Virus record (IMG/VR): IMGVR_UViG_3300037475_000199
Location: 1 to 64,000 of that record
Length of the DNA: 64,000 nucleotides
Source of the DNA: a virus
Strand: one strand, 5' to 3'
Shown: piece by piece, positions 1 to 64,000 of the stretch
Numbering within the stretch: the first letter of the stretch is position 1
How the letters are laid out: each line of letters starts with the position of its first letter
The notes under the pieces: model-generated
What the model was told of the DNA's origin: nothing
Database searches by the model: none
What the model saw: only the letters and a program-made list of their open reading frames with translations
Position numbers and translations under genes: made by a program

Positions 1-16
1 TTCTCTTAGAAGATTA

Positions 17-421
17 ATGATTCATAATCTATTTAGTTTTTTTGAGACTGAAGTACATTCTTTATTAGTTGACTTTGCGCTAGAATGGTCTAAATATGGT
101 GGAATGGTAAAGGATTATTCTGGAACATTTTTAATTAAAGCTAATTTAGATCAACTTAACAAAGAAATAGTTTTGCATCGTTTTGCATATTCTAGTGTCG
201 CCAGAATTACTTTTTCTTTATTAAATACAGAGTTAAAGTGTGAGTTTAGAATAAATAATGATAATCATGATTATACTAATGGATATAATTTAGAGTGTAT
301 CTTTAATGATCATATTCTCAGTAAAACTATTTGTAATTTTTACGAAGATATACTTGTAAAAATTAAAAATGAAACATTAATAATGTTGGCTACGAAATTT
401 TCCGTTGAAAACTTTAAGTGA
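17..421 (+). CDS. hypothetical protein
   Basis: 134-aa ORF. No recognisable motif. Same strand as the rest of the gene array. Confidence 0.4.
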   Translation: MIHNLFSFFETEVHSLLVDFALEWSKYGGMVKDYSGTFLIKANLDQLNKEIVLHRFAYSSVARITFSLLNTELKCEFRINNDNHDYTNGYNLECIFNDHILSKTICNFYEDILVKIKNETLIMLATKFSVENFK

Positions 422-427
422 GAATAT

Positions 428-604
428 ATGTCTAAAGAAGAAAAAACACTCTCTTCTTATGAAATAAGAAGACTAGGTCATTGTAAAGATACTGAATCAT
501 GTAAAGATAAATTATATTGTATTTGTCCTTGTTTACCTTGTGAAAAACAAGATTGCTTTAAACCTGGTTGTAAGTGTAAAAGAGTTCATCCTTATAAAGG
601 TTAA
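428..604 (+). CDS. small Cys-rich (Zn-binding-like) protein, 58 aa
   Basis: ATG at 428 with a TAA stop. Multiple CxC/CxxC pairs (CICPCLPC...CKCK). It is below the 60-aa cutoff of the ORF track. Confidence 0.3.
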   Translation: MSKEEKTLSSYEIRRLGHCKDTESCKDKLYCICPCLPCEKQDCFKPGCKCKRVHPYKG

Positions 605-607
605 AGT

Positions 608-865
608 ATGAAATACTTTAAATATAAATGTAGAAATTTTACAGAACTTACAATTCCTTCTGAGATTTTTATTACTAAAAGTTGGTTTGATAAAAGTCTT
701 GATAATGTTCATCTTGTTTTACAACAGGATAAACATCTTTTTAAAATATTAATGTGGAATGGTATTGAAATTTCGCGCTATTTAACAGGATATTCTCTTG
801 CACACGATGTTAATTTTATAGAATTTTCTTTAGAGTCTTTCCAAAATATAAGAGCGTTCTTATAA
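608..865 (+). CDS. small protein of the C-terminal 'LKxF-tail' paralog family
   Basis: Ends ...FQNIRAFL. It is the first of three tandem members linked by ATGA overlaps (608/865/1137). Confidence 0.5.
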   Translation: MKYFKYKCRNFTELTIPSEIFITKSWFDKSLDNVHLVLQQDKHLFKILMWNGIEISRYLTGYSLAHDVNFIEFSLESFQNIRAFL

Positions 866-1140
866 TGCTTTATCTTAAATATTTTAAATTAGAAGTTCCA
901 GAGTCTATTCTAATTTTAGAAGATTCAAAAGCTTTTTCTATAGATAAAAATAATCATTATGTAATTGAAAAACTAAATGATGATACGTTTTGTTTTAGAT
1001 ATATAAATAGGGAACCAGCAGGAGAATTTGCTCGTTATAGTGAATTTGACTTATACAGGATGTTTTTTGATACAGTAATTGGTGTTAAATATAGAGAGTA
1101 TTCTTTAGAAAAATATAATAACCTTAAAGATTTTTTATGA
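865..1140 (+). CDS. small protein of the 'LKxF-tail' family
   Basis: Ends ...YNNLKDFL. Its start overlaps the stop of the preceding gene. Confidence 0.5.
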   Translation: MLYLKYFKLEVPESILILEDSKAFSIDKNNHYVIEKLNDDTFCFRYINREPAGEFARYSEFDLYRMFFDTVIGVKYREYSLEKYNNLKDFL

Positions 1141-1439
1141 AATATTTTATTTTTTCTCAAATTGATCTTATTATGCCAAGCGAGATTCTTCTGATTGAAA
1201 ACTTTAGCCTTAGTTATGCTAAAGGCACACATCTTTGTATTTCAATCGATAAATATGCTTTAGATTTAGATATTTTCTCTATAAATAGAGATCATGGATA
1301 TTTCTTTGTTGAAAAGAAAAATGGATCTAATATTGATTTTAAATCTTTCTTCTACATTCGCCGTCTTTTAAATGAATTTAAAAATAAATATATTGAGTGT
1401 AGTTTAGAGAAGTTTAATGATTTAAAAATATTCTTATAA
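1137..1439 (+). CDS. small protein of the 'LKxF-tail' family
   Basis: Ends ...FNDLKIFL. Similar body to 865..1140 (…SLEK[FY]N[DN]LK[DI]FL). Confidence 0.5.
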   Translation: MKYFIFSQIDLIMPSEILLIENFSLSYAKGTHLCISIDKYALDLDIFSINRDHGYFFVEKKNGSNIDFKSFFYIRRLLNEFKNKYIECSLEKFNDLKIFL

Positions 1440-1461
1440 TAACATGATATATAACAATCAC

Positions 1462-1535
1462 GCCTTCATCGTTCAATGGTAGGACGTTAGCTTGTCACGC
1501 TAATAATGCCGGTTCAATTCCGACTGGGGGCGCCA
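1462..1535 (+). tRNA. tRNA-Asp (GTC)
   Basis: Acceptor GCCTTCA pairs with TGGGGGC through two G-U pairs. D-arm GTTCAATGGTAGGAC. Anticodon loop TTGTCAC. T-arm GGTTCAATTCC. G73 with an encoded CCA. Confidence 0.75.
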
Positions 1536-1547
1536 CTTAATTATTAT

Positions 1548-1622
1548 CCGCTATGAGTCTCTGGTAGAGCTGAGGGGTCTTATAAATCTTTTGGACAGGT
1601 TCGATTCCTGTATGGCGGACCA
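1548..1622 (+). tRNA. tRNA-like element (aberrant; no canonical anticodon arm)
   Basis: Perfect T-arm ACAGG-TTCGATT-CCTGT. Acceptor CCGCTAT pairs with ATGGCGG, followed by A73 and CCA. The D-arm and anticodon-arm region cannot be folded canonically. Confidence 0.4.
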
Positions 1623-1677
1623 TGAGGAATTTTCCTCGCACTGCACATGGTATCCATGTGATAATTTAGGAGCGCTC

Positions 1678-1917
1678 ATGACTAATTTTAATAATCAATC
1701 AGAACTAGATTTTTCTGATATATCTTCAGAAGAATACAGAATTTATGAATTTGAAAGTGGAAGATCAATCTTAATAAATAAACCATTAAGATTAAATGTG
1801 TCACCAAGTGGTGGACACAGGATATATGATGACTCTGGAGAGTCTCATTATATTCCAAAAGGTTGGATTCATCTTAAGTGGAAAGCTAAAGAAGGACAAC
1901 CTAATTTTGTGAAGTGA
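1678..1917 (+). CDS. hypothetical protein (start trimmed to ATG 1678 with SD AGGAG)
   Basis: The track ORF 1591..1917 begins inside the tRNA-like element. An internal ATG is preceded by AGGAG at the right spacing. Confidence 0.4.
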   Translation: MTNFNNQSELDFSDISSEEYRIYEFESGRSILINKPLRLNVSPSGGHRIYDDSGESHYIPKGWIHLKWKAKEGQPNFVK

Positions 1918-2226
1918 TTATATCGGGCAATAATGTTAATTTGTTATTGCTTTGACCATGGATAAATGCCTTGCAAGGATTACATTTTATTTGAAAAACC
2001 AACATCTTTGCTATTTCTTGTTATCCAATTATGGTGCATAGGCGAATCTAGTGAACGCGAAATCCTGAAGAGATTTAGAGCCCCGAGCGTAACGTGGGAT
2101 GCACCACCAAAGAAAGGTAGCGCCTTTCAGTCTGCTCACATGAACGAAACTGTGACGTTCCCTCTTGACTGTATAGATCAAGTAGTAAAAGGGACAGCTG
2201 GTTCACCTAGTCGGAAACGGTGATAA

Positions 2227-2303
2227 AGTCATCTAGTTTAATGGTAAAACGCCATCACATTTATGTGCCGGCGGAGATCTGGGTTCGAGTCCCAGGATGA
2301 TTT
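2227..2303 (+). tRNA. tRNA-like gene with an atypical anticodon region
   Basis: Acceptor AGTCATC pairs with GATGATT. Classic D-arm TAGTTTAATGGTAAAAC. T-arm CTGGG-TTCGAGT-CCCAG. The 28 nt between the D-arm and T-arm form CACAT-TT-ATGTG rather than a 5-bp stem with a 7-nt loop. Confidence 0.45.
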
Positions 2304-2514
2304 CTAATAACGAATGCAGTTTAGGTTTACAATACACGATCCTAAGGTAGTGACACTCTTCTATTCCTTAATTGGAAAGAGGAAATAGCAAGTACAGATA
2401 TAGTAATTTGATATCTTACGTGGCGAATACAGTAGCCTGATAAAAAGGAGCTGTACAGCAGATCACCAGAAACTTAGATAATATTTTGTCGTTATTATTT
2501 TTTAAAGGTGAAAT

Positions 2515-2628
2515 ATGAAGTGTAAGATTCATCCAAAATATAAAGCTATGAGAAAGCCTATAAAGACAGTTAAGTTTCCAAAAGGCTGTAAAGATTGTTT
2601 ATTGATATATAAGGAAATCAAACAATGA
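2515..2628 (+). CDS. very small basic protein (37 aa)
   Basis: ATG 2515 preceded by AAAGGTG. Its stop overlaps the next start (ATGA at 2625). Confidence 0.25.
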   Translation: MKCKIHPKYKAMRKPIKTVKFPKGCKDCLLIYKEIKQ

Positions 2629-2828
2629 AGATTTATAAGCACGTTTTATGTAAAAAGAATCTTTTCAAAAGCACATATAATGATTATGCTTTTGAAATTA
2701 ACAAATATTATTCTTTAGAAGATGAAGATTCGGAATTTTATTTCATAAAGGATAGTACGGGTCATAAATTTAATTTTTCTAAAGAAGTAGACGGTATATC
2801 CTATTGGATAGATGATTACTTTGAATAA
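2625..2828 (+). CDS. hypothetical small protein
   Basis: 67-aa ORF that is translationally coupled to the upstream small ORF. Confidence 0.3.
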   Translation: MKIYKHVLCKKNLFKSTYNDYAFEINKYYSLEDEDSEFYFIKDSTGHKFNFSKEVDGISYWIDDYFE

Positions 2829-2834
2829 CAATAT

Positions 2835-2911
2835 CGACCTCTAGCTCATTTGGTTAGAGTACTTCTCTGATAAGGAAGGGGTGCCGGGTTCGAATCCCGG
2901 GGGGTCGACCA
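2835..2911 (+). tRNA. tRNA-Ile (GAT)
   Basis: Acceptor CGACCTC pairs with GGGGTCG. D-arm GCTCATTTGGTTAGAGT. Anticodon stem CTTCT/GGAAG with loop CTGATAA. T-arm CCGGG-TTCGAAT-CCCGG. A73 with CCA. Confidence 0.75.
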
Positions 2912-2947
2912 TTTAAACAATATAATAATTTTAATTAGGAATTATAT

Positions 2948-3478
2948 ATGTGGGCAAAAGAAGATCAAAGAAAATCAGACCAAGCTTTTAGAGAAAGACG
3001 AAGAGCACGTACACATATTGAAATACCAATCAGTAAAATTTGTTCTGAATGTTTAATAGACAAACCGGCTAGTGAATTTACAAGAGACAAAGTCTCTAAA
3101 GATGGTTTAAAATTTCATTGCAAAGCTTGTACTAAAAAAGAAAATGATACTTGGAAAAACAAAAACTGGTTTAAAAAATTATTACATACCGCAAAATCAA
3201 CTTCGAAAAAATATAATCTTTTATTTGATCTGGATGAAGATTTTATAATTGGTTTGTTTAACTATCAAGATAGAAAGTGTTTTTACCTTGGAATAGATTT
3301 AGAGCCAGCATTTAATAGAAGAAAATTAAATTCTCCATCATTAGATAGAATAGATTGCAATAAAGGATATACTAAGGATAATGTGATTTTATGTTCACAA
3401 TTTGCCAATTTAGGTCGGTGTGATGTTCCTTTTGAAGAATTTAAAAATTTTTGCGATCAACTTATAAACAAGACTTGA
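2948..3478 (+). CDS. Endonuclease VII-like / HNH-type nuclease with Zn ribbon
   Basis: CSEC...CKAC zinc ribbon. C-terminal SLDRIDCNKGYTKDNVILCSQFANLG resembles the Endonuclease_7/HNH core (hlDHdh...vRGlLC..CN..lG). Confidence 0.45.
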   Translation: MWAKEDQRKSDQAFRERRRARTHIEIPISKICSECLIDKPASEFTRDKVSKDGLKFHCKACTKKENDTWKNKNWFKKLLHTAKSTSKKYNLLFDLDEDFIIGLFNYQDRKCFYLGIDLEPAFNRRKLNSPSLDRIDCNKGYTKDNVILCSQFANLGRCDVPFEEFKNFCDQLINKT

Positions 3479-3807
3479 AACAAATGCGAAAATTTAATAT
3501 GAAATGTTTTATTTGCAATAATGAGCTTGAAGCTCACACCGTTGGATTAGGTCACTTTTTAGTGTGCCCAATAGATAATATTATTGCTACATTAGGTGAT
3601 GACGGAAAAGTGAAGCACTATTCTTGTTATTATAAACAATATTCATTTAATATTAATTATATAACAAATAAAACAACTGTATCTAAGCAATCATTATCTC
3701 AGTTTAATGAACATACAATAATTACAATTATTGACAGTGCAATTTCTATGCCAACGTCATCAGATGATTTTTTAAAAAAAATTAAGACCATCTTGACATA
3801 TATGTAA
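3451..3807 (+). CDS. hypothetical Cys/His-rich protein
   Basis: ORF in the gene array with a C-x2-C...H motif. Confidence 0.35.
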   Translation: MRSTYKQDLKQMRKFNMKCFICNNELEAHTVGLGHFLVCPIDNIIATLGDDGKVKHYSCYYKQYSFNINYITNKTTVSKQSLSQFNEHTIITIIDSAISMPTSSDDFLKKIKTILTYM

Positions 3808-3818
3808 AAGAGGTTATA

Positions 3819-4013
3819 ATGTTCGGTGAAATCTGTAGCTGTGGCTGTCACAACAATAAAAATATAAGACATGTCATATCTTGTTGTGTTACTTGTCCTT
3901 CTTGTGATGGAAGAATTAAAACATCATTTTATGATAATCATGTTAAAAAATGTATTGAAGAATGTGAAGCTAGGCTTAAAGAATTAATTTCTAAATATAA
4001 AAAATTAGATTAA
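3819..4013 (+). CDS. small Cys-rich protein
   Basis: CSCGCH...CCVTCPSCDG zinc-ribbon-like motif. Confidence 0.35.
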   Translation: MFGEICSCGCHNNKNIRHVISCCVTCPSCDGRIKTSFYDNHVKKCIEECEARLKELISKYKKLD

Positions 4014-4014
4014 G

Positions 4015-4377
4015 ATGGAATTAACTTGTATATTTTGTCATAATAAATTAATTTTGAGAAATTCTAATTCCGCAATGGAAGGTTATTTTTGTGTTTATCA
4101 AAATGAACATGAAAATGTTAGAAAAAATCATTGGGCTTGGACTTGTCGTAATGATAACTATGAAGTTGAAATTGATGTCATTAATATAATAGTTGATAAA
4201 TATCAATTATGCGCCTCTTTTATGTCTAATAATACTAGATTACTAATCGAATCTAATAAAAATGGCGACGAAATCAAAGATACAATACTAATTATTCCTG
4301 AATTAGATTTTTTCTTTCGTATAAAAACTGAAGAAGATTTTATGAATAAAGTTAAATCTCTCTTATTATTTATGTAA
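4015..4377 (+). CDS. hypothetical protein
   Basis: ORF that is adjacent and co-directional in the array. Confidence 0.35.
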   Translation: MELTCIFCHNKLILRNSNSAMEGYFCVYQNEHENVRKNHWAWTCRNDNYEVEIDVINIIVDKYQLCASFMSNNTRLLIESNKNGDEIKDTILIIPELDFFFRIKTEEDFMNKVKSLLLFM

Positions 4378-4384
4378 GGTTTAA

Positions 4385-4681
4385 ATGACAAAAAGTTTAA
4401 TTATGAAAAATTTATTTTTAACTGTAGAAGAATTTAAATCTTCTTTACTCTCTGCTTTATTGAAAAATAATAAAACTTTTGTAGATGGAAAAAATTATAC
4501 TCAGTATAGTATTAGAAATGCTATTTATTGTTTGATTGAAATGGAAAAAGCAGCTCATCATTTTATAGATTTCCCATTAGAAGATCAAAAACAAATTATG
4601 TTTTGGGCTATTCAAATGCGAGATGAAGCTAAAAGAATTTTAAAAAAAGAATTTGACTTTTACTACGATTATTCAAAATGA
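4385..4681 (+). CDS. hypothetical protein
   Basis: ORF only. Confidence 0.35.
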   Translation: MTKSLIMKNLFLTVEEFKSSLLSALLKNNKTFVDGKNYTQYSIRNAIYCLIEMEKAAHHFIDFPLEDQKQIMFWAIQMRDEAKRILKKEFDFYYDYSK

Positions 4682-4914
4682 AAATTAATATAGAAAAAGC
4701 GTCTGCTAAAGCAAAGTGTCGTGGTATTAAATGTAAAAAAATGCCAGAATATATTAATCGTAAAGGTAGAATAAGAAAAGATACATCTTGTGCAGCTATT
4801 AGAATGTCCTCTAGTGGTGGCTGGCATACATCTTATTATTGTAGAGATTGCATTGATGTTATTTATTTAGATATGAAAGCGCAACTGAATCCTAGTTTAT
4901 GGATATTTAAATGA
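4678..4914 (+). CDS. hypothetical Cys-rich protein
   Basis: ATGA overlap with the upstream gene. CRGIKC...CRDC motif. Confidence 0.35.
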   Translation: MKINIEKASAKAKCRGIKCKKMPEYINRKGRIRKDTSCAAIRMSSSGGWHTSYYCRDCIDVIYLDMKAQLNPSLWIFK

Positions 4915-5336
4915 CTGAAAAAGATTATAAATTTTATATATCAACATCTCAAAGAGTTACTGGTGGCAAACCATATCCTGGAGAAAAGGGACCTTATGCC
5001 TGCTGTGAACCTATTTATAGAGAAACCGATTTTCATAGAGTATATATAAATCCTCCTCCAAATATGATGTTTTTTGAAACAATAGAGTTGTCTGAAGCAG
5101 AATATATTCATTTTTCTAAAAAGAAGAAAATTTATTTAGCTGTAGTTTTTTATTCAGATGGAGATACTTTTGGTACAACATATGGTCTTTTTCATATTTC
5201 AGGCTTATCTTCGACACAAAAGGGAGCAGAAAGATTAAATAAAGAAGCATTGGAGAGAAATGAATATAAACCTTGGGAAGGATATTTTTCGCATTTAATG
5301 CGTACAGAAGTTTATTTATTAGATTTAGTAAAATAA
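4911..5336 (+). CDS. hypothetical protein
   Basis: ATGA overlap. No recognisable motif. Confidence 0.4.
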   Translation: MTEKDYKFYISTSQRVTGGKPYPGEKGPYACCEPIYRETDFHRVYINPPPNMMFFETIELSEAEYIHFSKKKKIYLAVVFYSDGDTFGTTYGLFHISGLSSTQKGAERLNKEALERNEYKPWEGYFSHLMRTEVYLLDLVK

Positions 5337-5339
5337 TAT

Positions 5340-5410
5340 GAGCTTATAACTTAATGGTAAAGTAATCGATTCTTAATCGGTTAATGAAAGTTCAACTCTT
5401 TCTAAGCTCA
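5340..5410 (+). tRNA. tRNA-Lys (CTT)
   Basis: Acceptor GAGCTTA pairs with TAAGCTC. D-arm ACTTAATGGTAAAGT. Anticodon stem ATCGA/TCGGT with loop TTCTTAA. T-arm GAAAG-TTCAACT-CTTTC. A73. Confidence 0.65.
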
Positions 5411-5414
5411 CAAT

Positions 5415-5490
5415 GGGTTTATAGTGTCAACGGTAGCACATCAGACTTTTAATCTGTTCAGTTTCGGTTCGAATCCGAATAAACCCACCA
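5415..5490 (+). tRNA. tRNA-Lys (TTT)
   Basis: Acceptor GGGTTTA pairs with TAAACCC. Anticodon loop CTTTTAA. T-arm TTCGG-TTCGAAT-CCGAA. A73 with CCA. Confidence 0.7.
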
Positions 5491-5506
5491 CTTAAAGGAA
5501 AGTTAT

Positions 5507-5803
5507 ATGATTTTTATTGAAAGAATATTTATTTTAGTATTATTATGCTCTTTTATAGGAACATTAACCTTTGCAGCCCTAGCATCATTAAAAGCTAACA
5601 AAGCCAAACAATTAAGCTCTGACGCCCTTCAAAAGGCATTAGAATCTAATTCTAAAAAGAAATTAGAAAACGTTTTAATTGTTTATGATAAGCAATTAGA
5701 TAAATCTGTGAAACAAAAAGTTCATGCTCGCATTGACGATATGATTATTGAAGATATTGAAGAGATTGAAAACGAAAAGTATTCTAAATTAGAAAACAAA
5801 TAA
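5507..5803 (+). CDS. small membrane protein (N-terminal TM plus charged coiled region); possible SPFH partner
   Basis: Hydrophobic N-terminus IFILVLLCSFIGTLTFAALASL. Lies immediately upstream of the SPFH gene. Confidence 0.4.
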   Translation: MIFIERIFILVLLCSFIGTLTFAALASLKANKAKQLSSDALQKALESNSKKKLENVLIVYDKQLDKSVKQKVHARIDDMIIEDIEEIENEKYSKLENK

Positions 5804-5815
5804 GGATTTTATATT

Positions 5816-6787
5816 ATGAGTGGATTAACAAAATTAGCAATTATTTTAGGCGTATTTCTGGTGTCATCACTTCTTTTTGCAGCCTGTACCACTACAAGAG
5901 TAGATGTTGGTCATGTTGGCGTTAAAGTTAAATTAGCTGGTTCAGGGCGCGGCGTTCAAGATATGCAAATTAAAACTGGATGGGTGATTTTTAATCCATT
6001 AACAGAACAAGTTGTAGAGTTTCCGGTTTCAGTTCAAAATATTATTTTAAGCGCCGATCCACATGAAGGTGGCTCAAAAGATGATGCAACATCGGATCAT
6101 TCAGTTGATGAATCAATTACATTTTCTTCTATTGAAGGTGTTAATGCTACCGCAAATGTTGGATTCAGTTTCCACATTGATCCTAATAAGGCTCCACAGC
6201 TTTACGCAAGATTTAGACAAACTGATATGAGAGAGTTAGCTTATGGTTACATGAGAAATGTTATCAGAGAAGGTTTCAGTGAAGTTGGCTCTAAAATGCC
6301 AATTCAAGATATTTATGGTGCTGGTAAAACCAAACTTATTGCAGATGTAACTCATAAGTGTCAAGAGTCTCTTGGAAAAGATGGCGTAATTATTGATCAA
6401 TTAACCATTAATGGTGCTTTAAAACTACCTGAAAATGTTGCTGGTGCAATTAATAATGCTATGGCAGCAACACAAAATGCTATTCAAAGTGAAAATAAAG
6501 TTCGTCAAGTTAAAGCTGAAGCTGAACAAACTATTGCAACTGCACATGGTGCTGCGGAAGCTGCTCGTCAAAAAGCACAAGGTGAGGCTGATGCTCTTCT
6601 TATTAGTGCTGAAGCTGAAGCTAAATCAAGATTGATTAAAGCAGCAGCTGAAGCAAAAGCTAATGATACTGTTCAATCATCTTTGACTCCGCAAATTATT
6701 CGTTATCGTGCCATTAATAGCTGGGATGGTAAGCTCCCAACTTATTTAGGCTCTTCTGGTCCGCTACCAATGATTAATGTTCAATAA
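5816..6787 (+). CDS. SPFH/band-7 (prohibitin/HflK-C-like) membrane protein
   Basis: N-terminal TM followed by an SPFH-like core. C-terminal Ala/Glu-rich coiled coil (AEAEQTIATAHGAAEAARQKAQGEADALLISAEAEAK), as in HflK/C and prohibitins. Confidence 0.6.
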   Translation: MSGLTKLAIILGVFLVSSLLFAACTTTRVDVGHVGVKVKLAGSGRGVQDMQIKTGWVIFNPLTEQVVEFPVSVQNIILSADPHEGGSKDDATSDHSVDESITFSSIEGVNATANVGFSFHIDPNKAPQLYARFRQTDMRELAYGYMRNVIREGFSEVGSKMPIQDIYGAGKTKLIADVTHKCQESLGKDGVIIDQLTINGALKLPENVAGAINNAMAATQNAIQSENKVRQVKAEAEQTIATAHGAAEAARQKAQGEADALLISAEAEAKSRLIKAAAEAKANDTVQSSLTPQIIRYRAINSWDGKLPTYLGSSGPLPMINVQ

Positions 6788-7229
6788 TATTAAGAAAGAA
6801 TTAGTTATGATTGAAAAAATGTCAGATTTAAATCTAGATAAATTAGATCCTAAGGCTGAAGATTATTTAGATCAATTAGATAATTTGGTAAAAGAAAGTT
6901 TAGGAGTTTCATTCTCAGAATTAAAAGCTCCTATTATTTCTTATGTTGCCAGTCATTCTGAAGAATTGTCTTTGCAATTTCCTAATATTGCACCATATGG
7001 AGATTATTCTAAGTTAATTGAAGATAATGATGGTATGTCAGAATTTTTAAAAAAACTAGATCAACCAACTGATTGGAAGATTGCAGTTTTAGAAGAAGAT
7101 AAAAAATATGGCTTACTGAAATTTGGTTTCATTTGTACATCAGTTGATGATGGTGATTCGTTAGAAGGTTTTACTTATGTAACTATGTCTGGCAAGATTA
7201 AACACTCTTTTGCACAATATATTGGATGA
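6777..7229 (+). CDS. hypothetical acidic protein
   Basis: ORF only. Confidence 0.35.
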   Translation: MFNNIKKELVMIEKMSDLNLDKLDPKAEDYLDQLDNLVKESLGVSFSELKAPIISYVASHSEELSLQFPNIAPYGDYSKLIEDNDGMSEFLKKLDQPTDWKIAVLEEDKKYGLLKFGFICTSVDDGDSLEGFTYVTMSGKIKHSFAQYIG

Positions 7230-7510
7230 AAAACCTTACTGATGAAGAAATTGCTGAAGGTTGCGTTATGTCAGCTGATGGTATAAAACGGTGGTATGAT
7301 GAGAATAGACATTATCATCGTCTTGGTGGTCCAGCTATTTTAGGTTTAAATGGAAATCAATTATGGTATAAGCATGGCAGACGTCATTGTTTATGTGGTC
7401 CTGCTGTTGATGTAGATTGGAATAAAGAGTGGTGGGTTGAAGGCGAAAAGATAGAATGTTCTTCTCAAGAAGAGTTTGAACAAATTTTAAAGTTAAAAGC
7501 ATTTTGGTAA
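7226..7510 (+). CDS. MORN-repeat (MORN_2/YwqK-like) protein with LKLKAFW tail
   Basis: Repeats of the W[YW]..NG..HR..GPA type. C-terminus CSSQEEFEQILKLKAFW. Confidence 0.55.
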   Translation: MKNLTDEEIAEGCVMSADGIKRWYDENRHYHRLGGPAILGLNGNQLWYKHGRRHCLCGPAVDVDWNKEWWVEGEKIECSSQEEFEQILKLKAFW

Positions 7511-7514
7511 AATT

Positions 7515-8069
7515 ATGGCAAATGATCTTAAAACTACGATAATTAATTTATATGGTGGTCCTGGAGTTGGTAAGTCTACTTCTGCAGCATATCTTTATTA
7601 TTTACTTAAAATTAATGGCGTAAATGCTGAGTTGGTTAGAGAGTATGTTAAGGATTGGGTTTGGGAACAAAGATCAATTGGACCTTATAATCAAATTTAT
7701 TTCTTAGGCAAACAAATTCATAAAGAGAGTCTTTTATATGGTAAAGTTAATTATATAGTGACAGATGCTCCAATCATGATGAATGTTTATTATGCTTATT
7801 TGTATTGCAAAAAAGAATTGGCAGATGGAATAAGGTGTGCTGCAGAAGCATTTTATAATCAATGCAAGAATGATAATTATAATCACATTCATGTAATGTT
7901 AAAGAGGTCGCATGCATATAACCCTAATGGCAGATATCAATCAGAGGAAGAAGCTCTTCAAATTGATACTGGCGTTAGAAAGTTATTATCTGATTTAGAT
8001 ATTCCTTATATAGAGTGTAATAGTGATGAAAATAGTTTGGCAGAATTGTTAGTGAAATTAAAGCCATGA
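7515..8069 (+). CDS. P-loop NTPase/kinase (NadR-RNK- or polynucleotide-kinase-like)
   Basis: Walker A motif GGPGVGKST near the N-terminus. About 180 aa, the size of a small nucleoside/nucleotide or polynucleotide kinase domain. Confidence 0.45.
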   Translation: MANDLKTTIINLYGGPGVGKSTSAAYLYYLLKINGVNAELVREYVKDWVWEQRSIGPYNQIYFLGKQIHKESLLYGKVNYIVTDAPIMMNVYYAYLYCKKELADGIRCAAEAFYNQCKNDNYNHIHVMLKRSHAYNPNGRYQSEEEALQIDTGVRKLLSDLDIPYIECNSDENSLAELLVKLKP

Positions 8070-8413
8070 GAGATAATTTTATATATAATTCGTTACTAGA
8101 AAATGGCGAAGCAATTTGGAAGCCACAAGGCAATTCTATGACTCCAAAAATTAATTCTGGAGAAGAAGTTGAATTAAAGTCATGTGAAAAACTAAAGTTA
8201 TATGTAAATGATATAGTTTACTGTAAGGTTAAAAGTAATTATTATTTACATTTATTATCAGCTATAGAGGGTGAAAGATATCAAATTTCTAATAATCATG
8301 GATATGTTAATGGCTGGATTAATAGAAAAAATATATTTGGTATCTGTGTTAGGGTAAAAGATAAAGTACTTTTATCTGTTGATGAATTAAAACTTAGAGA
8401 AGAAACATTATAA
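8066..8413 (+). CDS. S24 LexA/signal-peptidase-like protein
   Basis: QGNSMTPKINSGEEVEL...NDIVYCKV resembles the GdSMeP...GD.v...GDiV core of S24/S26 peptidases. Confidence 0.35.
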   Translation: MRDNFIYNSLLENGEAIWKPQGNSMTPKINSGEEVELKSCEKLKLYVNDIVYCKVKSNYYLHLLSAIEGERYQISNNHGYVNGWINRKNIFGICVRVKDKVLLSVDELKLREETL

Positions 8414-8448
8414 ATCTATTACTTAGGTGATATATTTATAAGCGTTAT

Positions 8449-8522
8449 GGGGTCGTAATATAATGAGATTATTTTTCCTTTGCACGGAAAAAATGCGGGT
8501 TTGATTCCCGCCGACTCCACCA
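8449..8522 (+). tRNA. tRNA-Ala (TGC)
   Basis: Acceptor GGGGTCG pairs with CGACTCC and includes the G3:U70 Ala identity pair. Anticodon stem TTTCC/GGAAA with loop TTTGCAC. T-arm GCGGG-TTTGATT-CCCGC. A73 with CCA. Confidence 0.7.
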
Positions 8523-8628
8523 TAACTCTACTATTTAGATATTCATAATCTAGAGTATGAAAGAAATTTCTAAATAAACTGAGTAAAGTTTTATATTAAC
8601 TTTGCCTAACTTGTGACATATAGGTTGC

Positions 8629-9003
8629 ATGGCAAAAGATATTTTAGTAGTTAATAGTCGAGGGCAGCTTATAGATAGAGCTAATGGAATTAAATCCAAT
8701 AATGTTTATTGGGGCGCTACTGGTCATTATATGCCAATCAATCAGGCAACTTCTGGACAAGTGTTGACTATTAATAATAGCGCAGCAAAATGGATAACTA
8801 TTCCGGTAGTTGGACCAACTGGTCCTACAGGAGCCATAGGTCCAACGGGTCCAAGTACAAATTATTTTAATAGTGCTGGAGTAACATTAACTCAAACTAA
8901 TGGGTCATGGACAGTATCTTCAATTGGTGAAGAATATTATATGAAAAAAGTTGAGTTACCAAAATTTAATTCGGTTGTGTTTGGAAGTTTTAGTAATAAA
9001 TAA
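8629..9003 (+). CDS. protein with a short collagen-like G-X-Y tract (structural/fibre-like?)
   Basis: VGPTGPTGAIGPTGPS gives five or six Gly-X-Y triplets. Confidence 0.35.
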   Translation: MAKDILVVNSRGQLIDRANGIKSNNVYWGATGHYMPINQATSGQVLTINNSAAKWITIPVVGPTGPTGAIGPTGPSTNYFNSAGVTLTQTNGSWTVSSIGEEYYMKKVELPKFNSVVFGSFSNK

Positions 9004-9007
9004 ATAT

Positions 9008-9079
9008 TGGGGAATAGACTAATGGCAGGTCCTTTCGCGTTGAACGAAAACGGTGTGGGTTCGAATCCTACTTCCCCAA
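9008..9079 (+). tRNA. tRNA-Gln (TTG) (probable)
   Basis: U1:A72 acceptor, TGGGGAA pairing with TTCCCCA. D-arm GACTAATGGCAGGTC. Anticodon stem TTTCG/CGAAA with loop CGTTGAA. T-arm GTGGG-TTCGAAT-CCTAC. Confidence 0.55.
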
Positions 9080-9228
9080 CAATTAATATTATATAAAAAT
9101 AATTTGGGACATTTTACCACAATAGAAACGATGATTTACGGGACATTTATAGACTTTATTATCTAAGTCATGGTAATAAATATGAATTACATCATGTAAC
9201 TTAGTTATCTTTAACGAGGATAAGTGTA

Positions 9229-9576
9229 ATGTCTCATAAAGCAAATGACCCAGAAGTATTATCAGAAACAGAACTAGAGTTAGTTGAATCTGATAGACAC
9301 GCTGAAGAAAAATATAAGTCTAGAATACATAAAGATATTTTAGGTTTACAAACTGAAAGTGATCTTGTTTTATTTAAACATATTCCTGAAATAGTTCACA
9401 AACTTGATCGTGTAGCTAGTGATATTGTTATTATTAGAGATGATTATACTGATACTAATAGATTAGTACGTAAAATGTATTATGATATGATCCCATCTTT
9501 GCATACAAAGATAGATAATTTAGGTGTAAAATTTGATCTTATTTGTTCTAAATTAAATGAGTTGTTAAATAAATGA
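9229..9576 (+). CDS. hypothetical protein
   Basis: ORF only. Confidence 0.4.
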   Translation: MSHKANDPEVLSETELELVESDRHAEEKYKSRIHKDILGLQTESDLVLFKHIPEIVHKLDRVASDIVIIRDDYTDTNRLVRKMYYDMIPSLHTKIDNLGVKFDLICSKLNELLNK

Positions 9577-9815
9577 TAGTATATTTAATTATATTAATGT
9601 TAGTAATAGCTACTTCAGTTTTAGCAGCAATGTTTTGGACTGTTAGAATTGAATTGAAGCATTTACAAGATAATTTTCAATTAAAACTTTTAGCAAAACA
9701 TATTGCTTTAACAAGAGAGATTGAGGCGTTGACCAAGATAAGATCAAAAGAACTTGATTTTACTGAATTAGATAAAATCATAGAAAACTTAAGAAGGCTC
9801 CACAATGGACAATGA
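9573..9815 (+). CDS. small membrane/coiled-coil protein
   Basis: N-terminal TM MIVYLIILMLVIATSVLAAMFW. ATGA overlap. Confidence 0.4.
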   Translation: MIVYLIILMLVIATSVLAAMFWTVRIELKHLQDNFQLKLLAKHIALTREIEALTKIRSKELDFTELDKIIENLRRLHNGQ

Positions 9816-10110
9816 TCTACTTGAGCGTACAATTGATAAACAAGAATTGTTAGAGAAGTCTTTATTAGAAATAAGAGATTTGGCTTATAATTTTAAATTA
9901 AATCTAAATACATTAGAGCTTGAAAATAGATATTTAAAACAATCTATTGAAGAGATGAAAAAGATTTTAGAAAAAGAAGCTGAAAGAAGAGAGCGTGATT
10001 CACAAGCCAGTAAATCTTCTGCTTCTACTATTCGTGCCGCTCTTATTACTGGAATTTTAGGTTTTGTAACAGCTACAGTGGTTGCTGTTATATCTTTGTT
10101 TAAGCATTAA
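9805..10110 (+). CDS. coiled-coil protein with C-terminal TM anchor
   Basis: C-terminal hydrophobic segment ALITGILGFVTATVVAVISLF. Confidence 0.4.
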   Translation: MDNDLLERTIDKQELLEKSLLEIRDLAYNFKLNLNTLELENRYLKQSIEEMKKILEKEAERRERDSQASKSSASTIRAALITGILGFVTATVVAVISLFKH

Positions 10111-10131
10111 TAACTATTAAGTTGTCACCTG

Positions 10132-10512
10132 ATGACATTAAAAGAAATACTAAATTCCCTGCGTTGTCCATTATGTGAATCACAAGTAGATGGAATCTAT
10201 AGTTATTCACCACGATTTTATTGTGCTACTGAAAAAGATCATTATAATGTATGGTTTAAAGATAATTTAATTAAAAAAGAAACTATTAATTTGTATGATT
10301 ATAATAAATTAATTAAGTATGAGATCATTAAAATTTATGATGGTGACAATATAACAACTAAAGTTGTTATGGAAAATATTGATGCAGAAGGTAGAGAGAT
10401 TTTTACTTTTGAAGATAGAAGTTTTACGATTGGAATGAGTTTGTTTGATTTTAGGAACTTTAATTTAGATACCGCTTTAAATAAAATAAAAACTATTTTA
10501 TTATTTAAATAA
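10132..10512 (+). CDS. hypothetical protein
   Basis: ORF only. Confidence 0.35.
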   Translation: MTLKEILNSLRCPLCESQVDGIYSYSPRFYCATEKDHYNVWFKDNLIKKETINLYDYNKLIKYEIIKIYDGDNITTKVVMENIDAEGREIFTFEDRSFTIGMSLFDFRNFNLDTALNKIKTILLFK

Positions 10513-10536
10513 TATTTGTCTCTTAGGAGAATGCAT

Positions 10537-11430
10537 ATGTCGAAGAAAAATTTAGCCCGCACAGCTATTGAAGGTGGCAGAGCCAATTCAAACAAATGGG
10601 ATCGCCGAAATTCTCATACACAAGAACGTCGTTCAGCCAGAGATTTTTGTAATAAAGCAAAAATTGATCCAGAAATAACTAACGAAGAAAGTGTTGAAAG
10701 CAAAGATAAAGTTTATAAAGAGTTTACCGATAAATTAAGTCCAATGTATCGTTGGCTTAAGTCTAAGGTTGGTGAACCTTGGGATGAAGTTCGCTCTGAA
10801 GTTTTCAAAAAATTTGATAGTCGTACTACTGCTGGTCGTCATATTTTATTTGATCACTTACTTTCTTCTGTTGTTGATACACAAACTGGATTTAATAAAT
10901 ATGGATATATTGTTGACCCAGATATTGAAATAGCTAATAACAATAATAGTGATAGCTACTATTATCGTAGAGCTTATCAAGATTATTATGTTAATCAAGA
11001 TGGTATACTTTGTGAAAGTATTAAAGATCGTATAAAATATGAAAAGATTACTGAAGCGGATTATAGAACAGCTGGTAAATGGTTAAATGGTCGTATGATT
11101 GTAAATAGGGGCGGAGTATTATTTTGGTGCTGCCCAACAGATGGTATTTGGATGGCTTCTTGGATTAAACCCGATAAACTATTTGATCATTTTGGAAATA
11201 AATTAAAATATTATTTGTTTGATAATGGACTATATACTTTAACTACATTTATAGGTTGGGAAGGAAGTCCTAAATTCACTGGTAGAACTCATGGAGATCA
11301 TTGGGAATTGATTGAAAATCCTTTCTCTTTTCGTCAAAGAGGTCCATTATCTGAAGAAGAATTAAAACAATTTAAATCTTTAAAGAAAAGATTTCAAAAG
11401 GAAATTTTGGAGTTTTCTAAAGGAAGATAA
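10537..11430 (+). CDS. hypothetical protein
   Basis: Start taken at ATG 10537, downstream of AGGAGA. No recognisable motif. Confidence 0.4.
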   Translation: MSKKNLARTAIEGGRANSNKWDRRNSHTQERRSARDFCNKAKIDPEITNEESVESKDKVYKEFTDKLSPMYRWLKSKVGEPWDEVRSEVFKKFDSRTTAGRHILFDHLLSSVVDTQTGFNKYGYIVDPDIEIANNNNSDSYYYRRAYQDYYVNQDGILCESIKDRIKYEKITEADYRTAGKWLNGRMIVNRGGVLFWCCPTDGIWMASWIKPDKLFDHFGNKLKYYLFDNGLYTLTTFIGWEGSPKFTGRTHGDHWELIENPFSFRQRGPLSEEELKQFKSLKKRFQKEILEFSKGR

Positions 11431-11457
11431 TATAATCAATATCTTGCCATATTAAGT

Positions 11458-12033
11458 ATGAGTAAGTACTCTGAGATATTAGAACAAGCCGATTTATTCT
11501 GTTTTGCTGTTGTTAGCAAGGTTTTTGGACCCTATAAACGCGAATCAGATGGTCGTCAAATTGTTATTATTAGAGATGAAAGCGGAAATACAAGAACTGT
11601 TTCATATCCTAAATATTTAATGGAACAACATTTAAATAGAGTACTTGATCCTGATAAACACACAGTTGATCATTGGGACTCTAATAAAGATAATAATGAT
11701 ATTAGTAATCTTCGAATTATGCCAAGAGATGAGCATTCCAGAGAAGACACTCGCAGAGTTAAATTAGTAAAATTTAAATGTAAATTATGTGACAAAGAGT
11801 TTGAAAGATCTCCTCGTCTTATTAGAGATAAGGCTAAGAAGAATAAAGCTGGACCCTTTTGCTCTAGACCATGCGCTGGGCGTTACAGTCGAAAGTTACA
11901 ACTTAAGCTGATAGACAAGCTGGGTCCACAGCCAATGGTTGACAGCGAATATTATAAAAAGAAATACGCATCCTCTTACGTTGATGTAGAAAATTTATTT
12001 ATAGATTATTTTTGTGATATTTGGGAAGAATAA
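11458..12033 (+). CDS. HNH homing endonuclease
   Basis: TVDHWDSNKDNNDISNLRIMPRDEH is an HNH motif. A CKLC...CSRPC zinc ribbon follows. Confidence 0.6.
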   Translation: MSKYSEILEQADLFCFAVVSKVFGPYKRESDGRQIVIIRDESGNTRTVSYPKYLMEQHLNRVLDPDKHTVDHWDSNKDNNDISNLRIMPRDEHSREDTRRVKLVKFKCKLCDKEFERSPRLIRDKAKKNKAGPFCSRPCAGRYSRKLQLKLIDKLGPQPMVDSEYYKKKYASSYVDVENLFIDYFCDIWEE

Positions 12034-12050
12034 AATAAAATTATTTGCTC

Positions 12051-12079
12051 TTGACATTTAATTATTAGTAATTAAGTTT
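12051..12079 (+). promoter_or_regulatory. possible sigma70-like promoter (TTGACA at 12051; weak -10)
   Basis: Exact TTGACA at 12051-12056, followed after about 17 nt by an A/T-rich hexamer (TAAGTT/AAGTTT). It lies upstream of the NADAR gene. Confidence 0.25.
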
Positions 12080-12094
12080 CCATTTGGAGAATTA

Positions 12095-12592
12095 ATGAAT
12101 AAATACAATTATACAATTAAAGATAACTACTTATTATTTTGGAGTGGTCACTTTTCTAATTGGTATCCCGCCTCATTTATTATAGGATCAATGACATTTA
12201 ATTGTGTTGAACAATATATGATGTACATGAAAGCTAAAACTTTTAATGACCAAGAGACTATGGATAAAGTTATGGCAACTTTAGATGCTAAAGAACAAAA
12301 GAAATTGGGTCGTGGAGTTAAAAACTTCAACCCTGTTGCTTGGGATCTTGTAAAGGAAGAAGTTGTTTATGATGGTTGTTTTGCTAAATATTTACAAAAC
12401 TTAGATCTTAAAGAAGATATTATTAAAACAAATGATTTAATGCTTGTTGAAGCATCTCCATATGATAAGATTTGGGGAATTGGAATGAGCGCAAAAGATC
12501 CTGATGTCACTGATGAAAGTAAGTGGAAGGGTGAAAATTTATTAGGCAAAGCCTTAATGAAAGTTCGAAATAAATTAAAAGGAAACGCATGA
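12095..12592 (+). CDS. NADAR (DUF1768/YbiA-like) domain protein, copy 1
   Basis: FWSGHFSNWYPASF...CVEQYMMYMKA...LLGKALMKVR matches the NADAR signature (F...S.FSNF...F.....EH.yQa.K). Confidence 0.55.
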   Translation: MNKYNYTIKDNYLLFWSGHFSNWYPASFIIGSMTFNCVEQYMMYMKAKTFNDQETMDKVMATLDAKEQKKLGRGVKNFNPVAWDLVKEEVVYDGCFAKYLQNLDLKEDIIKTNDLMLVEASPYDKIWGIGMSAKDPDVTDESKWKGENLLGKALMKVRNKLKGNA

Positions 12593-12951
12593 GCATTGAG
12601 AAATTTGATGATTTAATTGGCAAGACATTTGTAGAAGTTAAAAATGATAATTATGATGAATTAGTTTTTAAACTAAAAGATGGTAGTGGATATAAATTTT
12701 ATCATTCACAAGACTGTTGTGAAAGTGTATCAATTGAAGACATTATTGGAGATCTTTCTGATTTATGTGGATCCCCAATAATAGAGGCAGAGGAAATTTC
12801 TTCTGAACCACCAAGACAAGAATATAATCATGAGTCATGTACTTGGACATTTTATAGATTCTCTACTGTTAAAGGAACTGTAACTGTTCGTTGGTTAGGA
12901 ATTTCCAATGGTTATTATTCTGAAAGTGTATCTTTCGGAGAATTTAAATGA
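12589..12951 (+). CDS. hypothetical protein
   Basis: ATGA overlap. Confidence 0.4.
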   Translation: MSIEKFDDLIGKTFVEVKNDNYDELVFKLKDGSGYKFYHSQDCCESVSIEDIIGDLSDLCGSPIIEAEEISSEPPRQEYNHESCTWTFYRFSTVKGTVTVRWLGISNGYYSESVSFGEFK

Positions 12952-13268
12952 AAAAAGATACTTTAAAAGATTTTTTTCGTGGTTGGTTCATTGGTAATTT
13001 TAGCCCAACTCTTATTAAAACTAATGAAGTGGAAATTGGAGTGAAAAGATATAAGGCAGGAAATTCTGAAGCAGCTCATCATCATAAGATAGCTACTGAA
13101 ATAACAGTTATTATTTCTGGGGAAGTAGAAATGAATGGCGTTAAGTATGTTGAAGATGATATTATTGTAATTGACCCCAATGATAGTACAGACTTTAAAT
13201 GTCTTACCGACGTTGTAACCGTGGTAGTTAAATATCCTGGTGCAAACAACGACAAATATGTTGATTAA
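12948..13268 (+). CDS. cupin-fold small protein
   Basis: G.K.......AAHHHKIATEITVIISGEVEM.G matches the cupin two-His pattern. Confidence 0.4.
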   Translation: MKKDTLKDFFRGWFIGNFSPTLIKTNEVEIGVKRYKAGNSEAAHHHKIATEITVIISGEVEMNGVKYVEDDIIVIDPNDSTDFKCLTDVVTVVVKYPGANNDKYVD

Positions 13269-13298
13269 TTTTTAAAATATTTGAATAGTTGACAGTGC

Positions 13299-13326
13299 CT
13301 TTCGAGTGATTATCTTGTCAGCGTAA
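13299..13326 (+). promoter_or_regulatory. sigma70-like promoter (TTGACA-16-TATCTT)
   Basis: TTGACA at 13299-13304, a 16-nt spacer, then TATCTT. Upstream of the gene at 13367. Confidence 0.35.
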
Positions 13327-13366
13327 ATGGTAGAAATACCCAAATTTTATTTAATTGGAGTTTATT

Positions 13367-13663
13367 ATGAGTAAAGAAGTTGATTCTATGTTGGAAGAGA
13401 TTGGTAATGTGTTAAGAGCTACTGAGACAAATCTTGATAGCTTAAATAGTGGGGAGCGCATTCAAATTAAAGATTTGGCTGCTGCCGTGGGCTTGGCTAC
13501 TGCTAAAGAGCCAAAGCATGTTATGCCTTTTGTTAATCATTTCGTTCACAATACCACTTTAGCTTATGTCACTCGTGGCAAGAATGGTGGCATTATAAAG
13601 GGAAGTAAGCCTGCTAAAGTAATAAAAGCTGGTAAAAAAACTGACCCTACTGAAACTGTTTGA
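13367..13663 (+). CDS. hypothetical protein
   Basis: ATG 13367 with the TGGAG Shine-Dalgarno. The track's start at 13355 is a TTG. Confidence 0.4.
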   Translation: MSKEVDSMLEEIGNVLRATETNLDSLNSGERIQIKDLAAAVGLATAKEPKHVMPFVNHFVHNTTLAYVTRGKNGGIIKGSKPAKVIKAGKKTDPTETV

Positions 13664-13687
13664 AACTTAAAGTTTCTTGGTTAAGAA

Positions 13688-13716
13688 GGCTGGCTTTGGT
13701 CCAGCCTTTTCTTTTT
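13688..13716 (+). terminator. intrinsic terminator
   Basis: GGCTGG-CTTTGGT-CCAGCC hairpin followed by TTTTCTTTTT. Confidence 0.6.
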
Positions 13717-13729
13717 GAGGATTAAATTT

Positions 13730-15007
13730 ATGAAGACTATTAATATTATTGGCGGCGGCACCGTATCTTATATTAGAAATCATTTAGCATTATGTGCTCC
13801 AGCTTATGGTAGTACAGCTAAAAAACTTGAGAAGTTGTGTCGACAAAAGAATTCTCGAGCTAATAATAAAGCTTATGGAATCTATTGCCATTTAACTAAA
13901 ATGGCTGATTCAACCTCTGACCTGGAAACTAATGAAGATATTTCTAATTTATTAGATAAATTAATTGCAAATCCAGATACCAAAATTATTTTCTTTAATC
14001 CAGCCTTAGTTGATTTTAATGGAAGCATTGCCCCAGAAAAAGAATGGAATGTAGATTGGGAAACAGGATCTATTTCTGGTAAATATGAAAGTAGACTAAA
14101 AACATCTGAGGGCTCTCAATTAATGCTGCTCACTCCGGCAGAGAAATTAGTTTCAAAAATTCGTAAGCAACGTAAAGATATTTTTCTTGTAGCCTTTAAG
14201 ACTACTTGTGGTGCCACAGCAGACGAGCAGTTTTTAACTGGCTTGCACTTACTCAAGTCTTCTAGCTGTAACCTTGTTGTAGCCAATGATACTAAAACTA
14301 GACTTAATATGATTATTACTCCAGAACAAGCCCGCTACTCCGTTACTACAAATAGAGATGAGATGTTATCTGAGTTAGTCGATATGACTTTGGCTAGAGC
14401 AAATTTAACCTTTACAAAATCTACAGTAGTAGAAGGGGATACAGTTTCATGGTCTGCCAAAGCAGTTCCTGATTCTTTGAGAACAGTCGTAGATCATTGT
14501 ATTACTAAAGGCGCTTACAAACCATTTAATGGATCAACAGTTGGACATTTTGCTGTTAAGATTGATGATAATATTTTCTTAACCTCTAAGAGAAAAACAA
14601 ATTTTAATAATTTAAATAAGGTTGGGTTGGTAAAAGTTGAATCTAGTGGTCCTGATGAGGTCGTGGCTTATGGCAGTAAACCAAGTGTGGGCGGGCAGTC
14701 GCAGAGGATTGTTTTTAAGGATCATCCGGAGATGGATTGTATTGTTCATTTTCATTGCCCTCAGAAGGGCTTAGACGTTCCTGTAAGACCTCAGAAGTTT
14801 TTTGAGTGTGGTAGTCATGAGTGTGGCGAAAACACTTCTAAAGGGTTAGCAGAGGTTGTTTCGGGCATTAAATGTGTTTATTTGGACAATCATGGTCCCA
14901 ATATTGTTTTCAATAGAAATATTGATCCACAAAAGGTAATTAATTTTATTGAAGAGAATTTTGATTTATCTCAAGCTACCGATGAAATAAACAGGAATAA
15001 TTTATGA
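13730..15007 (+). CDS. hypothetical Rossmann-like protein (weak CoaB/flavoprotein-family resemblance) with C-terminal Cys/His cluster
   Basis: ATG 13730 after GAGGA. N-terminal IIGGGTVSYIRNHLALCAPAYGSTA is a glycine loop followed by Y-I-x-N-H. C-terminal CIVHFHCPQ...ECGSHECGE. Confidence 0.35.
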   Translation: MKTINIIGGGTVSYIRNHLALCAPAYGSTAKKLEKLCRQKNSRANNKAYGIYCHLTKMADSTSDLETNEDISNLLDKLIANPDTKIIFFNPALVDFNGSIAPEKEWNVDWETGSISGKYESRLKTSEGSQLMLLTPAEKLVSKIRKQRKDIFLVAFKTTCGATADEQFLTGLHLLKSSSCNLVVANDTKTRLNMIITPEQARYSVTTNRDEMLSELVDMTLARANLTFTKSTVVEGDTVSWSAKAVPDSLRTVVDHCITKGAYKPFNGSTVGHFAVKIDDNIFLTSKRKTNFNNLNKVGLVKVESSGPDEVVAYGSKPSVGGQSQRIVFKDHPEMDCIVHFHCPQKGLDVPVRPQKFFECGSHECGENTSKGLAEVVSGIKCVYLDNHGPNIVFNRNIDPQKVINFIEENFDLSQATDEINRNNL

Positions 15008-15228
15008 GTCCTTGGGGAAAATTTTATTTAGAAACAATGGACTTTCGCCCTGATGCGTGGGCTCCATTTCATTCATGGCGAATGCATTATTTAATGGGAG
15101 AAATAGTTGAACGTTGGGGTTGGCGAGTTTCTAGGCACTTAGATCTATTATATAGAGAATTATATAATGAAGAAGATTTAATAATTGGATATAATAGAGA
15201 TAAGCAATATTATTGGCTTAGAAAGTAA
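15004..15228 (+). CDS. small Trp-rich hypothetical protein
   Basis: ATGA overlap. The ORF encodes five Trp. Confidence 0.35.
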   Translation: MSPWGKFYLETMDFRPDAWAPFHSWRMHYLMGEIVERWGWRVSRHLDLLYRELYNEEDLIIGYNRDKQYYWLRK

Positions 15229-15230
15229 AC

Positions 15231-15746
15231 ATGGTAACAAAACTTGAAATAGAAAGAAAATACTTAGTAAAATTCCCAGACTCCTGGTCGAGTTTGTCTG
15301 CCCTATTTGATCAACTGGTGGATGTTAAAAGAATATCACAAACTTATTTAAAACCCAAAGAAGGTGAACCTTCAGGTAGAGTTAGAAAAACTATTCAAGG
15401 ATTGACTGGAGATACTGATACGGTGTATCATTACAATCAAAAGCATTTCGTTGAAGCAGGTGTTAATAAAGAGACAGAAAAAGAAATTACCCGTAAACAA
15501 TACGAAAAATATTTAGAAAATCCGCTTCCTAATAAATTTACTTTAGAGAAAACCAGATTTGTTTTTAAATATAAAGATCAGTGCTTTGAGTTAGATGTTT
15601 TTAAGGGACCACTTAAAGGGCTGGCTATTTTAGAGATAGAACTTAAAAATAAAAAACAAAAAGTAGAATTGCCTCCTTATTTAAAAATAATTAAAGAAGT
15701 TACTAGTGATAAAAAATATAATAATTTTTCACTTTGTGAAAAATGA
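15231..15746 (+). CDS. CYTH-domain (CyaB/ThTPase-type triphosphate tunnel metalloenzyme) protein
   Basis: N-terminal LEIERKYLV is the hallmark ExExK start of CYTH. Size about 170 aa. Confidence 0.5.
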   Translation: MVTKLEIERKYLVKFPDSWSSLSALFDQLVDVKRISQTYLKPKEGEPSGRVRKTIQGLTGDTDTVYHYNQKHFVEAGVNKETEKEITRKQYEKYLENPLPNKFTLEKTRFVFKYKDQCFELDVFKGPLKGLAILEIELKNKKQKVELPPYLKIIKEVTSDKKYNNFSLCEK

Positions 15747-15811
15747 AGTCTTTTAATAAAGAGAAATATCCTTAACTTGAACTCTATTAATAGATTGATA
15801 TAATAATATAT

Positions 15812-15888
15812 GTCGTGGTAGCTCAGCCTGATAGAGCAGCGGATTGCAAACCCGCCGGTCGAAAGTTTAAATCTTTCCCACGACTCCA
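15812..15888 (+). tRNA. tRNA-Cys (GCA)
   Basis: Acceptor GTCGTGG pairs with CCACGAC. D-arm GCTCAGCCTGATAGAGC. Anticodon loop TTGCAAA. T-arm GAAAG-TTTAAAT-CTTTC. U73 with CCA. Confidence 0.7.
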
Positions 15889-15890
15889 AT

Positions 15891-15980
15891 GGAAATTTGA
15901 TCGAGCGGTTTATGATGTTAGTCTAGAAAACTAATGGAGGTGAAAGTCTCCCGAAGGTTCGAATCCTTCAATTTCCACCA
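15891..15980 (+). tRNA. type II tRNA (Ser/Leu class; anticodon ambiguous, loop CTAGAAA reads AGA)
   Basis: Acceptor GGAAATT pairs with AATTTCC. Anticodon stem TTAGT/ACTAA. Long variable arm GGAGGTGAAAGTCTCC. T-arm GAAGG-TTCGAAT-CCTTC. A73 with CCA. Confidence 0.55.
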
Positions 15981-15986
15981 TATAAT

Positions 15987-16078
15987 GGAAGGTAAATTAA
16001 CCAGGGTGTTGACCTAGTTTTGAAAACTAGTGGCTCCTTTGATAGGGAGTGCGTTTCGATTACTGCTACCTTCCTCCA
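15987..16078 (+). tRNA. tRNA-Ser (TGA), type II
   Basis: Acceptor GGAAGGT pairs with ACCTTCC. Anticodon stem CTAGT/ACTAG with loop TTTGAAA. Long variable arm. CCA present. Confidence 0.65.
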
Positions 16079-16082
16079 AAAT

Positions 16083-16177
16083 ATAAAGTTGCGTGAGTGG
16101 ATTAAACGATCACCCGAGTCAGGGTGAGAAAGAACTTATAAAAAGTCTTTCCAAAAGTTCGAATCTTTTACTTTATA
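16083..16177 (+). tRNA. aberrant type II tRNA-like gene (18-nt anticodon arm; possible 8-nt loop; pseudogene?)
   Basis: Acceptor ATAAAGT pairs with ACTTTAT. Three-bp D-stem CGT/ACG. Anticodon region TCACCCGAGTCAGGGTGA. Long variable hairpin GAAAGA...TCTTTC. T-arm AAAAG-TTCGAAT-CTTTT. No CCA. Confidence 0.35.
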
Positions 16178-16182
16178 TTTAT

Positions 16183-16271
16183 GGAAAGTAAATCAGCCAG
16201 GGCGCTGAATCTGTTTGCTAAACAGAATGTACCTTTATAGGTATTCGTTTCAAGTACGATGCTTTCCTCCA
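16183..16271 (+). tRNA. tRNA-Ser (GCT), type II
   Basis: Acceptor GGAAAGT pairs with GCTTTCC. Anticodon stem TCTGT/ACAGA with loop TTGCTAA. Variable hairpin GTACC...GGTAT. T-loop TTCAAGT. CCA present. Confidence 0.6.
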
Positions 16272-16298
16272 TAGTGCTCTTCAAAGAAAGAGTATAAC

Positions 16299-16709
16299 AT
16301 GTATTATACGTTACTAGTTTTTTTAGGTGTTGTTTTATACGGCATAGCTGCCTTCACCAGAAAACTAAGTGTAGAACAGATTAATCCATATCAAATACAA
16401 CTTATTTCTTGCATTGTTCATGCCGTTTTAATTCCAATACTAATGTATTTGGCTCCTAACAATAAGAACTTTAATACTTATAGTGTAGGCATGGCATCAC
16501 TTACAACTCTACTTGGAATAGGTGGAGGCTTAGCTTTTAGTTATTTGTTAAGAGGAAATGCAAATGCAGGGGTTGTTTCCGCTTTACTTGGAATTAGTCC
16601 GGTAGTTACTATTGCATTATCATATTTCTTTTATCATGATACAATTTCTGTTTGGAAATGTTTTGCATTTTTCTTTGCGATTTTAAGTGTGATTATGGTA
16701 AATTACTGA
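16299..16709 (+). CDS. small multi-pass membrane protein (EamA/SMR-like, 4 TM)
   Basis: Four hydrophobic segments across 136 aa. Confidence 0.4.
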   Translation: MYYTLLVFLGVVLYGIAAFTRKLSVEQINPYQIQLISCIVHAVLIPILMYLAPNNKNFNTYSVGMASLTTLLGIGGGLAFSYLLRGNANAGVVSALLGISPVVTIALSYFFYHDTISVWKCFAFFFAILSVIMVNY

Positions 16710-16727
16710 TATAAATATATAACTTAT

Positions 16728-16800
16728 AGGGCATAGTCAAGGTGATAATGGAGCCTCCAAAACTCCAGAAGGTCGGGTTCGATTCCCCCGTGCCCTGCCA
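16728..16800 (+). tRNA. tRNA-like gene (anticodon undetermined)
   Basis: T-arm TCGGG-TTCGATT-CCCCC. Acceptor AGGGCAT pairs with GTGCCCT. G73 with CCA. The central D and anticodon region does not fold canonically. Confidence 0.4.
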
Positions 16801-16875
16801 ATTAATTATTAATTCATTATGCCTTGACTGGCATTTTATAAAAATTATACTATTAAAACATTTAAAGGATTAAAT

Positions 16876-17397
16876 ATGTCTAATGATGAAACTATATCTG
16901 GCTTAACTCAATTGCTATCGAACCATTCATGGTTTAATGGTGTAGGTGTTGATAATTTTGGTAAACTTATTGTTTATGTAAGTCATGCTACATTAGAAAT
17001 TATGAATGCCATTCCAGATAAATTTGAAAATAAAAGAGTTGTTTGGCAATATGCATCTTCAAAATCTGAGGTTGTTGCTGCAAAATATGCTGTAGTATAT
17101 AAACCTACTTATCATAATGCGCCAATTTATGTTCCTAATATTATTCCAGTGGATCAACCACTTCCAAAATATACTGAATCTGATATTGAACCAGACCTTA
17201 AATTTTTAATATCAGAACTTGATCGTTTAGAAAAACTTTGCGGATCAAGAGTGCTACAAGACTTGTTTTATGAAGTACATGATGGAAAAAATTCAGTAAC
17301 AACCTTAAAGAATAAATTTCCAGAAATCTATGATGATGTTTTAGATTTATATGAAGAGTTTGGGTTTGATATTATGTATAATGAGTTAGATGGCTAA
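16876..17397 (+). CDS. hypothetical protein
   Basis: ORF only. Confidence 0.4.
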   Translation: MSNDETISGLTQLLSNHSWFNGVGVDNFGKLIVYVSHATLEIMNAIPDKFENKRVVWQYASSKSEVVAAKYAVVYKPTYHNAPIYVPNIIPVDQPLPKYTESDIEPDLKFLISELDRLEKLCGSRVLQDLFYEVHDGKNSVTTLKNKFPEIYDDVLDLYEEFGFDIMYNELDG

Positions 17398-17726
17398 TGT
17401 CTGATAAAAAAGAAATAAGAAGAAAATTTAGAGATGTATGCTTAAAACGCGACAAGATTACATGCGCAAAGTGTGGTCTTAAAGCAAAAAATATGGAAGA
17501 AGCATTAAAAATCTTTGACGTTCATCATATTACAGACAGAAAAGAAATGCCCAACGGCGGATATGTTTTAGAGAATGGAATTACTTTATGTCACGAGTGT
17601 CATGTTAAGGCAGAAGAATTTCACTCTACAGGGAATGCTGTTCCAGGATATTCGATTAAAGAGTTGTATATTGTAATTAATTCTAATTATGATGCAGCAG
17701 TAAAAGCAAGTGAAAAACTAAAATGA
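17397..17726 (+). CDS. small HNH endonuclease
   Basis: CAKCG...HH...NG..LCHECH gives the HNH motif with a zinc ligand pattern. Confidence 0.5.
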   Translation: MSDKKEIRRKFRDVCLKRDKITCAKCGLKAKNMEEALKIFDVHHITDRKEMPNGGYVLENGITLCHECHVKAEEFHSTGNAVPGYSIKELYIVINSNYDAAVKASEKLK

Positions 17727-17962
17727 ATTATTTATTAGTAAATGATGAGCCCTTTCCAAGGGAATTCATTTTAGTTAAAGAACATCATACAATACCAATT
17801 GGCACTCATTATGTTATTGAACCGGCAGCTGCCTATCATTCTGTTGTTAAAATGAAAAATGGAAAAGAGTTTGAGTGCAATATAACTCATAAAGTCCTAT
17901 TAGAGTTTACTGTAAAGCCATGTACAGTTGAACAGTTTTTAAAATTTAAATTATTTATATGA
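17723..17962 (+). CDS. 'LKxF-tail' family small protein
   Basis: Ends ...FLKFKLFI. ATGA-coupled. Confidence 0.45.
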   Translation: MNYLLVNDEPFPREFILVKEHHTIPIGTHYVIEPAAAYHSVVKMKNGKEFECNITHKVLLEFTVKPCTVEQFLKFKLFI

Positions 17963-18210
17963 AATATTTAAAGATAAATGATGAAAAGATTCCCTCAGAA
18001 GTTTTAATAACTTTTATTGATCGTTTAGGTAAAGAACAAACCAATCATTATTGTTTCAGATCTTCTAAAAGTAAAACATATTTAATATGTCACACAATAA
18101 ATGGAAAGATTTTAAAAAATATAATAAATTATTTCATGCAATTTATATTAAGTAATCCACATACTCCCATGACTTTAAAGAAATTTAAAAAATTAAAAGC
18201 ATTTATCTAA
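17959..18210 (+). CDS. 'LKxF-tail' family small protein
   Basis: Ends ...LKKFKKLKAFI. Confidence 0.45.
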   Translation: MKYLKINDEKIPSEVLITFIDRLGKEQTNHYCFRSSKSKTYLICHTINGKILKNIINYFMQFILSNPHTPMTLKKFKKLKAFI

Positions 18211-18239
18211 ATGCTAATATTTTAACATATATGTAACTC

Positions 18240-18268
18240 TTGCAATTAAGGAGGAAACGATTTAAAAT
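18240..18268 (+). promoter_or_regulatory. possible sigma70-like promoter (TTGCAA-17-TAAAAT)
   Basis: Hexamers at the correct spacing, upstream of the gene at 18312. Confidence 0.3.
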
Positions 18269-18311
18269 TTCTCAAAACTGTTAATAGATAATTGATTTAT
18301 GGAGTTGCACA

Positions 18312-18659
18312 ATGAATGCACTAGATTTAGATACTTTAAGTTACTTGCACGCCGAGATAGTTGATTCTAATGAAGAATTTAGTATTCCTTTAGATATTTC
18401 CGACATTATTAATATTTGTAGAGAATATAGTAATTTAGGCTGGCAAGTTCAAAATCAAGTAGAACAAATACTCGAAGTGGGAGTCGAAGAGTCTATAAAA
18501 TCCGGTTTTGTAAAAAAAGAATCGTTACCTCATATTAAAAATTTCTTAATAAGTATTCACTCTAATCCTTATTGGGGAGACGCTTCAGCACAAGCAGATA
18601 TTTGTGTAAAATTAATTTCTAAATATGAATTAAATCAAAAATCTGATAACCTAAATTAA
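18312..18659 (+). CDS. hypothetical protein
   Basis: ORF only. Confidence 0.4.
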   Translation: MNALDLDTLSYLHAEIVDSNEEFSIPLDISDIINICREYSNLGWQVQNQVEQILEVGVEESIKSGFVKKESLPHIKNFLISIHSNPYWGDASAQADICVKLISKYELNQKSDNLN

Positions 18660-18667
18660 GTTGAAAT

Positions 18668-19051
18668 ATGGAAGTTATTGATAATATAAATAATGTATAT
18701 GTTATTAAAAGAAACCTGGCAATTTTAAAAAGATTAGATCCTGAAGGTCATTTTGAATATTCGGTGGGTAATTTTATTTTAAAAATATTTACTCACCGGG
18801 TAGGATCTCAACCCATTGATAATAAGAATGATAGAGTTACTTTTTATGATAAAGTAGACGTTAATCTTTATGAAAAAATAAATGGTTTAGCGAACTATAT
18901 TAAAGTTTTTAGTGATACAAGATTTAGCTCTTGTCCTGCCATTCATTTTGAAGGATCAAATTTTTATGATTTAAATGGATTACCGCTTATTAATCTTTGT
19001 GAGTTAATCAAATTTTTATGTAAAATATCTAACCTATCAGCTTTTTTATGA
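18668..19051 (+). CDS. hypothetical protein with LSAFL tail ('LKxF-tail' family, divergent)
   Basis: Ends ...KFLCKISNLSAFL. Confidence 0.4.
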   Translation: MEVIDNINNVYVIKRNLAILKRLDPEGHFEYSVGNFILKIFTHRVGSQPIDNKNDRVTFYDKVDVNLYEKINGLANYIKVFSDTRFSSCPAIHFEGSNFYDLNGLPLINLCELIKFLCKISNLSAFL

Positions 19052-19058
19052 GGTTTTC

Positions 19059-19589
19059 ATGATTATATTTCTTATTGCCATTACATTGTCTTTTATAGTA
19101 ACAAATCTTTTTGGTTGGGTGGTACATTTTATTTTACATAGAAAAGAGGCTAAACAGTTTAATGCTTCGCATATGGCTCATCATTTAAAACTTTATCCGC
19201 CAACTGATTTTTTCTCAGATGTTTATAGAGATGCTGGTAATGATAGTACTCCTAAATTTTTTATTGTTGCTGCTATACCAATGCTACTATCTGTAGCATT
19301 TTTTTGGTGGCTTGGAATAATTTCTTTCTTTGTTGCTTGTTGTTCTTGGTCAACTATGATTGGCGTGGGATTATTGGATAATTTTCTTCATGATGCCTTT
19401 CATATTAGAAATCATTGGCTTAATCGTGTGCCTTTAATAAATAGATGGTATGATGTATTAGTTAAGTTACATTTCCTTCATCATTGTGATATGACTAGAA
19501 ATTATGGAATATTTAATTTTATGTGGGACCGCATTTTAAAAACTTTTTGGGATAAAAGAGATTTTATTATCACTGATATAAGGAAATAA
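19059..19589 (+). CDS. fatty-acid hydroxylase superfamily membrane oxygenase (CrtZ/sterol-desaturase-like)
   Basis: Four histidine boxes: HFILH, HMAHH, HDAFHIRNH and HFLHH. Several TM segments. About 176 aa, like CrtZ. Confidence 0.5.
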   Translation: MIIFLIAITLSFIVTNLFGWVVHFILHRKEAKQFNASHMAHHLKLYPPTDFFSDVYRDAGNDSTPKFFIVAAIPMLLSVAFFWWLGIISFFVACCSWSTMIGVGLLDNFLHDAFHIRNHWLNRVPLINRWYDVLVKLHFLHHCDMTRNYGIFNFMWDRILKTFWDKRDFIITDIRK

Positions 19590-19769
19590 TATGAACATTG
19601 TAAAAATAATTTTAATAAGTTTAAGTTTATCAGGTTGTGCTCATTGTGCTTATGGTTATTCTTCTGCTTGTGGTGATACAACAGTAAATGACGATAAAGA
19701 TCAGAATCAAGATCAAAACAAAGATTCTAAAGATAAAAAAGAAGATCATCCTTCCACTGGCTGGAATTG
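19590..19769 (+). CDS. small secreted lipoprotein (59 aa)
   Basis: MNIVKIILISLSLSGCA is a signal peptide with an L-S-G-C lipobox. A D/K/Q-rich tail follows. Not in the ORF track because it is under 60 aa. Confidence 0.45.
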
Positions 19770-19771
19770 AA

Positions 19772-20452
19772 ATGATTAATAAAGATAAAATTATTCAAGA
19801 AATTTACGCCATTACTAATGGTGAAGATGCTTGTGAATATATGTACCAAGACTTTCCTGATGTTAGTAAACATTTTGATACAGTAAATCAAATTTTAGCT
19901 GAAATAGATTTAAATAGAGTTGATCCACAATTTTTATATATGTTTCTTCTTATTACCTCTCATTATATTAATGAGTTGAGTAACTATAGATCTTTTTATT
20001 ATAAAGTTATAGGGGCAGCAATTCATCAAGGTTATTCTGAAAAAAGAATAAATAATTTATATGGAAAATACAAATTAGGTATGAAGCCTTATTATAATCC
20101 AAATGCGATACCATATAAGTCTCCAGATGAAAGAGAAGAAGAAAAATTACAATCAAAAATTGATTGGGCATTTACTAATGACAAAGAATTATATTATATT
20201 TTAACAGATTTTAAAAATAATAAAGATTATTATAATGAATCCAAAAGAAAATATCAGTTAATGTCTTCTCTATTTGAAGAAGATCAAATAAAAGAAAAAA
20301 CAGTGGAAGCATTAAGGGCTATGGCAGATCGAATTGAAAGTGATCACATGCTACTTGTTCACGCAGATCTTCCAAAATTACCTATTTTTAGTGATGATAA
20401 TTTTTATTCTTCTATAGAAGTTCAAATTATAGCAGGTCCAATGGGCGGATAA
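19772..20452 (+). CDS. hypothetical protein
   Basis: Start moved to ATG 19772. The track's start at 19688 lies in low-complexity sequence that overlaps the lipoprotein gene. Confidence 0.4.
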   Translation: MINKDKIIQEIYAITNGEDACEYMYQDFPDVSKHFDTVNQILAEIDLNRVDPQFLYMFLLITSHYINELSNYRSFYYKVIGAAIHQGYSEKRINNLYGKYKLGMKPYYNPNAIPYKSPDEREEEKLQSKIDWAFTNDKELYYILTDFKNNKDYYNESKRKYQLMSSLFEEDQIKEKTVEALRAMADRIESDHMLLVHADLPKLPIFSDDNFYSSIEVQIIAGPMGG

Positions 20453-20710
20453 ATGGCTGATTCAAATCCTAACTTTAATTTTTTTATGTTTAAAAACAAT
20501 GGATATACAATCCAAGTAATAATTAAATTTAATAACAATAAATTAGAATTAAAGTTAAAGTTTTTTGATATTAATTATAATTTAATTGGAAATAGTTCTT
20601 TAAATTTTAATATAATAAATAGAAAAATTAAATGGGAACAACCTGTTTGGATAAGCCAAGATTGTATGGATTACTGTGACAAACTCTTAAATTTAAGAGC
20701 ATTTGCATGA
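20453..20710 (+). CDS. 'LKxF-tail' family small protein
   Basis: Ends ...DYCDKLLNLRAFA. Confidence 0.45.
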   Translation: MADSNPNFNFFMFKNNGYTIQVIIKFNNNKLELKLKFFDINYNLIGNSSLNFNIINRKIKWEQPVWISQDCMDYCDKLLNLRAFA

Positions 20711-20955
20711 TAAGTTATAGGTTTTCAGATAAGGGCAAAATTTTTTCTAAAACTGATTATATTATTTTTATTAATTCTAACTTTATTGAAATTGATTTTC
20801 ATATTTATAATAAAGGTAAAATATTAATCTCTACTTCGGCTGAATTTAAAATTGATAATAGTTCTATTAATTGGAATGAACGATTAATAGAATTTATTTC
20901 TGATGAATGTAAAGAATATTGTAATAAGTTGATAAAATTAAAAGCATTTACGTAA
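20707..20955 (+). CDS. 'LKxF-tail' family small protein
   Basis: Ends ...EYCNKLIKLKAFT. ATGA overlap. Confidence 0.45.
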   Translation: MISYRFSDKGKIFSKTDYIIFINSNFIEIDFHIYNKGKILISTSAEFKIDNSSINWNERLIEFISDECKEYCNKLIKLKAFT

Positions 20956-20980
20956 TTTCCAAGAAAGCAATTAAAGATTT

Positions 20981-21589
20981 ATGCAAAAAATACAAATTGT
21001 AATAGGGGCAGATGAATGTGGCTATGGCTCACTTGCTGGACCATTAGTAGTTTGTGGCGTAAGGGCTCCAGAAAATTGGACTATGTCAGGATTAAAGGAC
21101 TCGAAAAAATTTAAAGATTCGAAGGGCTTGACAGCGCACCAACAACGACAAATAGTATCTGATGAACTTCAGAAAAGGATCGCTAACAAAGAAATTTCAT
21201 TTCATATTGCTGAAAGATCCAATTCTCAAATTGATTCGACTGGTGTAGCTGTTGCTTTAAAAGATTCTTTTGTAGAAATTTTTAAAGCACTATATAGTAA
21301 TGATGATAGAATTATTACTGACGGAATTTTAAATTTCAAATCTTATAATCTTAATTTTTCAATTGAATCCATTGTAAAGGCTGATGATAAATTTGCTACA
21401 GTAATGGCAGCATCTATTATCGCAAAAGCTTATAGAGATAGTAAAATGAAGTCATTGCACTTATTACATCCTATGTATGGGTGGGAGTCAAATTCTGGTT
21501 ATGGATCAAAAGATCATTTAGATGCAATAAATAAATTTGGACCATGCTTATTGCATCGGTTTTCATATGCTCCAATGAAGAATATGTAA
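20981..21589 (+). CDS. rnhB: ribonuclease HII-like
   Basis: N-terminal IGADECGYGSLAGPLVV matches the RNase HII GIDEAGRGPLAGPVV catalytic motif. Confidence 0.6.
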   Translation: MQKIQIVIGADECGYGSLAGPLVVCGVRAPENWTMSGLKDSKKFKDSKGLTAHQQRQIVSDELQKRIANKEISFHIAERSNSQIDSTGVAVALKDSFVEIFKALYSNDDRIITDGILNFKSYNLNFSIESIVKADDKFATVMAASIIAKAYRDSKMKSLHLLHPMYGWESNSGYGSKDHLDAINKFGPCLLHRFSYAPMKNM

Positions 21590-21622
21590 TCCTAACCAAT
21601 TAAAATTATTTAAAGACGTGTA

Positions 21623-22324
21623 ATGAATTTATGTTTATTTTGTAATAAGGAAATTGTTAATAAAAATAATAAATTTTGTAATCGTAGTTGTGCAGCTTCT
21701 TTTAATAATTTAAAGAGGCATCAAGAAGGGTATACTTTAAATGGCAAATCAAAAGTTTTAAATTGTTTAGATTGTAAGGTAGAATTAATTGTGCCACTTA
21801 ACTCCTCTAATTCTATTAGGTGTACAGATTGTTATTTGCACCACATTAACAATAAAGAAATAATTTGCGCAAAATGTAATGAAAAGTTTGTTGGAGCATA
21901 TTATAGAGAATATTGCAATGATTGTTTGCATTTGATTCGCGTAGAACAAGGTAGAATTGGTGGCTTAATAAGAAATACAATCAGAGTTAAACGCTCCAAA
22001 AACGAAATACACTTTGTAAATTTATGTATAGATTATTTTGGTATTGATAATGTGTTGTTAAATGAATCTATGTTTGATGGTTGGGACGCAGATGTTATAA
22101 TAAAAGTTTTAAAAATTGCTGTTTTATGGAATGGGAAATGGCATTATGAAAAAATAACTGAAAAACATTCTTTGTCTCAAGTTCAAAATAGAGATAAAAT
22201 AAAAAAAGACATTATAATGAAATATGGATATATTCCATATATAATAAAGGACATGGGAAGTGAATCAATATTATTTGTTAAAGATGAATTTGATAAATTT
22301 GTTGAATATAGTAAATTAGTTTAA
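21623..22324 (+). CDS. Zn-finger-rich hypothetical protein
   Basis: Multiple CxxC pairs in the N-terminal half. The 3' end overlaps tRNA-Met by about 15 nt. Confidence 0.4.
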   Translation: MNLCLFCNKEIVNKNNKFCNRSCAASFNNLKRHQEGYTLNGKSKVLNCLDCKVELIVPLNSSNSIRCTDCYLHHINNKEIICAKCNEKFVGAYYREYCNDCLHLIRVEQGRIGGLIRNTIRVKRSKNEIHFVNLCIDYFGIDNVLLNESMFDGWDADVIIKVLKIAVLWNGKWHYEKITEKHSLSQVQNRDKIKKDIIMKYGYIPYIIKDMGSESILFVKDEFDKFVEYSKLV

Positions 22325-22383
22325 TGGTAAAACCTCTGTCTCATAAGCAGAAGACAACGGATCGTAACCGTTATTTACTACCA
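22310..22383 (+). tRNA. tRNA-Met (CAT) (elongator or Ile2-type; unusual T-loop)
   Basis: A1:U72 acceptor, AGTAAAT pairing with ATTTACT. D-arm GTTTAATGGTAAAAC. Anticodon stem TCTGT/GCAGA with loop CTCATAA. T-arm AACGG-ATCGTAA-CCGTT has A54. A73 with CCA. Confidence 0.6.
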
Positions 22384-22413
22384 ATGTTGGTTCGAATCCA
22401 ATTATCAGCACCA
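22384..22413 (+). other. orphan tRNA 3'-half (T-arm plus acceptor 3' strand plus CCA)
   Basis: ATGTTGG-TTCGAAT-CCAAT followed by TATCAGC-A-CCA. No matching 5' acceptor strand (GCTGATA) occurs upstream. Confidence 0.45.
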
Positions 22414-22420
22414 ATTAATT

Positions 22421-22666
22421 ATGTATTATACACAAACTATTAAAGATAAAATTTACACCATGCATTTCACTGGTGAAGGGCTAGGAACTTTATGGGTAAG
22501 ATCTGTTGACGGCGCAAACAAATATTATTCCAACTCTACTATAGTATTTAAAAAGAGTGGTAAAATAAGATATGGAAAAGAAAACGGCTGGCATTTACCA
22601 GTTGAATTCATGATTAATTGCGATAAGATTTATAAAAGACTTTTAAAAATAAACGCTTTTATTTAA
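22421..22666 (+). CDS. 'LKxF-tail' family small protein
   Basis: Ends ...IYKRLLKINAFI. Confidence 0.45.
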   Translation: MYYTQTIKDKIYTMHFTGEGLGTLWVRSVDGANKYYSNSTIVFKKSGKIRYGKENGWHLPVEFMINCDKIYKRLLKINAFI

Positions 22667-23094
22667 TCACCAGCAATCATTTCGCCGGAACTTTCAGGTT
22701 TATAAGTCAAATTCATAGCAAATTGACTATAATTGATAGATTTACCATCATACATACTAGGAAATAATTCCCAATTTTTATTTAGGTATTTTTCTATTTG
22801 AACAACTAATGGCTGATATTTAGCAGTTAAATTGCTAGGAGAAACATCAAAATTTAATACTTTAATACTTTTAAAGCCTAAAGTATCATTTCTGACAACT
22901 ACAAAGTTAATAGTAGCTCCATCAGAATTAATCATTAATGGGAAATTTAATATCCCAATATTAGATAAAGCTGCATTTTTTATGGCTTGCCAAATGGATT
23001 TTTCTATTTCTGGTTTAATAGAATTAGCATTAATGGAAGCATATTTCTTGATCCAAGTCTCACCCAAAGTTATTAAATAGTCTGTTCTCTTCAT
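22663..23094 (-). CDS. hypothetical protein (minus strand)
   Basis: 143-aa ORF convergent with the array. Its start codon is followed by a tRNA pair. Confidence 0.4.
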   Translation of the reverse strand: MKRTDYLITLGETWIKKYASINANSIKPEIEKSIWQAIKNAALSNIGILNFPLMINSDGATINFVVVRNDTLGFKSIKVLNFDVSPSNLTAKYQPLVVQIEKYLNKNWELFPSMYDGKSINYSQFAMNLTYKPESSGEMIAGD

Positions 23095-23127
23095 AAGTGA
23101 TATATGATTTTAGTGACATAAATTTAT

Positions 23128-23202
23128 CGGTAATTAACTCAGAGGTAGAGTGCTACTCTAACACGATGGAAGTCACTGGTTCAAATCCAGTATTATCGAC
23201 CA
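23128..23202 (+). tRNA. aberrant tRNA (anticodon loop CTAACAC reads AAC; Val-like duplicate?)
   Basis: Acceptor CGGTAAT pairs with ATTATCG. D-arm ACTCAGAGGTAGAGT. Weak anticodon stem CTACT/GATGG with one mismatch and two G-U pairs. T-arm ACTGG-TTCAAAT-CCAGT. CCA present. Confidence 0.4.
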
Positions 23203-23206
23203 TTAT

Positions 23207-23280
23207 GCCCGATTAACTTAGTGATAAAGTGCTGGTTTTACAAGCCGGAATCGAAAGTTTGATTCTTTCATCGGGTACCA
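23207..23280 (+). tRNA. tRNA-Val (TAC)
   Basis: Acceptor GCCCGAT pairs with ATCGGGT. D-arm ACTTAGTGATAAAGT. Anticodon loop TTTACAA. T-arm GAAAG-TTTGATT-CTTTC. A73 with CCA. Confidence 0.65.
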
Positions 23281-23286
23281 TATATT

Positions 23287-23568
23287 ATGCAAAAAGAATT
23301 TTATGAAATTTACAACTCATTAAAAGATGAAACTAGATTTTTATCTTTTCATGATACAGAAAATCCTCATTTTAAACAGTTAATTGCAATGGGAAATGAA
23401 ACAATTCCCTTATTACTAAATAATTTGTGGGATAGTTGGTGGGCAATCATCGCATTACATACTCTAACAAGAGGCGCCTGTCAAATTGCCAAAGAAGATT
23501 TAGGAAGATTTGATTTGATCTCAGAGGCTTGGTATCGTTGGGGACAATTGGAGGGATATATTAAATGA
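23287..23568 (+). CDS. hypothetical protein
   Basis: ORF only. Confidence 0.4.
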   Translation: MQKEFYEIYNSLKDETRFLSFHDTENPHFKQLIAMGNETIPLLLNNLWDSWWAIIALHTLTRGACQIAKEDLGRFDLISEAWYRWGQLEGYIK

Positions 23569-23711
23569 TTTATTACCCACTTGGTAGTTATTTAAATAGT
23601 TTATTGGATAAATTATTTCGTACAAGATTTTTTAGTGATGAAGTTTTTACAAATAAAGTAATTATTTTATTATATTTAGTTGGCGTTACATTGGCAATTT
23701 GTTTACGATAA

Positions 23712-24008
23712 ATGTATATTTATAAAAATCATACAGACACTCATTTACTTTCTGTTGAAATGAAATTTATAAAGATGTCTAAAAAAACTGTTGGATATGA
23801 TAAAGGTATTTGTATTGAAATAAAAGGATATACGATTGATGATTATAATTTTGAATATACTTTAGGATCATATTCTTATCCATATCCAATTTTTGAAGGA
23901 GAAATTTTATGGAATCCTCTATCTAAAATGGACAAAGAATTTGATATAGATGTGGCGGATTTAAAAAAGTTTTGTGAAAAAATAGTAAAGTTAAAAATAT
24001 TTGAATGA
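23712..24008 (+). CDS. 'LKxF-tail' family small protein
   Basis: Ends ...FCEKIVKLKIFE. Confidence 0.45.
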   Translation: MYIYKNHTDTHLLSVEMKFIKMSKKTVGYDKGICIEIKGYTIDDYNFEYTLGSYSYPYPIFEGEILWNPLSKMDKEFDIDVADLKKFCEKIVKLKIFE

Positions 24009-24244
24009 AATTTATATATAAAGACAAATATGTTCCAAACTTAAATATTTCAGTAATTTTGGCAGATAATAATTTTGGAGTATATGTGGATGATTATCCT
24101 TACAATTTTGATAATGATATGGTATTTGAAGGTACTTTAAAAAATGTGGTTGAGTGGCATTATGCCTTTGTTGAATATAATATTGATGCCCATGCACTTA
24201 AAAGATTTTGTAGGTGTTTAATAAAAAATAAAGCTTTTATCTGA
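24005..24244 (+). CDS. 'LKxF-tail' family small protein
   Basis: Ends ...FCRCLIKNKAFI. ATGA overlap. Confidence 0.45.
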   Translation: MKFIYKDKYVPNLNISVILADNNFGVYVDDYPYNFDNDMVFEGTLKNVVEWHYAFVEYNIDAHALKRFCRCLIKNKAFI

Positions 24245-24270
24245 CTAATAAGCAGATATATACAATACAC

Positions 24271-24345
24271 GCGAATGTAGTTCAATGGTAGAATCCGAGT
24301 TTTCCAAACTCGCTGTTGCAGGTTCAAGTCCTGTCGTTCGCTCCA
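24271..24345 (+). tRNA. tRNA-Gly (TCC)
   Basis: Acceptor GCGAATG pairs with CGTTCGC. D-arm GTTCAATGGTAGAAT. Anticodon stem CGAGT/ACTCG with loop TTTCCAA. T-arm GCAGG-TTCAAGT-CCTGT. U73 with CCA. Confidence 0.7.
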
Positions 24346-24460
24346 CATGAAAGTTACAAAAAACTAGTATAGTACAAGAAATTTATGGAGCTATTCAAGA
24401 ATTTGGTAATTTTAACAACTCTAAGTGGATAATTAAGCAATAATAAAGTATAATATTAAT

Positions 24461-24544
24461 GCGGGTGTCGCATAGTGGCGATTGCGTCAGTTTTCCAAAC
24501 TGAAAATAAAAACACCGAAGGTTCGAGTCCTTTCACCCGCACCA
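24461..24544 (+). tRNA. tRNA-like gene with TCC anticodon loop and 13-nt unpaired variable region (aberrant Gly duplicate?)
   Basis: Acceptor GCGGGTG pairs with CACCCGC. Anticodon stem TCAGT/ACTGA with loop TTTCCAA. Variable region AAATAAAAACACC. T-arm GAAGG-TTCGAGT-CCTTT. A73 with CCA. Confidence 0.45.
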
Positions 24545-24625
24545 TAAGACGAATGTAGATAAGGTTGAGTTAAACATTTTTGTTTATGATAAAACTTTAT
24601 CGCTCTTAGTCGTCTTAATTATATT

Positions 24626-25036
24626 ATGAATTTTTTAAATTTAAATGAAGTAAAAGAATGTTTGAGTGCTTTAAATAGAGTGCAAGACAATTTATTTGCA
24701 GATAATTTTGAATCGTTAAAAATAAATAATTTTAAAATAGAATTTCGAGCAGGACAACATAGTTTTTGTTATCCAAGACAAAAACTAAAATGTATCATAG
24801 ACTACGAATCAATTCAAATAAGTATATCTGACTATAATGAAGCCGGCATTATTTCAATGATCCGACCATTAAAAGATAATAGACTTTCATATTTTAGTTG
24901 GGCAAATTGCTTTTCTTTCAAAACTAATCGGCAGCTTGTTCAAGCTAGTTATATTGGTTGTAATATACCGATTTCTACTGCTTGTCAAATAGTTAAAGAT
25001 CTTTATAAGGTAAGTCAGCTCAAAACTTTTTTCTAA
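24626..25036 (+). CDS. hypothetical protein with QLKTFF tail (family-like)
   Basis: Ends ...YKVSQLKTFF. Confidence 0.4.
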   Translation: MNFLNLNEVKECLSALNRVQDNLFADNFESLKINNFKIEFRAGQHSFCYPRQKLKCIIDYESIQISISDYNEAGIISMIRPLKDNRLSYFSWANCFSFKTNRQLVQASYIGCNIPISTACQIVKDLYKVSQLKTFF

Positions 25037-25097
25037 AATTAGTGCCCCTTGACACCTAATTTATAAAATTTAACTTAAGGGTACAGAGGATTATAAT

Positions 25098-26006
25098 ATG
25101 AATACGGCAGAACTAATTAAACAATTGCGTGAATTTACCCAAGCTGGGATGAAGGATTGTATTGATGCTTTAAAAGAATCTGGAAATGATTTAGAAAAAG
25201 CCATTGATATTATTAAAGTCAAAGGAAAAAACATTGTTTCTGGTCGTTCTGGTAGAATAGCATCAGAAGGTTTAGTGGTAATAAGATCATTACCATATAC
25301 AAATGCTATTGCTATGTTGGAAGTAAATTGTCAAACTGATTTCGTAGCTCGCAGCGAACAATTTCAATCATTAGCTAATATAGCTATGCAAGGCTTAGTT
25401 GTTGCAGTAACTAACAATCAAACATGGGATGGTAAAGACAATATAACTACTGCTGCTATTGAAAATGTAACTTCATCTACCAAAGAAAATATTGTTGTTC
25501 GTCGATGGTGGGTAGAAGAAGTAATTGATCCAACAGCCAAAGTATTTCATTATCTTCATAATGGAGATCAATTGGGAGTTATTCTTACTTTGCAAGCTCC
25601 TTCTGTTGAGGCGGCAAGCGACCCAAGATTTATTGCTCTTGGAAATGATTTAGCTATGCAAGTAGCCGCAATGAGTCCAGTAGCAATTTCAGCCGAGCAT
25701 GTATTGCCCGAGGTTAAAGAAAGGCAGCAAGCTATCTTTGAAACTCAATTAAAAGAAGCCAATAAACCAGAAACTGCCTGGGCAAAGATTTTAACTGGCA
25801 AGTTTAATAAGTGGTATTCTGAATCCTGTTTATTAGAACAGGAATCTGTGTTACATCCAAAATCTTCTGTTAAAGATGTTATTGCTTTAGTCTCTAAGCA
25901 GATTGGTGGAGATATTACTGTAGCTAATATGATTAGATGTCAAGTTGGTGAAGGTATAGTAAAAGAAAAAATTGGTTTAGCTGATGAAGTTGCAAAGTTA
26001 ATGTAA
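25098..26006 (+). CDS. tsf: translation elongation factor Ts (EF-Ts)
   Basis: N-terminal UBA-like LIKQLREFTQAGMKDCIDAL. Internal LEVNCQTDFVA is identical to the E. coli EF-Ts core motif. C-terminal RCQVGEGIVKEK compares with RFEVGEGIEK. Confidence 0.75.
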   Translation: MNTAELIKQLREFTQAGMKDCIDALKESGNDLEKAIDIIKVKGKNIVSGRSGRIASEGLVVIRSLPYTNAIAMLEVNCQTDFVARSEQFQSLANIAMQGLVVAVTNNQTWDGKDNITTAAIENVTSSTKENIVVRRWWVEEVIDPTAKVFHYLHNGDQLGVILTLQAPSVEAASDPRFIALGNDLAMQVAAMSPVAISAEHVLPEVKERQQAIFETQLKEANKPETAWAKILTGKFNKWYSESCLLEQESVLHPKSSVKDVIALVSKQIGGDITVANMIRCQVGEGIVKEKIGLADEVAKLM

Positions 26007-26332
26007 TGAATAATCCATCTAATCTAGAAGAAGCTTTTGTCCTATTAAAAGAAGATTTGTCAATCAAAGATCAAATTGAAATTTTAAATATGCAAAAAGA
26101 TGAATTATGTAGATTACATAATGGTTTAGGTAGATGGATTCGTAATAATTGGGACTTATGGAGTCATGGTTCCATGACTAAATTTTTTAATAACTTAGGT
26201 ATTCATCATGCAGATGATATGTCTGGAATTATTATAGAAAGTTTTTGGCATCATTTAAGGAATGAATCTTTAGATTTAGATAATCAAATTACTTACTATA
26301 AAGAGTTTTGGGCGTCACAGGAAAACAAATGA
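26006..26332 (+). CDS. hypothetical protein
   Basis: Its start overlaps the tsf stop. Confidence 0.4.
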   Translation: MNNPSNLEEAFVLLKEDLSIKDQIEILNMQKDELCRLHNGLGRWIRNNWDLWSHGSMTKFFNNLGIHHADDMSGIIIESFWHHLRNESLDLDNQITYYKEFWASQENK

Positions 26333-26688
26333 ATCATAAAAAATTATTAGAAGAAATGAAAGAAAGTATTGGAACTAGAGACCCTGTTATTTATTTTGAT
26401 AAATTAACAGATCTTTTATCTTCACTTTTTCAAAAATTAGAAAAAAATGAGGTAGAGCTAAAGAGATCTAAGTACCTTCTATCATTAGCAATTAATTGGG
26501 ATGCAAAAATTGCTTCGGCATATATTGCTTATCAAATTAATGAATTAAGAGAAAATAAAGATATATACTTTAATGAAATTTCTTTATTTAAAGAAGCATA
26601 TACAAAAGATTTAGTTACCCAAAACTCTAAAGATTTTTGTGATTTTTGGCAAAGTGTTTTGGGCTGGCACCCATTTTTAGGTTCTTAA
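26329..26688 (+). CDS. hypothetical protein
   Basis: ATGA overlap at 26329. Confidence 0.4.
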   Translation: MNHKKLLEEMKESIGTRDPVIYFDKLTDLLSSLFQKLEKNEVELKRSKYLLSLAINWDAKIASAYIAYQINELRENKDIYFNEISLFKEAYTKDLVTQNSKDFCDFWQSVLGWHPFLGS

Positions 26689-26885
26689 TGAATTATGTTG
26701 TTGAACCTAAAGCTGGTTATAATCTAACTACAATTTCTAATAAGCTTCATGCTATGAATATAGCACATATTATTATTGAAACTGATGAGGGTGTTCGTGT
26801 GATTAAAGCTGAACTTACCTTTAATGAAGTATGTGATTTGAAAGATATGGCTTACTGTATACATGAAGAATCAAATAACTTTTAA
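26688..26885 (+). CDS. hypothetical small protein
   Basis: TAATG overlap with the upstream gene. Confidence 0.3.
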   Translation: MNYVVEPKAGYNLTTISNKLHAMNIAHIIIETDEGVRVIKAELTFNEVCDLKDMAYCIHEESNNF

Positions 26886-26896
26886 GTATTTTTAAG

Positions 26897-27598
26897 ATGA
26901 GTAAAATTATTTTATCATTAGAAAATGATCTACAAAAATCTAGATCTTTATTGAGTGATGTTCGAGAAGATATTGGGATGATACAAATATCTTCTCAAAT
27001 GCTGTTGAAATATGGTGATGAAGCTTTGTCTTTAAGCAAAGAATTTTCTATTCCATTATTTTTAGATTTAAAATTAAATGATATGCCTTCTTCTGTTCAA
27101 GAAACTATTCATATATTAGGTCAGAAATTATCCGGATATCATTATCCTCATTTACTTTCAATCCATTGTTTTGGCGGGAAAAATATGTGTAAAACTGCTG
27201 TTAATGCTGCCGCAATATATGATATTGGTATTGTTGGTGTAGGCATTATGAATTCAATAGAAACAAGAGATCTATATTCTTTTGGTGGAAGAGATGGTCG
27301 AGTTGGTCCAAGATCTATAGAATTAAATTTAAGAGTTAGTAGAGAAGGTGGCGTTAAAAATTTTATGTGTGGGGCGGAACAAGTAAAGTTAACTAGACAA
27401 TATTTTAAAGACGCACAAATTATTGCTACTGGCATTAGAGAGCCTGGCGAAGATTTTAATGATCATTTAAGAGTAAAACCAATTAATTTTGCATTGAAAA
27501 ATGGAGCTAACTGGGTTTTGATTGGAAGACCTATTCATAATTTCTTTTCGCCACAACAAGCTGTAAGTAGACTAAAGTTGCAGTCTGATAGATACTAA
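26897..27598 (+). CDS. orotidine-5'-phosphate decarboxylase family protein (PyrF-like)
   Basis: LFLDLKLNDMPSSV compares with DlKfhDIpnTv. IHCFGG compares with the vHa.gG motif. C-terminal IGRPI compares with vGRpI. Confidence 0.5.
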   Translation: MSKIILSLENDLQKSRSLLSDVREDIGMIQISSQMLLKYGDEALSLSKEFSIPLFLDLKLNDMPSSVQETIHILGQKLSGYHYPHLLSIHCFGGKNMCKTAVNAAAIYDIGIVGVGIMNSIETRDLYSFGGRDGRVGPRSIELNLRVSREGGVKNFMCGAEQVKLTRQYFKDAQIIATGIREPGEDFNDHLRVKPINFALKNGANWVLIGRPIHNFFSPQQAVSRLKLQSDRY

Positions 27599-27621
27599 TA
27601 TTATTTCATTAAAGAAATTAC

Positions 27622-27697
27622 TCGGGAATAGATTAATAGGCAAATCTCCATACTCTGAATATGGTAAGTGTTGGTTCGAGCCCAACTTCCCGATCCA
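27622..27697 (+). tRNA. tRNA-Gln (CTG)
   Basis: U1:A72 acceptor, TCGGGAA pairing with TTCCCGA. D-arm GATTAATAGGCAAATC. Anticodon stem CCATA/TATGG with loop CTCTGAA. T-arm GTTGG-TTCGAGC-CCAAC. CCA present. Confidence 0.65.
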
Positions 27698-27715
27698 ACA
27701 AAGCATTAAATATTT

Positions 27716-28123
27716 ATGAAATCTATTGGTAAATTAATATATGAACCATCTAGCCACTTAGGATCAACCAAAAATTGGTTAGTTTTAATGTGTGATGATG
27801 AAATTGGCAAATATTATCGTCATTTATTTACTTTACAATATCCTTATTTAAATAATAATTATAATGGTAAATTAGCAAGACCTGTATTAGGATCTCACAT
27901 TAGTGTTGTAAGAGGAGAAAAAATTCAAAATTTGTATTTGTGTAAAAAAATAAATAACAAAATTATTGAATTTGAATATGATGGTGAGGTTAAAGATAAT
28001 TCAGAATATTTTTGGCTCAAGGTAAATTGCCCATTCTTGAATGATTTAAGAATTAATCTTGGATTATCTCCTATTCCAAAATTTGGGCTGCATCTTACAA
28101 TTGGTCGATCGACCAACTGTTAA
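27716..28123 (+). CDS. hypothetical protein
   Basis: ORF only. Confidence 0.4.
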   Translation: MKSIGKLIYEPSSHLGSTKNWLVLMCDDEIGKYYRHLFTLQYPYLNNNYNGKLARPVLGSHISVVRGEKIQNLYLCKKINNKIIEFEYDGEVKDNSEYFWLKVNCPFLNDLRINLGLSPIPKFGLHLTIGRSTNC

Positions 28124-28168
28124 AAGTATTATTTATCAAATAAATTAAACATTCAAGAAGAGTAATAA

Positions 28169-28855
28169 ATGTTAAACTTTCCGTCATTCAATTTATATTT
28201 AATTAGACATGGTCAATCTGAATCAAATGTTGATCCAGATAGAATGGGGCAAACTCCAGAGGTTCCATTAACAAGATTAGGAGAATCACAAAGTAATGCA
28301 TTAGGATCTAAATTAAGATCAGATGGTATTGTGTTTGATAGAATATTCTCTTCACCTTATACTAGGGCATTGTATACAGCACAAATTGTTAATTCATATT
28401 TTGGTAACCAAAATATTGTATTAGCTGATGATTTAAGAGAATATGATGCAGGTGATTGGAAAGGAACATCACGTAAAGAAACCGTAACTCCAGACATTAA
28501 ATTGTCAATGGGATACTTTACTAATGCTTTTGCTCCGCCCAATGGAGAATCATTAAATGCCGTTGAAAGAAGAGCTACTAAATGGCTAGATGATTTTATT
28601 ATGTTTAATAACGAAATCTTAACCCTTTCAGATAAAAAAATGTCTGACTCTAACAAGCCATTAGAGTTGGCTTGTTTTACTCATGGTATGACAATTAAAT
28701 GTTTACTGCATCATATTATGGGTTTTGATAAGAGTATAACTTGGAAAATTAGTGTAGATAATACATCTGTATCCAAGTTATCATTTGATCATGAAGGATG
28801 GAAAGTTCGCTATTTGAATAATTGTTCTCACTTAAGGGATAATTCATTTGCCTGA
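28169..28855 (+). CDS. histidine phosphatase (phosphoglycerate-mutase family)
   Basis: N-terminal LIRHGQSESN is the RHG catalytic motif. Confidence 0.55.
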   Translation: MLNFPSFNLYLIRHGQSESNVDPDRMGQTPEVPLTRLGESQSNALGSKLRSDGIVFDRIFSSPYTRALYTAQIVNSYFGNQNIVLADDLREYDAGDWKGTSRKETVTPDIKLSMGYFTNAFAPPNGESLNAVERRATKWLDDFIMFNNEILTLSDKKMSDSNKPLELACFTHGMTIKCLLHHIMGFDKSITWKISVDNTSVSKLSFDHEGWKVRYLNNCSHLRDNSFA

Positions 28856-29357
28856 AAGATCCAGAATAAAAAAAATTAGACAAAAAGTTATTGATCGTGA
28901 CGGGCTAATATGTTGTTATTGTGAAAATTTGTTATTGTTAACAGAAGTAACTATGGAACATATTGTTCCCATTTGTAAAAAGGGAACATTTAATACAACG
29001 AATTTAACTGTTGCATGTAAAGACTGTAATAATAAAAGAGACAATAAACCTTTTTTCAAATTTTGCAAAAACTTTAATTGGTCCACATCAAAAATAGATA
29101 AATATAGAAAATTATATTATAGTAATTTAAAAATTAAAATTCTTAATATTGCTAAAGAAAATTGTATTTCTGATATAGAAAAAGTAATTCCAGAAAATAT
29201 TATATCTCAATCTTGTTTGATTCTAAAAGTCAATCCTGCAAATTTTGATTCTTATTTTGCATTAGTTAGTATTTCTTCAAAAGAAACTTATACGCGGAAA
29301 GTGATAAAATTTTCTTTTGAAGAAATTATTAAAATAATTGAAAGCGAAACTCTTTGA
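28848..29357 (+). CDS. HNH endonuclease
   Basis: CCYCE...MEHIVP...NLTVACKDCNNKR is an HNH motif. Confidence 0.55.
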   Translation: MPERSRIKKIRQKVIDRDGLICCYCENLLLLTEVTMEHIVPICKKGTFNTTNLTVACKDCNNKRDNKPFFKFCKNFNWSTSKIDKYRKLYYSNLKIKILNIAKENCISDIEKVIPENIISQSCLILKVNPANFDSYFALVSISSKETYTRKVIKFSFEEIIKIIESETL

Positions 29358-29380
29358 TATAGTTGATGCAAGGAGTTTCA

Positions 29381-29665
29381 ATGAATATTAAACCAATTAG
29401 AGATTTAGTTGTTGTGACAAAAGAAGAAGGCGATAAAGTTTCCAGTGGAGGCATCCATTTAGTGGCAAGTGTAGATAAAGCTGCTGTAGGAACTGTTTTA
29501 GCTGTTGGATCAGGTTATGTTGCTGAAAATGGAACAATTGTTCCTTTAGAGGTTAAGGTTGGAGATCGAGTATCATTTAATAGACATGGTGTTCAAGAAG
29601 CTAGTGTTAATGGAGAAACTGTTTTGTTAGTTAGAGAAGATAGTCTTCTTTGTGTTATTAGTTAA
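29381..29665 (+). CDS. groES: co-chaperonin GroES (Hsp10)
   Basis: MNIKPIRDLVVV...GGIHL...GTVLAVGSG...VKVGDRVSF aligns along its whole length with bacterial GroES. ATG 29381 follows the AAGGAG Shine-Dalgarno. Confidence 0.7.
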   Translation: MNIKPIRDLVVVTKEEGDKVSSGGIHLVASVDKAAVGTVLAVGSGYVAENGTIVPLEVKVGDRVSFNRHGVQEASVNGETVLLVREDSLLCVIS

Positions 29666-29686
29666 TTATTAAATAATAAGTAATTC

Positions 29687-29715
29687 AAAAAGCCGCTTAT
29701 GCGGCTTTTTTATTT
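29687..29715 (+). terminator. intrinsic terminator
   Basis: AAAAAGCCGC-TTAT-GCGGCTTTTTTATTT hairpin and T-run. Confidence 0.7.
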
Positions 29716-29723
29716 GGTGTATT

Positions 29724-30314
29724 ATGAATTTTATAGATTGTGAATTTTGCGAAGATTGGAAACAAGAGAAAAAAATTAAGGAATCTTGTCCTTGTTGTGC
29801 TGGTCGTGGTAAAATTCAGAATCCTGAAGAACATTTATGCAATAATTGTGGGAGCAGAATGCACCCACCTAAATCAGATCCAAATTGGCAATTTCCTAAT
29901 GGTCTTAGTAGAGCAAAGGTTGTTGGAGATTATAGTTCTACACATTTAACAGATGATGTCATATATAGATTTTCTATTTGTGAATTTTGTTTAAGACTCA
30001 TGTTTAATAATTTTGTAATTCCTCCAGCCTTATCTGATAATAGGGCTGATGCTATTGAATTTGATTATAAGTTAGATAAAACAAATTATGAATATGAACA
30101 ATGGAGGCAGTCGGGCGGATTTTCTCAAGCTTATAAAAATAGAAAGTGTAATGCAGTTAAAGACTGTATAAATTCTGCTATTTATACTATACTTCATGGC
30201 AGTGATACTTTTGATGAAAAATGTGCTTGTGAAGAACATGTAAGTGAATATAGAAATTATAAATGGTATAAAATAGTTCCATTCATCCCAGATACACTAA
30301 AGGCATTTGTATGA
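29724..30314 (+). CDS. Cys-rich hypothetical protein
   Basis: Multiple CxxC motifs (CEFCEDW...CPCCAG...CNNCG). Confidence 0.4.
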   Translation: MNFIDCEFCEDWKQEKKIKESCPCCAGRGKIQNPEEHLCNNCGSRMHPPKSDPNWQFPNGLSRAKVVGDYSSTHLTDDVIYRFSICEFCLRLMFNNFVIPPALSDNRADAIEFDYKLDKTNYEYEQWRQSGGFSQAYKNRKCNAVKDCINSAIYTILHGSDTFDEKCACEEHVSEYRNYKWYKIVPFIPDTLKAFV

Positions 30315-30928
30315 AACAATATCCTTCAATAACTAAAGATGTTCGACAAGATACATATATTTATGCTTTTGATAAGTTAGATGGATCTAATATTAGAGCT
30401 GAATGGAATTATAAAAAAGGATTTTATAAATTTGGAAGTAGAACTCAGCTAATTGATTCCTCAAATAAACCTTTGGGAAAATCAATTAATTTGATTCAAG
30501 AAAAATATAGTGATGATTTAACAAGAATCTTTAAAGAACAACGCTATCAAGATGCTTTATGCTTCTTTGAATTCTATGGACCAAGCTCTTTTGCTGGATT
30601 ACATTCAGAAAACGAAGACCAAACAGTAATTCTGCTTGACGTCAACCCTTATAAGCAAGGCATAATGGAGCCAGAACAATTTATAAATTTGTTTGGCAGC
30701 CTAGACATACCTAAAGTCCTGTATCAAGGAAACGTAACAGCAGAGCTATTTGATAGCGTTAAACAGTCAACTTTAAAAGACATGACCCTGGAAGGCATTG
30801 TTTGTAAAGGAACTAATGACAAAAAAACTAAAATGCCAATTATGTTTAAAGTTAAATCTAATAAATGGCTAAATCTATTAAAAGAACACTGCAAAGGTGA
30901 TGAATCATTATTTACTAAATTAGCGTAA
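30311..30928 (+). CDS. RNA-ligase-like covalent nucleotidyltransferase (KxDGxN motif I)
   Basis: AFDKLDGSNIR is motif I. EFYGPSSFAG, EGIVCKG and FKVKSNKW resemble motifs III, IV and V of ATP-dependent RNA/DNA ligases. Confidence 0.45.
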   Translation: MKQYPSITKDVRQDTYIYAFDKLDGSNIRAEWNYKKGFYKFGSRTQLIDSSNKPLGKSINLIQEKYSDDLTRIFKEQRYQDALCFFEFYGPSSFAGLHSENEDQTVILLDVNPYKQGIMEPEQFINLFGSLDIPKVLYQGNVTAELFDSVKQSTLKDMTLEGIVCKGTNDKKTKMPIMFKVKSNKWLNLLKEHCKGDESLFTKLA

Positions 30929-31035
30929 ATAATACGTTTAATATCATTAAAGTGATAAAAAAGATAAATCATGATATGATCTATGAAATTTATGATATAT
31001 ACTCTGTTGAGGTTAATTAATTTAAGGAGACCCAG

Positions 31036-31935
31036 GTGTATATTCAAAATTCAAGTTACAGTGTAGATGTAGTTAGTCAATTGCCCGAATTCAAAAATAA
31101 GGCTTTAAAAAAATATGCTGTTGAAGGCATTGAAACTATTGGGGTTTGGGGCAATGAACCCTTCGAAATAAAATTTAAAAATAATACTTATGAAAGAGTT
31201 CAAATAAAAGTTTCTATTGATGGAACTGATATTTTAACAGGAGATGTTGCAGACACTACAGTTATTAAACAAATGTGGGTAGTTGAACCATTAGGCACTA
31301 TTACATTAAAGGCTTGGCCAGAAACTCAAAATGGTGGAGCTGAGTTTATATTTACTCATGCCGGAAATAGTGTAGCAGCTCATACTCATGGAGATATGAG
31401 TAGTCGTGGAATTATTGCTGTAGCTGTTTTTCGTGAAGGATATAAGGAACCAACAAGAATAGTTAATCATAATTATTGGGGCTGGGGTTATCCATATTAT
31501 GATTCTTGGACACTTGGTGGCAACCAAATTTATGGTGGCGGAGGCACTTTCAGTTCCAGTGGAACAATATTAACTTCCAATTGTGTAAATTCAAGTACGG
31601 CTGCAATGGATTCTATGAATGCTACAGTTGCTGATAATGAATCTTTATTTGAATCTGCTGCTGGAGTAGGCGCTGGGCAACATGTTGAACAAAAAATTAC
31701 TTATACTACAGGTTTAAAAGAACCTTATTTTGCTGAAACTATTAGAGTAAAGTATCTTTGGTGGGATGATTTATTAGCTAAACTAAAGGAAACTCACTCA
31801 GCAGTATCACATGCTTCAGGATTTCCTGGCGATCAACAAGAACTTATGAGCATTGGCTCTACTCCTAGAATTGGTGAATATAAAAAGGTTGCTTTTCCAA
31901 AAACTCAAACACAACCATCTTATGCAAGAATATAA
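31036..31935 (+). CDS. Gly/aromatic-rich hypothetical (structural?) protein
   Basis: GTG start 31036 after AAGGAG. Contains the tract YWGWGYPYYDSWTLGGNQIYGGGGTFSSSG. Confidence 0.4.
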   Translation: MYIQNSSYSVDVVSQLPEFKNKALKKYAVEGIETIGVWGNEPFEIKFKNNTYERVQIKVSIDGTDILTGDVADTTVIKQMWVVEPLGTITLKAWPETQNGGAEFIFTHAGNSVAAHTHGDMSSRGIIAVAVFREGYKEPTRIVNHNYWGWGYPYYDSWTLGGNQIYGGGGTFSSSGTILTSNCVNSSTAAMDSMNATVADNESLFESAAGVGAGQHVEQKITYTTGLKEPYFAETIRVKYLWWDDLLAKLKETHSAVSHASGFPGDQQELMSIGSTPRIGEYKKVAFPKTQTQPSYARI

Positions 31936-31954
31936 AATTTAACTATTATTAAAA

Positions 31955-31982
31955 GGAAGGCGCCAATTGGCGCCTTTTTATT
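31955..31982 (+). terminator. intrinsic terminator
   Basis: GGCGCCAATTGGCGCC palindrome followed by TTTTTATT. Confidence 0.7.
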
Positions 31983-32321
31983 ATGGAAGATATTTCAAAA
32001 TTAGAAAAAATAGAAATCTTATTTAAAGAATATGATTTTATGAAGTTGAAGCGCCGCACTTATTATGGTGGTGAATATAATAATGAAGCATTACACTTTT
32101 GTTTATTATTGAATCAATATGATACGGTAGATTCAATACAAGTTAAAGCTTGGGAAACTTTTTATAAATATTTTTGTACTGATGAGAGATTTTACAATCT
32201 TTATAAAAAAAAGATTGGTCTTGTTTTTAAAGATTCAAAAGAAGAAGCTATTAAAAAAATAGGTACAGTCGATAGCTTTTTAGAGTTTTCAAAAAAAGTT
32301 AAGGAAATATTAGATGGATAA
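31983..32321 (+). CDS. hypothetical protein
   Basis: ORF only. Confidence 0.4.
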   Translation: MEDISKLEKIEILFKEYDFMKLKRRTYYGGEYNNEALHFCLLLNQYDTVDSIQVKAWETFYKYFCTDERFYNLYKKKIGLVFKDSKEEAIKKIGTVDSFLEFSKKVKEILDG

Positions 32322-33411
32322 TTCAAAAGTTGCAGTAGGGTATGTGCCAGAAAAAATTTCCTATGTTTATTCTGCAGAACAAGAAGTTAATGTTGGGTGT
32401 GAATGGGATATTAATTGGGGATCCAATGTTAACGGTATAAAAGAAAAAGTTACTCCTGCGTTTCCTGTAGATTCTGTAGATGATAAAGGAATGTCTACAG
32501 CCAAAGCTTGGGCAAAAAATAACTATAGAAGAGCTCATTATCAAGATAAAACCGCGCCAACACCGCCTGAACCAATAATAGAAACCGTAAACAATGATTC
32601 TATTACGAATATTAAATTACTTTCAATAGAGCAAAGAAGTGGCGGCGGTCGTGCATATAAAGCATTAATTGATAAATTTTACGTAGATGTAAGAGAAGAT
32701 GTTGTCCTAGATACTATGCTTAAGTCTGGAGTTAGTCCAGGTGGAATTCTTAATGGTGAATTTGTGTGGGCAAAAGTTGGAGCCCAAATGAAATTAATCC
32801 GTAAAGGATCAGAAGTACATAGATTAATTATAGAGTTTTCATCTAAAAAAGATTTGAAACCAATAAAGAAGAAGACACTAGAGGTTGGAGGAGTTTATCA
32901 GACTCGTAAAAAAGAACCTGCCATTTTTATAGGGTATGTTGATTCCGTAAAATATTCTTGCCCAAGTAATATTACAAATACTTATTATTCTATGGCTCGA
33001 CTAAAAGATGATGAATATTTAAAATTTGAACAAGGACCAATTAAAAATTGCATGCTGTTCTATACATTATATAAGTTTCAAGAGTTAGAAAAAAACCTTA
33101 AAGAGATGGATGACTTTAATAATTATTATAGGTTTAATTTTAAAAAATCTCATAATTTTATTGAAAAAATAGATCAATTAGATTTAGGTAGTGATATTAT
33201 TGAGAGATTAAATGCAGCAACTTTAAAAAGTATAAAAACTAAATTTTTAGAATATGTTGGCAAGGTTCCTCCACCATCGGGGTACTCAAAAATTGATGCA
33301 TATGGTTTAGCATTAAAAATACAAGATTGTTCTGCTTATTTAAATATGTCTAAAACTGGTGAGCCTGCGAAAGAATTGTTTGATATTAAAAAATATCTTT
33401 TATTTACTTAA
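32314..33411 (+). CDS. hypothetical protein
   Basis: 365-aa ORF with no recognisable motif. Confidence 0.4.
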   Translation: MDNSKVAVGYVPEKISYVYSAEQEVNVGCEWDINWGSNVNGIKEKVTPAFPVDSVDDKGMSTAKAWAKNNYRRAHYQDKTAPTPPEPIIETVNNDSITNIKLLSIEQRSGGGRAYKALIDKFYVDVREDVVLDTMLKSGVSPGGILNGEFVWAKVGAQMKLIRKGSEVHRLIIEFSSKKDLKPIKKKTLEVGGVYQTRKKEPAIFIGYVDSVKYSCPSNITNTYYSMARLKDDEYLKFEQGPIKNCMLFYTLYKFQELEKNLKEMDDFNNYYRFNFKKSHNFIEKIDQLDLGSDIIERLNAATLKSIKTKFLEYVGKVPPPSGYSKIDAYGLALKIQDCSAYLNMSKTGEPAKELFDIKKYLLFT

Positions 33412-33425
33412 TTTATCTGTCGCTC

Positions 33426-33453
33426 TTGACAGTAATTTTAAAAAATGTATACT
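33426..33453 (+). promoter_or_regulatory. sigma70-like promoter (TTGACA-16-TATACT)
   Basis: Consensus hexamers upstream of natV/nadV. Confidence 0.45.
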
Positions 33454-33467
33454 AAGTGTAGAGGGTC

Positions 33468-33494
33468 TACTACTACTACTACTACTACTACTAC
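33468..33494 (+). repeat. (TAC)9 trinucleotide microsatellite in the natV 5' leader
   Basis: Nine perfect TAC units between the promoter -10 and the natV Shine-Dalgarno. Confidence 0.9.
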
Positions 33495-33576
33495 TTAAAC
33501 ATATGTTTGAATCTGTTATATAGGTTCATGTTCCCAGAGAGGGAACTTTATAATTTAGACAACATGGAGAATGTTA

Positions 33577-34590
33577 ATGAAAAATTTTGAATTTTGTGTA
33601 TTTATTGGTCAATTTAGTCCATTCCATAATGGTCAATCTGCTATTCTTCAAGAAGCTTTAAATCAAGCAGAAACAGTTATTGTTGTCCTTGGTTCAGCTA
33701 AAAAGGCAAGAAACATTGAAGTTTCATGGAATGTCGAGCAACGCATTGAGATGATTAAGTCAACTCTTTCTGTCGAAGATCAGGTTCGTATTAAATTTGT
33801 TCCATTACGAGATCACATTTATAGTGATACAATTTGGGTAACTGAATTATTAGAAAAAATGACTCCCATTTTAAATGGATCAAAGAATGTTTCTTTGGTT
33901 TGTAGAGAAAAGTATAATAAAGAATATCTTAAATTGTTCCCGCAATGGGAATTAATCCCAGTTAAAACTACTGAGCCGCATCATGATGCGGAAGATATTA
34001 GACATCGTTATTTTACATATGATACATCTTATTCTCGTTTCGTTCACGAAAATGTAGCTAAGATGATGAAAGAATTTCAAGACACTCCAATCTTTCAAAC
34101 CTTAAAAAGTGACTTTGATTATGTCAAGAAATATAAGGCAGCATGGGAAGGCGCCCCATTTAAACCAATCTTTGTTACAGTAGATGCTGTAATTGTTAAA
34201 TCTGGACACGTACTTTTAGTGAAGCGTAAGGGTAATCCTGGTAAAGGGCAAATGGCATTACCAGGTGGATTTTTAGATCAAGAAGAGCTAATTGAAGATG
34301 CTGTTTTAAGAGAAGTAAAAGAAGAGACTGCTATTAAAATGTCTAAAGATGAACTTCGAGCCTGCATTACATATTCTGAAGTTTTTGATGCCAAAAATCG
34401 TTCATTGCGTGGGAGAACAATTACTCACGCATTTTTAATTGATTTAGGTTCCGGAACCCTACCAAAAGTAAAAGGTTCTGATGATGCAGAAAAAGCTTTT
34501 TGGCTTCCTTTGAACGAAGTCAAGGACCGTGAAGATGAATTTTTTGAAGATCATTTTCACATTATTAGTTCATTCACAAACAAACTATAA
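33577..34590 (+). CDS. natV: bifunctional NMN adenylyltransferase / Nudix hydrolase (NatV/NadM-Nudix type)
   Basis: N-terminal GQFSPFHNGQ is the nucleotidyltransferase (H/T)xGH-like motif. Nudix box GGFLDQEELIEDAVLREVKEETA. ATG 33577 after GGAGA. Confidence 0.6.
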   Translation: MKNFEFCVFIGQFSPFHNGQSAILQEALNQAETVIVVLGSAKKARNIEVSWNVEQRIEMIKSTLSVEDQVRIKFVPLRDHIYSDTIWVTELLEKMTPILNGSKNVSLVCREKYNKEYLKLFPQWELIPVKTTEPHHDAEDIRHRYFTYDTSYSRFVHENVAKMMKEFQDTPIFQTLKSDFDYVKKYKAAWEGAPFKPIFVTVDAVIVKSGHVLLVKRKGNPGKGQMALPGGFLDQEELIEDAVLREVKEETAIKMSKDELRACITYSEVFDAKNRSLRGRTITHAFLIDLGSGTLPKVKGSDDAEKAFWLPLNEVKDREDEFFEDHFHIISSFTNKL

Positions 34591-34633
34591 TCTTTTCAGA
34601 GAGAAAAGAAGTTAACAATACGGAGAGTACGAA

Positions 34634-36085
34634 ATGAGAACAGTAATCGCAAGAAAAGAAGACTTAGAACATAGCAACGTTACCGACACTGATAGTTACA
34701 AGTTTAGCCATTTTATTTTATATAAGAAGGCTGGCGTAACTAGAATGTTTAGTTATCTAGAGTCTCGTGGTGGTGAATTTGATGTTTCTACTATTTCAGC
34801 CCTACAAGTAGCATTACATAGATACATTGCAAAAGGATTTAAGAGAAAGGACATTGATCGTGCAGAAAAGCTTGCAGCTAAACATGGCGTCCCTTTCAAT
34901 CGTCCAGGATTTGAAGCCATGTATAACAAATATAATGGTAAGTTTCCAGTTAGAATTAGATCTATTCCTGAAGGTATGATAGTTCCAGTTTCAACTGCAC
35001 TATTAACTATTGAGTGTTGTGACGAAGATTGTTTTTGGATTGTCAATTGGCTAGAGACTTTATTATCTAGAATTTGGTATCCTTCTACTATTGCAATTGC
35101 AAGTCGTTCAGTCAAGAAACTTTGGAAGCACTTCTTAGATATGACTTCCGATAATACTGATCTCGAAATTGGATTTAAGCATCATGATTTCGGATCTAGA
35201 GGAGTAACCTGCTTTGAGCAAGCCGAATTGGGCGGTATGGCTCACTTGTTGAGCTTCTTTGGTTCTGATACTTTAGCGGGTGTTGAGCTTGCCAATTACT
35301 ACTATGATTGTGATATGTCAGGATTCTCGATTTGTGCTACTGAACATTCTACCATGACTATTTTTGGTCGTGCTGGTGAACGTCAAGCACTTATTGATTG
35401 GATTACTGAAACATTGGTTAATGTTCCAAATATTCCTGGTGTACCTAAAGTGTCTGCTTGTGTTGGTGACAGCTACAATATCTATGATTTTACTACACTA
35501 GTAAGTCGTGATGATGAGGTAAGAAACTTAATTGCTAATTCAGGGGGCACTTTAGTAGTAAGACCAGATAGCGGTAAACCATCTGAAGTTCTTCCTAAAA
35601 TATTGGAATTGTTTGAGCAAAACTTGCCATCAGGATCTATTACTGTTAATAGTAAGGGATACAAAGTTCTACCTTCATATTTGAGACTTATTTGGGGTGA
35701 TGGCATTAACCGTCGTTCAATGAAAGATATTCTTCAATTAGTAGTTGATCTTGGTTGGAGTGCATCTAATATTGCGTTAGGTTCTGGTGGCGGTTTATTG
35801 CAAGATGTTAATCGTGATACACAGAAGTTTGCTTTTAAGTGTTCGTTTGCTGAAGCAAAAGGCGTCTCAATTGATGTTCTTAAAGATCCAATCACTGATC
35901 CTGGAAAGAAATCAAAAGCGGGTCGCCTTGACACTATTAAGCTTCCAGATGGTGAAATTAAAACAGTCTCCATTGGAGTAAATGAAGAATGTCATCCTCT
36001 TAGCATTATGAATACTGTTTTTGAAATGGGAGATATTACTTATCACACTACGTTCGCTGAATGTAGAGACAGAATGGCGCTATGA
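34634..36085 (+). CDS. nadV: nicotinamide phosphoribosyltransferase (NAMPT/NadV)
   Basis: DTDSYKFSHF near the N-terminus matches the NAMPT DSYK motif. About 480 aa, the size of NadV. Confidence 0.65.
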   Translation: MRTVIARKEDLEHSNVTDTDSYKFSHFILYKKAGVTRMFSYLESRGGEFDVSTISALQVALHRYIAKGFKRKDIDRAEKLAAKHGVPFNRPGFEAMYNKYNGKFPVRIRSIPEGMIVPVSTALLTIECCDEDCFWIVNWLETLLSRIWYPSTIAIASRSVKKLWKHFLDMTSDNTDLEIGFKHHDFGSRGVTCFEQAELGGMAHLLSFFGSDTLAGVELANYYYDCDMSGFSICATEHSTMTIFGRAGERQALIDWITETLVNVPNIPGVPKVSACVGDSYNIYDFTTLVSRDDEVRNLIANSGGTLVVRPDSGKPSEVLPKILELFEQNLPSGSITVNSKGYKVLPSYLRLIWGDGINRRSMKDILQLVVDLGWSASNIALGSGGGLLQDVNRDTQKFAFKCSFAEAKGVSIDVLKDPITDPGKKSKAGRLDTIKLPDGEIKTVSIGVNEECHPLSIMNTVFEMGDITYHTTFAECRDRMAL

Positions 36086-36360
36086 AAGTATTAAAGGCAC
36101 CCGAATTAGATAGTTGGTCAACAGAAGTTACATGTAAATGTACGGCTCTTCTTGAAATTGTTATTAGTGACATTTCTTCTCAATGTCATGAAGATAATGA
36201 TAGGTTTGCTGGAAGTATATATTATACATTTAATGTAAAGTGTCCAATCTGTAAAGACAGCATACCTATTCTTGAAAATAAAATGACTCCTGCTGTTAAG
36301 GCTCATTTAGAACATACAGCTAAAAGACCATATATAAGCTCTGGTCCCTGGGATAGATGA
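36082..36360 (+). CDS. small Zn-ribbon protein
   Basis: CKC...C and CPICKD Cys pairs. ATGA overlap. Confidence 0.35.
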   Translation: MKVLKAPELDSWSTEVTCKCTALLEIVISDISSQCHEDNDRFAGSIYYTFNVKCPICKDSIPILENKMTPAVKAHLEHTAKRPYISSGPWDR

Positions 36361-36977
36361 TTAATGCTGAAACAATAATTAAGACGTTTGGTTTAAATGC
36401 ATCAAACGTCTTAACCATTTTCCCTTACGGAAGTCAAGTTTACAAAACAGCTAATGAAAAATCAGACCATGATTTTATTGTTGTTTTTAAAGACGGAACA
36501 GTATCAGATGAATTTGCTATTACTAGAGACAATTTATCTATTCATTCCTATAATGATTCATCATTTCAAGATTTGTTAACCAGGCACAAAATAGCTGCAC
36601 TGGAATGTTATTTTTTACCCTCGGAATATTTATTATTAGAGAATAAAAAATACAAATTTTCCCTCCATATAGACATGTTAAGATCTACAATTAGCGAAAA
36701 ATCATCGCATTCTTTTGTGAAAGCTAAGAAAAAATTTGAAGTGGAAAAAGATCGCGATATTTATATTGCTAAAAAATCTTTATTTCATTCATTAAGAATT
36801 ATTGACTTTGGAACTCAAATAGCTGTTCATAAAAGAATTATTGATTATACATCCAGCAATCATTTATGGGAAGATATTTACACTGATCCTAATGAAGGTT
36901 GGGTTTCATATAAAGAAAAGTATCAGCCAATATTTAATTCTATGATGACTGAATTTAGAAAGGTAGCTCCTAAATAA
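36357..36977 (+). CDS. minimal Pol-beta-superfamily nucleotidyltransferase
   Basis: FPYGSQVYKTANEKSDHDFIVV matches the G[SG]-x9-13-DxD NTase signature. Confidence 0.45.
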   Translation: MINAETIIKTFGLNASNVLTIFPYGSQVYKTANEKSDHDFIVVFKDGTVSDEFAITRDNLSIHSYNDSSFQDLLTRHKIAALECYFLPSEYLLLENKKYKFSLHIDMLRSTISEKSSHSFVKAKKKFEVEKDRDIYIAKKSLFHSLRIIDFGTQIAVHKRIIDYTSSNHLWEDIYTDPNEGWVSYKEKYQPIFNSMMTEFRKVAPK

Positions 36978-37420
36978 TGGGCAACATAGCTTTTATTACA
37001 ACTAAAAAGCATATTAGGTCTTATAATATGTTTTCCTTGCTTCAAAAAATTAATGAATCAAAATTTGATGGAAAGCTAAATATTGTGGACGATATAAGTG
37101 CTTGGAGCATAAACTATCAAAATAATTGGGATAGTATAAATTACTATATTCGTAGTCCTAGAAAAATAGGTGCCAAACACCCTCATAATAATTGGATGCC
37201 TTATGTTTTTTCTGTTTTTCAAAATGAATTAGGCTATATGACGGATGGAAAATTAAGTGATGAATGCTGTAATGAATTTTGGTTACCAGAAAAAGATAAA
37301 TGGGAATCATATAAAGAATATAGATATGAGATGAATAGTTGGATGGAAGACGAAAATTCTCGAACATTAAGAACCATAGAAGATTTGCGGGATGTTCCTC
37401 CAGATATGGCAGGATATTAA
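36977..37420 (+). CDS. hypothetical protein
   Basis: ORF only. Confidence 0.4.
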   Translation: MGNIAFITTKKHIRSYNMFSLLQKINESKFDGKLNIVDDISAWSINYQNNWDSINYYIRSPRKIGAKHPHNNWMPYVFSVFQNELGYMTDGKLSDECCNEFWLPEKDKWESYKEYRYEMNSWMEDENSRTLRTIEDLRDVPPDMAGY

Positions 37421-37687
37421 ATGCGTGGTTGGACTGGCTTAGTTGGAAAAATAGACGGAGCTCATTTTTATTATGTAAATGGACTTTTGCATAGAGAAGA
37501 TGGTCCAGCCATAATAGAAGATAATGGAGATAAGTTTTGGATGCAAAATCATATGCTTCACAGATTAGATGGTCCTGCATCAGAATTTGCTGATGGTGGT
37601 AAAGAATGGTTTATTTGGGATGAAAAGATTCCGTGCTCATCTCAAGAAGAATTTGAAAGAGTTCTTAAGTTAAGAACATTTTGGTAA
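37421..37687 (+). CDS. MORN-repeat protein with KLRTFW tail
   Basis: YVNGLLHREDGPA and MQNHMLHRLDGPA repeats. C-terminus CSSQEEFERVLKLRTFW. Confidence 0.55.
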   Translation: MRGWTGLVGKIDGAHFYYVNGLLHREDGPAIIEDNGDKFWMQNHMLHRLDGPASEFADGGKEWFIWDEKIPCSSQEEFERVLKLRTFW

Positions 37688-37690
37688 CAA

Positions 37691-37960
37691 ATGAAAAACT
37701 CTTATAAAATGAAAGATGGAATTAATATTAGAGATGATGGCGCTATTTGTTATGTTAAAAATAGAAAATATCACAGAGAAGATGGACCGGCTATAATTTT
37801 AGAAGGACAATATAGATGTTGGCTTCAAAATGATGTATATTACCGTCTTGATGGACCAGCCGTGGAAGATGATAATGGTTATAAAGAATGGCATGTTGAT
37901 GATAAAGTATTCTTTACAGAAGAAGAGTATAGAATGTGGAAAATTAAAACTTTTAGTTAA
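37691..37960 (+). CDS. MORN-repeat protein with KIKTFS tail
   Basis: NRKYHREDGPA and VYYRLDGPA repeats. Confidence 0.5.
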   Translation: MKNSYKMKDGINIRDDGAICYVKNRKYHREDGPAIILEGQYRCWLQNDVYYRLDGPAVEDDNGYKEWHVDDKVFFTEEEYRMWKIKTFS

Positions 37961-37970
37961 GGATTAAAAT

Positions 37971-38885
37971 ATGTGTAATGTACTCGTAGGCACAGCTGTT
38001 GGTGATGCTTTAGGTGTTCCATTTGAAACTTTTTTGATAAATAATCCTCTTCTTTTAGATTGGGATGGAACAACTTATCTTGGAAGTAAATATCATGGTT
38101 TAGAACCAGGTCAATACTCAGATGACACTCAACTATCTATTTTGGTTGCTAAATCATTAATATTAAATTCTGGATTTAATCCAGACGATTTAGCTGCAAG
38201 ATATCAAGATTGGTTTTTTTCTGGCGTTGCACGAGGTTATGGTAAAACAACAAAGTTAGCTATGGAAGCTCTTAAAAGTGGTAAACATTGGAATGAATCT
38301 GGGATTGCCGGCTCTTTAGGTAATGGAACGGCTATGCGTGCAGCTCCATTTGGAGTTTACTTTAGAAATGATTTTAAACAATTAATTGCTGCAGTAAAAA
38401 TAGATTCAGCAATTACGCATGTTTCAGAAGATGCTGAAGCTGGAGCTATTGCTATTGCATTAACAGCAGCTTATGCCGTTAATCGTAACACTGAAAATCT
38501 TTTAGACAAAATTTGTGAAAATTTACCAGACTGTAAAGTTAAAAAAACAATTTCTAGTTTGGATGCATTAATTAACGCAGATAATATTACTCCTCCACAA
38601 GCTTTAAGAGTATTGGGGACAAAGGCTAATGTACAAGAAACTGTGCCCGCAGCATTATATTGTTTTCTGAAATTTGATAATTATCACGATGCTGTGCTTG
38701 CTGCAATTAAAGCTGGTGGTGATACCGACACTACTGCCGCAATAGTTGGAGCTTTATTTGGAGCCAGAGATGGAATCAAAAAGATAGATAGAAAATTTTA
38801 TTCGGTAGAAGATTTTGATAAATTAATAGAGTTAGATAGCCAGCTTTATAACAGATCTAATTCATTATTTTTTCCTAGAAACTAA
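37971..38885 (+). CDS. ADP-ribosylglycohydrolase (ARH/DraG family)
   Basis: N-terminal VLVGTAVGDALGVPFE matches the ARH GdAlG...E motif. C-terminal AGGDTDTTAAIVGALFGA is the metal-binding D-T-D region. Confidence 0.6.
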   Translation: MCNVLVGTAVGDALGVPFETFLINNPLLLDWDGTTYLGSKYHGLEPGQYSDDTQLSILVAKSLILNSGFNPDDLAARYQDWFFSGVARGYGKTTKLAMEALKSGKHWNESGIAGSLGNGTAMRAAPFGVYFRNDFKQLIAAVKIDSAITHVSEDAEAGAIAIALTAAYAVNRNTENLLDKICENLPDCKVKKTISSLDALINADNITPPQALRVLGTKANVQETVPAALYCFLKFDNYHDAVLAAIKAGGDTDTTAAIVGALFGARDGIKKIDRKFYSVEDFDKLIELDSQLYNRSNSLFFPRN

Positions 38886-38914
38886 TTATGAAAGAAATTC
38901 GGATAAGTAAATAA

Positions 38915-40414
38915 ATGTATAAGAAATATCCGCCTAAAAAACCAGATAATTCATATCTTGTTAAAGTAAATGTTAAACATAATTGGTCAGACTATCAAAA
39001 AGCTATTTTTAAAAGTATAGCCAAAGATACAGGACATTTAATAGTAGAAGCTTATGCTGGTAGTTCAAAAACCACTTCAGCCATTGAAAGCTTTAAATAT
39101 GTGCCAAAAGGTAAAAAAACTTTAGCATTAGCATTTAATAAAATAATTCAAGAAGAACTAAGATCTCGTAGTCCCTCTTATATTGAAACTTTTACTTTTC
39201 ATAGTTTAGGATATAGGGCTATTAAACAACGTTTTGGTAATGTTGAGTTAAATGATCATAAAGTATTTGATATTGTTTCTGAAACTTTAGATAAAAAAAC
39301 AAATTACGATCTTATAAATAATATTTGTGATACTGTTGCTTATTGCAAATATACACTTTCAGATACGCCTAAGCAAATTGAAGATTTAATTCTTAATTTT
39401 GGAATTGATACTTGTGAAATGGATGACGATAAATTTATTAAATTAGTTATTAATACTTTAGGCAAAAGTAAATCTATAACTAATAAAATAGATTTTAATG
39501 ATATGTGTTGGTTGCCGTTTGTATATAATTTACCTTTAGGTCAGTATGACTATGTTTATGTAGATGAAGCACAAGATTTAAATAAATCTCAGTTAGTAAT
39601 GGCTAAAAAAGCCAGTAAAACTAATTCTGGTAGAATAATTGTTATTATGGATCCTAATCAAGCGCTTTATTCTTGGCGCGGCGCCGATAGTACAGTAGTT
39701 GATTCTATTAAAAAAGATGAGACAACTAAATCATTACAATTACCAATATCTTATCGTTGTCCTCGATCAGTTATTGATTTGGCTAAAAAATGGGTGCCAG
39801 ATATTACTTGCCCAGAAACAGCAATAGATGGTGAAGTGTCTGATATTACCACAGACAAAATGTATGACATTGTAAAGCCTGGTTCCTTTATTTTATCAAG
39901 AACTAATGCCCCAATGATTAAAATATGTATGCTTTTAATTAAGAGAGGCATTAAAGCTAACATTCGTGGCAGAGATGTTGGAAAACAACTCAACTACTTA
40001 ATAAAGAAATCTAAAAAGAAACAAATGGCTGCTTTCTTAAAATGGTTAGAATGCTGGAAAGATGAAGAAGTTGAAAAGTTGATATCTAAAAAAATAAATA
40101 CAGATAATGTATTAGATAGATATGAATGTTTAGTGTCTTTGTGTGAAGAACACAAGACATTAGAAGAAGTTTCTGAAAAGATAGATCATTTATTTGATGA
40201 TACTGATGAAAAAAATATAGTTATTCTATCTTCTGTTCATAGAGCAAAAGGATTAGAAAGAGATAATGTCTTCATTTTAAGATGGACTTTTAGGCAATGG
40301 TTAGATGATAAGTTAGAGTTTATTGAAAAACCAAATGAAGAGGCAAATATTGCTTATGTTGCTGCTACTAGAGCAAAGAAATCACTATATATTGTTAGAA
40401 AAAGTGTAGTTTGA
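38915..40414 (+). CDS. SF1 UvrD/PcrA-like DNA helicase
   Basis: Walker A AYAGSSKTT. DEAQD box in YVYVDEAQDL. Motif VI-like VHRAKGLERDNVFIL. Confidence 0.55.
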   Translation: MYKKYPPKKPDNSYLVKVNVKHNWSDYQKAIFKSIAKDTGHLIVEAYAGSSKTTSAIESFKYVPKGKKTLALAFNKIIQEELRSRSPSYIETFTFHSLGYRAIKQRFGNVELNDHKVFDIVSETLDKKTNYDLINNICDTVAYCKYTLSDTPKQIEDLILNFGIDTCEMDDDKFIKLVINTLGKSKSITNKIDFNDMCWLPFVYNLPLGQYDYVYVDEAQDLNKSQLVMAKKASKTNSGRIIVIMDPNQALYSWRGADSTVVDSIKKDETTKSLQLPISYRCPRSVIDLAKKWVPDITCPETAIDGEVSDITTDKMYDIVKPGSFILSRTNAPMIKICMLLIKRGIKANIRGRDVGKQLNYLIKKSKKKQMAAFLKWLECWKDEEVEKLISKKINTDNVLDRYECLVSLCEEHKTLEEVSEKIDHLFDDTDEKNIVILSSVHRAKGLERDNVFILRWTFRQWLDDKLEFIEKPNEEANIAYVAATRAKKSLYIVRKSVV

Positions 40415-40444
40415 ATTTTATAAAAATGTGTGGTCTTGACTGCA

Positions 40445-40473
40445 CATTTTTAAATGATTAGGATAGTGAAATG
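40445..40473 (+). promoter_or_regulatory. sigma70-like promoter (TTGACT-17-TAGGAT) within an ATGTG...CACAT inverted repeat
   Basis: Hexamers at the correct spacing. AAATGTGTGGTCTTGACTGCACATTT forms an inverted repeat over the -35. Confidence 0.35.
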
Positions 40474-40929
40474 GAAAACCACGAAACACCAGAAGCTATT
40501 AAAGCAAGGGCTGAACAAGCGGACCCTCTTGTTATGTATTTAATAGTAAGAGAAGAGTTAGAAATGAGTATTGGTAAAGCTTGTGCTCAATGCGCTCATG
40601 CTAGCCAAATGATCACTTTAAAATATTTGCCATTATATATTAAATATTTTGAAAAAGATATTGAGAATTCTGGTTGGATTGATAAAAGTTCATATGAAAG
40701 TTACTTAAGTTTTGTTGAATGGCTTGCCGGTTCTTTTCGTAAAGTGGTTCTTAAATCAGATGAAAAAGAATGGGTTAAAATCAAAAACGAGTTACCCAAC
40801 AACTCAATAATCGTTGTTGATGCGGGTTTAACCGAGCTTCAACCAAATACAGAAACAGTAATTGGTCTTTGGCCAATGAAAAGAAGTGAACGACCCAAAA
40901 TAATCAAAAAATTGCAAGTTTTAACATGA
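40471..40929 (+). CDS. peptidyl-tRNA hydrolase, PTH2 family
   Basis: PLVMYLIVREELEMSIGKACAQCAHAS aligns with the PTH2 core ([25 protein letters not shown]). Confidence 0.6.
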   Translation: MENHETPEAIKARAEQADPLVMYLIVREELEMSIGKACAQCAHASQMITLKYLPLYIKYFEKDIENSGWIDKSSYESYLSFVEWLAGSFRKVVLKSDEKEWVKIKNELPNNSIIVVDAGLTELQPNTETVIGLWPMKRSERPKIIKKLQVLT

Positions 40930-41255
40930 AAAAAATAACTAAAAAAGTAAAAATAGAAGAAGAAACAAAAGAGTATGATTTATTGTATCCTGTTTTAAGT
41001 GGTGTAAAAATAAATCATATTTATAAATATATTATTGATTATTTTGAAGATGAAGTACTATATTTGAAAGAAAGAATTAAAGAACAAAAAGACTACATAA
41101 AATTTGAAACAGATTCATATAGGCTTCAGAAAAAAGAAGTAAAAGCAGAAGTTTTATCCATGTCTAAAAATAAAAAAGCTCTTGAAAAAGAATTAACGAA
41201 ATTAAAAATTTCGTTAAAAAACGCCGACCAATTAAAAGATAATTTATGGAAATAA
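40926..41255 (+). CDS. coiled-coil hypothetical protein
   Basis: K/E-rich heptad-like sequence. Confidence 0.4.
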   Translation: MKKITKKVKIEEETKEYDLLYPVLSGVKINHIYKYIIDYFEDEVLYLKERIKEQKDYIKFETDSYRLQKKEVKAEVLSMSKNKKALEKELTKLKISLKNADQLKDNLWK

Positions 41256-41503
41256 AAGTTATAGGATATCACCTAACTGAAATTAAAAAGGGTATTCTCG
41301 GCAAATCTTCTAAAATTCAAGAAGAGTTAGATGAATTGGTGGATGCCGAATTACAAAACAATAAAATATTAGCTTTAGTAGAGCTATCAGATTTATATGG
41401 AGCTTTGGAGGCTGTCGCTTCTTCTTACAATTGTTCTATGGATGATTTAAAGAAGATGTCTGATGCCACCAAAAGAGCGTTTACTAGCGGACATAGGAAA
41501 TGA
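41246..41503 (+). CDS. MazG-like nucleotide pyrophosphohydrolase (small all-alpha NTP-PPase)
   Basis: IQEELDELVDAELQNNKILALVELSDLYGALEAVA matches the EExxE...E..D pattern of MazG/HisE-type domains. Confidence 0.45.
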   Translation: MEIKVIGYHLTEIKKGILGKSSKIQEELDELVDAELQNNKILALVELSDLYGALEAVASSYNCSMDDLKKMSDATKRAFTSGHRK

Positions 41504-42039
41504 TTGATTATCACTTGATATCTAATTGTATTAAAAAATACGAAGATTTAGGTTACAAGTATATAGATGTTCCTTGGTTTACTACTGAAAAAATAGTTAA
41601 TATTACTTTGCCACCAGGCAAAAAACCTTTTCATATAAATAATGATTATTTAGTAGGTTCAGCAGAACAGTCTTTTTTACATTTAATTTTAGCTGGCGAA
41701 TTAAAAGATGGTAAATATGTTGCCGCTTCACCATGCTTTAGAGACGATGAAATAGATCAATATCATCAAAAATATTTTTTTAAAGTTGAACTGATTAATT
41801 ATTCCAATAGTTATAAGTTTGATTATTTTGATTTAATGAATGTTATTTCTGATGCACAAAGGACGTTATCTTCTTTATGTACCAAAACAATAAAATCTTC
41901 AAAAACAAATGAAGGCGTTGATTTATCAATAAATGATATTGAAATTGGATCATATGGTATACGACAATTTAGTAACTTTAATTGGATTTATGGAACTGGC
42001 TTGGCAGAGCCAAGATTTTCGAGTTTAAATTATGGATGA
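41500..42039 (+). CDS. mini class-II aminoacyl-tRNA-synthetase-like catalytic core
   Basis: Motif-2-like CFRDDEIDQYHQKYFFKVE (fRxE...H..F...E) and motif-3-like GTGLAEPRF (GxGxGxxR). Only 179 aa. Confidence 0.35.
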   Translation: MIDYHLISNCIKKYEDLGYKYIDVPWFTTEKIVNITLPPGKKPFHINNDYLVGSAEQSFLHLILAGELKDGKYVAASPCFRDDEIDQYHQKYFFKVELINYSNSYKFDYFDLMNVISDAQRTLSSLCTKTIKSSKTNEGVDLSINDIEIGSYGIRQFSNFNWIYGTGLAEPRFSSLNYG

Positions 42040-42667
42040 ATTTTTAATTATATCAGATGATGAAACTGAACGAAAAAGATATGCAAAAAAACTATTAAAG
42101 CAAGATTTTCTTACCAAAGAAAGTGAAAAGGCAAAAATTGCTATTACTAAGTTTTTAGAAGAAAATCCTGACATTAATATTGATTATGCCATTATTCATA
42201 TGAAAGATTCAATTTTAAGTACAATTAAATGCGCAGAAAAATTAGGAATTAGTCCAAAAGCTTTTCTTAGATTAAGAAAAAAGTATAATATTGTACCTGT
42301 CTCTGAAATTAAGAATAGTTATAAATCAAAAAGTTTTGCTCCGCATTTTTCAAAGAAAGCTACTAAGAATTTCTATAGCATTTATCAGCTAAAAAGAATT
42401 CCCAAATCAGAAATTGATTTATCTCAAAAAAGGTCGGGCAGTAATTTAAAGCTTGGAATTAAAATAAAATGGAAACCAAGAGGCTATCATTCAAATGGAA
42501 AATTAAAAGCTAGAACTGACTATTTGAGTAAATATGGATTTTTCGTTCTTTATAATCATAAAGATGATAATTATACTGTTAATAAAGATGACAAAAATAC
42601 AATTTTGTCAAAAAAAGAAGTAGATGTTTTGAATCAAAAATACTTACGATTAAAGAGCTTTGTATGA
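42032..42667 (+). CDS. hypothetical protein with RLKSFV tail
   Basis: Ends ...KYLRLKSFV. Confidence 0.4.
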   Translation: MDEFLIISDDETERKRYAKKLLKQDFLTKESEKAKIAITKFLEENPDINIDYAIIHMKDSILSTIKCAEKLGISPKAFLRLRKKYNIVPVSEIKNSYKSKSFAPHFSKKATKNFYSIYQLKRIPKSEIDLSQKRSGSNLKLGIKIKWKPRGYHSNGKLKARTDYLSKYGFFVLYNHKDDNYTVNKDDKNTILSKKEVDVLNQKYLRLKSFV

Positions 42668-43350
42668 AAATTAAATATAAAATCAAAGAAGTAAAGCCTA
42701 AAATATTTTTAGCAGAGTTTGAAGATTCTTATGACATGTGTATGACATTTTGTCGATATCAAGAATATTACGAATCACCTAATCCAAAATTTAGAAATAA
42801 AGATTTTGATATATTTACTTTCATGAAATGGTATTCTGGATTTCATGGCAAAGGAAATTTTACTTATCCTACAGATTGGGTTGGATTTAATATACCTTCA
42901 AAAATTTTAAATAAATGTATTAGTTCAATTGGCAGTGATTGGAATTGTTATGATGAAACAATGAATGATATTGTTTCCAAAATAGAAAATAAAATTTATA
43001 ATAATCCAAATCATAGCTTGGCTGTACATCAAGCTTTTAAAGAAGAAAAGTATTATCTAATTGGAGCCATGAAAGGCAGTGAAAGAACTGTTAGACATGA
43101 AGTAGCTCATGGTATGTATTATTTAAATAGTTCCTATAGAAAAGAGATGGATTATTTAGTTAATAAATTAAGCTCAAAATTCAAAAAAGATTTATTCGTA
43201 GCATTAAAGTCTGTAGGATATACAGATCAAGTTTTGATTGATGAAGCACAAGCCTTTTTATCTACTGGTTGGAGAGATTACTTTCCTAAATTAAAAAATC
43301 AAGATAAACCATTTATTTCAGTTTTTGAAAGATATTACAACGAGCCCTAA
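42664..43350 (+). CDS. hypothetical protein
   Basis: ATGA overlap. Confidence 0.4.
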   Translation: MKIKYKIKEVKPKIFLAEFEDSYDMCMTFCRYQEYYESPNPKFRNKDFDIFTFMKWYSGFHGKGNFTYPTDWVGFNIPSKILNKCISSIGSDWNCYDETMNDIVSKIENKIYNNPNHSLAVHQAFKEEKYYLIGAMKGSERTVRHEVAHGMYYLNSSYRKEMDYLVNKLSSKFKKDLFVALKSVGYTDQVLIDEAQAFLSTGWRDYFPKLKNQDKPFISVFERYYNEP

Positions 43351-43352
43351 TT

Positions 43353-44087
43353 ATGAAAAAAGAACTCTACAAGTCGATGATATCTTCTGAGGATAAAATT
43401 GCTATTTATCGTTCAGAAAAAGCAGCACATTTTATTCCTGAAAATGCTCTTGATGACATAGAAGTAATAAATTCTCCCTCCGGAAAATATTCTGTTACTG
43501 TTACCAAATACAAAACAAACAAAGAAAATAAAGTTTATACTCTGGGTTCTGTTTATTTAAATAGTAATAAACAATTGATCTCAGAGATTCAGAGAGATTA
43601 TGCTACTTTTCCACTTACGTTTGTAGAAAATCATCCAAATGGTCATGATTATTTAGTGTGTTCAGAAGATACTCAAGGTCAAACAGTAGTAGAATTAGAT
43701 ACTGGTGAAAAAGTTAGTTGGGTTCCAATTCTTGCGGGGTTTTGTTGGGTAGATATGACTCCATCACCTTCTCGCACTCTAATTGCAGTAGATGGATGTT
43801 ATTGGGCTTGCCCCTATGAGATCAAAATATATGATTTTTCAAATCCAATGAAACCACCTTTTGAGTGCTTAACTGAAGATTATAGTATTGAAAAATTCAA
43901 TGGGTGGAATGTAGATGACACTTGTTCTATTTATGTAGAATATGAAACAAGAAAATCAGATGGAAAACCAATAAAGGATTTGTCTGAAGAAGAGGAAGCT
44001 GCCCTTTATGAATTATTAGATCCTGGTCATAATCATAATGATTTATTTGGTTATAAAAACAAAGAATTTGTCTGGTCTAAATCATGA
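43353..44087 (+). CDS. hypothetical protein
   Basis: ORF only. Confidence 0.4.
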   Translation: MKKELYKSMISSEDKIAIYRSEKAAHFIPENALDDIEVINSPSGKYSVTVTKYKTNKENKVYTLGSVYLNSNKQLISEIQRDYATFPLTFVENHPNGHDYLVCSEDTQGQTVVELDTGEKVSWVPILAGFCWVDMTPSPSRTLIAVDGCYWACPYEIKIYDFSNPMKPPFECLTEDYSIEKFNGWNVDDTCSIYVEYETRKSDGKPIKDLSEEEEAALYELLDPGHNHNDLFGYKNKEFVWSKS

Positions 44088-44278
44088 ATAAAAAATATTT
44101 TGTAGTTTATTATGTTTGGGACACTTTTCGAGGGTGGAATGGTCCAATGAATATTCTTATAGATAAACATCCCTTAAAGTGGCTTAAAGAAGATAAGATT
44201 GCGTTATCAAAAGAACATAGTTGGGATGACATTTCTATTTCTTGGTGGCAATTATTAGAGGAAGATTATGACAAATAA
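44084..44278 (+). CDS. small hypothetical protein
   Basis: ATGA overlap. Confidence 0.3.
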   Translation: MNKKYFVVYYVWDTFRGWNGPMNILIDKHPLKWLKEDKIALSKEHSWDDISISWWQLLEEDYDK

Positions 44279-45029
44279 AGATAGTTTAGGCGACAGAATA
44301 AAGGCTTATGAGGATTGTTATAGAGTACAATTACCTCAAAGAATGCCAGTTATTCTTAGGGTTGATGGCAAATCATTTCATAATTATACCAAAGGTTGTA
44401 AAAGACCTGTTGACGAGAACCTTGTCAATTGTATGAATGAGACAGCAAAATATCTTTGTGAAAATATTCAGGGAGCAAAATTAGGATATGTACAATCAGA
44501 TGAAATATCTATATTATTAACTAACTATGAAACAATAAATACGCAATCATGGTTCGATAATAATTTGGTTAAAATGGTTAGCATATCTTCGGCTTTAGCT
44601 TCAGCTAAATTTACCTCTATTTCTGACACTATTTTTGGTAAGCCTAAAATGGCAGTTTTTGACAGTCGAGCTTTTGTAGTTCCAGTTAATGATGTTTGTA
44701 ATTATTTTTTATGGAGACAACAAGATTGTACCAGAAATTCAGTTCAAATGTTAGCTAGAAGTCTTTATTCTCATAAAGAATGTAATAATAAGAACAATTC
44801 TCAATTGCAAGAGATGTGCTTTCAAAAAGGTATTAATTGGAATGATTGCCCTACATCTCAAAAACGTGGTAGATGTATAATTAAACAATACAAGGTTAAA
44901 ACTGGAACTAATATTAAAACTGGCGAACAATTTTCTGCAGAACGTTCCAGTTGGGAAGTTGATAACGAAATTCCAATTTTCTCATTAGATAGAAATTATA
45001 TTAATAAACTAATAATTCTTAAAGACTAA
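44268..45029 (+). CDS. tRNA(His) guanylyltransferase Thg1-like protein (TLP)
   Basis: VILRVDGKSFHNYT compares with the Thg1 rIDGkkFH motif. KRPVDEN compares with the PxDE motif. YVQSDEISILL compares with GESDEYSFI. Confidence 0.6.
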   Translation: MTNKDSLGDRIKAYEDCYRVQLPQRMPVILRVDGKSFHNYTKGCKRPVDENLVNCMNETAKYLCENIQGAKLGYVQSDEISILLTNYETINTQSWFDNNLVKMVSISSALASAKFTSISDTIFGKPKMAVFDSRAFVVPVNDVCNYFLWRQQDCTRNSVQMLARSLYSHKECNNKNNSQLQEMCFQKGINWNDCPTSQKRGRCIIKQYKVKTGTNIKTGEQFSAERSSWEVDNEIPIFSLDRNYINKLIILKD

Positions 45030-45328
45030 GAATTCATATTATTAATATCTGATTTGGTTTTTATTTTATGGCATGATTTACATAATACCATTAAGCCAGA
45101 TGTATCGCAAAATAAACGCTCAATATATAAATCAAAAGTAGTAAATTTGCCTACTGGTATGATATGATCAACATTTATGTCTTTACGTCTAGTTGATTTC
45201 TTACATATAGCACAAGTATATAAACCATAAGATATTTTGGCTAAATTTAAAGCGCCTTGGCGTTGTTTGCTTCTGCCCCAAGTTCTACGTAGGGCGGCTT
45301 TAATATAGGCAATTGTAGATTTTCTCAT
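45026..45328 (-). CDS. free-standing HNH homing endonuclease (minus strand)
   Basis: CAICKKST...VDHIIPVGKF...LMVLCKSCHKIKT is an HNH motif. The orientation is opposite to the array. Confidence 0.55.
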   Translation of the reverse strand: MRKSTIAYIKAALRRTWGRSKQRQGALNLAKISYGLYTCAICKKSTRRKDINVDHIIPVGKFTTFDLYIERLFCDTSGLMVLCKSCHKIKTKSDINNMNS

Positions 45329-45362
45329 ACATATATTATAACTAATAAATAAAGGATTTTAA

Positions 45363-45650
45363 ATGGGCGTTGATTATTATACTTGTCAAAATTGCAGTGA
45401 TACATTTCCAGATTGTGGATACTATTTTACATGTAACGGTTGCGAAAGCATGTTTTGCTCAAACGAATGTGGTAAGAAACAAAGTGTAGATGGAAAAAAT
45501 CGCTGGAATGAAGATTTAACCTCATGTATTTTTTGTAGACATGAAGCAGTAACGGATAGAAGTGTTTTATTATTCTTGTGTAGGAAATATGGTATAACTG
45601 AAGAAGACGCAAATAAAGAGTGTTTAGAGGCTTGTAAAAATGGAAAATAA
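45363..45650 (+). CDS. Cys-rich hypothetical protein
   Basis: CQNCS...CNGC...CSNEC...CIFC motifs. Confidence 0.4.
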   Translation: MGVDYYTCQNCSDTFPDCGYYFTCNGCESMFCSNECGKKQSVDGKNRWNEDLTSCIFCRHEAVTDRSVLLFLCRKYGITEEDANKECLEACKNGK

Positions 45651-46266
45651 AGAATCTTTTAGAAATAGAATACAACCATATTTCTCCCCTGCAGTTCAAT
45701 TGGATATTAAACTTGCTTATGTATTAGCTAAATTTGGTCATCGAGCTCAAACTAGAAAAGAGCTTGATGATAATGGTAAGCCAATTAGATACTTTGAGCA
45801 TGTTAGAAGAGTTGCCATTATTCTTATGGATGATATGAAGATTATGGATGAAACAATGATCATTGCAGCTTTGCTTCATGACAGTCTAGAGGATACTTTG
45901 GATTTGACTCCCGAACTGTTAGAACACTCTTTTGGCATAGAAGCTGTCAATATAATTAAACATCTATCTAAGTGCCCTAAAGAGGGGTATCATCAAAGGT
46001 TGGCTAATTGTAGTAATTGGAAGGTTCTAGCTATTAAAGCTTGTGATAGATTAGATAATTTAAGGTCTTTAATGGTTCCAGGAACGCTTCTTAGCTTTCA
46101 AAAGAAACAAATTCAAGAAACAAAGGAAATTTATTATCCTTTATTTGACCAATTGCTTAATAGGTGCCCCTCTGAATTTAAAAACAATGTTCAATGGGTT
46201 CGCGATGAAATAAGAAGATTGGTCGAAAGATATAGTGTAATGATAGAGATGCAAGAGCAACCTTAA
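45640..46266 (+). CDS. RelA/SpoT-type HD-domain (p)ppGpp hydrolase (small alarmone hydrolase-like)
   Basis: AKFGHRAQTRK...YFEHVRRVAIIL...IIAALLHDSLEDT aligns with the SpoT HD hydrolase motifs (H..Q.R.sGePY..H...VA.iL...AALLHDvvEDT). Confidence 0.6.
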   Translation: MENKESFRNRIQPYFSPAVQLDIKLAYVLAKFGHRAQTRKELDDNGKPIRYFEHVRRVAIILMDDMKIMDETMIIAALLHDSLEDTLDLTPELLEHSFGIEAVNIIKHLSKCPKEGYHQRLANCSNWKVLAIKACDRLDNLRSLMVPGTLLSFQKKQIQETKEIYYPLFDQLLNRCPSEFKNNVQWVRDEIRRLVERYSVMIEMQEQP

Positions 46267-46282
46267 AATATATGGAGTAATC

Positions 46283-46846
46283 ATGACTTGTATTGTTGGC
46301 ATTGCTGAAAAGGGTAATGTGTATATTGGTGGAGATAGTGCTGGTGTAGGCGGATTATCTATCACCATAAGGGCAGATGAAAAAGTATTTCATAATGGTC
46401 CATTTATAATGGGGTTTACTACAAGCTTTAGAATGGGTCAATTATTAAGATATAAATTTAGCCCTCCAAAACAAACAATAAAGCAAGACGATATGGAATA
46501 TATGGTTAATGACTTTATTGACAGCGTTAGAAAGTGTTTTGCTGAAGGTGGTTGGGGTAAAGCTAGTGGTCATGATAACAATGAGGGTGGTAACTTTTTA
46601 GTAGGTTACAATGGTACCTTATATGAGATTTTTGGTGACTTTCAAGTGGCTATGCCATCTCTACAATACTCTTCTTGTGGTTGTGGCGAGGACTTAGCAT
46701 TAGGATCTTTGTATTCAACTGCAGGATTAAAGCCAGAAATAAGATTAAAGAAGGCACTTGATGCAGCTAGTCATTTTAGTGCTGGTGTTGCACCACCATA
46801 TGCCTTCGTAAAACAGCTAAGTAAGACCGCTAAATCTAAAAAATAA
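46283..46846 (+). CDS. HslV/proteasome-beta-like Ntn hydrolase
   Basis: MTCIVGIAEKGNVYIGGDSAG parallels the HslV N-terminus TTIVSVRRNGHVVIAGDGQ with Thr2. GFTTSFRMG and CGCGEDLALGSLY parallel GFAGGTADAF and IGSGGPYA. Confidence 0.45.
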   Translation: MTCIVGIAEKGNVYIGGDSAGVGGLSITIRADEKVFHNGPFIMGFTTSFRMGQLLRYKFSPPKQTIKQDDMEYMVNDFIDSVRKCFAEGGWGKASGHDNNEGGNFLVGYNGTLYEIFGDFQVAMPSLQYSSCGCGEDLALGSLYSTAGLKPEIRLKKALDAASHFSAGVAPPYAFVKQLSKTAKSKK

Positions 46847-46854
46847 TCTATCTC

Positions 46855-46883
46855 TTGACAGGTGGGCTTGACACCCTTATATT
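46855..46883 (+). promoter_or_regulatory. sigma70-like promoter (TTGACA-17-TATATT)
   Basis: TTGACA at 46855-46860 and TATATT at 46878-46883. A second TTGACA lies at 46868. Upstream of ligA. Confidence 0.45.
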
Positions 46884-46954
46884 GTCCGAGCCCACAGCGG
46901 GTTTATTTTATAAATTCAACATTTAACTGCATTGCACTTACCCAAGTAATTCAC

Positions 46955-48823
46955 ATGAACAGAATACAAGAATTATCAGACAAGATTATTAAGGCTCGTA
47001 ATGACTACTACAATCAACAGCCATCTGTTTCAGATAAGGTTTTTGATGCTTGGGTAGCTGAGCTATCATCTTTAGATCCAAATAATATAGCTGTAACGGC
47101 AATTGGTGCCCCAGTATTGCCCTCTGAATGGAAGAAGGCTAAGCATCAAATACCTATGGGCTCTTTAGATAAAGTTAATTTGCCAGCCGAACTAACTGCT
47201 TGGGTAGATACGCTACCCACAAATGGAAAACTTTTAATTACAGAGAAGCTAGATGGTCTTTCGATTGAAGTAATTTATGAAAATGGTAAGTTAACACAAG
47301 GCATTACTCGTGGTGATGGTGAAATTGGCGAAGATATTACTATTAATGTTGTTAAAATGAGTGGCGTCCCATCTCAATTAAAAGATAACTTTACTGGCTC
47401 TCTTAGAGGAGAGATTATTATGAAGAAAAGTGTTCATCAAAAGCACTTTTCAGATAAAGCAAATCCTCGAAATGCTGCTTCTGGAGTATCTAAACGTTTA
47501 GATGGTGTAGGTGTAGAGCACTTAAATATCTTCTTTTATCAAGCTTTGGGTGATATTGAGTTTCAGGCAGAGCAAGAACAATTTGCTTGGTTAGTTCATC
47601 AAGGTCTAACAACTCCTCTTTGGTGTTTAGCAAAGACCGCTGATGAGGTTAATAAGTTTTGGCGAGACTATCAAGACACTAAACGAGATAAATTAGACTA
47701 TGATATTGATGGTTTAGTTATTCGTCTTGATAATTTAGATGATCAAGCAGCTCTTGGAGACAAAGATCTTAGACCAAAGGGAGCTAAAGCCTTTAAATTT
47801 GATAATGAGACCAGAGAGTCAGTCATTAGAGATATTACTTGGCAAGTAGGCAACAGTGGTCGTATTACTCCTGTAGCCACAGTAGATCCAGTAGTACTGG
47901 TTGGGGCAACTGTAACTCGTGCCAGCATCTATAACCTAACTTATATTGAAGACCTAGGTCTAGATGTAGGTGCTACAGTTTTAGTAGCAAGAGCTAATGA
48001 TGTCATTCCCAGGATTGAAGAGTTGGTTAAAGGCACAGGAACTGTAGCTAAGCCACCAGCACATTGTCCAGAATGCAATGCTGTTACTATAATGAATGGA
48101 GAGAATCTACAATGTACTAATGTAGATACTTGTCCTGCACAAGTAATTGGTCGTATTAAGAACTGGGTAGCTGAGCTTAACTTATTAGAATGGGGCGACA
48201 CTCTTATTGAGAAGTTAGTTAAGTCTGGCAAGGTCTCTAATGTTGCTGACCTTTATACTTTAACTGTAGATGATTTAGCTAATTTAGATAGAATGGGTGA
48301 CAAGTCAGCAAAGAAATGTTATGATATTCTTTGGTCAGATGTAAATATTCCTTTGGACACTTTTTTAGGAGCTTTAAGTATGACAATGATTGGTGCTAGT
48401 ACCATTAAGTTAATTATGAATGCCGGCTGTGATACATTAGAAAAGTTTGGTCAGTTAAAGGCAGAACACTTTGAACAAGTCGCAGGCGTTGGTCCAACTA
48501 AAGCTAAGTTTTTGGCAGACGGATTAATGGCTAATCAAAAACTTATTTTGTCTATTTTGGATAACGGAGTTAAGATTAAAGATAAAGTTGATGGACCTTT
48601 GAGCAATAAAAGCGTTTGTTTTACTGGAACAATGACAAATAAGCGCCCAGTATTAGAGAAAATGGTTCAGGATGCAGGTGGCGATGTTAAAAGTTCTGTT
48701 GGCAAGGGTTTAACCTATTTGGTTATTGCAGATACTAATAGTACAAGCTCTAAAGCTGTTAGTGCTCGTAAGTATGGAACCACTTTAATTTCAGAAGATG
48801 AATTTTTAGATTTGGTGAAATAA
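46955..48823 (+). CDS. ligA: NAD+-dependent DNA ligase (LigA)
   Basis: Adenylation motif TEKLDGLSIEV (KxDG). Followed by OB, Zn-finger (CPECN...C), HhH and C-terminal BRCT-like regions. Start set at MNRIQEL. Confidence 0.7.
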   Translation: MNRIQELSDKIIKARNDYYNQQPSVSDKVFDAWVAELSSLDPNNIAVTAIGAPVLPSEWKKAKHQIPMGSLDKVNLPAELTAWVDTLPTNGKLLITEKLDGLSIEVIYENGKLTQGITRGDGEIGEDITINVVKMSGVPSQLKDNFTGSLRGEIIMKKSVHQKHFSDKANPRNAASGVSKRLDGVGVEHLNIFFYQALGDIEFQAEQEQFAWLVHQGLTTPLWCLAKTADEVNKFWRDYQDTKRDKLDYDIDGLVIRLDNLDDQAALGDKDLRPKGAKAFKFDNETRESVIRDITWQVGNSGRITPVATVDPVVLVGATVTRASIYNLTYIEDLGLDVGATVLVARANDVIPRIEELVKGTGTVAKPPAHCPECNAVTIMNGENLQCTNVDTCPAQVIGRIKNWVAELNLLEWGDTLIEKLVKSGKVSNVADLYTLTVDDLANLDRMGDKSAKKCYDILWSDVNIPLDTFLGALSMTMIGASTIKLIMNAGCDTLEKFGQLKAEHFEQVAGVGPTKAKFLADGLMANQKLILSILDNGVKIKDKVDGPLSNKSVCFTGTMTNKRPVLEKMVQDAGGDVKSSVGKGLTYLVIADTNSTSSKAVSARKYGTTLISEDEFLDLVK

Positions 48824-49164
48824 TGGATTTTATTGATAGTGATCGAAGTCTTCAAGTAGGTGATTATGTATTTCATAACTATTCAAAGAATAGTTTTTTA
48901 TGGAAAATAACTAAAATTACAAGAAGGTTTTTAACTCAAGATGATCTTAGATATGGGGTTTATAAAAATGCCAACATTGGTAATGAATATAATCCTTATG
49001 TTGAAATTGAATCTATAGCTGATTTGGGATTTAATTTAGTAAACAAAAAATATCGTAAACAAATAAGATATTTTGATGCGGTTTATTTAATTAAGGTTGA
49101 TCCAAAAGTCATTCAAAATCATATTAATACTTTAAATAAAGTATTAAAAGATTTTTGGACATAA
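48823..49164 (+). CDS. hypothetical protein
   Basis: ORF only. Confidence 0.4.
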   Translation: MDFIDSDRSLQVGDYVFHNYSKNSFLWKITKITRRFLTQDDLRYGVYKNANIGNEYNPYVEIESIADLGFNLVNKKYRKQIRYFDAVYLIKVDPKVIQNHINTLNKVLKDFWT

Positions 49165-49168
49165 TAAA

Positions 49169-49720
49169 ATGATCAGTGGTCTTAAATATATTCCCAATTT
49201 TATATCTTTAGATAATGAATTATCTTTAATTCATACTATTGACAATCAAATTTGGTCTAAAGATCTTAAAAGAAGAACTCAGCATTATGGTTATAAGTAT
49301 GATTATACTAACAAATCAATTGATGAATCTTTATATTTAGGAAGAATACCTCAGTGGTTAGAAAAATATTGTTTTAAACTTTATGATAATAAGTTTTTTG
49401 AGAAGTTGCCGGACCAAGTAATTATAAATGAATATTTGCCTGGGCAAGGAATTAATAAACATGTTGATTGCGTTCCATGTTTTGATCATACCGTTGCCTC
49501 TTTAAGCTTAAATTCAAGTTGTGTTATGTGTTTTGAAAATATTTATACGCATAAAGTTGGTGAACTGGCATTAGCACCATTAAGTTTATTGGTTTTGTCG
49601 GGCGAATCTAGATTTGAATGGATGCATTCTATTCCAGCTAGAACAAGAGATGTAATTTCTGATCAGGTTTTACCTCGTGGAAGAAGAATCTCTTTGACAT
49701 TTAGAACTGTTTTGTTATAA
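49169..49720 (+). CDS. AlkB-family 2OG-Fe(II) dioxygenase
   Basis: INEYLPGQGINKHVDCVP gives the H-x-D motif. A later H (WMHSIP) and RRISLTFR give the R-x-S motif. Confidence 0.55.
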   Translation: MISGLKYIPNFISLDNELSLIHTIDNQIWSKDLKRRTQHYGYKYDYTNKSIDESLYLGRIPQWLEKYCFKLYDNKFFEKLPDQVIINEYLPGQGINKHVDCVPCFDHTVASLSLNSSCVMCFENIYTHKVGELALAPLSLLVLSGESRFEWMHSIPARTRDVISDQVLPRGRRISLTFRTVLL

Positions 49721-50628
49721 ATTTTCCAGTCTTGTTCCCAAATAGATATAATTTTATATCCCGCCTCTATTAAAATATTTTCTCTATTTATAGTTTGTGA
49801 GTATAATTCACCAAATGTTTTATTGACAAATTTGTTAAAATCATTTGAATCAAATTTTTTAGGATTACCATGCCAATAGTCTCCATAAAATTCATAAACT
49901 ATGTTTGTAATTGGATCGAGAGCATCTACAAAATATTTTTTATTATTTATATATGATTGCCTATATTCTTGTGGTATTTGCAATTGGTTTAACCAATCAA
50001 TTTCTTGTTTTGAAATTCTGTTAATACATTTTGGACAACCTTGTCCAGATAAATGGTTATTAGGAGTTTGATTAAATTCACCATGTAATAAACAAATTAT
50101 TGTGATTTTAGTTGCATGATTTTTATATATCACTTTTGAATAATCAAATTTATCGCCATGAATGTCATTTGCTTTTACATTAAATTCTTCTAATGTTAAT
50201 CGTATGCTTTCTGAATTTTTTAGTTTGCCACATTTAGGACAACCTTTTCCACATTTATGAAGATGAGGCGTTTGCAAAAATAAACCATGTATTGGACAAA
50301 TTATTTTAATATGTTTATTTACTGAAATGTATTCAACTTCATGATAATCATAAAAATTATTATGAATTAATATAAATTCCTCAATCACATCTTTTGTTGT
50401 AAGGGTTCTGTTTTTGCCTGATGTAATTTTACTACATAATGGGCAGCCCTGACCATTTAAATGATGATTAGGTGTTTTGTAAAATTTACCATGAATTTTA
50501 CAGATTATGATTACTTTGACGCTGGAACAAATATAAATAGTTTCTGAATAATCATAAATATTATTATATATGGCATTAGCTTTTTTTAAAAAATTTTCTT
50601 GTGTAAATGCTTTGTCCATTTTAACCAT
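49663..50628 (-). CDS. homing-endonuclease-like protein: triple Zn-ribbon repeat plus Vsr/DUF559-type PD-(D/E)xK nuclease domain (minus strand)
   Basis: The motif H-G-x-F-x-Q-TP-x-x-HL-x-GQGCP-x-C occurs three times. C-terminal YEFYGDYWHGNPKKF...ISIWEQDW compares with the Vsr-like YEFDGdyWH motif. Confidence 0.5.
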   Translation of the reverse strand: MVKMDKAFTQENFLKKANAIYNNIYDYSETIYICSSVKVIIICKIHGKFYKTPNHHLNGQGCPLCSKITSGKNRTLTTKDVIEEFILIHNNFYDYHEVEYISVNKHIKIICPIHGLFLQTPHLHKCGKGCPKCGKLKNSESIRLTLEEFNVKANDIHGDKFDYSKVIYKNHATKITIICLLHGEFNQTPNNHLSGQGCPKCINRISKQEIDWLNQLQIPQEYRQSYINNKKYFVDALDPITNIVYEFYGDYWHGNPKKFDSNDFNKFVNKTFGELYSQTINRENILIEAGYKIISIWEQDWKIYNKTVLNVKEILLPRGKT

Positions 50629-50642
50629 ATATCAGGCATATA

Positions 50643-51506
50643 ATGAATTTAAAAATTTTTAAATCCGAAATTGATAGCAGTATAAATATAGTAGAAAAAC
50701 AATTAGTTGGATTTCTTGAATCTCGTTTTGTAAGAAAATGTAATGATTATTTTATTGCATATTTATCTTCTCAAACGGGATGCAATCGTGGCTGTACGTT
50801 TTGTCATCTAACTGCAACAGGGCAAACTTCTTTTACAGATTCTAGCCATAATGATTTTATGGCTCAAGCCATTCAAATTTTTAAACACTATAGAAAACAA
50901 ACGGTCAATGCAAAGTATATGCATTATAATTTTATGGCTCGTGGCGAACCATTAGCAAATAAAATTTTGCTTGAATCGGGCGACGAGTTGTTAGTTAAAC
51001 TTGGGCAGGTTGCTAAGGAAGAGGGATTGCCAGCAAAGTTTAATATCTCAACTATTATGCCAATAAGCTTAAAGAAATCATTAGTTACAACATTTAACTA
51101 TGTTAATCCAACAATTTACTATTCTTTATATTCTACCGACAAAGAATGGCGAAAGAAATGGATGCCTGCAGCAATGGATACTACTGATGCACTGAATCTT
51201 TTGAAAGATTATCAAGATTTTTCTAAAAAAATTATTAAAATACATTATCCTTTTATCGCTGGTGAAAATGATTCAGTTGAAGAGATTAATAATGTTTGTG
51301 ATGCTATAGAAAAAGTCAAACTTAATTGTGAATTTAATTTAGTTCGTTATAATCCAGCTTCTCCAGATCAAGGAATAGAGTCTTCGCAAGAGGTTATTGC
51401 TCGTAATATAGAAATTATTTCCAATAGATTTCAATTTAATGGAAAGGTACAAATTATTCCGAGAGTAGGATTCGATGTAAAGGCATCGTGCGGAATGTTT
51501 GTTTAA
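50643..51506 (+). CDS. RlmN/Cfr-like radical-SAM RNA methyltransferase (short form)
   Basis: SSQTGCNRGCTFCHLTATGQ parallels the RlmN motif SSQVGCALECKFCSTAQQG. MARGEPLAN parallels MGMGEPLLN. A C-terminal Cys sits in KASCGMF. Confidence 0.5.
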   Translation: MNLKIFKSEIDSSINIVEKQLVGFLESRFVRKCNDYFIAYLSSQTGCNRGCTFCHLTATGQTSFTDSSHNDFMAQAIQIFKHYRKQTVNAKYMHYNFMARGEPLANKILLESGDELLVKLGQVAKEEGLPAKFNISTIMPISLKKSLVTTFNYVNPTIYYSLYSTDKEWRKKWMPAAMDTTDALNLLKDYQDFSKKIIKIHYPFIAGENDSVEEINNVCDAIEKVKLNCEFNLVRYNPASPDQGIESSQEVIARNIEIISNRFQFNGKVQIIPRVGFDVKASCGMFV

Positions 51507-51546
51507 ATTAAAACGATTTAAATATCGCTTCTAATTAAAATTTTAG

Positions 51547-52152
51547 TTGACGAGTTATAGTTTATGTATGAAGTTTACTATTTCTCCCGATATTTATACA
51601 AAATGTACTGATTTTGCAAAAGATTCGGTGTCTTCTAGCTCAAACAAATATGCTGGAAGGAATCAGTTTAACGTAGAAAAAATAATAAAAGATATTTTAT
51701 GTGGTAAAATAGGAGAAGAAATAGCTTATTCTTTTTTAATAGAAAAGTTTCCTAGTTTAACAAAACCAGATTATCAAATTTATGATAGTTTTAACAAATC
51801 ATGGGATAGTGATCTAAAAGTTATAGATAGCAATATAAAAATTGCGGTTAAATCACAAAATATAGATAGTTCTATTCATTTTGGGGACAGTTGGGTGTTT
51901 CAATATAATAACAACAAAAATTATGATTGTGATAAAGAAATATTTAAATCAACTAATAATGATAGTTATGTAACTTTTGTTTCTTTAAATATACCAAAAA
52001 AACAAGCTTTAATTAGAGCTATTGTTAAAGTAAATTGGTTACATGAAAAAAATCTTTTTAAAGAAATGAAAAAAGAAAATTTACGGGGCAACAAAGTTGC
52101 GGTATATCTTGAGGATTTAGAGTCTTATAAAGATGATTTATTTCAATTATGA
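51547..52152 (+). CDS. hypothetical protein
   Basis: ORF only. Confidence 0.4.
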   Translation: MTSYSLCMKFTISPDIYTKCTDFAKDSVSSSSNKYAGRNQFNVEKIIKDILCGKIGEEIAYSFLIEKFPSLTKPDYQIYDSFNKSWDSDLKVIDSNIKIAVKSQNIDSSIHFGDSWVFQYNNNKNYDCDKEIFKSTNNDSYVTFVSLNIPKKQALIRAIVKVNWLHEKNLFKEMKKENLRGNKVAVYLEDLESYKDDLFQL

Positions 52153-52855
52153 TTGTATGTATAAAGTGTAAAAAAGAAAAGCTGTCTGAAGAATTTAGTC
52201 GTTCTTCAAAAAGAAAAAATGGAAGACAAGCAATTTGTAAGTTATGTACTAAAGAATATAATATTTTTAATAAAGAAAAAATAGCTTTACAAAAAAGCAT
52301 TTTCTATATAGAAAATAAAGAAGAAATAAAATTTGGGAGTTCAATAATAAAAATTCTATAAAATTAAGAAAGCAAGAGTATTATAAAGAAAATAAAGATG
52401 ATTTTATTCTTTATTACGTAGAAAACAAAAATATAATACGACAAAAAGCTAACGAGAATGAAAAGAAAAGAAGAAAAACGGATCCTTCTTTTAAATTAAG
52501 AAAAGACTGCTCGAGAATGATATCTATGATGCTCAACTTAACAAATGGATCTAAAAACAAACAATCTATATTAGATTTTCTTTCGTATTCAATTGATGAG
52601 TTGAAAAAACATTTAGAGAATCAATTTGAAACTTGGATGACGTGGAATAATCGTAGTTTATATAATAAAAATACTTGGGACGATAATGATCAATCAACTT
52701 GGACATGGCAACTAGATCATATTGTCCCACAATCAATTTTACCTTATACAAGTATGGAAGATGATAATTTCAAGAAATGTTGGGCGTTAAATAATCTAAG
52801 ACCACTATCTGCTAAACAAAATTTTTTAGAAGGTGTTCAAAGAACAAGGCATTAA
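52149..52855 (+). pseudogene. frameshifted HNH endonuclease (Zn-ribbon N-terminus in frame 0, HNH C-terminus in frame +2)
   Basis: ORF 52149..52361 has CIKCKK...CKLC. From 52319 a stop-free frame runs into ORF 52517..52855, which carries WQLDHIVPQS...NNLRPLSAKQN (HNH). The two frames overlap in A-rich runs around 52290-52340. Confidence 0.4.
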
Positions 52856-52856
52856 T

Positions 52857-53660
52857 ATGAATTTATCAGTTTTTAGATATCCAGGAGGAAAATCAAAATT
52901 AATTTCTATCTTAGGTTCTTATATTAATGATTTAAAAATTGAATCTTATAATGCATTTTGCGACGCATTTGTAGGAGGAGGTTCCGTTTTATTAAGTATA
53001 GCGGAAAAATATCCTAATATAAAACTGTATGCTAATGATAAAGATTTTGGAATAGCTTCCTTTTGGCAAATAGTATCAAGCAGTGATACTTTAAAATTGC
53101 AGGAGCTGCTAAAGCTAATGGAGCAGCCAGTTACGCTAGAACATTTTAATAAATTGCGCCAGGCAGTCCCATCAACCGATGTTGATGCTGCCTACCAAGC
53201 AATATTTTTTAACCGTACAACCTTTTCTGGAATTGCAAGCAGTGGTCCTATTGGTGGAAAAGAACAAAAATCAAAATACAAAGTAGATTGTAGATACAAT
53301 TTCACTAAATTAAAACAAAAAATATTAAAATGTAATAAGCTGTTGTCTGGTAGAACTGATATTTCTAATGTAAGCTTCTCAGAATATTCTGTTTTACATT
53401 CGGATATTCCTACTTATGTTGATCCGCCATATTATATAAAAGGAGATTCTCTTTATACAGAGAAAATGTCTCCACAGAATCATCAAGAGTTATTTGAGAT
53501 TTTAAATAATAAGAAAAATTGGGTATTGTCCTATGATGATCATCCTTTTATAAAAGACTTATATAAAGACCATACAATTATAGATTTAGCTGCTCGTTAT
53601 TGTATTAATGGAAATAAAGAGTCTTGGGAACATAAAAACGAATTAATAATCACATGTTAG
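52857..53660 (+). CDS. dam: Dam-type N6-adenine DNA methyltransferase
   Basis: VFRYPGGKSKL is the SAM-binding motif. VDPPYYIKG is motif IV (DPPY). Confidence 0.6.
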   Translation: MNLSVFRYPGGKSKLISILGSYINDLKIESYNAFCDAFVGGGSVLLSIAEKYPNIKLYANDKDFGIASFWQIVSSSDTLKLQELLKLMEQPVTLEHFNKLRQAVPSTDVDAAYQAIFFNRTTFSGIASSGPIGGKEQKSKYKVDCRYNFTKLKQKILKCNKLLSGRTDISNVSFSEYSVLHSDIPTYVDPPYYIKGDSLYTEKMSPQNHQELFEILNNKKNWVLSYDDHPFIKDLYKDHTIIDLAARYCINGNKESWEHKNELIITC

Positions 53661-53953
53661 ATATAATCACAATAATATTAGCTATATTTGGACTATCTTT
53701 TTTAATTAAAGATTCTAATGGTCCTTGGGATATTGTTTCTACGCTAAGAAACAAACTTATAACTAATAAATATGTTGGAGTTTTCTTCTTTAAATTTTTT
53801 GATTGTTACTTTTGTGTAGGTTGTCATTCAGGATGGATGATTTACTTGTTAACGCAGAAAGATTATCATCTCAATTTTTTAATTTGCTGGTCCCTTGCAG
53901 GCGGAATTATCAGCCTTATGTTGGACGCTGTCCTCACGAAACTTCATCAATAA
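53654..53953 (+). CDS. small membrane protein
   Basis: Three hydrophobic segments. Confidence 0.35.
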   Translation: MLDIITIILAIFGLSFLIKDSNGPWDIVSTLRNKLITNKYVGVFFFKFFDCYFCVGCHSGWMIYLLTQKDYHLNFLICWSLAGGIISLMLDAVLTKLHQ

Positions 53954-53980
53954 TTATTTATAATATTTTCGCATATATTT

Positions 53981-54166
53981 GTGAAATATTTAATAATATT
54001 ATTCCTTCTATTTGGTTGTGCTCGTCCAGAGCCCAAATCACCAGAAGTTGAATGTGGTAAAAATTTCTCTTGCTGTTATAAAGTGGGCAAGAATACTTCC
54101 GTTTGTGCTAAATACAACGGAGATCACGATCAACATAGATTCATATATTTTCAATTCAAACAATAA
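53981..54166 (+). CDS. small lipoprotein
   Basis: MKYLIILFLLFGCA is a signal peptide with an L-F-G-C lipobox. Cys-rich mature part. Confidence 0.4.
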   Translation: MKYLIILFLLFGCARPEPKSPEVECGKNFSCCYKVGKNTSVCAKYNGDHDQHRFIYFQFKQ

Positions 54167-54184
54167 TATCACAAGGATATAACT

Positions 54185-55690
54185 ATGGCAGAGAAATTAG
54201 TTGCTTATTCGGCAGGCGAAGAACCGTCTTTTCCTGGAGATTATGATGTAGTAAAAAGGACTACATTAAATTTTACAGACATTATTAACAACAACAATAA
54301 ATATTATAATTTAGAAGTTCAAGTTGCTAAGAATGGCAGTTCAAGAATTTTTACTCAGTATGGTCGAGTAGGCGGAACGGCAGCCAAAGAATATCGAGTA
54401 GCAGCTAATCAGTCTCATGCTGAAACTGAAGCCGAAAAAATTATCAAGTCCAAAACTAAAAAGGGCTATGTTGAAGTTAAATTGGTAAAAGCTGATATTG
54501 GGTCCGAAGCAGGCAAGGCTAAAGTTGATACTTCAGCTTCTAGCGTATCAGTTGATACACTTAAAAAGATGGGTGTTAAAGTTCAGGAAGCAGAAACCAG
54601 TAAATTACATCCTGAAATTGGAGATTTAGTTAGAACTTGGTTCGGCGTTACACAGGAATTTATTGAATTAAATCTTGACACTAAAAAGTGTCCATTAGGT
54701 CAATTATCGATTGATCAAATTGATAAAGCAAAAGAAATATTAGATGAAGCTCGTTTAATTATTCATGCATCTAAACCAGATGTATTAGAATTAAATAAAT
54801 TAACTAACTCTTATTATAGTAACATTCCTCATAACTTTGGTTATGGTAGAATTAATGCCGATGTACTTCGTTTAGACAACGATGATAAGGTAAATAAAGC
54901 TTTTGATATATTAGATGTTTTTGGTTCAGCTAAAAACGTTCAAAGTGTTATTTCAAAGAAATCGGCTGTAGACTCTCAGTATGCCACTTTAAATGCTGAT
55001 TTAAATTTTATTGATCCAAAAGATCCTATTTGGAAATGGATTGACACTATGTTGCATGAGACTAAAGCTAGCAATCATCATTTCTTAGGCAAATTAAAAA
55101 CTCATAAAATTTATAAAGTAAATCGTAAAGGTGAAGAACAGTATTTTCTTAAGAATGCAGAGAAGATTGCTAAAGAATGTGGAAAGCATGATCCTTCTCC
55201 AGTTTACTCTAAATTAGTTAAATCTCGCCCAGATGTATCAAAAGAGCTAAGAGATTTGTATGCAAGAGCTAACGTTTCTCCTGGTTGGCATGGAACTCGT
55301 AGAGCTAATATGATTGGCATTACTACTAAAGGTCTTTTAATTAGACCTTCAGGTGTAGTTCATGCTGGTTCAATGTATGGTGACGGTGTTTACTGGGCTA
55401 CTAATAGTACTAAGAGCATCAATTACTGTGATGTTCGTGGCTCATATTGGGCTGCTGGTACAAATAAAACGGCTTATTTATTCTTAGGTGATGTTGCTTT
55501 TGGTAATTATAAATATGCTAATGGCTCACAATATTATAATAGAAAGAATATTTCGCCAGCACATTCTGTTTTTGCTCAAGGCGGGAAGAGCGGAGTATTG
55601 AATGACGAAATTATTACTTATACTCCATCGGGTCCAGAGCAACAACATTGTTTAAGATATATTATTGAATTCGAAACACAAGCAAAATGA
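54185..55690 (+). CDS. PARP-like ADP-ribosyltransferase (WGR domain plus PARP catalytic domain; H-Y-D variant)
   Basis: WGR-like YYNLEVQ...QYGRVGG. Catalytic WHGTRRANMIGI...GSMYGDGVYWA carries the H-G-T motif and Tyr. YLFLGDVAFGNY aligns with PARP1 LLLGEVALG, with Asp in place of the catalytic Glu. Confidence 0.6.
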   Translation: MAEKLVAYSAGEEPSFPGDYDVVKRTTLNFTDIINNNNKYYNLEVQVAKNGSSRIFTQYGRVGGTAAKEYRVAANQSHAETEAEKIIKSKTKKGYVEVKLVKADIGSEAGKAKVDTSASSVSVDTLKKMGVKVQEAETSKLHPEIGDLVRTWFGVTQEFIELNLDTKKCPLGQLSIDQIDKAKEILDEARLIIHASKPDVLELNKLTNSYYSNIPHNFGYGRINADVLRLDNDDKVNKAFDILDVFGSAKNVQSVISKKSAVDSQYATLNADLNFIDPKDPIWKWIDTMLHETKASNHHFLGKLKTHKIYKVNRKGEEQYFLKNAEKIAKECGKHDPSPVYSKLVKSRPDVSKELRDLYARANVSPGWHGTRRANMIGITTKGLLIRPSGVVHAGSMYGDGVYWATNSTKSINYCDVRGSYWAAGTNKTAYLFLGDVAFGNYKYANGSQYYNRKNISPAHSVFAQGGKSGVLNDEIITYTPSGPEQQHCLRYIIEFETQAK

Positions 55691-56949
55691 AAATTGGATT
55701 ATTAACATTTCCCAGATTAACCAATAATTTTGCTGAGGGTAGACCAACTCTACTTGCACAAAAGCTGGAACCATCAGTATTATTTTTATCTCCATCTTAT
55801 GGAGAATTAGTCTTTATAGAAGACAACGTTCCTAGAGATGATATTGATTTATACTTATGTTCTGTATATACTCGTGGTTTAAGTGAGTTTATTACGTTTT
55901 CAAAGGCAGTAGGTAGAGACAAAGTAATTGCCGGAGGATATCATCCAACAGCAATGCCAGAAGAAATGCTGCCTTACGCTCATAAAGTAGTTACTGGTTA
56001 TTGTGACAACATCGATCAAATCATTGATGGTCCCACTGGAGTATCTAAAGGTTCTTTTGGTTTTACTAAGATGCGAAGAGATCTTGTTGATATGAAGTCA
56101 ATGACTCAAATTTATCCGGATATTTATCCAGATGATATTAGTGGTTCAATGGTTTCTTCTGTCGGATGTCCTTATGATTGTGACTTTTGCTCAACTCCAT
56201 CTATGTCTGGCAGAAAAATGCGAACAGCCAGCTTAGATTATGTAGCAGAAGAAATTGAAGACCTATTAAAGCATAATGTTACTACTGTTTTTATTAGAGA
56301 TGAAAGTTTTGCAACTCATCCAATGATGGCTGAAGTAGCTCCTTTATTTAAAGATAAATTTAAAGTTTTATATTCATTTGGAACCTCTGGTGTCTTTGCT
56401 AAAAAGCCAGAATTACTTAAAGTCTTAAAAGAGAGCGGCTGGCATTCTCTTAATATTGGATTAGAAGACGTTGGGGTAAAATATAGAAAAAATCTTAACT
56501 TAAAAATGGGTGTTGAAAATATTCATCGTAATGGTCTTCAACACGTAATGTCATTCATTGTAAATGATGATGGAAAATCTTTAGAAGAAGCTAAAGCAAA
56601 CTATAATTCTTTATATGATGCCTTTATAGATCTTAAACCATTGCAAGTTTGCGCGAACTTTTTGATGCCTTTTCCAGGAACGCAATTATGGCAATCATAT
56701 AAAGATCGTATGTCAGAAAAAGATTTTGATAATTTTGATTCAAAAACACCTATTTTTACTAAAGGTCCGATGCATGAATGGCACAAGAGGATGTTAGTTG
56801 CTGTACAACTCAAGTATTATTTAAGTGATTCTTATAATAAGAATGTAAGAAACTTTAATTGTGGAGATACGCTTAATCTTAGGATGAATGAGTTGCAAAA
56901 AGAATTTGGTTTAGATAATTTGTCGTGGGATAAACTATTAGAAATATGA
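55687..56949 (+). CDS. B12-binding-domain radical-SAM enzyme
   Basis: CPYDCDFC is the CxxxCxxC motif. N-terminal VIAGGYHPTAMPEEM resembles the class B cobalamin-binding region. ATGA overlap with the PARP gene indicates translational coupling. Confidence 0.55.
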   Translation: MKIGLLTFPRLTNNFAEGRPTLLAQKLEPSVLFLSPSYGELVFIEDNVPRDDIDLYLCSVYTRGLSEFITFSKAVGRDKVIAGGYHPTAMPEEMLPYAHKVVTGYCDNIDQIIDGPTGVSKGSFGFTKMRRDLVDMKSMTQIYPDIYPDDISGSMVSSVGCPYDCDFCSTPSMSGRKMRTASLDYVAEEIEDLLKHNVTTVFIRDESFATHPMMAEVAPLFKDKFKVLYSFGTSGVFAKKPELLKVLKESGWHSLNIGLEDVGVKYRKNLNLKMGVENIHRNGLQHVMSFIVNDDGKSLEEAKANYNSLYDAFIDLKPLQVCANFLMPFPGTQLWQSYKDRMSEKDFDNFDSKTPIFTKGPMHEWHKRMLVAVQLKYYLSDSYNKNVRNFNCGDTLNLRMNELQKEFGLDNLSWDKLLEI

Positions 56950-57136
56950 AGTTGTAGAAAATCTTGCAAATCTGACTAATAAGGTAATAAGAAAATTTAA
57001 TTACCTTGGGGAAGCTGAGCATTATATAAAAACAGAAAATAAGCCGAATTTAAGAATTAGACATTTGCCATTGCTAGAAACTTCTGTCTCAGGCGTTATT
57101 AGATTCTATAAATTAGAGCCTTATTGAGAAAATAAA

Positions 57137-57361
57137 ATGGGAATATTTATCTTTAATGATTCTGTGGTTTTTCATAAGCTAACTTCTCTTAAAATAATCA
57201 ATAAAGTTTTAAGGGGATTAGAAGCCAAATTTCCAATTGAAGTATATCCCAATTATGCAACTGAAAAAGATTTCTATAAATATACATTTAAAGAATCTAT
57301 TACTGATGAAACCTTAAAGAGGGCTTACGAATATTTAAGTAAGTTTAATAAAAATGCATAA
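57137..57361 (+). CDS. small hypothetical protein
   Basis: ORF only. Confidence 0.3.
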   Translation: MGIFIFNDSVVFHKLTSLKIINKVLRGLEAKFPIEVYPNYATEKDFYKYTFKESITDETLKRAYEYLSKFNKNA

Positions 57362-57626
57362 AAAGAAAACAAAGAAAAAATCTGCTTATAAAATTATGAA
57401 AGTATTTGATTGTCAAGATATGCCAGAAAATATTCGTCAAATGTTCTTTGAACTGTGTGAATCTGGCAATGATTGTTATGTTGATTGGACCATTAATGGT
57501 ACGACAGACGAATATATAACAGATGAAGAAAAAGCAATTGATGCTTGGTTGATATCTAATGGAGCGAATGGCGCTCCATCTGAAGATGATTCAGGAGAAG
57601 ATATATTAATTAGGCATTGGTGGTAA
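57354..57626 (+). CDS. small hypothetical protein
   Basis: The ORF overlaps the upstream stop. Confidence 0.3.
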   Translation: MHKKKTKKKSAYKIMKVFDCQDMPENIRQMFFELCESGNDCYVDWTINGTTDEYITDEEKAIDAWLISNGANGAPSEDDSGEDILIRHWW

Positions 57627-57627
57627 T

Positions 57628-58371
57628 ATGTTTAATAAATTTAATAAAATTTTAAACCTAATAAAACAAAGTTCTTCTCCATTTATTTTGTGTGCCATCG
57701 CTGCTGCATGTGATAATAAAGGAGAAATCCCTATATCGACATCTTTTTATAAACAAATAATAACTAAATATGGACCAAATATATCTAAAGGTAAAACTCC
57801 CCAAAATACTTTAAGCACATTATTACAATATCAGACTGGACTTGGAAGAACTATATTTCGTCGTAGGTCAAATAATTTAGAGTTAATAGATAAATCATAT
57901 TTGTCCACATTAAAAGAAGTTGCGCTTAGTTATTTGCCACCAACTTCTTTAAACATTAATAATGTTAAGCCTTTTATATCACTAACGACTCAAGCGCCGC
58001 AACCTTTAATTGATGAATTTAAAGTTCCTAAACAACATTTACAATCATACTTAAATGAAGGAATTTATATTGGAGTTGATCAAGAAACAAAAGATGGCAA
58101 AATTCAAATTAAAATAGGAAGATCTAATGATATTAAATCTCGTTTTAAAAGTTTAAAGCCGTATAAACTTGGAGCAATAGTGTCTGCTGACTTTTCAATC
58201 AAAGAAGAAAACAAATTTAAAAATAAATATTTGGAATTTAAACATGACGGCGAATATTTTCTTGTACCAAAAGATATATATAAAGAAATTATATCTTTAG
58301 ATGTTTCAAAAGAATATTCGCCTATTTCTTTAAAAAAGAAAATAGAAGATTTAATTGGAAAGAAAATATAA
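57628..58371 (+). CDS. hypothetical protein
   Basis: ORF only. Confidence 0.4.
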   Translation: MFNKFNKILNLIKQSSSPFILCAIAAACDNKGEIPISTSFYKQIITKYGPNISKGKTPQNTLSTLLQYQTGLGRTIFRRRSNNLELIDKSYLSTLKEVALSYLPPTSLNINNVKPFISLTTQAPQPLIDEFKVPKQHLQSYLNEGIYIGVDQETKDGKIQIKIGRSNDIKSRFKSLKPYKLGAIVSADFSIKEENKFKNKYLEFKHDGEYFLVPKDIYKEIISLDVSKEYSPISLKKKIEDLIGKKI

Positions 58372-58388
58372 TTTATGGAAAAAATTTA

Positions 58389-58865
58389 ATGATTACTATA
58401 ATTCAGGGAGATTTAATAGAAGCTAAAGAGAAATATTTGATCCACCAAACAAATTGTGTTTCGCATTTCGCGGCAGGTATTGCACAAACTATTTTTTCTA
58501 AATTTCCATATGCTAATGTTTATGCTAATAGAATAGAAGAAGACTTACCTGGACATATAGTTATTTGTGGTAACGGTAAAGATCAAAGATACATTGTTAA
58601 TTTAATGGGTCAGTTCTATCCTGGTGGATATTCTGAATCAGACATTGACAATGAAAAAGCACGACAACAATATTTCCACAAAGGATTACTTAGATTGGCT
58701 AAAATTCCTAATTTAGAGAGTGTTGCTTTTAATTTTAAAATTGGATGCGGAATTGGCGGAGGTAATTGGAATTGGTATAAAGGTACTCTTGAAAACTTTG
58801 CTAATTATATTGATAGTACACAAGGAGCTAAAACTTTTATCTATCAAAGAGAAGGTGACGTTTAA
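58389..58865 (+). CDS. macrodomain (ADP-ribose binding/hydrolase) protein
   Basis: ITIIQGDLIEAKEKYLIHQTNCVSHFAAGIAQ parallels the macro signature GDIT...IVNAAN..L.GGgGV. Confidence 0.55.
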   Translation: MITIIQGDLIEAKEKYLIHQTNCVSHFAAGIAQTIFSKFPYANVYANRIEEDLPGHIVICGNGKDQRYIVNLMGQFYPGGYSESDIDNEKARQQYFHKGLLRLAKIPNLESVAFNFKIGCGIGGGNWNWYKGTLENFANYIDSTQGAKTFIYQREGDV

Positions 58866-59197
58866 TGAAAAACGGATTAATAATTGATGATTATGGTACT
58901 CAAAAATGGTATAAAGAAGATCTTTTACATAAAGAAGACGGTCCTGCCGTAATCTGGAAAAGTGGAGATAAAGAATACCGCATTAATGGACAACTTCACA
59001 GAGAAGATGGTCCTGCTATTGAGTATAATAATTTTCATATGTGGTATTTTAATGATAAACTTCATAGAGTTGAAGGCGCCGCCGTCATTGACATTTTTAA
59101 TGATGAAAAAGAGTATTGGTATAAAGGAAAATCAGTTGAGGACATAGAAACTGACGAGGATTTTAAAAATTTCATCAAATTCAAGGCGTTTTGGTAA
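58865..59197 (+). CDS. MORN-repeat protein with KFKAFW tail
   Basis: LLHKEDGPA and QLHREDGPA repeats. C-terminus DEDFKNFIKFKAFW. Confidence 0.55.
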   Translation: MKNGLIIDDYGTQKWYKEDLLHKEDGPAVIWKSGDKEYRINGQLHREDGPAIEYNNFHMWYFNDKLHRVEGAAVIDIFNDEKEYWYKGKSVEDIETDEDFKNFIKFKAFW

Positions 59198-59199
59198 AC

Positions 59200-59658
59200 A
59201 TGACAATTAAGTTTTATACTTCTGCCGAACCATATGGATATTTAAATAATTTTAAAAAGTCGCCTATGTTTGTGTATGGTCGTTGGTGGAAAAATGTTGA
59301 ATCAGCTTATCAAGCACAAAAGACAATTATTCCAGAAGAATATAATAAAATTTGGTTAGCTAAACATCCAAGAGAAGCAAGAAATTTAGGACAAATAGTT
59401 CATATTAGAAAAGATTGGGATGAAATAAAAGTCTCAGTTATGTATGAATGTGTTTTAGCAAAATTTGTTCAAAATAAAGATTTTAGAAATAGATTGTTTT
59501 CTACTGGTGATGAAGAAATTGCAGAAGATTCTCCAATTGATTCATTTTGGGGATTAGGTCCAAATGGTGACGGATTAAATCATTTGGGTAAAATTCTAAT
59601 GAAAGTTAGAAGTATTTTAAGAACAAATGAATATTATGAATTATTTCAAGGATTATAA
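59200..59658 (+). CDS. NADAR (DUF1768/YbiA-like) domain protein, copy 2
   Basis: FYTSAEPYGYLNNF...VESAYQAQKT...FWGLG...LGKILMKVR matches the NADAR signature. ATG 59200, or TTG 59191. Confidence 0.6.
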   Translation: MTIKFYTSAEPYGYLNNFKKSPMFVYGRWWKNVESAYQAQKTIIPEEYNKIWLAKHPREARNLGQIVHIRKDWDEIKVSVMYECVLAKFVQNKDFRNRLFSTGDEEIAEDSPIDSFWGLGPNGDGLNHLGKILMKVRSILRTNEYYELFQGL

Positions 59659-60140
59659 TGACACAAAAAGAAAAATATATATTTAATGTTGGTGATCGTG
59701 TGGCTGTTAGTTTAAATCATAATGGAGATTTATCTACAAAATTTGTTTATGATGGTAATCATGGGTTAGAATATGGTGAAGTTATTTCAGTTTTACCTAA
59801 AAATAAATTACTTATTTTATGGGAGGCAGCCTATTTAAATCACTCCAATTACAGTACTAAAACTGGAAAATATACTTATGAACCAAAGATAATGAATTCT
59901 AATGGAATTTTGCCAGCTAAAGATGCCGAAGAGCAATTTTCTGTTTTAGAAAAAGAATTTAAAAAAATAGAAAAAGAGATTAAAGATAAGCTCGAAAATG
60001 CTGCAAAATTAATTATTGAAGCAGATAAGCTTGCTAGCAAGGCAACTGATGGCACTTTGTCTGACATGTATGACGCAATCTCTCCACTATATGATGCAAT
60101 GGATAAGTGTGGTTGGAATACCTCATCTTTTAGTTGTTAA
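59658..60140 (+). CDS. hypothetical protein
   Basis: Its start overlaps the NADAR stop. Confidence 0.4.
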   Translation: MTQKEKYIFNVGDRVAVSLNHNGDLSTKFVYDGNHGLEYGEVISVLPKNKLLILWEAAYLNHSNYSTKTGKYTYEPKIMNSNGILPAKDAEEQFSVLEKEFKKIEKEIKDKLENAAKLIIEADKLASKATDGTLSDMYDAISPLYDAMDKCGWNTSSFSC

Positions 60141-60227
60141 ATTAAAAAATAAACAACCCCTTGCGCCCTTATTTATAAAATATATGATATTATTGCAGAT
60201 TTTTATTACCGATTTTAAAGAGGAAAA

Positions 60228-60743
60228 ATGATTCAATTACAAGATGTAGTATTAAATGTTGTTAAAGATTTTGTGAAGAATGAAGTATTATTTACTGGTC
60301 TTGATGTAAGTAATGAAGTTAAAAAGACTTTACCTTTTGCTAAACATAAAGATGTTAGAGATTTGGTTAGAGCTGCTTGGCAATCTGATATTTCTCCACA
60401 AAACTATGATCGTACTCCAATTAAAGTAGTTTTAGTTGATGGTACAGTAGCCGATGCTTTGTTGTATCATCCATTATCTGCTTCTTGGGATTTAGATAAT
60501 CTTTATACTCAACAACAACGTAGCCAAACACTTAATAAAGTGGGCGTTACACAAACGGCACCTGTTACAGTAGCACCAGTAACTTCAGTAAGTGGTACTC
60601 TATCAAAAGCTGATGATGGAACTTTAACAGTAGTTACAGCTCCTGTAAACCCTTTGTCGATCACAGCTGCGCCAGCAGTTAATCCAAGAGATCTTTGGGC
60701 TCAAATGTGGCAAAATCAACCTTCATTATTTCCACGTAAATAA
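60228..60743 (+). CDS. hypothetical protein with A/P/V/T-rich C-terminal low-complexity tail
   Basis: TAPVTVAPVTSVSG...TAPVNPLSITAAPAVNP. Confidence 0.4.
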   Translation: MIQLQDVVLNVVKDFVKNEVLFTGLDVSNEVKKTLPFAKHKDVRDLVRAAWQSDISPQNYDRTPIKVVLVDGTVADALLYHPLSASWDLDNLYTQQQRSQTLNKVGVTQTAPVTVAPVTSVSGTLSKADDGTLTVVTAPVNPLSITAAPAVNPRDLWAQMWQNQPSLFPRK

Positions 60744-60748
60744 TTATT

Positions 60749-61321
60749 TTATAATAGTTTGGTTGGGTCTTCTGGACTACTGGTTGGACCATGATCTAAT
60801 TGCTCAATTTTATCTAATTCTGCTTCAGATTGATAAATATCCATTAACATAGGATTATCTTGTATATATTTTTTTAATTTAGGTATTAATTGACAAAATT
60901 TACTTATACTAAATACTTTGGGTTGTTTAAGGTTATCTTTACCATAAAAAGAAACTTCATGTTTTTTAAGATGATTTTCAATTAAAAATTCTAAATTTTC
61001 CAATATTGCTTTATTTTGTTTAGCATTAGCCCAATTAATTAGATTAAGTGTGCCAGGATAAGGATCTCTTGGATCTATGTCTTTATACAAATCTATTATT
61101 TGTTGATATATTTTAATTAATAATTGACGCAATTCAGGATTAAATCCCTTTTCTTTTAGAATAAAAAGATCACCAGCCAATTCATTAACAATATTTTTTA
61201 ATGCACCAGTGGTATCATAATAAAATTCTTCTAATCGGTCTTTTTGTTGTTTAAGCTTTTCGTCAGTAAAATGCTCGTGAGCTATTTTATTTGCTAATCT
61301 TTGCACTAAAGTACTACTCAT
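60749..61321 (-). CDS. hypothetical protein (minus strand)
   Basis: 190-aa ORF convergent with the upstream gene. An AT-rich divergent intergenic region lies at 61322-61441. Confidence 0.4.
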   Translation of the reverse strand: MSSTLVQRLANKIAHEHFTDEKLKQQKDRLEEFYYDTTGALKNIVNELAGDLFILKEKGFNPELRQLLIKIYQQIIDLYKDIDPRDPYPGTLNLINWANAKQNKAILENLEFLIENHLKKHEVSFYGKDNLKQPKVFSISKFCQLIPKLKKYIQDNPMLMDIYQSEAELDKIEQLDHGPTSSPEDPTKLL

Positions 61322-61441
61322 TTTATACCTAATAATAATATGAAAATATTCAATATGTTTAAGAATTTATAAAATTATTGTTTATTATATCTAATAATGA
61401 CTCGACAATTAAAACTATATTAACTTTTTCTTGAGGAAATT

Positions 61442-61645
61442 ATGCACACTTATAATGAAGCTAATCAAGTTAGATTGATTTTAAAAATGAAGCTATATAG
61501 CTATAGTTGGTATAATAATAGTGAAGTTAGACCTCATAAAGAAGGTTATTCTGTAGCAATTATAGTTAGAGAAATAAATAAAAAAGTTAAAAGATATATA
61601 CCAAAACATATAAACAACATACCTATAAATCTAGAATTAGGTTAA
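61442..61645 (+). CDS. small hypothetical protein
   Basis: ORF only. Confidence 0.3.
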   Translation: MHTYNEANQVRLILKMKLYSYSWYNNSEVRPHKEGYSVAIIVREINKKVKRYIPKHINNIPINLELG

Positions 61646-61655
61646 TGGAGTTAGC

Positions 61656-62318
61656 TTGCGCCTTTGTCATATTTCCGATACTCATGGTCATTTAAATCCA
61701 TTACAAGGATTCTTTGATGTAATTGTTCATTCAGGTGATTTTTTGCCCGATCCTCCGGGCAATCCTTCTTTCAAAGATGAAATAGGTCTTTGGCAACTTG
61801 ATTGGGTAAAAGATAATATAGATTCATTAAAAAAATGGATTGGAAATTATCCGTTCCTTTTTACTTTAGGAAATCATGATCATGTAGATCCTTATGATCT
61901 AGAAAAGCTTTTAAGAAAAAATAATATTGATGCAAATTGCTTACATGATAACATCTTTAAAATAAATGATATTGGATTTTATGGATTTCCATTTGTACCA
62001 TATATTAACGGATCTTTTGCATACGAAAGATTTGAGCCATACATGCAAGATGAGGTTAATGTATTGGTTGAACAAGTGAATGCGGGTAAAGTAAATGTAT
62101 TAGTTTGCCATGCTCCCCCACTAAATATTTTAGATTTATCTTACAGTAAACATCACTTAGGTAGTGCTATAATAGCAAGTGGACTTGCAAAAATTAAGGC
62201 AAAGAAATTGCCATCATATTATTTGTGTGGGCACATACATTACTCTAGAGGTGTAATGTTTAAGCATAATATTTGTTTTAGTAATGCTGCTTGTTTTCAA
62301 CAAATTTTAGAAATTTAA
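61656..62318 (+). CDS. calcineurin-like metallophosphoesterase
   Basis: CHISDTHGH, SGDF and GNHDH are motifs I to III of the MPE family. Confidence 0.55.
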   Translation: MRLCHISDTHGHLNPLQGFFDVIVHSGDFLPDPPGNPSFKDEIGLWQLDWVKDNIDSLKKWIGNYPFLFTLGNHDHVDPYDLEKLLRKNNIDANCLHDNIFKINDIGFYGFPFVPYINGSFAYERFEPYMQDEVNVLVEQVNAGKVNVLVCHAPPLNILDLSYSKHHLGSAIIASGLAKIKAKKLPSYYLCGHIHYSRGVMFKHNICFSNAACFQQILEI

Positions 62319-62347
62319 ATGTATTAATAAAAGATTGGTTTCATTTT

Positions 62348-63013
62348 ATGAAAATAATAGTTGTAAGTGATACTCACGGCAAACATAAAAATTTAGATAG
62401 TTCAAAATTAGAATGTGATACTTTTATCCATGCTGGTGATATTACTACACAGGGAGAATTAAGTACATTACTTGATTTTTCTTTTTGGTTAAAAGATATT
62501 CCGGCAAATAATAAAATAGTAATTTTTGGTAATCATGAAATTGGATTTCAAAATGGACCTAAGCGTCAAAAAGCAATAGAAATGATTAAAGAAACAGGCG
62601 CATATTATTTAGAAAATAATTCAATAATAATTGATGGAATAAAATTTTATGGATCTCCAGCTACTCCATATTTTTTTGGTTGGGAATGGAATTATCAAAG
62701 AGGAGAGGAAATTGGAAAGCAATGGTCTCAAATTCCAGATGATGTTAATGTTCTTATTACTCATGGTCCTCCATATGGAATTTTAGATCTTGTTGAAGAT
62801 ACAGCATCTAATGCTGGAAGAGATTTACATCAAGGTTGTGCAGATTTACGAAAAAGAATTTCATCTTTAACACAATTAAAAGCACATGTCTTTGGTCATT
62901 TACATTTGAACGGTGGACAAATGGTAAAAATTGCTGATACAGTCTTTGCTAATGGTGCTATTTGTACTGAAAGATATGCTCCAACTAACTTATCTGTGGT
63001 ATTTGAAATATGA
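62348..63013 (+). CDS. calcineurin-like metallophosphoesterase (second tandem copy)
   Basis: VVSDTHGKH, AGDIT and GNHE are MPE motifs. Start set at MKIIVVSD. Confidence 0.55.
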   Translation: MKIIVVSDTHGKHKNLDSSKLECDTFIHAGDITTQGELSTLLDFSFWLKDIPANNKIVIFGNHEIGFQNGPKRQKAIEMIKETGAYYLENNSIIIDGIKFYGSPATPYFFGWEWNYQRGEEIGKQWSQIPDDVNVLITHGPPYGILDLVEDTASNAGRDLHQGCADLRKRISSLTQLKAHVFGHLHLNGGQMVKIADTVFANGAICTERYAPTNLSVVFEI

Positions 63014-63279
63014 AGGTTAAGCCTAAAGAAGTTATGATAAACGTTCCGGTAGTTCTAATGTTTGGTGATTACCATGAAATACCTCATTTTGCCTCTAATA
63101 TTAATGAAATAATTCATGGTAAAGTTAAATTGAAGTATGAAGAACTGGGATGTTTGTGTGGACAATATGTTGGGCTTTTCTATTTCATTAGAAACAATGA
63201 GTTTCATGAGTTAAGACAAGAATTTAAATCTGCAATTGAACAAGAAGAAATAGATAATTATAATCTTATTAAAAATTAA
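63010..63279 (+). CDS. small hypothetical protein
   Basis: ATGA overlap. Confidence 0.35.
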   Translation: MKVKPKEVMINVPVVLMFGDYHEIPHFASNINEIIHGKVKLKYEELGCLCGQYVGLFYFIRNNEFHELRQEFKSAIEQEEIDNYNLIKN

Positions 63280-63873
63280 ATGAAAAAATCTATAATTAAA
63301 AAATCAGATGAATTAAATGTTTTATTAGATAAAGTTTATGATAAATATGCAGAAGATGGACAGGCACTAAAATTTAAAAATTTTGCAAAAAAAATATCTG
63401 ATGTTTATTTTGAAAATGATTATTTGGGAGTTTTAGAATATGCTAATTGTGGTTCAAAAATAACACAAACGGCTTTAACAGCTAACAAACCCGTCTATCA
63501 TGTTTTATGTAGTCGTTGGCATATTACTTTATTTATCATTAATACTAAATCAGCTATCAAAAAGATTTTAAATGATGAACTTGTTAAGTATAATAATTCA
63601 TCTCAAATAAAAAATATACTAAGTAGTATAAATAGTTTAGATGCATCAATCTTAGCTTTTATTGCTTTGTCTCCAAAGCCAATAAAAGATATTAGTATTT
63701 TAAATTTTTTATCAAAAGATACTGTATTACTTGGAAAATGTTTAATGAAAATTAAAGGAAACTATCCAGCAAAAATTAAAAATTCAGCCAAAGTATATTC
63801 TGAATGGGCTATTTACAAAAATAAATTAACTCCAAAAAGAAATTCTTTAATCTTAACAAAGATTGTAAAATGA
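63280..63873 (+). CDS. hypothetical protein
   Basis: ORF only. Confidence 0.4.
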   Translation: MKKSIIKKSDELNVLLDKVYDKYAEDGQALKFKNFAKKISDVYFENDYLGVLEYANCGSKITQTALTANKPVYHVLCSRWHITLFIINTKSAIKKILNDELVKYNNSSQIKNILSSINSLDASILAFIALSPKPIKDISILNFLSKDTVLLGKCLMKIKGNYPAKIKNSAKVYSEWAIYKNKLTPKRNSLILTKIVK

Positions 63874-64000
63874 TAGTTAGTTTCAGTGGTCATCGCCCCA
63901 ATAAATTAGGCGGATGGATTCTTCCTAATCCAACTTATAATCATATTTGTAAAGAAATTCAAAGAATATTGCTAGAATTAAATCCAACCAAAGTTATTTC
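63870..64000 (+). CDS. partial ORF (5' end; ...SFSGHRPNKLGG...), truncated by the window end
   Basis: ATGA overlap at 63870. The sequence continues past the window. Confidence 0.3.
   Translation, partial: MIVSFSGHRPNKLGGWILPNPTYNHICKEIQRILLELNPTKVI

Follow-up and report, generated by a model that had tools for sequence, protein, structure and literature searches.

In a 64,000-nucleotide stretch of a large, AT-rich (31% GC) and tRNA-rich phage genome (hereafter the window), the adjacent genes natV and nadV are each preceded by the same bipartite element, which consists of a hairpin (HP1), a linker, and a second hairpin (HP2) that holds the Shine-Dalgarno (SD) sequence in its loop. We estimate a probability of roughly 60% for the joint reading in which natV-nadV is a NARP2 NAD+ salvage pair, HP1 and HP2 make up a translational operator through which both genes are regulated together, the (TAC)9 repeat in the leader grew by replication slippage, and NatV is a variant kept under constraint.

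Along the plus strand the order is promoter, 5' UTR of ~115 nt, natV, 43-nt spacer, nadV, so the gene order originally given (NadV, then NatV) has to be reversed. The consensus promoter that had been claimed is well supported. Its -35 (TTGACA, 33426-33431) and -10 (TATACT, 33448-33453) are 16 nt apart and match the consensus at 11 of 12 positions, making it the best site in 32300-37000, and five related loci (L010, L011, L013, L014, L102) keep TTGACA and an A/T-rich spacer upstream of natV. The window has four occurrences of TTGACA-N15-18-TATANT where 0.57 are expected. We infer a transcription start near 33459-33461, with both the promoter and the 5' end being predictions. The genes that follow nadV are on the same strand without gaps, the first overlapping the nadV stop codon, which indicates that 36085 is not the end of the transcription unit. 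The best explanation of the region would be the start of an early-type transcription unit that opens with a NARP2-type NAD+ salvage pair. Megablast against cultured phages found no close relative, only two 44-nt matches, and no cultured-phage protein is more than 45% identical to NadV. The features of the locus are as follows.

33426-33453, plus strand: predicted sigma-70-type promoter, near-consensus, with a 16-nt, A/T-rich spacer
33467-33495, plus strand: perfect (CTA)9.67 tract, equal to (TAC)9 (TRF: period 3, 9.7 copies, 100% matches)
33495-33510, plus strand: P1, palindrome or hairpin UUAAAC-AUAU-GUUUGA, read from the sequence and its relatives
33508-33528, plus strand: P2, hairpin of 7 pairs with a 7-nt loop, from the RNAalifold consensus of 5 relatives, close clade only
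33530-33546, plus strand: natV HP1, GUUCCC-AGAGA-GGGAAC (covariance model match 33529-33579, 42.7 bits)
33561-33575, plus strand: natV HP2, AACAU-GGAGA-AUGUU, with the SD GGAG (33566-33569) in the loop, 1 nt before ATG 33577
33577-34590, plus strand: natV, NadM-type NMNAT-Nudix (CTP_transf_like 2.6e-9; NUDIX, PF00293, 5.9e-20)
34591-34609, plus strand: nadV HP1, UCUUUUC-AGAGA-GAAAAGA (covariance model match 34591-34636, 47.9 bits, E 1.1e-11)
34619-34629, plus strand: nadV HP2, UAC-GGAGA-GUA, with the SD in the loop, 4 nt before ATG 34634
34634-36085, plus strand: nadV, NAMPT (NAMPT_N, PF18127, 3.2e-15; NAPRTase, PF04095, 5.2e-36)

In its general form, HP1 has a stem of 5-9 bp of free sequence and a 5-nt ANNGA loop (here C-AGAGA-G), the linker is A/C-rich and 8-25 nt long, and HP2 has a stem of 3-7 bp and a loop that holds the SD GGAG, with 0-9 nt between the hairpin and the AUG. 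The nadV copy of HP1 begins at the first base past the natV stop codon. Neither hairpin, nor the second copy of the pair before nadV, had been picked up in the original prediction. RNAalifold run on five close relatives recovers P2, HP1 and HP2 de novo, with P2 pair 28-42 being AU in three sequences and GC in two and pair 29-41 being UG or CG; P1 is not among the structures it predicts from these five. In L010, L011 and L014, the short CUACUA seed that occupies the place of the TAC tract is itself the 5' arm of the hairpin equivalent to P1. A simple scan flagged 33530-33546 as terminator-like, and we rejected an intrinsic terminator because the U-tract after the hairpin is not conserved in relatives (HP1 is followed by UUUAUAAUUU in the window and by CUUCACAA, CAUUGUUA and CAGUUACA in relatives).

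The element is specific to these two genes. A regular expression for stem-C-AGNGA-G-stem has exactly two matches in the 64 kb, one per gene, compared with 0.07 in shuffled sequence. Our covariance model R1, run on the window with filters off, also has two matches (47.9 and 42.7 bits, both to copies that belonged to its training set), with the next best at E 0.49. When R1 was run on both strands of 87 other loci (451 kb), it gave 77 matches at E<0.05, many of them in loci outside the training set, and all 77 were on the gene strand and at gene starts. By regular expression there are 86 hairpins with stems of at least 5 bp, of which 44 lie before natV and 31 before nadV.

Paired cells make up 89% of the alignment versus 65% in shuffles, the covariation score is 0.70 versus 0.21 and was reached by none of 500 shuffles, and pairing collapses when the partners are slid. 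Because only HP1 sequences with stems of 5 bp or more entered the alignment, these statistics are partly circular for the inner pairs of HP1; the same does not apply to HP2, the strand bias or the position bias. HP2 covaries although it was not used to select sequences, and its pair 36-46 is CG in 19 sequences, UA in 12, GC in two and UG in one, and is never unpaired. G.U pairs on the plus strand indicate an RNA rather than a DNA operator. Between the window and L009 the leader block, which includes P1, has 1 mismatch in 53 nt, against 29% divergence at 4-fold sites (P about 2e-7).

Similarly arranged hairpins also stand ahead of natV-like genes in cultured phages (Rhodobacter phage RcXuper, Synechococcus phage B23 and Xanthomonas phage LucasX among them) and in the records of some bacterial genomes. 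The pathway does not depend on the element, which is absent or can no longer be recognised upstream of nadV in KVP40 and in the Acidovorax loci. Motif copies that seemed to precede other genes, and might have been additional regulon members, were traced to insertions of HNH-like endonuclease genes that separate natV from its leader; these genes have no Pfam match and were identified by eye from CHYCG...NGIDR...CCWxCN. One motif copy in L048 lies before a 213-aa gene of unknown function. A scan of the window with Rfam 15 at gathering thresholds returned tRNAs only, E-value scans of both leaders and eight related loci returned nothing relevant, and in the literature on nadV, natV or nadM with riboswitches, stem-loops or RNA motifs we found no description of the element.

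We propose that HP1 and HP2 together would act as a translational operator, in which a trans-acting factor, most likely a protein co-evolving with the cassette, recognises the loops, and its binding stabilises HP2 and occludes the spacer and the start codon. NatV and NadV would then be made in step and only as needed. A trans factor is favored by the HP1 loop classes (C-AGNGA-G, G-AUAGA-C and G-GGAGU-C), which are shared by the natV and nadV leaders of any one genome and differ from genome to genome. Alternatively, the element could be a small metabolite riboswitch that directly opens or closes the ribosome-binding site in response to NAD+, NMN, ADP-ribose, nicotinamide or PRPP. Its exclusive association, in phages and bacteria alike, with a pair of NAD+ salvage genes, the SD inside it, and similar modules in tandem, reminiscent of the tandem domains that PMC7297122 describes for the nadA NAD+ riboswitch, are consistent with this idea. 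However, conservation is limited to about three loop positions and the SD, there is no internal loop, junction or pseudoknot to form a pocket, no NAD+ riboswitch or other Rfam family matches, and genome-specific classes of loop and closing pair are a better match for a macromolecule that co-evolves with them than for a metabolite common to all genomes, so we regard a riboswitch as quite improbable.

It is also possible, although we think it unlikely, that HP1 and HP2 serve no dedicated regulator and are passive features of the mRNA, the first stabilising or insulating it and the second presenting the SD for efficient initiation, inherited along with a mobile cassette. The cassette does move among very different phages with the element alongside it, HNH homing endonuclease insertions between the leader and natV have not destroyed the leader, and hairpins of this size are weak barriers. 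On the other hand, stems alone would need no conserved ANNGA loop and closing pair, which are kept across NatV identities of 38-100%, and the leader block is conserved far above synonymous expectation. In general, hairpins with the SD in the loop could also serve as mRNA-stability or ribosome-standby devices.

The translational operator would fit the PRPP cost and the toxicity reported for unregulated NARP2. A more far-reaching reading, to which we give tentative credence at somewhat over one chance in three, is that HP1/HP2 is an undescribed class of regulatory RNA for NadM/NatV-NadV salvage that gates both enzymes by NAD+ state, through autoregulation by NatV or NadV or through ligand sensing, in which case phages could turn NAD+ reconstitution on in response to NAD+ depletion by a defence system.

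Several known regulators were considered and set aside. HP2 (C-GGAGA-G) would suit a CsrA/RsmA target leader, but the HP1 loops are mostly AGAGA, AGUGA or AUAGA and have no GGA. The NrtR operator is a 21-bp site with a GT-N7-AC core and that of NadR is TGTTTA-N6-TAAACA (PMC2330246); DNA operators of either kind are inconsistent with HP1 stems of free sequence that include G.U pairs, and the candidate NadR site at P1, TAAACA-TA-TGTTTG, has its half-sites in the opposite order with 2-bp spacing. An analogy to boxB did not hold either.

The nine perfect TAC repeats reported between the -10 and the SD are indeed there, in TAC register at 33468-33494, bounded by GTGTAGAGGGT...TTAAACATATG, and by TRF they are the sole microsatellite of such kind in the 64-kb window. 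On the predicted mRNA the tract would lie at approximately +8 to +36, 3' of the -10 and 5' of the SD (33566). Relatives have a conserved CTACTA seed at this position, with 11 nt of repeat (3.67 copies) in L009, 9 nt in L102 and L103, and 6 nt in L010 and L011, giving 2, 3 and 3.67 copies compared with 9.67 here, and none of the six relatives examined has a long tract. Judging from these alignments, the TAC tract is a recent, lineage-private expansion of the conserved seed. The distance from the -10 to the seed ranges from 4 to 15 nt among relatives, so length in this segment seems unconstrained, and all of the conserved leader elements are downstream of the tract. In our proposal, (TAC)9 would have grown by replication slippage of the CUACUA with which the mRNA nearly begins, in a length-tolerant segment, and its regulatory effect is most likely little or none.

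The original prediction favored a different role, that slipped-strand changes in the repeat could tune expression. Stated fully, (TAC)n would be a contingency-type tuner of natV-nadV expression, maintained for that, and we consider this very unlikely. Repeat number does differ among relatives (2 to 9.67), as this idea expects, and the invariant number that was to have counted against the original prediction is not what the relatives show. In SRR12917118, both Logan contigs break within the tract, one after 20 nt of repeat and the other at the start of a 29-nt repeat, which hints at repeat-length heterogeneity, something also to be expected of a functional hypermutable tract; with 31-mers, the breaks would fit a mixture of alleles, some shorter (TAC6) and some longer (TAC10 or more). 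No further repeat alleles turned up when IMG/VR and the JGI metagenomes were scanned for patterns taken from the flanks or from the P1-P2 block. Contingency repeats are expected between the -35 and -10 or in a reading frame, but this tract is in neither, has a 3-nt unit, and has no conserved ORF across it. At the 5' end of the mRNA, changes in copy number alter neither promoter spacing nor reading frame, so a tuning role is unsupported; the lineage-private origin of the tract, the variable segment in which it lies, the position of the conserved elements entirely 3' of it, and a leader folding energy that is nothing special (z = -0.08) also argue against it.

We checked for leader peptides as well. 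The only ORF spanning the tract, from ATG 33445 (MYTKCRGS-T9), is not on the predicted transcript, and attenuation through its Thr codons (ACT x9, then a stop and a hairpin) was rejected because the ATG is upstream of the -10 and missing in relatives and there is no conserved U-tract. A Leu-codon ORF at 33359-33523 was rejected because part of it lies within the end of the upstream gene and its CTA run has only 2-3.7 copies in relatives.

The natV-nadV pair is, by its domain content, a NARP2-type cassette, an already known kind (bioRxiv 10.1101/2024.02.11.579819 defines NARP2 and reports what it costs in PRPP and that the KVP40 operon is toxic in E. coli). A NARP2 is expected to produce NAD+ from nicotinamide, PRPP and ATP and to rescue its phage from NAD+-depleting defence. 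Pfam domains and alignments to solved structures both agree with the original assignment to the KVP40-type NAMPT plus NMNAT-Nudix pathway. NadV is the Nampt homologue, with a NAMPT N-terminal domain and a PRTase barrel, and it aligns to solved NAMPT chains at 2.9e-106 (Xanthomonas 7yqo) to about 1e-92, with human NAMPT at about 6e-95. The Nmnat homologue is in the same phage, as a NadM-type domain fused to Nudix and adjoining nadV. No Adps (PRPS-like) partner was found among 25 ORFs scanned between 25 and 49 kb, and it is the absence of Adps that separates NARP2 from NARP1. Missing catalytic residues were to have counted against the original prediction. For NAMPT the active-site stretches DTDSYK, HHDFGSRG, RPDSG, GDGIN and GSGGGLLQ..NRDT all align; the ATP-site motifs of the NMNAT domain are altered (HNGQ and DAEDIR).

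NatV is encoded by ORF 33571/33577-34590 and likely starts at ATG 33577, seven nt after GGAG 33566-33569, the start used by the Logan gene calls. It aligns at full length to Synechocystis slr0787 (PDB 2qjo, E 3.9e-82) and the Francisella protein (2qjt, 3.7e-60). The canonical Nmnat motifs, (H/T)xGH and SxTxxR, are not found in it: GRFQPFHxGH (GRFQPFHLGH in 2qjo) is GQFSPFHNGQ, and xATxIR is DAEDIR (FSSTAIR in 2qjo, HDAEDIR in NatV). The HNGQ previously noticed in place of HxGH is therefore real, but it is not a lone substitution, since R->Q, second His->Gln and T->E occur together. About 95 of about 115 homologues have canonical ATP-site motifs, HxGQ recurs in 9 homologues, and sister sequences diverge further, to SLDD, LSLH and ALAQ.

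Members of this superfamily contact the phosphates of ATP through counterparts of the Arg, His and Thr that NatV has replaced, and with these presumed contacts lost, NatV may not make NAD+ at all. If its NMNAT domain were catalytically dead, the cassette would not be a complete NARP2: NadV would make NMN, Nudix would clear ADP-ribose, and a host enzyme or another phage enzyme would carry out the last step. The simultaneous change of three positions in two signature motifs, the further divergence of the sisters, and a CTP_transf_like match confined to residues 10-79 are consistent with a dead domain. Against it, dN/dS is as low in the NMNAT domain (0.04-0.17) as in the Nudix domain (0.05-0.16), indicating a selected variant and not decay, the last motif position is recurrently Gln and not random residues, with the Gln kept across pairs with dS above 1, and the F-P-F core and second-motif Arg are retained. 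We consider a dead domain doubtful, at slightly less than one chance in three. The comparisons instead point to remodelling of the ATP site that is clade-wide, affects both motifs and is under purifying selection, and the remodelled NatV is probably still an adenylyltransferase, with altered kinetics. The Nudix ADP-ribose pyrophosphatase domain is, from its motifs, intact: it has the Nudix box GX5EX7REUXEEXGU (GGFLDQEELIEDAVLREVKEETAI), and REVKEET with its flanking invariant residues is conserved in 28/28 aligned sequences.

The signature motif is usually regarded as essential in HIGH-type nucleotidyltransferases, and the HxGQ clade is a natural experiment on it. The TAC repeat is itself of little importance, and mainly shows where the 5' end of the mRNA tolerates changes in length and is prone to slippage. 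The notable feature here is the conserved two-hairpin leader, which is common to many phages and some bacteria and has no match in Rfam 15. NARP2 has been described as an always-on, metabolically costly counter-defence, and a conserved RNA element before both genes suggests that it is regulated, which is directly testable since the cultured phages RcXuper, B23 and LucasX carry the element.

Compared with bacterial simple-sequence contingency loci, the locus also has a perfect short tandem repeat near a promoter whose copy number differs between relatives, but the repeat is in the 5' UTR after the -10 and its 3-nt unit is non-coding, which provides neither an on/off switch nor a change in spacing. 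Hairpins with conserved loops at or near the ribosome-binding site are well known as operators in E. coli thrS, the MS2 coat protein, and T4 gp43 and RegA. Like these, our leader has one or two conserved-loop hairpins at the ribosome-binding site or a short way 5' of it, and the stems can covary freely; it differs in that the ANNGA consensus and the two-gene, cross-phylum distribution match none of them, and the binding factor here is putative. NAD+ riboswitches are likewise cis-acting RNAs before NAD+ metabolism genes and, to the extent described in PMC6859854, PMC7297122 and PMC7749635, comprise class I (nadA motif), with two similar tandem stem-loops, and class II (pnuC motif). In contrast, our leader precedes nadM/natV and nadV and not nadA or pnuC, has no ACANCCCC-type bulge or pseudoknot, and has its conserved bases confined to terminal loops. 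The Synechocystis and Francisella NadM-Nudix proteins align with NatV over the full length and share with it the Nudix box and ADPR-binding-region residues; NatV differs in GQFSPFHNGQ and HDAEDIR, and the Synechocystis operon is under DNA-level control by NrtR (PMC2330246), for which no operator is evident here. KVP40 NARP2 (NadV Nampt plus NatV Nmnat-Nudix) differs in that its NadV is only about 40% identical to ours and its nadV has no HP1/HP2 leader, whereas here the genes are adjacent, natV then nadV, and NatV carries HNGQ and DAEDIR instead of the canonical motifs; nevertheless, both systems are phage-encoded and pair enzymes of the same two families, with matching domain architecture.

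The most interesting content of this region is a two-hairpin leader specific to natV (the NMNAT-Nudix gene) and nadV (the NAMPT gene), which lies outside the original prediction. That prediction named a consensus promoter, a TAC repeat in the leader, a NadV-NatV operon and an HNGQ motif in NatV, and all of these are present; the gene order in its title is reversed, natV preceding nadV. The features discussed here are as follows.

1462-27697: tRNA genes (n=17), including one ARAGORN call with a 4-base anticodon at 16082-16178
33426-33431, plus strand: promoter -35 box, TTGACA, 16 nt before the -10 box
33448-33453, plus strand: promoter -10 box, TATACT (11/12 match for the promoter in total)
33467-33495, plus strand: perfect period-3 array of 9.7 copies (Tandem Repeats Finder)
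33530-33546, plus strand: first hairpin (HP1) of the natV leader, GTTCCC-AGAGA-GGGAAC, flagged as terminator-like by a simple scan
33571/33577-34590, plus strand: natV ORF, CTP_transf_like and NUDIX domains
34591-34609, plus strand: HP1 of the nadV leader, TCTTTTC-AGAGA-GAAAAGA, immediately 3' of the natV stop, ahead of nadV
34634-36085, plus strand: nadV ORF, NAMPT_N and NAPRTase domains
36082-36360, plus strand: Cys-rich ORF of 92 aa (CKC...CPIC), overlapping the nadV stop codon (ATGA)
36357-36977: Pol-beta-type nucleotidyltransferase, 206 aa, 3' of the NAD genes
37971-38885: ADP-ribosylglycohydrolase, 3' of the NAD genes
46862-48823: NAD-dependent DNA ligase, LigA type, with adenylation domain, OB fold, HhH and BRCT

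TTGACA-16-TATACT is the best promoter-like site within 32300-37000, and the stricter pattern TTGACA-N15-18-TATANT has 4 occurrences in the window where 0.57 would be expected. Translation of natV most likely begins at ATG 33577, seven nucleotides downstream of a Shine-Dalgarno GGAG at 33566-33569, and Logan gene calls start natV there. ORFs 3' of nadV lie on the same strand, the first of them overlapping the nadV stop, so the transcription unit extends past 36085.

Alignments with solved NAMPT-family chains (2.9e-106 to about 1e-92) span the whole of NadV, and the stretches DTDSYK, HHDFGSRG, RPDSG, GDGIN and GSGGGLLQ..NRDT, which form the active site, are aligned and conserved. NatV aligns end to end with the NadM-Nudix enzymes of Synechocystis (2qjo, 3.9e-82) and Francisella, and its Nudix box is intact. 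The predicted pathway, NAMPT plus NMNAT-Nudix, is thus correctly assigned and was already known: by architecture the pair is of the NARP2 type, which Osterman et al. (bioRxiv 10.1101/2024.02.11.579819) defined as Nampt + Nmnat; one defining sequence feature is missing.

The alignment bears out HNGQ in NatV where the canonical motif ends in His: GRFQPFHLGH is replaced by GQFSPFHNGQ, and FSSTAIR by HDAEDIR. This departure is common to a clade: the nearest homologues show HNGQ, HIGQ or HLGQ with the Arg replaced by Q, K or S, more distant sisters have SLDD, LSLH, LLGH or ALAQ as the first motif, and canonical GRFQPFHx(A/G)H and xATxIR reappear from about 55% identity outwards. Of ~115 homologues, about 95 have the canonical form, and in nine the motif ends with Gln. 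Five sister proteins (P0009, P0011, P0012, P0016 and P0018) keep the Nudix domain and have still more degenerate first motifs (SLDD, LSLH, ALAQ), and the HxGH signature appears to have been lost or changed more than once. The dN/dS of codons 1-170 (0.04-0.17, Nei-Gojobori) is indistinguishable from that of the Nudix half (0.05-0.16), and the motif Gln persists between pairs with dS >1. Since constraint on the N-terminal half is not relaxed, the ATP site is a selected variant and not a decaying domain. We conclude that in the HNGQ variant this site has been remodelled under selection and is conserved in that form; it may still adenylylate NMN.

The source is a large phage, rich in translation-related genes, for which NAD+ has a second use. 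The window has 30.7% G+C, and its proteins flanking the NAD genes include EF-Ts, OMP decarboxylase, histidine phosphatase, HNH endonuclease, RNA ligase, the ADP-ribosylglycohydrolase, UvrD helicase, PTH2, Thg1, an HD protein and the NAD-dependent DNA ligase, which implies a direct replication-linked need for NAD+. The translation toolkit of tRNAs, EF-Ts (25098-26006), the peptidyl-tRNA hydrolase PTH2 (40471-40929) and a Thg1-like tRNA-His guanylyltransferase (44268-45029) is unusually rich. Three window proteins recur as exact copies in a 70,885-nt JGI contig and in Logan contigs of SRR12917118; no close cultured phage was found, NadV reaching no more than 45% identity with proteins of cultured phages. 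The nucleotidyltransferase and ADP-ribosylglycohydrolase also lie 3' of nadV in two related loci (L013 and L014); the NAD/ADP-ribose module therefore exceeds two genes. The small protein encoded at 36082-36360 may bind nucleic acids; its 85-aa counterpart, which matches Zn_ribbon_6 faintly, lies 3' of nadV in L010 and one further contig. Two adjacent small paralogous ORFs, 37421-37687 (88 aa) and 37691-37960 (89 aa), carry repeated H/YREDGPA...RLDGPA motifs.

The TAC repeat has no comparable microsatellite elsewhere in the 64 kb by Tandem Repeats Finder. Leader-bearing contigs reached through NatV homologues (96-75% identity) bear out variation in copy number, from 2 in two relatives to 9.67 in the window. 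The tract is (CTA)9.67 (29 nt) in the window, CTACTACTACT (3.67 copies) in L009, CTACTACTA (3 copies) in L102 and L103, CTACTACTA also in L014, and CTACTA (2 copies) in L010 and L011. The short tracts of these relatives indicate that the window's is a lineage-private expansion of a conserved short seed, located 4-15 nt 3' of the -10 at the extreme 5' terminus of the predicted mRNA; the seed of L010, L011 and L014 pairs as the 5' arm of a small hairpin. At natV four-fold sites 29% differ between the window and L009, which are separate lineages and not population variants. The one hint of variation within a sample is indirect: Logan contigs of SRR12917118 break inside the tract. L008 ends at window position 33486, after 20 nt of repeat, while L006 and L007 begin at 33467 with the full 29 nt. 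The 29-nt tract by itself is unambiguous for 31-mers, and these branch points are the pattern that would be expected of coexisting TAC6 and TAC10-or-longer alleles in the sample; sequencing stutter is the alternative. The proposal that slipped-strand changes tune natV-nadV expression is very unlikely, because an untranslated 3-nt unit 3' of the -10 can alter neither promoter spacing nor reading frame, and relatives already differ freely in the distance from the -10 to the seed. The repeat exists and varies, but is probably of no consequence.

HP1 is kept in relatives with compensatory changes (e.g. GTTCTC/GAGGAC in L011). The natV copy (33530-33546) was ruled out as a terminator because its U-tract is not conserved in relatives. 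A scan for stem-C-AGNGA-G-stem finds exactly two in the window, one per gene (0.07 in shuffled sequence), and likewise one per gene in L001, L011 and L013. Every HP1 copy is followed by 8-25 A/C-rich nt and then by a short hairpin with the Shine-Dalgarno as its loop (HP2), giving bipartite leaders at 33530-33575 (natV) and 34591-34629 (nadV). HP2 is AACAU-GGAGA-AUGUU before natV and UAC-GGAGA-GUA before nadV; elsewhere its arms are ACAC/GUGU, AUAC/GUAU or UCAC/GUGA, or the whole is CAAAA-GGAGU-UUUUG or AAUAGA-GGAGU-UCUAUU. RNAalifold on five close relatives predicts HP1, HP2 and a further hairpin 5' of HP1 (P2, 33508-33528) without guidance. The block formed by P1 (33495-33510), P2 and HP1 has 1/53 mismatch between window 33496-33548 and L009 33-85 (P about 2e-7 given the 29% four-fold divergence), and is constrained at the sequence level beyond the needs of the predicted hairpins. 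A six-codon ORF in this block (AUG 33503, MFESVI) reads MFEPVI in L102 and is absent in L010 and L011.

We retrieved 80 IMG/VR loci with NatV relatives (38-55% identity). Hairpins with a stem of at least 4 bp and an AGNRA loop number 81 on the gene strand vs 13 on the opposite strand; in 656 kb, with a free closing pair, the counts are 103 vs 6; with a stem of at least 5 bp and an AGNGA loop, 44/86 precede natV and 31/86 precede nadV. In an alignment of 34 sequences, 89% of cells are paired vs 65% after shuffling and the covariation score is 0.70 vs 0.21 (0/500 shuffles reach 0.70), the inner HP1 pairs being partly circular evidence as HP1 sequences were selected for their stem, and HP2 not being selected. 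Pairing collapses when partners are slid by 1-3 columns, and HP2 pair 36-46 is CG 19, UA 12, GC 2 and UG 1, with 0 unpaired cells. A covariance model of the element, trained on sequences including both window leaders, recovers these two with filters off (47.9 and 42.7 bits), the next best match having E 0.49; on 87 other loci it gives 77 matches at E <0.05, every one of them on the gene strand and at the start of a gene. In L017 (about 1170-1950) and L022 (about 1117-1950) an HNH-like endonuclease gene (242 and 254 aa, CHYCG...NGIDR...CCWxCN pattern, no Pfam match) lies between leader and natV, so that the conserved leader now fronts a homing endonuclease gene, and L048 has its own copy at a 213-aa gene of unknown kind.

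A de novo census, taking from each of the 80 loci the best hairpin 5' of natV, gave loops C-AGAGA-G (17), G-AUAGA-C (10), C-AGUGA-G (9), C-AGGGA-G (3), C-AAAGA-G (3) and a few others, with A-N-N-G-A as the common pattern. Even inside one genome the third loop base is free to vary, and the two copies within a genome are of the same loop class. Rhodobacter phage RcXuper, Synechococcus phage B23 and Xanthomonas phage LucasX carry G-AUAGA-C before both genes, GAP32 carries a variant, and no element was found upstream of KVP40 nadV. Sulfurovum MAGs have GGG-AUAGA-CCC followed by CACUAA-GGAG-UUUAGUG, several alphaproteobacteria have the element with a GGAGU loop, and it is also found in Thiorhodococcus and a 2.4-Mb Asticcacaulis scaffold; nothing obvious was seen at Acidovorax loci. 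Prophages or contaminating phage contigs may account for some of these bacterial records. The leader is widespread in phages (dozens of viral contigs), occurs in some bacterial genome records and is absent from the libraries searched.

Covarying stems, with G.U pairs on the plus strand only, indicate that the element acts as RNA. As a promoter it was ruled out, the nadV copy sitting inside a polycistronic message. The 3' arm of HP2 fills the spacer to the start codon, so HP2 must melt for initiation, and a factor stabilising HP2 would repress translation. Conserved bases are limited to two similar purine-rich terminal loops, which, together with the constancy of loop class within a genome, resembles recognition by an RNA-binding factor; a putative dimeric or tandem factor, co-evolving with the cassette, may recognise the loops. 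Passive mRNA architecture is a rather unlikely account. A riboswitch is improbable, as conserved terminal loops of genome-constant class are unlike a pocket for a universal metabolite. Our best reading, from comparative sequence analysis, is that HP1 and HP2 form a translational operator that would couple NatV and NadV synthesis. NatV or NadV may themselves be the binders, because no other protein invariably accompanies the element. The KVP40 operon is reported to be toxic in E. coli and NARP2 to drain PRPP (bioRxiv 10.1101/2024.02.11.579819), which provides a reason for control.

Neither leader, nor eight related loci, matched Rfam 15, and we found no description in the literature linking nadV, natV or nadM to a riboswitch, stem-loop or RNA motif. 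The NAD+ riboswitches comprise two classes, tied to nadA and pnuC. CsrA sites require GGA in both loops, whereas most HP1 loops lack GGA. The NrtR and NadR operators are DNA palindromes of conserved sequence (PMC2330246), unlike HP1. P1, TAAACA-TA-TGTTTG (33497-33510), does contain the half-sites that make up the NadR box of enterobacteria (TGTTTA-N6-TAAACA), in reverse order and with 2-bp spacing, a likeness that is probably coincidence.

What the first reader, a model, noticed from the sequence alone, without database searches (positions are those of the whole stretch)
37421..38885. Two MORN-tail proteins directly upstream of a DraG-like ADP-ribosylglycohydrolase
The ARH N-terminus GTAVGDALGVPFE and the D-T-D metal motif are typical of ADP-ribosyl-Arg/Ser hydrolases.

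MORN-tail proteins also flank the macro/NADAR genes (58865) and the kinase (7226). So the tail family is physically tied to ADP-ribose erasers three times in this window.
Basis: partly seen in the sequence, partly recalled or inferred. Interest (0 to 1): 0.65.

Follow-up and report, generated by a model that had tools for sequence, protein, structure and literature searches.

The report
Phage ADP-ribose hydrolase beside filler genes
A giant-phage contig carries a genuine, apparently active ADP-ribose-removing enzyme, but the two small repeat proteins just upstream belong to a hugely expanded, mobile gene family that lands in many places, so their position next to the enzyme looks like lineage-specific happenstance rather than a partnership.

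Summary
Two small proteins (37421-37687, 37691-37960) sit 3-10 nt apart upstream of an ARH-family hydrolase (37971-38885) that keeps all di-metal ligands. Two paralogs sit at 7226 and 58865.

- Of 24 orthologous ARH loci in related ~450 kb phages, only 4 have the small genes upstream, all from one sub-lineage.
- None of 56 more distant phage ARH loci has them.
- Only 1 of 21 Macro-NADAR loci has the intervening paralog.
- Around 589 family members in 157 viral and cellular loci, no ARH, Macro or NADAR gene was found.
- 149 immediate neighbours of the arrays fall into 103 unrelated Pfam families.

The family has about 39,000 clusters and forms tandem arrays of up to 18 copies. It is a 23-residue 'HREDGPA' beta-hairpin repeat with a C-terminal helix. 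Its fold is only weakly MORN-like, and it matches no Pfam MORN model; long members pass DUF6745.

What is conserved is the backbone: NadM/Nudix-NAMPT-ARH-UvrD-PTH2 and PARP-Macro-NADAR. The small genes fill variable slots between these backbone genes. Verdict: ordinary, low interest.

The parts
37421..37687 (+). rep1: 88-aa small protein with two 23-residue 'H-R-E/L-D-G-P-A' beta-hairpin repeats and a C-terminal helix tail (..QEEFERVLKLRTFW)
   Evidence: ORF. Family profile E=2e-32. 88-aa orthologs in L168 and L169 at E~1e-36. No Pfam MORN hit; DUF6745 at E=0.16 only.
37691..37960 (+). rep2: 89-aa paralog of rep1 (44% identical)
   Evidence: The 72%-identical ortholog P0002 sits directly upstream of an ARH in L002. 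The AF2 model has pLDDT 89.3: seven beta strands and a helix at residues 77-88.
37971..38885 (+). ARH-family ADP-ribosylhydrolase, 304 aa, with an intact di-metal site (E19; S50-D51-D52; D251-T252-D253-T254)
   Evidence: Pfam PF03747 E=2.4e-68. The ligand motifs align to MJ1187, Tri1, T. thermophilus ARH, Lmo0067 and ARH3. E19, D51, D52, D251, T252, D253 and T254 are invariant in 40 orthologs.
7226..7510 (+). rep3: 94-aa paralog with degenerate repeats (GGPA, CGPA)
   Evidence: Family profile E=2.6e-30; alignment.
58865..59197 (+). rep4: 110-aa paralog with three repeats, lying between Macro and NADAR
   Evidence: Family profile E=1e-34. An ortholog in the same slot occurs only in L170, 1 of 21 Macro-NADAR loci.
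58389..58865 (+). Divergent macro-domain protein, conserved backbone gene
   Evidence: Pfam Macro E=5e-4, below cut-off. NCBIfam DarG E=2.7e-5. Weak PDB macro-domain hits. PHROG 335 E=1e-19. Orthologs in 31 IMG/VR loci.
59197..59658 (+). NADAR-domain protein, conserved backbone gene downstream of Macro
   Evidence: Pfam NADAR E=1.1e-33; synteny.
7515..8069 (+). P-loop kinase-like protein (AAA_28); this is 'the kinase' of the finding
   Evidence: Pfam AAA_28 E=3.3e-13. PHROG 2107, annotated 'thymidylate kinase', E=2.6e-15. No PDB sequence hit. Not found next to rep genes in relatives.
33571..36085 (+). NadM-type NMN adenylyltransferase/Nudix (33571-34590) and NAMPT (34634-36085): NAD salvage pair, conserved upstream backbone of the ARH block
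   Evidence: Precomputed Pfam domains; PHROGs; conserved order in relatives.
36357..37420 (+). Pol-beta-type nucleotidyltransferase (36357-36977) and ORF of 147 aa (36977-37420), which border the variable slot upstream of ARH
   Evidence: In relatives, the NTase or the o147 homolog abuts ARH directly (L101, L118, L106, L107).
38915..40414 (+). UvrD-like helicase, conserved backbone gene downstream of ARH
   Evidence: Pfam UvrD-helicase E=3.4e-21; synteny.

Best explanation
The locus joins two unrelated kinds of gene.

(1) The ARH is a catalytically competent, metal-dependent ADP-ribosylhydrolase. It is a conserved backbone gene of a clade of roughly 450 kb phages and always lies in the block NadM/Nudix - NAMPT - ... 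- ARH - UvrD - PTH2. By inference it strips ADP-ribose from macromolecules. These could be host-defence modifications or modifications made by the phage's own PARP or ART enzymes. The released ADP-ribose would then be available to the neighbouring Nudix and NAD-salvage enzymes.

(2) rep1 and rep2 belong to a hyper-expanded, fast-turning-over family of small proteins. Each has 2-5 'HREDGPA' beta-hairpin repeats and a C-terminal helix that often ends in F/L-W. The family fills variable slots between backbone genes all over these genomes, often as long tandem arrays. By inference these are generic protein-binding modules.

Their position next to ARH, and rep4's position between Macro and NADAR, reflect insertions fixed in one sub-lineage, not a dedicated functional coupling.

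Shown: gene identities, ligand conservation, synteny, and the lack of conserved adjacency. Inferred: the ARH substrate and the biochemical role of the rep proteins.
For: ARH identity and ligands.

ARH is widely conserved: more than 120 clusters at 70-83% identity, on contigs up to 472 kb.

Backbone synteny with alternative fillers in the slot upstream of ARH:
- a radical-SAM-like gene in L087/L096 (the same contig) and L100;
- NADAR in L088, L099 and L103;
- o147 in L106 and L107;
- the NTase directly in L101 and L118.

Rep genes near ARH occur in only 4 of 24 orthologous loci and 0 of 56 distant ARH loci. The array's composition differs even among those four.

A rep gene lies between Macro and NADAR in 1 of 21 loci, and in other genomes rep genes turn up in other slots of the same backbone (L177, L190, L198).

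Contig 3300044843_001040 has at least 22 rep ORFs within about 20 kb (L026, L066) but none within 5 kb of its ARH (L114).

Rep-centred view:
- 152 arrays were found, with up to 18 paralogs in 12 kb.
- 149 distinct immediate neighbours fall into 103 Pfam families, none with more than 3 members.
- No ARH, Macro or NADAR profile hit occurs in 816 kb of viral and 545 kb of cellular-genome rep loci.

Family size: 39,208 50%-identity clusters.
Against: - Within the window, 2 of 3 rep loci touch an eraser gene, nominal p about 0.01.
- The rep-ARH and Macro-rep-NADAR arrangements have persisted over about 20-27% amino-acid divergence of the enzymes in the window's sub-lineage (L002, L168, L169, L092, L170), so they are not very recent.
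- The genes are tightly packed and co-directional, hence probably co-transcribed.
- Only 5-6 kb flanks of relatives were examined, not whole genomes.
- The eraser profiles used were built from this clade, so very divergent macro or NADAR genes could be missed.
- No experiment bears on any protein here.
Confidence: 0.74

Rival explanations
1. Lineage-specific adaptor model. In the window's sub-lineage, rep1/rep2 and rep4 have been recruited as targeting or regulatory subunits that bind the neighbouring ARH, Macro or NADAR enzymes and direct them to particular ADP-ribosylated substrates.
For: - Adjacency is kept in L002, L168, L169, L092 and L170.
- Gaps are 3-10 nt on the same strand.
- The nominal within-window p is about 0.01.
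- MORN-type sheets are known protein-binding surfaces (established knowledge; the fold resemblance here is weak).
Against: - Absent from 20 of 24 ARH ortholog loci and 20 of 21 Macro-NADAR loci, although the enzymes there are 59-77% identical to the window's ARH (50-59% for the Macro) and presumably work the same way.
- Which rep paralogs precede ARH differs between the closest relatives: rep2 is absent from L168 and L169, and other paralogs are added.
- No eraser enrichment appears around 589 family members elsewhere.
Confidence: 0.1
2. Pure coincidence of dense packing. This 64 kb stretch is unusually rich in NAD/ADP-ribose genes and in small accessory genes, so a rep gene next to an eraser carries no information at all, even within the sub-lineage.
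For: - The window holds at least 7 NAD/ADP-ribose genes.
- With this broader target set the permutation p rises to about 0.03.
- Both insertions are shared with one relative contig, giving an effective n of 2.
- The third rep locus adjoins a generic kinase-like gene.
Against: This differs from the best explanation only in degree. Retention of the arrangement across 73-83% identical relatives shows it is at least tolerated and stably inherited.
Confidence: 0.15
3. The rep ORFs are not real genes but spurious ORFs or degenerate repeats.
For: They are short (88-110 aa) and have no Pfam or NCBIfam match above threshold.
Against: - Thousands of homologs exist.
- Orthologs in relatives conserve length and tail.
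- The AF2 model is confident, pLDDT 89.
- BFVD structural matches reach E=2e-6.
Confidence: 0.01

Closest known systems
ARH/DraG superfamily (Pfam PF03747): MJ1187 (PDB 1T5J), human ARH3 (2FOZ), Tri1 (6DRE), DraG (2WOC)
   Same: Full-length match to the family model. The N-terminal GDALGxPxE glutamate, the (S/T)-D-D motif and the D-x-D-T motif all align with the solved enzymes.
   Different: It is not an ortholog of any characterised member.
- DraG equivalog: 89 bits against a cut-off of 337.
- Tri1 equivalog: 94 bits against a cut-off of 490.
The nearest solved structure, MJ1187, has no known function. With the clade profile, ARH3 scores above DraG and Tri1. Arg versus Ser/PAR/O-acetyl specificity therefore cannot be assigned, and 'DraG-like' is no better a label than 'ARH3-like'.
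ARG (ARH) domains of jumbo phages, as surveyed by Iyer et al. 2022 (PMC9503650) and 2021 (PMC7824862)
   Same: A phage-encoded ARH that co-occurs with NadV/NadM NAD salvage, Macro, NADAR and occasionally PARP. Those surveys report ARG in about 5% of jumbo phages and propose that it acts on macromolecular ADP-ribose adducts.
   Different: Here the ARH is a conserved backbone gene of a specific clade of roughly 450 kb phages, in a fixed position between NAMPT and UvrD. Neither paper mentions a MORN-like partner ('MORN' occurs 0 times in each).
MORN repeat proteins (MORN4, TbMORN1, junctophilin; Pfam PF02493/PF07661) and the MORN-repeat expansions of giant viruses
   Same: - 23-residue repeat period.
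- Predicted beta-hairpin repeats forming a sheet.
- MORN proteins are prominent among the weak structural matches.
- Two mimivirid proteins annotated as MORN repeat proteins match in BFVD, at E=7e-5 and 5e-3.
- Like MORN genes in pandoraviruses, the family is a large paralog expansion in a large viral genome (PMC6418002, from its listing; the paper was not read).
   Different: - No Pfam MORN or MORN_2 hit for any window protein up to E=10.
- The signature H-R-x-D-G-P-A is not the MORN consensus.
Pfam DUF6745 (PF20530)
   Same: Several small homologs carry a precomputed DUF6745 hit. Long multi-repeat family members exceed its gathering score through model positions of about 40-95.
   Different: The window proteins themselves are below threshold (E=0.16 for rep1, nothing for the others). 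DUF6745 is a 206-position model, of which only a short segment corresponds to the repeat. No literature on it was found.
Orphan antitoxin-like NADAR/DarG-type erasers of T4-like phages that neutralise DarTG (PMC11825919; Schuller et al. 2023, PMC11543638)
   Same: The window's Macro has DarG as its best NCBIfam and PDB matches, and it lies next to a NADAR gene in a conserved block.
   Different: This concerns the neighbouring 58.4-59.7 kb locus, not the ARH. The DarG matches are weak (E=2.7e-5 and 0.02). No activity has been tested.

Membership tests
ADP-ribosylglycohydrolase (ARH/DraG superfamily, PF03747) | Full-length match to the family model above the curated cut-off | tested here: met
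   231.3 bits against a cut-off of 26.2, covering model positions 2-285 of 287.
ADP-ribosylglycohydrolase (ARH/DraG superfamily, PF03747) | Binuclear metal site ligands: the N-terminal Glu, the (S/T)-D-D motif and the D-x-D-T motif. In human ARH3 these are E41, T76-D77-D78 and D314/D316/T317 (residue numbers from established knowledge). | tested here: met
   E19, S50-D51-D52 and D251-T252-D253-T254 align to the corresponding motifs of MJ1187, Tri1, 2CWC, Lmo0067 and ARH3. All but S50 are invariant in 40 orthologs.
DraG (ADP-ribosyl-[dinitrogen reductase] hydrolase, TIGR02662) / Tri1 (NF041672) equivalogs | Score above the equivalog cut-off | tested here: not met
   DraG 89 bits against 337; Tri1 94 bits against 490. 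No DraT, nitrogenase or T6SS context is present in the window.
MORN repeat (PF02493) / MORN_2 variant (PF07661) | Sequence match to a MORN repeat model | tested here: not met
   No hit for any of the four window proteins up to E=10. There is no NCBIfam MORN or YwqK hit. One long family member reaches MORN_2 at E=0.0036, below the cut-off.
MORN repeat (PF02493) / MORN_2 variant (PF07661) | Repeat period of about 23 residues, each repeat forming a beta-hairpin in an extended antiparallel sheet | tested here: inconclusive
DUF6745 (PF20530) | Score above the gathering cut-off (27 bits) | tested here: inconclusive
   The window proteins score 11.7 bits (rep1) or nothing. Long homologs found with the family profile score 24-62 bits.
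Functionally coupled gene neighbourhood (rep family with ADP-ribose erasers) | Adjacency conserved across divergent relatives | tested here: not met
   4 of 24 orthologous ARH loci, 0 of 56 distant ARH loci and 1 of 21 Macro-NADAR loci.
Functionally coupled gene neighbourhood (rep family with ADP-ribose erasers) | Reciprocal enrichment: eraser genes over-represented next to rep genes elsewhere | tested here: not met
   No ARH, Macro or NADAR hit in 157 rep-centred loci covering 1.36 Mb and 589 rep ORFs. The neighbours fall into 103 Pfam families, none with more than 3 members.
Functionally coupled gene neighbourhood (rep family with ADP-ribose erasers) | Physical interaction of the products | not testable with these tools
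   No multimer prediction or experiment was available.

The most novel reading that the evidence does not exclude
In this one megaphage sub-lineage, members of the expanded HREDGPA-repeat family have been co-opted as substrate-targeting adaptors for ADP-ribose erasers (rep1/rep2 for ARH, rep4 for Macro/NADAR). The family as a whole would then be a library of interchangeable targeting modules for phage enzymes.
Probability: 0.07. Interest if true: 0.6.

Novelty: new member of a known kind. Interest (0 to 1): 0.2.

Why it matters
As posed, the finding would have pointed to a new class of accessory subunits for ADP-ribose erasers in phage-host conflict. The comparative evidence argues against that, so the locus adds little beyond one more phage ARH.

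Two by-products may be worth more.
- A clade of roughly 450 kb phages keeps a fixed arsenal: NAD salvage, ARH, PARP, Macro and NADAR. This makes it a good system for studying phage-side ADP-ribosylation.
- The HREDGPA-repeat small proteins are one of the largest uncharacterised paralog expansions in large phages, with about 39,000 clusters and arrays of up to 18 copies. Their function is unknown.

Tried and rejected
- DNA similarity to the 50,697 INPHARED phage records gave only short patches of 70-79% identity in NadM and one other gene. There is no close cultured relative.
- Pfam, PHROGs and NCBIfam on the four small proteins gave nothing above threshold. MORN membership was therefore rejected at sequence level.
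- I considered that the AAA_28 gene at 7515 might be a nicotinamide riboside kinase, which would make a third NAD link. Pfam gives only the generic AAA_28 family, PHROGs calls it 'thymidylate kinase', and PDB gives no hit, so this is unsupported. The gene is also absent next to rep genes in relatives.
- Single-protein locus searches with ARH and NADAR found only 2 loci each, so alignment-based searches were needed (then 39 and 54).
- Literature searches for 'DUF6745' (0 papers) and for MORN repeat with phage and paralogs (2 papers, neither about phage genes) found nothing relevant.
- The idea that the ORFs are spurious was rejected.
- The promoter and terminator scan of 33-41 kb found no more sites than shuffled sequence and no terminator between rep1 and UvrD, so it says nothing about coupling.

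Full report
**1. What is there**

The window has about 30% G+C, and essentially all genes are on the + strand. It matches a 70.9 kb JGI metagenome contig and an 11.9 kb Logan contig. It has no close relative among 50,697 deposited phage genomes.

The finding's interval holds three tightly packed genes:
- rep1, 37421-37687, 88 aa.
- rep2, 37691-37960, 89 aa.
- an ARH, 37971-38885, 304 aa.

The gaps between them are 3 and 10 nt.

**2. The ARH**

- It matches Pfam ADP_ribosyl_GH over its full length (E=2.4e-68).
- In alignments to the solved structures MJ1187, Tri1, T. thermophilus ARH and Lmo0067, E19, S50-D51-D52 and D251-T252-D253-T254 fall on the conserved Glu, (S/T)DD and DxDT motifs. These motifs build the binuclear metal site.
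- ARH3 aligns over the (S/T)DD and DxDT motifs.
- E19, D51, D52, D251, T252, D253 and T254 are invariant in 40 orthologs.
- It is not an ortholog of DraG or Tri1: it scores 89 and 94 bits against cut-offs of 337 and 490.
- With the clade profile, ARH3 scores better than either.

So the enzyme looks active, but its substrate class cannot be read from the sequence.

**3. The small proteins**

A profile search of all six frames finds exactly four family members in the window: the two above, 7226-7510 and 58865-59197.

All four share 23-residue repeats with the signature H-R-x-D-G-P-A and a C-terminal '..EEF..LKLKxFW' tail. No Pfam MORN or MORN_2 model, and no NCBIfam model, matches them.

Structure:
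- An AF2 model of rep2 is confident (pLDDT 89.3, pTM 0.74). It shows seven beta strands and a terminal helix.
- Foldseek against PDB gives no significant hit. The best E is 0.74, although the top hits are MORN proteins.
- Against predicted viral structures there are significant matches. These are uncharacterised proteins of uncultured Caudovirales, Celeribacter phage P12053L and Agrobacterium phage Atu_ph07, plus mimivirid proteins, two of them annotated as MORN repeat proteins.

Family size and membership:
- The profile finds 39,208 50%-identity clusters, including proteins of up to 2,084 aa.
- Long members pass the Pfam DUF6745 cut-off rather than MORN.

'MORN-like fold' is therefore a fair description, but membership of the MORN family is not established.

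**4. The claimed tie, seen from the ARH side**

The ARH has more than 120 clusters at 70-83% identity, on contigs up to 472 kb. An alignment-based scan of IMG/VR returned 77 ARH loci with 5 kb flanks.

- Among 21 distinct contigs with orthologous ARH (59-76% identity), family members occur within 5 kb in only one, L092. A motif regex on all frames agrees.
- In L092 a LAGLIDADG-type ORF separates the rep pair from the ARH.
- Three short contigs with ARH at 80-83% identity (L002, L168, L169) have one to three rep genes directly upstream. The paralogs differ: rep2 is present only in L002, and other paralogs are added in L168 and L169.
- None of the 56 loci with more distant ARH genes (25-46% identity) has a family member.

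The conserved order is NadM/Nudix - NAMPT - (o92) - (NTase) - [slot] - ARH - [slot] - UvrD - [slot] - PTH2. The slot before the ARH is filled in different genomes by rep genes, a radical-SAM-like gene, NADAR, o147 or nothing.

**5. The Macro/NADAR side**

Thirty-one IMG/VR loci carry the Macro ortholog. Twenty-one of them have both Macro and NADAR in the conserved order o99 - PARP - [slot] - Macro - [slot] - NADAR - o171.

Only L170 has a rep gene between Macro and NADAR. L170 comes from the same 447,763 bp contig as L092.

Elsewhere rep genes appear in other slots of this backbone: L177, L190 and L198. In another relative the whole Macro-rep-NADAR segment is absent between PARP and o171 (L027).

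**6. The rep side**

IMG/VR holds at least 578 matching stretches.

- In the 78 IMG/VR loci, together with six loci fetched earlier (L003-L008), I counted 152 arrays, with up to 18 paralogs in 12 kb.
- Their 149 longest distinct immediate neighbours (of 199) fall into 103 Pfam families. None has more than three members: GIY-YIG, metallophosphoesterase, AAA, UvdE, PhoH, RNA ligase, UvrD, SET and others.
- Profiles of the clade's ARH, Macro and NADAR find nothing in 816 kb of viral rep-centred loci or in 545 kb of rep-centred loci from bacterial and archaeal genomes.
- One contig, 3300044843_001040, has at least 22 rep ORFs close by but none within 5 kb of its ARH.

**7. Chance within the window**

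Random placement of three blocks puts at least two next to an eraser in about 1% of trials. With a broader NAD/ADP-ribose gene set this rises to about 3%. The test is post hoc. Both insertions are inherited together in one lineage, so the effective sample is two events.

**8. Interpretation**

The ARH is an ordinary but well-conserved phage member of the ARH superfamily. It is embedded in an NAD-salvage block, which fits published surveys of NAD/ADP-ribose systems in jumbo phages. Those surveys mention no MORN partner.

The small genes are members of a very large accessory family that occupies variable slots between backbone genes. The arrangement is stable within the window's sub-lineage, so a lineage-specific functional recruitment cannot be excluded. 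I give it about 10%. Nothing beyond adjacency supports it.

The kinase-like neighbour of rep3 is a generic AAA_28 P-loop protein with no demonstrable ADP-ribose link.

**9. Verdict**

The proposed tie between the family and the erasers is not supported. This is a new member of known kinds, of low interest as posed.

Noticed in passing
window 54185-59658; L170-L198: A PARP-like gene (WGR + PARP regulatory + PARP catalytic domains, 54185-55690) lies upstream of Macro and NADAR. The order o99-PARP-[slot]-Macro-[slot]-NADAR-o171 is kept in about 20 related IMG/VR contigs. By eye, the translation shows H-Y-E-like motifs (WHGT, GVYWA, NDEIITY); these were not formally aligned. One phage clade thus carries a writer, three eraser types and NAD salvage.
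   Followed up: partly
window 33571-36085: NadM-type NMNAT/Nudix and NAMPT, an NAD salvage pair, lie upstream of the ARH and are syntenic with it across the clade. A strong sigma70-like promoter (TTGACA-16-TATACT, 33426-33453) overlaps the end of a terminator-like hairpin (33417-33432) just upstream of NadM.
   Followed up: partly
L092 4154-5008; L170 4187-5032: In the 447,763 bp relative, LAGLIDADG-type homing-endonuclease-like ORFs (motifs LGFLYADG and MRGYFDGDG, read by eye) are inserted immediately upstream of the ARH and of the Macro gene.
   Followed up: no
L119-L139 (e.g. L119, L120, L132, L134, L139): Many contigs of the clade carry a second ARH paralog, about 37-46% identical to the window's, some 30 kb from the first. 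The window itself shows only one ARH.
   Followed up: no
L038 2806-11908; L072 86-6614; L025, L035: The HREDGPA-repeat family forms tandem arrays of up to 18 paralogs. It comprises 39,208 50%-identity clusters, including proteins of more than 2,000 aa. Of 340 distinct copies, 41% end in a hydrophobic residue followed by Trp. Its function is unknown.
   Followed up: partly
window 12095-12592: A second NADAR gene (Pfam E=3.3e-49, with a weak hit to T4 Gp30.3) lies far from any rep gene.
   Followed up: no
window 6777-8413; L014, L080, L035: The neighbours of rep3 other than the kinase are better conserved next to rep genes in relatives than the kinase is. The S24-like gene (8066-8413) directly follows rep arrays in L014 and L080, and the o150 homolog precedes rep genes in L035.
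   Followed up: partly
window 608-1439, 17723-18210: Another set of small ORFs shares similar N-termini (MKYFKY../MKYLKINDEKIPSE..) and looks like a separate small paralog family. This was read by eye only.
   Followed up: no
window 40471-40929, 44268-45029, 25098-26006, 29363-29665: Translation- and chaperone-related genes: PTH2 peptidyl-tRNA hydrolase and Thg1 (precomputed Pfam), plus ORFs that look by eye like EF-Ts and GroES (not tested).
   Followed up: no
P0028: One ARH ortholog (77% identical) is deposited as 'MAG: Candidatus Berkiella sp.'. This is probably phage sequence binned into a bacterial MAG, or it may be a hint about the host.
   Followed up: no

Follow-up and report, generated by a model that had tools for sequence, protein, structure and literature searches.

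The closest described relative of the Thg1-like protein (TLP) considered here is that of Bacillus thuringiensis (BtTLP; PDB 4kgk and 4kgm), which in vitro repairs several kinds of 5′-truncated tRNA (PMC3701042, PMC4820378). Eukaryotic Thg1 enzymes, among them human THG1 (3otb), the Candida albicans enzyme (3wbz) and yeast Thg1, belong to the same fold family and carry the same three carboxylates. In phages, genes of the PHROG 4717 family are known from Bacillus phage Bc431v3 (gp143), Xanthomonas jumbo phage XacN1 (ORF126/585), Bacillus phage G (gp378) and Staphylococcus phage PMBT8, typically in large phages with many tRNA genes, and we find Thg1 homologues in 164 GenBank phage records; Caulobacter phage CcrColossus is another carrier. 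Phage Thg1 genes have appeared in publications since 2013. Jumbo-phage surveys already treat them as RNA-repair genes (PMC7824862, PMC5852040, PMC3601020), and the locus described below leaves that knowledge unchanged; in the literature that we searched, biochemical or expression data on any phage TLP were not found. The second gene of the locus belongs with small HNH nucleases, namely the Geobacter Gme HNH nicking endonuclease (4h9d) and the free-standing HNH homing endonucleases of phages, with which it shares a length of ~100 amino acids and a CxxC...DH...CxxCH zinc-ribbon core. Phage examples from Rheinheimera, Klebsiella and Vibrio phages are intergenic rather than placed in introns, as is the gene described here.

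The window, by which we mean the whole 64,000-nt stretch of viral DNA analyzed, contains both ORFs exactly as the preliminary description had placed them: a complete thg1-like gene on the plus strand at 44268–45029, with an ATG start, 253 codons for amino acids and an SD-like GAGGAAG upstream, and an HNH gene on the minus strand at 45026–45328. The Pfam search that had been proposed as a check on the Thg1-like identity returned PF04446 at 99.2 bits (E 2.2e-28; gathering score 29.2), covering profile positions 2–130 of 130. The product also matches PHROG 4717, "tRNA-His guanylyltransferase", with an E value of 2e-97, and BtTLP (4kgk) with an E value of 4e-80 and 52% identity over its full length, while eukaryotic Thg1 is reached only at E values of 1e-9 to 1e-12. 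Chance cannot account for matches of this strength. All three Thg1 motifs named earlier are found in the translation, RVDGKSFH at residues 31–38, PVDEN at 47–51 and SDEIS at 77–81. The best phage copies in GenBank are 49–54% identical to the window TLP. The plus-strand gene thus encodes a bacterial-type Thg1-like protein, a member of the Thg1/TLP superfamily, and it is under purifying selection, with a dN/dS of 0.11 against its closest relative.

The active site is intact. Misalignment of the catalytic Asp/Glu residues had been put forward as evidence that would count against Thg1; instead, D33, D78 and E79 align with D30, D75 and E76 of BtTLP and with D29, D76 and E77 of human THG1, a correspondence between the two known enzymes that is stated in PMC3701042. 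The first metal-binding carboxylate, D33 of the RVDGK motif, is encoded at 44364–44366 (plus strand), and the codons of the S77-D78-E79 element (SDE motif), which aligns with BtTLP S74/D75/E76, lie at 44496–44504 (plus strand). By this alignment S77 is the activation-site Ser, D78 the second metal-binding Asp and E79 the third carboxylate. D33 is kept in 46 of 48 viral and metagenomic homologues, and D78 and E79 in all 48. With residue roles taken from PMC3701042, the mapping onto BtTLP is complete and comprises E15, R19, R31, D33, H38, S77, D78, E79, K102, R134, R150 and M161, and these are at least 95% conserved across the 48 viral and metagenomic lineages. They include, besides S77, the nucleotidyl-transfer residues R31, K102, R134, E15 and R19, which correspond to BtTLP R28, K99, R131, E12 and R16 as S77 does to S74.

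The window TLP departs from BtTLP, with which it has the metal-binding carboxylates, the activation and nucleotidyl-transfer residues and a TLP-specific Met in common, in being phage-encoded and known here from its sequence, in carrying a 10-residue insertion at 213–222 in the C-terminal part, and in having Arg46 in place of the ATP-contacting Lys43. This last column is K in 26 and R in 17 of the 48 homologues, and the change is a conservative, common variant that is probably harmless. The HINNLYN segment of eukaryotic Thg1 serves in tRNA-His recognition. In the alignment, this segment and the activation-step Asn, the two eukaryotic hallmarks, are both absent from the window TLP, which has WRQQDCTRNSVQ where Candida Thg1 has WRQVDCHINNLYN, and Met161, equivalent to BtTLP M158, where eukaryotic Thg1 has the Asn (ScThg1 N161). 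Judged by its 52% identity to BtTLP, Met161 and the absence of the HINNLYN segment, the protein is of the TLP, or repair, type and not a eukaryotic tRNA-His-specific Thg1. It is predicted to carry out 3′-to-5′ nucleotide addition, and we expect this activity to depend on a template and not to be confined to tRNA-His.

The source of the window is an uncultured jumbo phage, from a clade of ~350–450 kb phages known from metagenomes only; the nearest relative that looks complete is IMGVR_UViG_3300009545_000018, of 447,763 bp. Megablast of positions 43300–46900 against GenBank phages gave no match, and LigA reaches only ~31% identity to any isolate, so a close cultured relative was set aside. An origin in a eukaryotic giant virus was likewise rejected, as three features fit a prokaryotic virus. 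SD-like motifs lie upstream of 31% of the starts in the window, against 9% in the control; the window has 22 four-nucleotide gene overlaps and is 91% coding, and 107 of its 111 genes are on one strand. Both genes of the locus are ordinary members of families already recorded in many phages; what the window adds is one more intact, selectively maintained TLP, from a group of very large, uncultured phages.

The surroundings of thg1 are rich in translation functions. ARAGORN finds 17 tRNA genes in the window, 15 of them confirmed by Rfam, and a scan of the window places PTH2, EF-Ts and a class II aaRS-like ORF in the thg1 region. A scan of ~50 window ORFs turned up neither an RNA ligase nor a polynucleotide kinase nor a CCA-adding enzyme. 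The acceptor stems are fully paired in 17 of 17 window tRNAs, which therefore offer no built-in substrates for tRNA 5′ editing, and we rejected that use of the enzyme. Clustering of neighbors over 54 lineages revealed clade-specific synteny only and no constant partner gene of thg1, which makes guilt by association a weak argument here. The thg1 genes of one distant clade are flanked by genes for a metallophosphoesterase and an AAA_33 kinase; to see these as RNA end-healing enzymes is speculative, since AAA_33 covers many kinases.

Taking the two genes together, we consider it probable that the locus combines an active TLP that rebuilds tRNA 5′ ends with a separate, self-contained mobile HNH cassette. 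By homology to BtTLP, the TLP would use ATP or GTP to activate the 5′-monophosphate end of a tRNA, and would then add nucleotides in the 3′-to-5′ direction, templated by the 3′ strand of the acceptor stem. Truncated tRNAs would in this way be rebuilt at their 5′ ends, including G-1 of tRNA-His opposite C73. During infection the enzyme would most likely keep the tRNA pool usable, both the tRNAs of the host and the phage's own, of which there are at least 17. The preliminary description saw support for a tRNA-repair strategy, a reading by homology that the literature already contains. Phage-borne TLPs offer infection as a setting where a phenotype might appear, with a bearing on the natural substrates of bacterial-type TLPs.

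Other roles for the TLP have to be weighed against tRNA 5′-end repair. It is unlikely that the enzyme is instead dedicated to tRNA-His maturation, placing the C73-templated G-1 on phage or host tRNA-His for charging by HisRS, even though G-1 addition defines the enzymes of the Thg1 family, phage annotations name the family tRNA-His guanylyltransferase, and bacterial TLPs can use tRNA-His that lacks G-1, as in the BtTLP assays on full-length tRNA-His. The BtTLP kobs for activation with ATP is 0.91 min−1 for a repair substrate but ~0.0007 min−1 for full-length tRNA-His, a pair of values measured at unequal ATP (0.3 mM and 2 mM). The HINNLYN segment, as noted, is missing. No tRNA-His gene is present in the window, beside thg1 in 97 loci, or, in a 447-kb relative, within 20 kb upstream of the syntenic cluster of tRNA genes, and so none of these places supplied a phage tRNA-His without an encoded G-1; in the thg1-bearing phage XacN1, G-1 is already part of the tRNA-His gene and stands opposite C73. 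On these two grounds the G-1 maturation idea is unsupported. An ORF at 41500–42039, 2.2 kb upstream of thg1, would favor it through a match to a PHROG labeled "histidyl tRNA synthetase", but the label lacks structural support: the AF2 model (pLDDT 96) best fits the catalytic domains of PylRS and SerRS, and HisRS is absent from the top 50 matches. GenBank annotations are inconsistent as well, and a link between thg1 and a histidyl-tRNA synthetase was rejected. Action on RNAs other than tRNA, whether at the 5′ ends (App-/Gpp-RNA) of phage transcripts and small RNAs or in some other quality control, is very unlikely. A review on non-canonical RNA capping mentions Thg1-like enzymes (PMC8131947), and thg1 has no conserved tRNA-processing partner; against this, the tRNA acceptor stem is the primer-template in all characterized TLP activities, and the thg1 region abounds in tRNA and translation genes. 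Finally, that thg1, the HNH gene or both are inactive remnants is extremely improbable. In one relative (L012) thg1 is truncated and frameshifted and in another (L096) it is missing, so that it is dispensable, but the two window ORFs have their full length, every catalytic residue intact and low dN/dS.

The HNH gene begins with ATG and encodes 100 amino acids. It was described as abutting the thg1 stop, which is accurate: the genes run convergently and share 4 nt, with the TAA of thg1 at 45027–45029 and the HNH stop as the complement of 45026–45028. The ORF matches PF01844 (HNH) at 24.6 bits over a cut-off of 21.4, though no single stretch passes alone, and falls just under the cut-off for PF14279 (HNH_5), at 26.4 bits against 27.5. 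It also matches 13 PHROG HNH families, best among them PHROG 3106 (E 1e-14). Across 19 family members the invariant residues are C39, C42, D54, H55, C74, C83, C86, H87 and K90. The zinc-binding C39, C42, C83 and C86 are all present, as is the metal-binding H87 after the second CxxC; the codons of D54-H55, the "DH" with the general-base histidine, read gatcat on the minus strand at 45164–45169. The central Asn of the H-N-H motif is a structural residue and is variable in the superfamily. In the window protein and its close relatives this position is Gly81, with Asn seen only in the distant P0047–P0049. The AF2 model has a pLDDT of 91.5, and its top Foldseek matches in the PDB are 4h9d (probability 0.93), Cap5, McrA and Hpy99I, although these matches to HNH nucleases are weak (best E 0.045, TM 0.37–0.52). 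The earlier assignment as an HNH endonuclease thus holds, on the PF01844 score and the intact CxxC/DH/CxxCH core, and nuclease activity is predicted. Relative to known small HNH nucleases, the protein is no more than 40% identical to any GenBank phage copy, has Gly for the middle Asn, is without an extra DNA-binding domain and is under strong purifying selection.

The gene stands alone between the thg1 stop and the start of ZnR. No Rfam family, including group I and group II introns, matches within 43800–45900 at E ≤ 1; the gene is therefore not intron-borne, and the idea of a surrounding group I intron or another RNA was rejected. It occupies the same thg1/ZnR junction in three lineages, the window's own and two relatives (L002 and L057), and lies at other sites, in at least five further contexts, in L005, L032, L089, L092–95, L096 and L097; six relatives do not have it (L003, L004, L006, L011, L012 and L037). 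Across at least six distinct genomic contexts in related ~350–450 kb phages it is always antisense to its neighbors. Copies at different sites resemble each other from the stop codon to a point ~20 nt before the ATG, and no further. As similarity is limited to the ORF plus ~20 nt and the position varies, the HNH gene is a free-standing mobile cassette, spanning ~45026–45350. To the preliminary description the gene looked like a free-standing homing endonuclease insertion, and the patchy presence and shifting position among syntenic relatives support a free-standing mobile gene. The description's proposal to define the boundaries from relatives lacking the gene could be followed in part: the comparison supports a mobile HNH gene, but no empty thg1-ZnR junction occurs in 87 loci (viral and metagenome contigs with Thg1), and the boundaries rest on the comparison of occupied sites. 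In L037, thg1 is followed after 214 nt by HD, with both the HNH gene and ZnR missing. We propose that, within this clade of phages, the cassette has moved among intergenic slots of a single ~10-kb module of the genome, and that it would have been resident at the thg1/ZnR junction before the window lineage split from the two relatives, presumably with no functional tie to thg1. Treating such an HNH neighbor as an independent mobile cassette aids the correct annotation of these genomes.

The insertion is old and under purifying selection rather than fresh. Six copies give dN/dS values of 0.08–0.19, and dS against the closest relative is 1.07, where the neighboring core genes have 1.2–2.2; as these are similar, nothing points to a recent spread. 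Both observations are as compatible with domestication as with homing. We regard it as a possible, though doubtful, alternative that the HNH protein is a domesticated phage nuclease, used for the exclusion of co-infecting relatives, host DNA degradation or DNA processing, which sits in a recombination-prone slot and is not a selfish homing endonuclease. Its constant length of 100 amino acids at 62–90% identity over 45 metagenomic clusters points the same way, as does its nearest structural match, the small stand-alone nicking Gme HNH (4h9d). However, the gene shifts position between close relatives while the flanks stay syntenic, many relatives are without it, and it is always antisense, with its own short upstream element. 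GenBank labels its homologues as homing endonucleases, at an identity of only 34–40%, and maintained activity is equally to be expected of a homing endonuclease that is still moving. Homing itself is a putative activity of the gene. A further reading is distinctly unlikely: the TLP would act in counter-defense together with PTH2, the phage tRNAs and the minimal aaRS-like protein, as a translation-rescue module that rebuilds the 5′ acceptor ends of tRNAs, including G-1 of host tRNA-His, after trimming by a host nuclease. If true, this would be the first defined physiological role for bacterial-type TLPs. Separately, a domesticated, locally hopping HNH nuclease would serve competition between co-infecting phages and would not be purely selfish.

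An apparent assembly break at the HNH gene was considered as a population polymorphism and rejected, as two Logan contigs merely share a 28-nt identical overlap. Outside the coding sequence, HNH copies from different sites have just one conserved stretch, an AT-rich element of ~20 nt at 45329–45350 (minus strand), TTAGTTATAATATATGT, which directly precedes the HNH ATG and travels with the ORF. As a general phage promoter the motif was rejected, since the window shows no enrichment of it (29 matches, 38.8 expected). It has a sigma-70-like TTTAAA-17-TATAAT arrangement, promoter-like matches in the region being at chance level, and is possibly a promoter of the HNH gene itself, one that would leave almost no leader, or none, and no Shine-Dalgarno sequence.

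The thg1 gene and the opposite-strand HNH gene behind it both occur where the preliminary description had placed them, and its interpretation of the two is upheld. The former occupies 44268–45029 of the plus strand (253 codons), and its product contains the motifs RVDGKSFH (residues 31–38), PVDEN (47–51) and SDEIS (77–81). Its identity is confirmed by the PF04446 profile, which it matches with 99.2 bits (gathering score 29.2) from position 2 to the last of the 130 positions; PHROG 4717, "tRNA-His guanylyltransferase", matches residues 4–251 with an E-value of 2e-97. Among solved structures, the top match is the Thg1-like protein (TLP) of Bacillus thuringiensis, BtTLP (4kgk, E = 4e-80, window residues 5–251 against 2–239); the archaeal TLP 5axk gives 8e-15 and eukaryotic Thg1 enzymes only 1e-9 to 1e-12. 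Pairwise alignment with BtTLP shows 52% identity and a single 10-residue insertion in the window protein, at residues 213–222.

The paper on the BtTLP structure (PMC3701042) equates D30, D75 and E76 of the enzyme with human THG1 residues D29, D76 and E77, and gives roles to E12, R16, R28, K43, S74, K99, R131, R147 and M158. The equivalents in the window TLP are D33, D78, E79, E15, R19, R31, R46, S77, K102, R134, R150 and M161. The sole functional residue that differs is Lys43, which is Arg (R46) in the window; of 48 non-redundant viral and metagenomic homologues, 26 have K here and 17 have R. The same set shows no variation at D78 and E79, and conservation of ≥95% at D33, R31, S77, K102, R134 and R150. 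All of the catalytic carboxylates, D33, D78 and E79, align with those of Thg1, and the earlier assignment therefore stands. Where Candida Thg1 has WRQVDCHINNLYN, the window TLP has WRQQDCTRNSVQ, and the position of the eukaryotic activation-step Asn is taken by the Met typical of TLPs. Judged by its sequence, the window protein is of the TLP type.

By homology with BtTLP, the enzyme would activate a tRNA 5'-monophosphate using ATP or GTP, and would next add nucleotides in the 3'-to-5' direction with the 3' acceptor strand as template. The best-supported reading of its role, which we consider somewhat probable, is general repair of tRNA 5' ends, restoration of G-1 included. Two narrower roles were weighed against the tRNA genes at hand. 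Editing of mismatched phage tRNAs was rejected, since the acceptor stems are fully paired in 17/17 window tRNAs. Addition of G-1 to a phage tRNA-His is not supported, since such a gene is found neither among the 17 window tRNA genes (15 Rfam-confirmed), nor in the syntenic tRNA cluster of a 447,763-bp relative (IMGVR_UViG_3300009545_000018), nor close to thg1 in 97 loci. The upstream extension of that relative's cluster encodes Tyr, Pro, Phe, Met, Leu and Gly tRNAs, and the 9 kb beyond it hold none. The cultured, thg1-carrying jumbo phage XacN1 does have a tRNA-His gene (48818–48894), in which G-1 opposite C73 is already encoded, together with CCA, as in bacterial tRNA-His genes. No conserved partner gene of thg1 emerges across 54 thg1 lineages, and no RNA ligase, polynucleotide kinase or CCA-adding enzyme is present among the ∼50 window ORFs scanned. 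The window copy neither newly raises the question of the in vivo role of bacterial-type TLPs nor makes it newly testable.

Several further features of the tRNA genes were seen. Wobble-A tRNA genes occur in the window (Ser-AGA and Val-AAC, 15891–15980 and 23128–23202) and in a relative (Phe-AAA, L098; L-numbers denote loci in related phage contigs). Two ARAGORN calls lie under the Rfam tRNA threshold, namely a tRNA-Ile(TAT) at 1548–1622 and a tRNA-like sequence of 97 nt with an 8-nt anticodon loop at 16082–16178. Within its tRNA region, XacN1 also shares a gene resembling GTP pyrophosphokinase and one for a Band-7 protein, and this arrangement recalls that of the window.

The window lineage is one of uncultured jumbo phages. 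A megablast search with 43300–46900 gave no nucleotide-level match among GenBank phages, and the window LigA is at most ∼31% identical to that of any isolate. The exact Thg1 protein is present on an 11.9-kb Logan contig (run SRR12917118), and the closest relatives, with Thg1 identities of 57–77%, are metagenome contigs in IMG/VR and JGI, of which several measure 350–450 kb. The virus is a prokaryotic one; the window has a G+C content of 31%, a coding fraction of 91%, 107 of 111 ORFs on the plus strand, 22 four-nucleotide gene overlaps, and an SD-like motif upstream of 31% of starts vs 9% of control positions.

A Thg1-like gene in a phage is not new. Searches with tblastn retrieved 164 GenBank phage records with homologues (Bacillus 46, Prevotella 15, Caulobacter 13, Mycobacterium 11, and others). 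Identity is 49–54% for the best of these, and the majority already carry the annotation tRNA-His guanylyltransferase. The gene was noted in Bacillus phage Bc431v3 in 2013 (PMC3601020) and in Xanthomonas jumbo phage XacN1 in 2018 (PMC5852040), and a 2021 comparison of jumbo phages placed Thg1 under RNA repair, with sporadic presence (PMC7824862). No experimental test of any phage TLP was found in the literature searched. Distant, shorter homologues (about 43% identity) occur in L016 (2989–6994) and the L017–L022 clade, where thg1 has NAMPT on its upstream side and, downstream, a metallophosphoesterase and an AAA_33 P-loop kinase; one might speculate that the latter pair is a Pnkp-like RNA end-healing set.

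The surroundings of thg1 are rich in translation genes. The window encodes elongation factor Ts (25098–26006, Pfam E = 3e-45) and the archaeal/eukaryotic-type peptidyl-tRNA hydrolase PTH2 (40471–40929). It also encodes a SpoT/RelA-like HD hydrolase domain (45640–46266) and an HslV-like peptidase (46283–46846). The plus-strand ORF 41500–42039 encodes a minimal class II aaRS-like catalytic core of 179 aa with recognizable motifs 1–3. It matches PHROG 4806, "histidyl tRNA synthetase" (E = 1.6e-45); its AF2 model (pLDDT 96) best matches the catalytic domains of PylRS and SerRS, with no HisRS among the top 50 structural matches, and a sequence search of the PDB gave no match. The family is widespread, with 276 GenBank phage records, inconsistently named, and >885 metagenome proteins. 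A PheRS-like gene of the monomeric, mitochondrial type, with tRNA-synt_2d and an FDX-ACB anticodon-binding domain, occurs in relatives (L005, 6776–7867; also L006, L012, L089 and L096) immediately 3' of thg1, and is not at that place in the window. The commonest upstream neighbour of thg1 within the clade (seven lineages, sometimes directly adjacent) is a homologue of window 42664–43350 (+), a 228-aa protein with an HExxH-like motif, HEVAH, and no Pfam or PHROG match.

The HNH gene (45026–45328, minus strand, 100 codons) is convergent with thg1, the two stop codons overlapping by 4 nt. Its product scores 24.6 bits with Pfam HNH (cut-off 21.4) and 26.4 with HNH_5, under the cut-off of 27.5, and it matches 13 HNH PHROGs (best E = 1e-14). 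The family comprises 45 clusters at 62–90% identity, nearly all of 97–110 aa and from metagenomes only. Invariant in a 19-member alignment are C39, C42, D54, H55, C74, C83, C86, H87 and K90, which include the CxxC pairs that bind zinc, the general base (DH) and the His that binds the metal. In the window subfamily, Gly81 takes the place of the motif's central Asn, and Asn itself occurs there in distant members only. The best PDB matches of the AlphaFold model (pLDDT 91.5) are HNH nucleases (4h9d, Cap5, McrA, Hpy99I) with weak E-values, at best 0.045, and the first is the Gme HNH nicking endonuclease 4h9d, with a probability of 0.93.

The preliminary description had taken this gene for a free-standing homing endonuclease insertion with boundaries to be defined from relatives that lack it. 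Relatives share the order thg1, variable genes, ZnR, SpoT-like HD, HslV-like, LigA. The HNH gene lies immediately 3' of thg1 in the window, L002/L025 (89% aa identity) and L057; upstream of thg1, between a PTH2-like gene and a 123-aa ORF, in L005/L029; upstream of the 42664 homologue in L032; between a Pyr_excise gene and thg1 in L089/L090; between a 175-aa ORF and LigA in L092–95 (24 contigs); next to a GIY-YIG gene and a nucleoside hydrolase in L097; and in L096, a locus without thg1. It is absent from L003, L004, L006, L011, L012 and L037, and antisense to its neighbours wherever present. Mobility is thus borne out. The boundaries were drawn from occupied sites, since a direct thg1–ZnR junction, and with it a true empty site, was found in no relative. 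When nine copies with 160-nt flanks are aligned, similarity extends from ∼20 nt 5' of the ATG, where an AT-rich element of the type TGTTATATTATATAT-ATG marks its start, to the stop codon. Since similarity is limited to the ORF and this short upstream stretch, the mobile unit in the window would be ∼45026–45350. An Rfam search revealed no intron or other family around the gene.

Among six HNH copies, dN/dS is 0.08–0.19. Between the window and L002, the dS of the HNH gene (1.07) is comparable to the values of its neighbours (thg1 1.49, ZnR 1.23, HD 1.63, LigA 1.38), and its dN/dS, 0.076, is on a par with the low value of LigA. It follows that the cassette was already at this junction before the lineages split, and that selection has maintained it. 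A homing endonuclease that is still active would account for this pattern of age and selection; a domesticated nuclease would do so just as well, an explanation that we hold to be rather unlikely.

In L012 (5983–6895) thg1 is decayed, with residues 1–69 missing and a frameshift near the 3' end, and behind it lies a different HNH gene, on the plus strand and 138 aa long; L096 retains the surrounding module and lacks thg1. These loci show that thg1 is dispensable in the clade and that its surroundings attract nuclease genes.

The phage genome is heavily colonized by nuclease genes. At least five more HNH or endonuclease VII-like genes, all on the plus strand, lie at 2948–3478, 11458–12033, 17397–17726, 21623–22324 and 28848–29357, and the minus strand encodes a 321-aa endonuclease with treble-clef zinc fingers (49663–50628; PHROG 681/559, E = 6e-52). 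In a 397-kb relative, the UvrD-like helicase (L089, 6822–8333) contains an intein (Pfam Intein_splicing); none is seen in the window copy (38915–40414) in precomputed Pfam matches for the identical Logan contig gene. Finally, a dense NAD/ADP-ribose gene set (12095–12592, 33571–36085, 37971–38885, 54185–55690, 58389–58865 and 59191–59658) comprises an NMN adenylyltransferase–Nudix fusion, NAMPT, an ADP-ribosylglycohydrolase, two NADAR proteins, a weak macro-domain match and a eukaryote-like PARP (WGR, PARP regulatory and PARP catalytic domains). It looks like a system for NAD salvage and control of ADP-ribosylation, and possibly serves in counter-defence.
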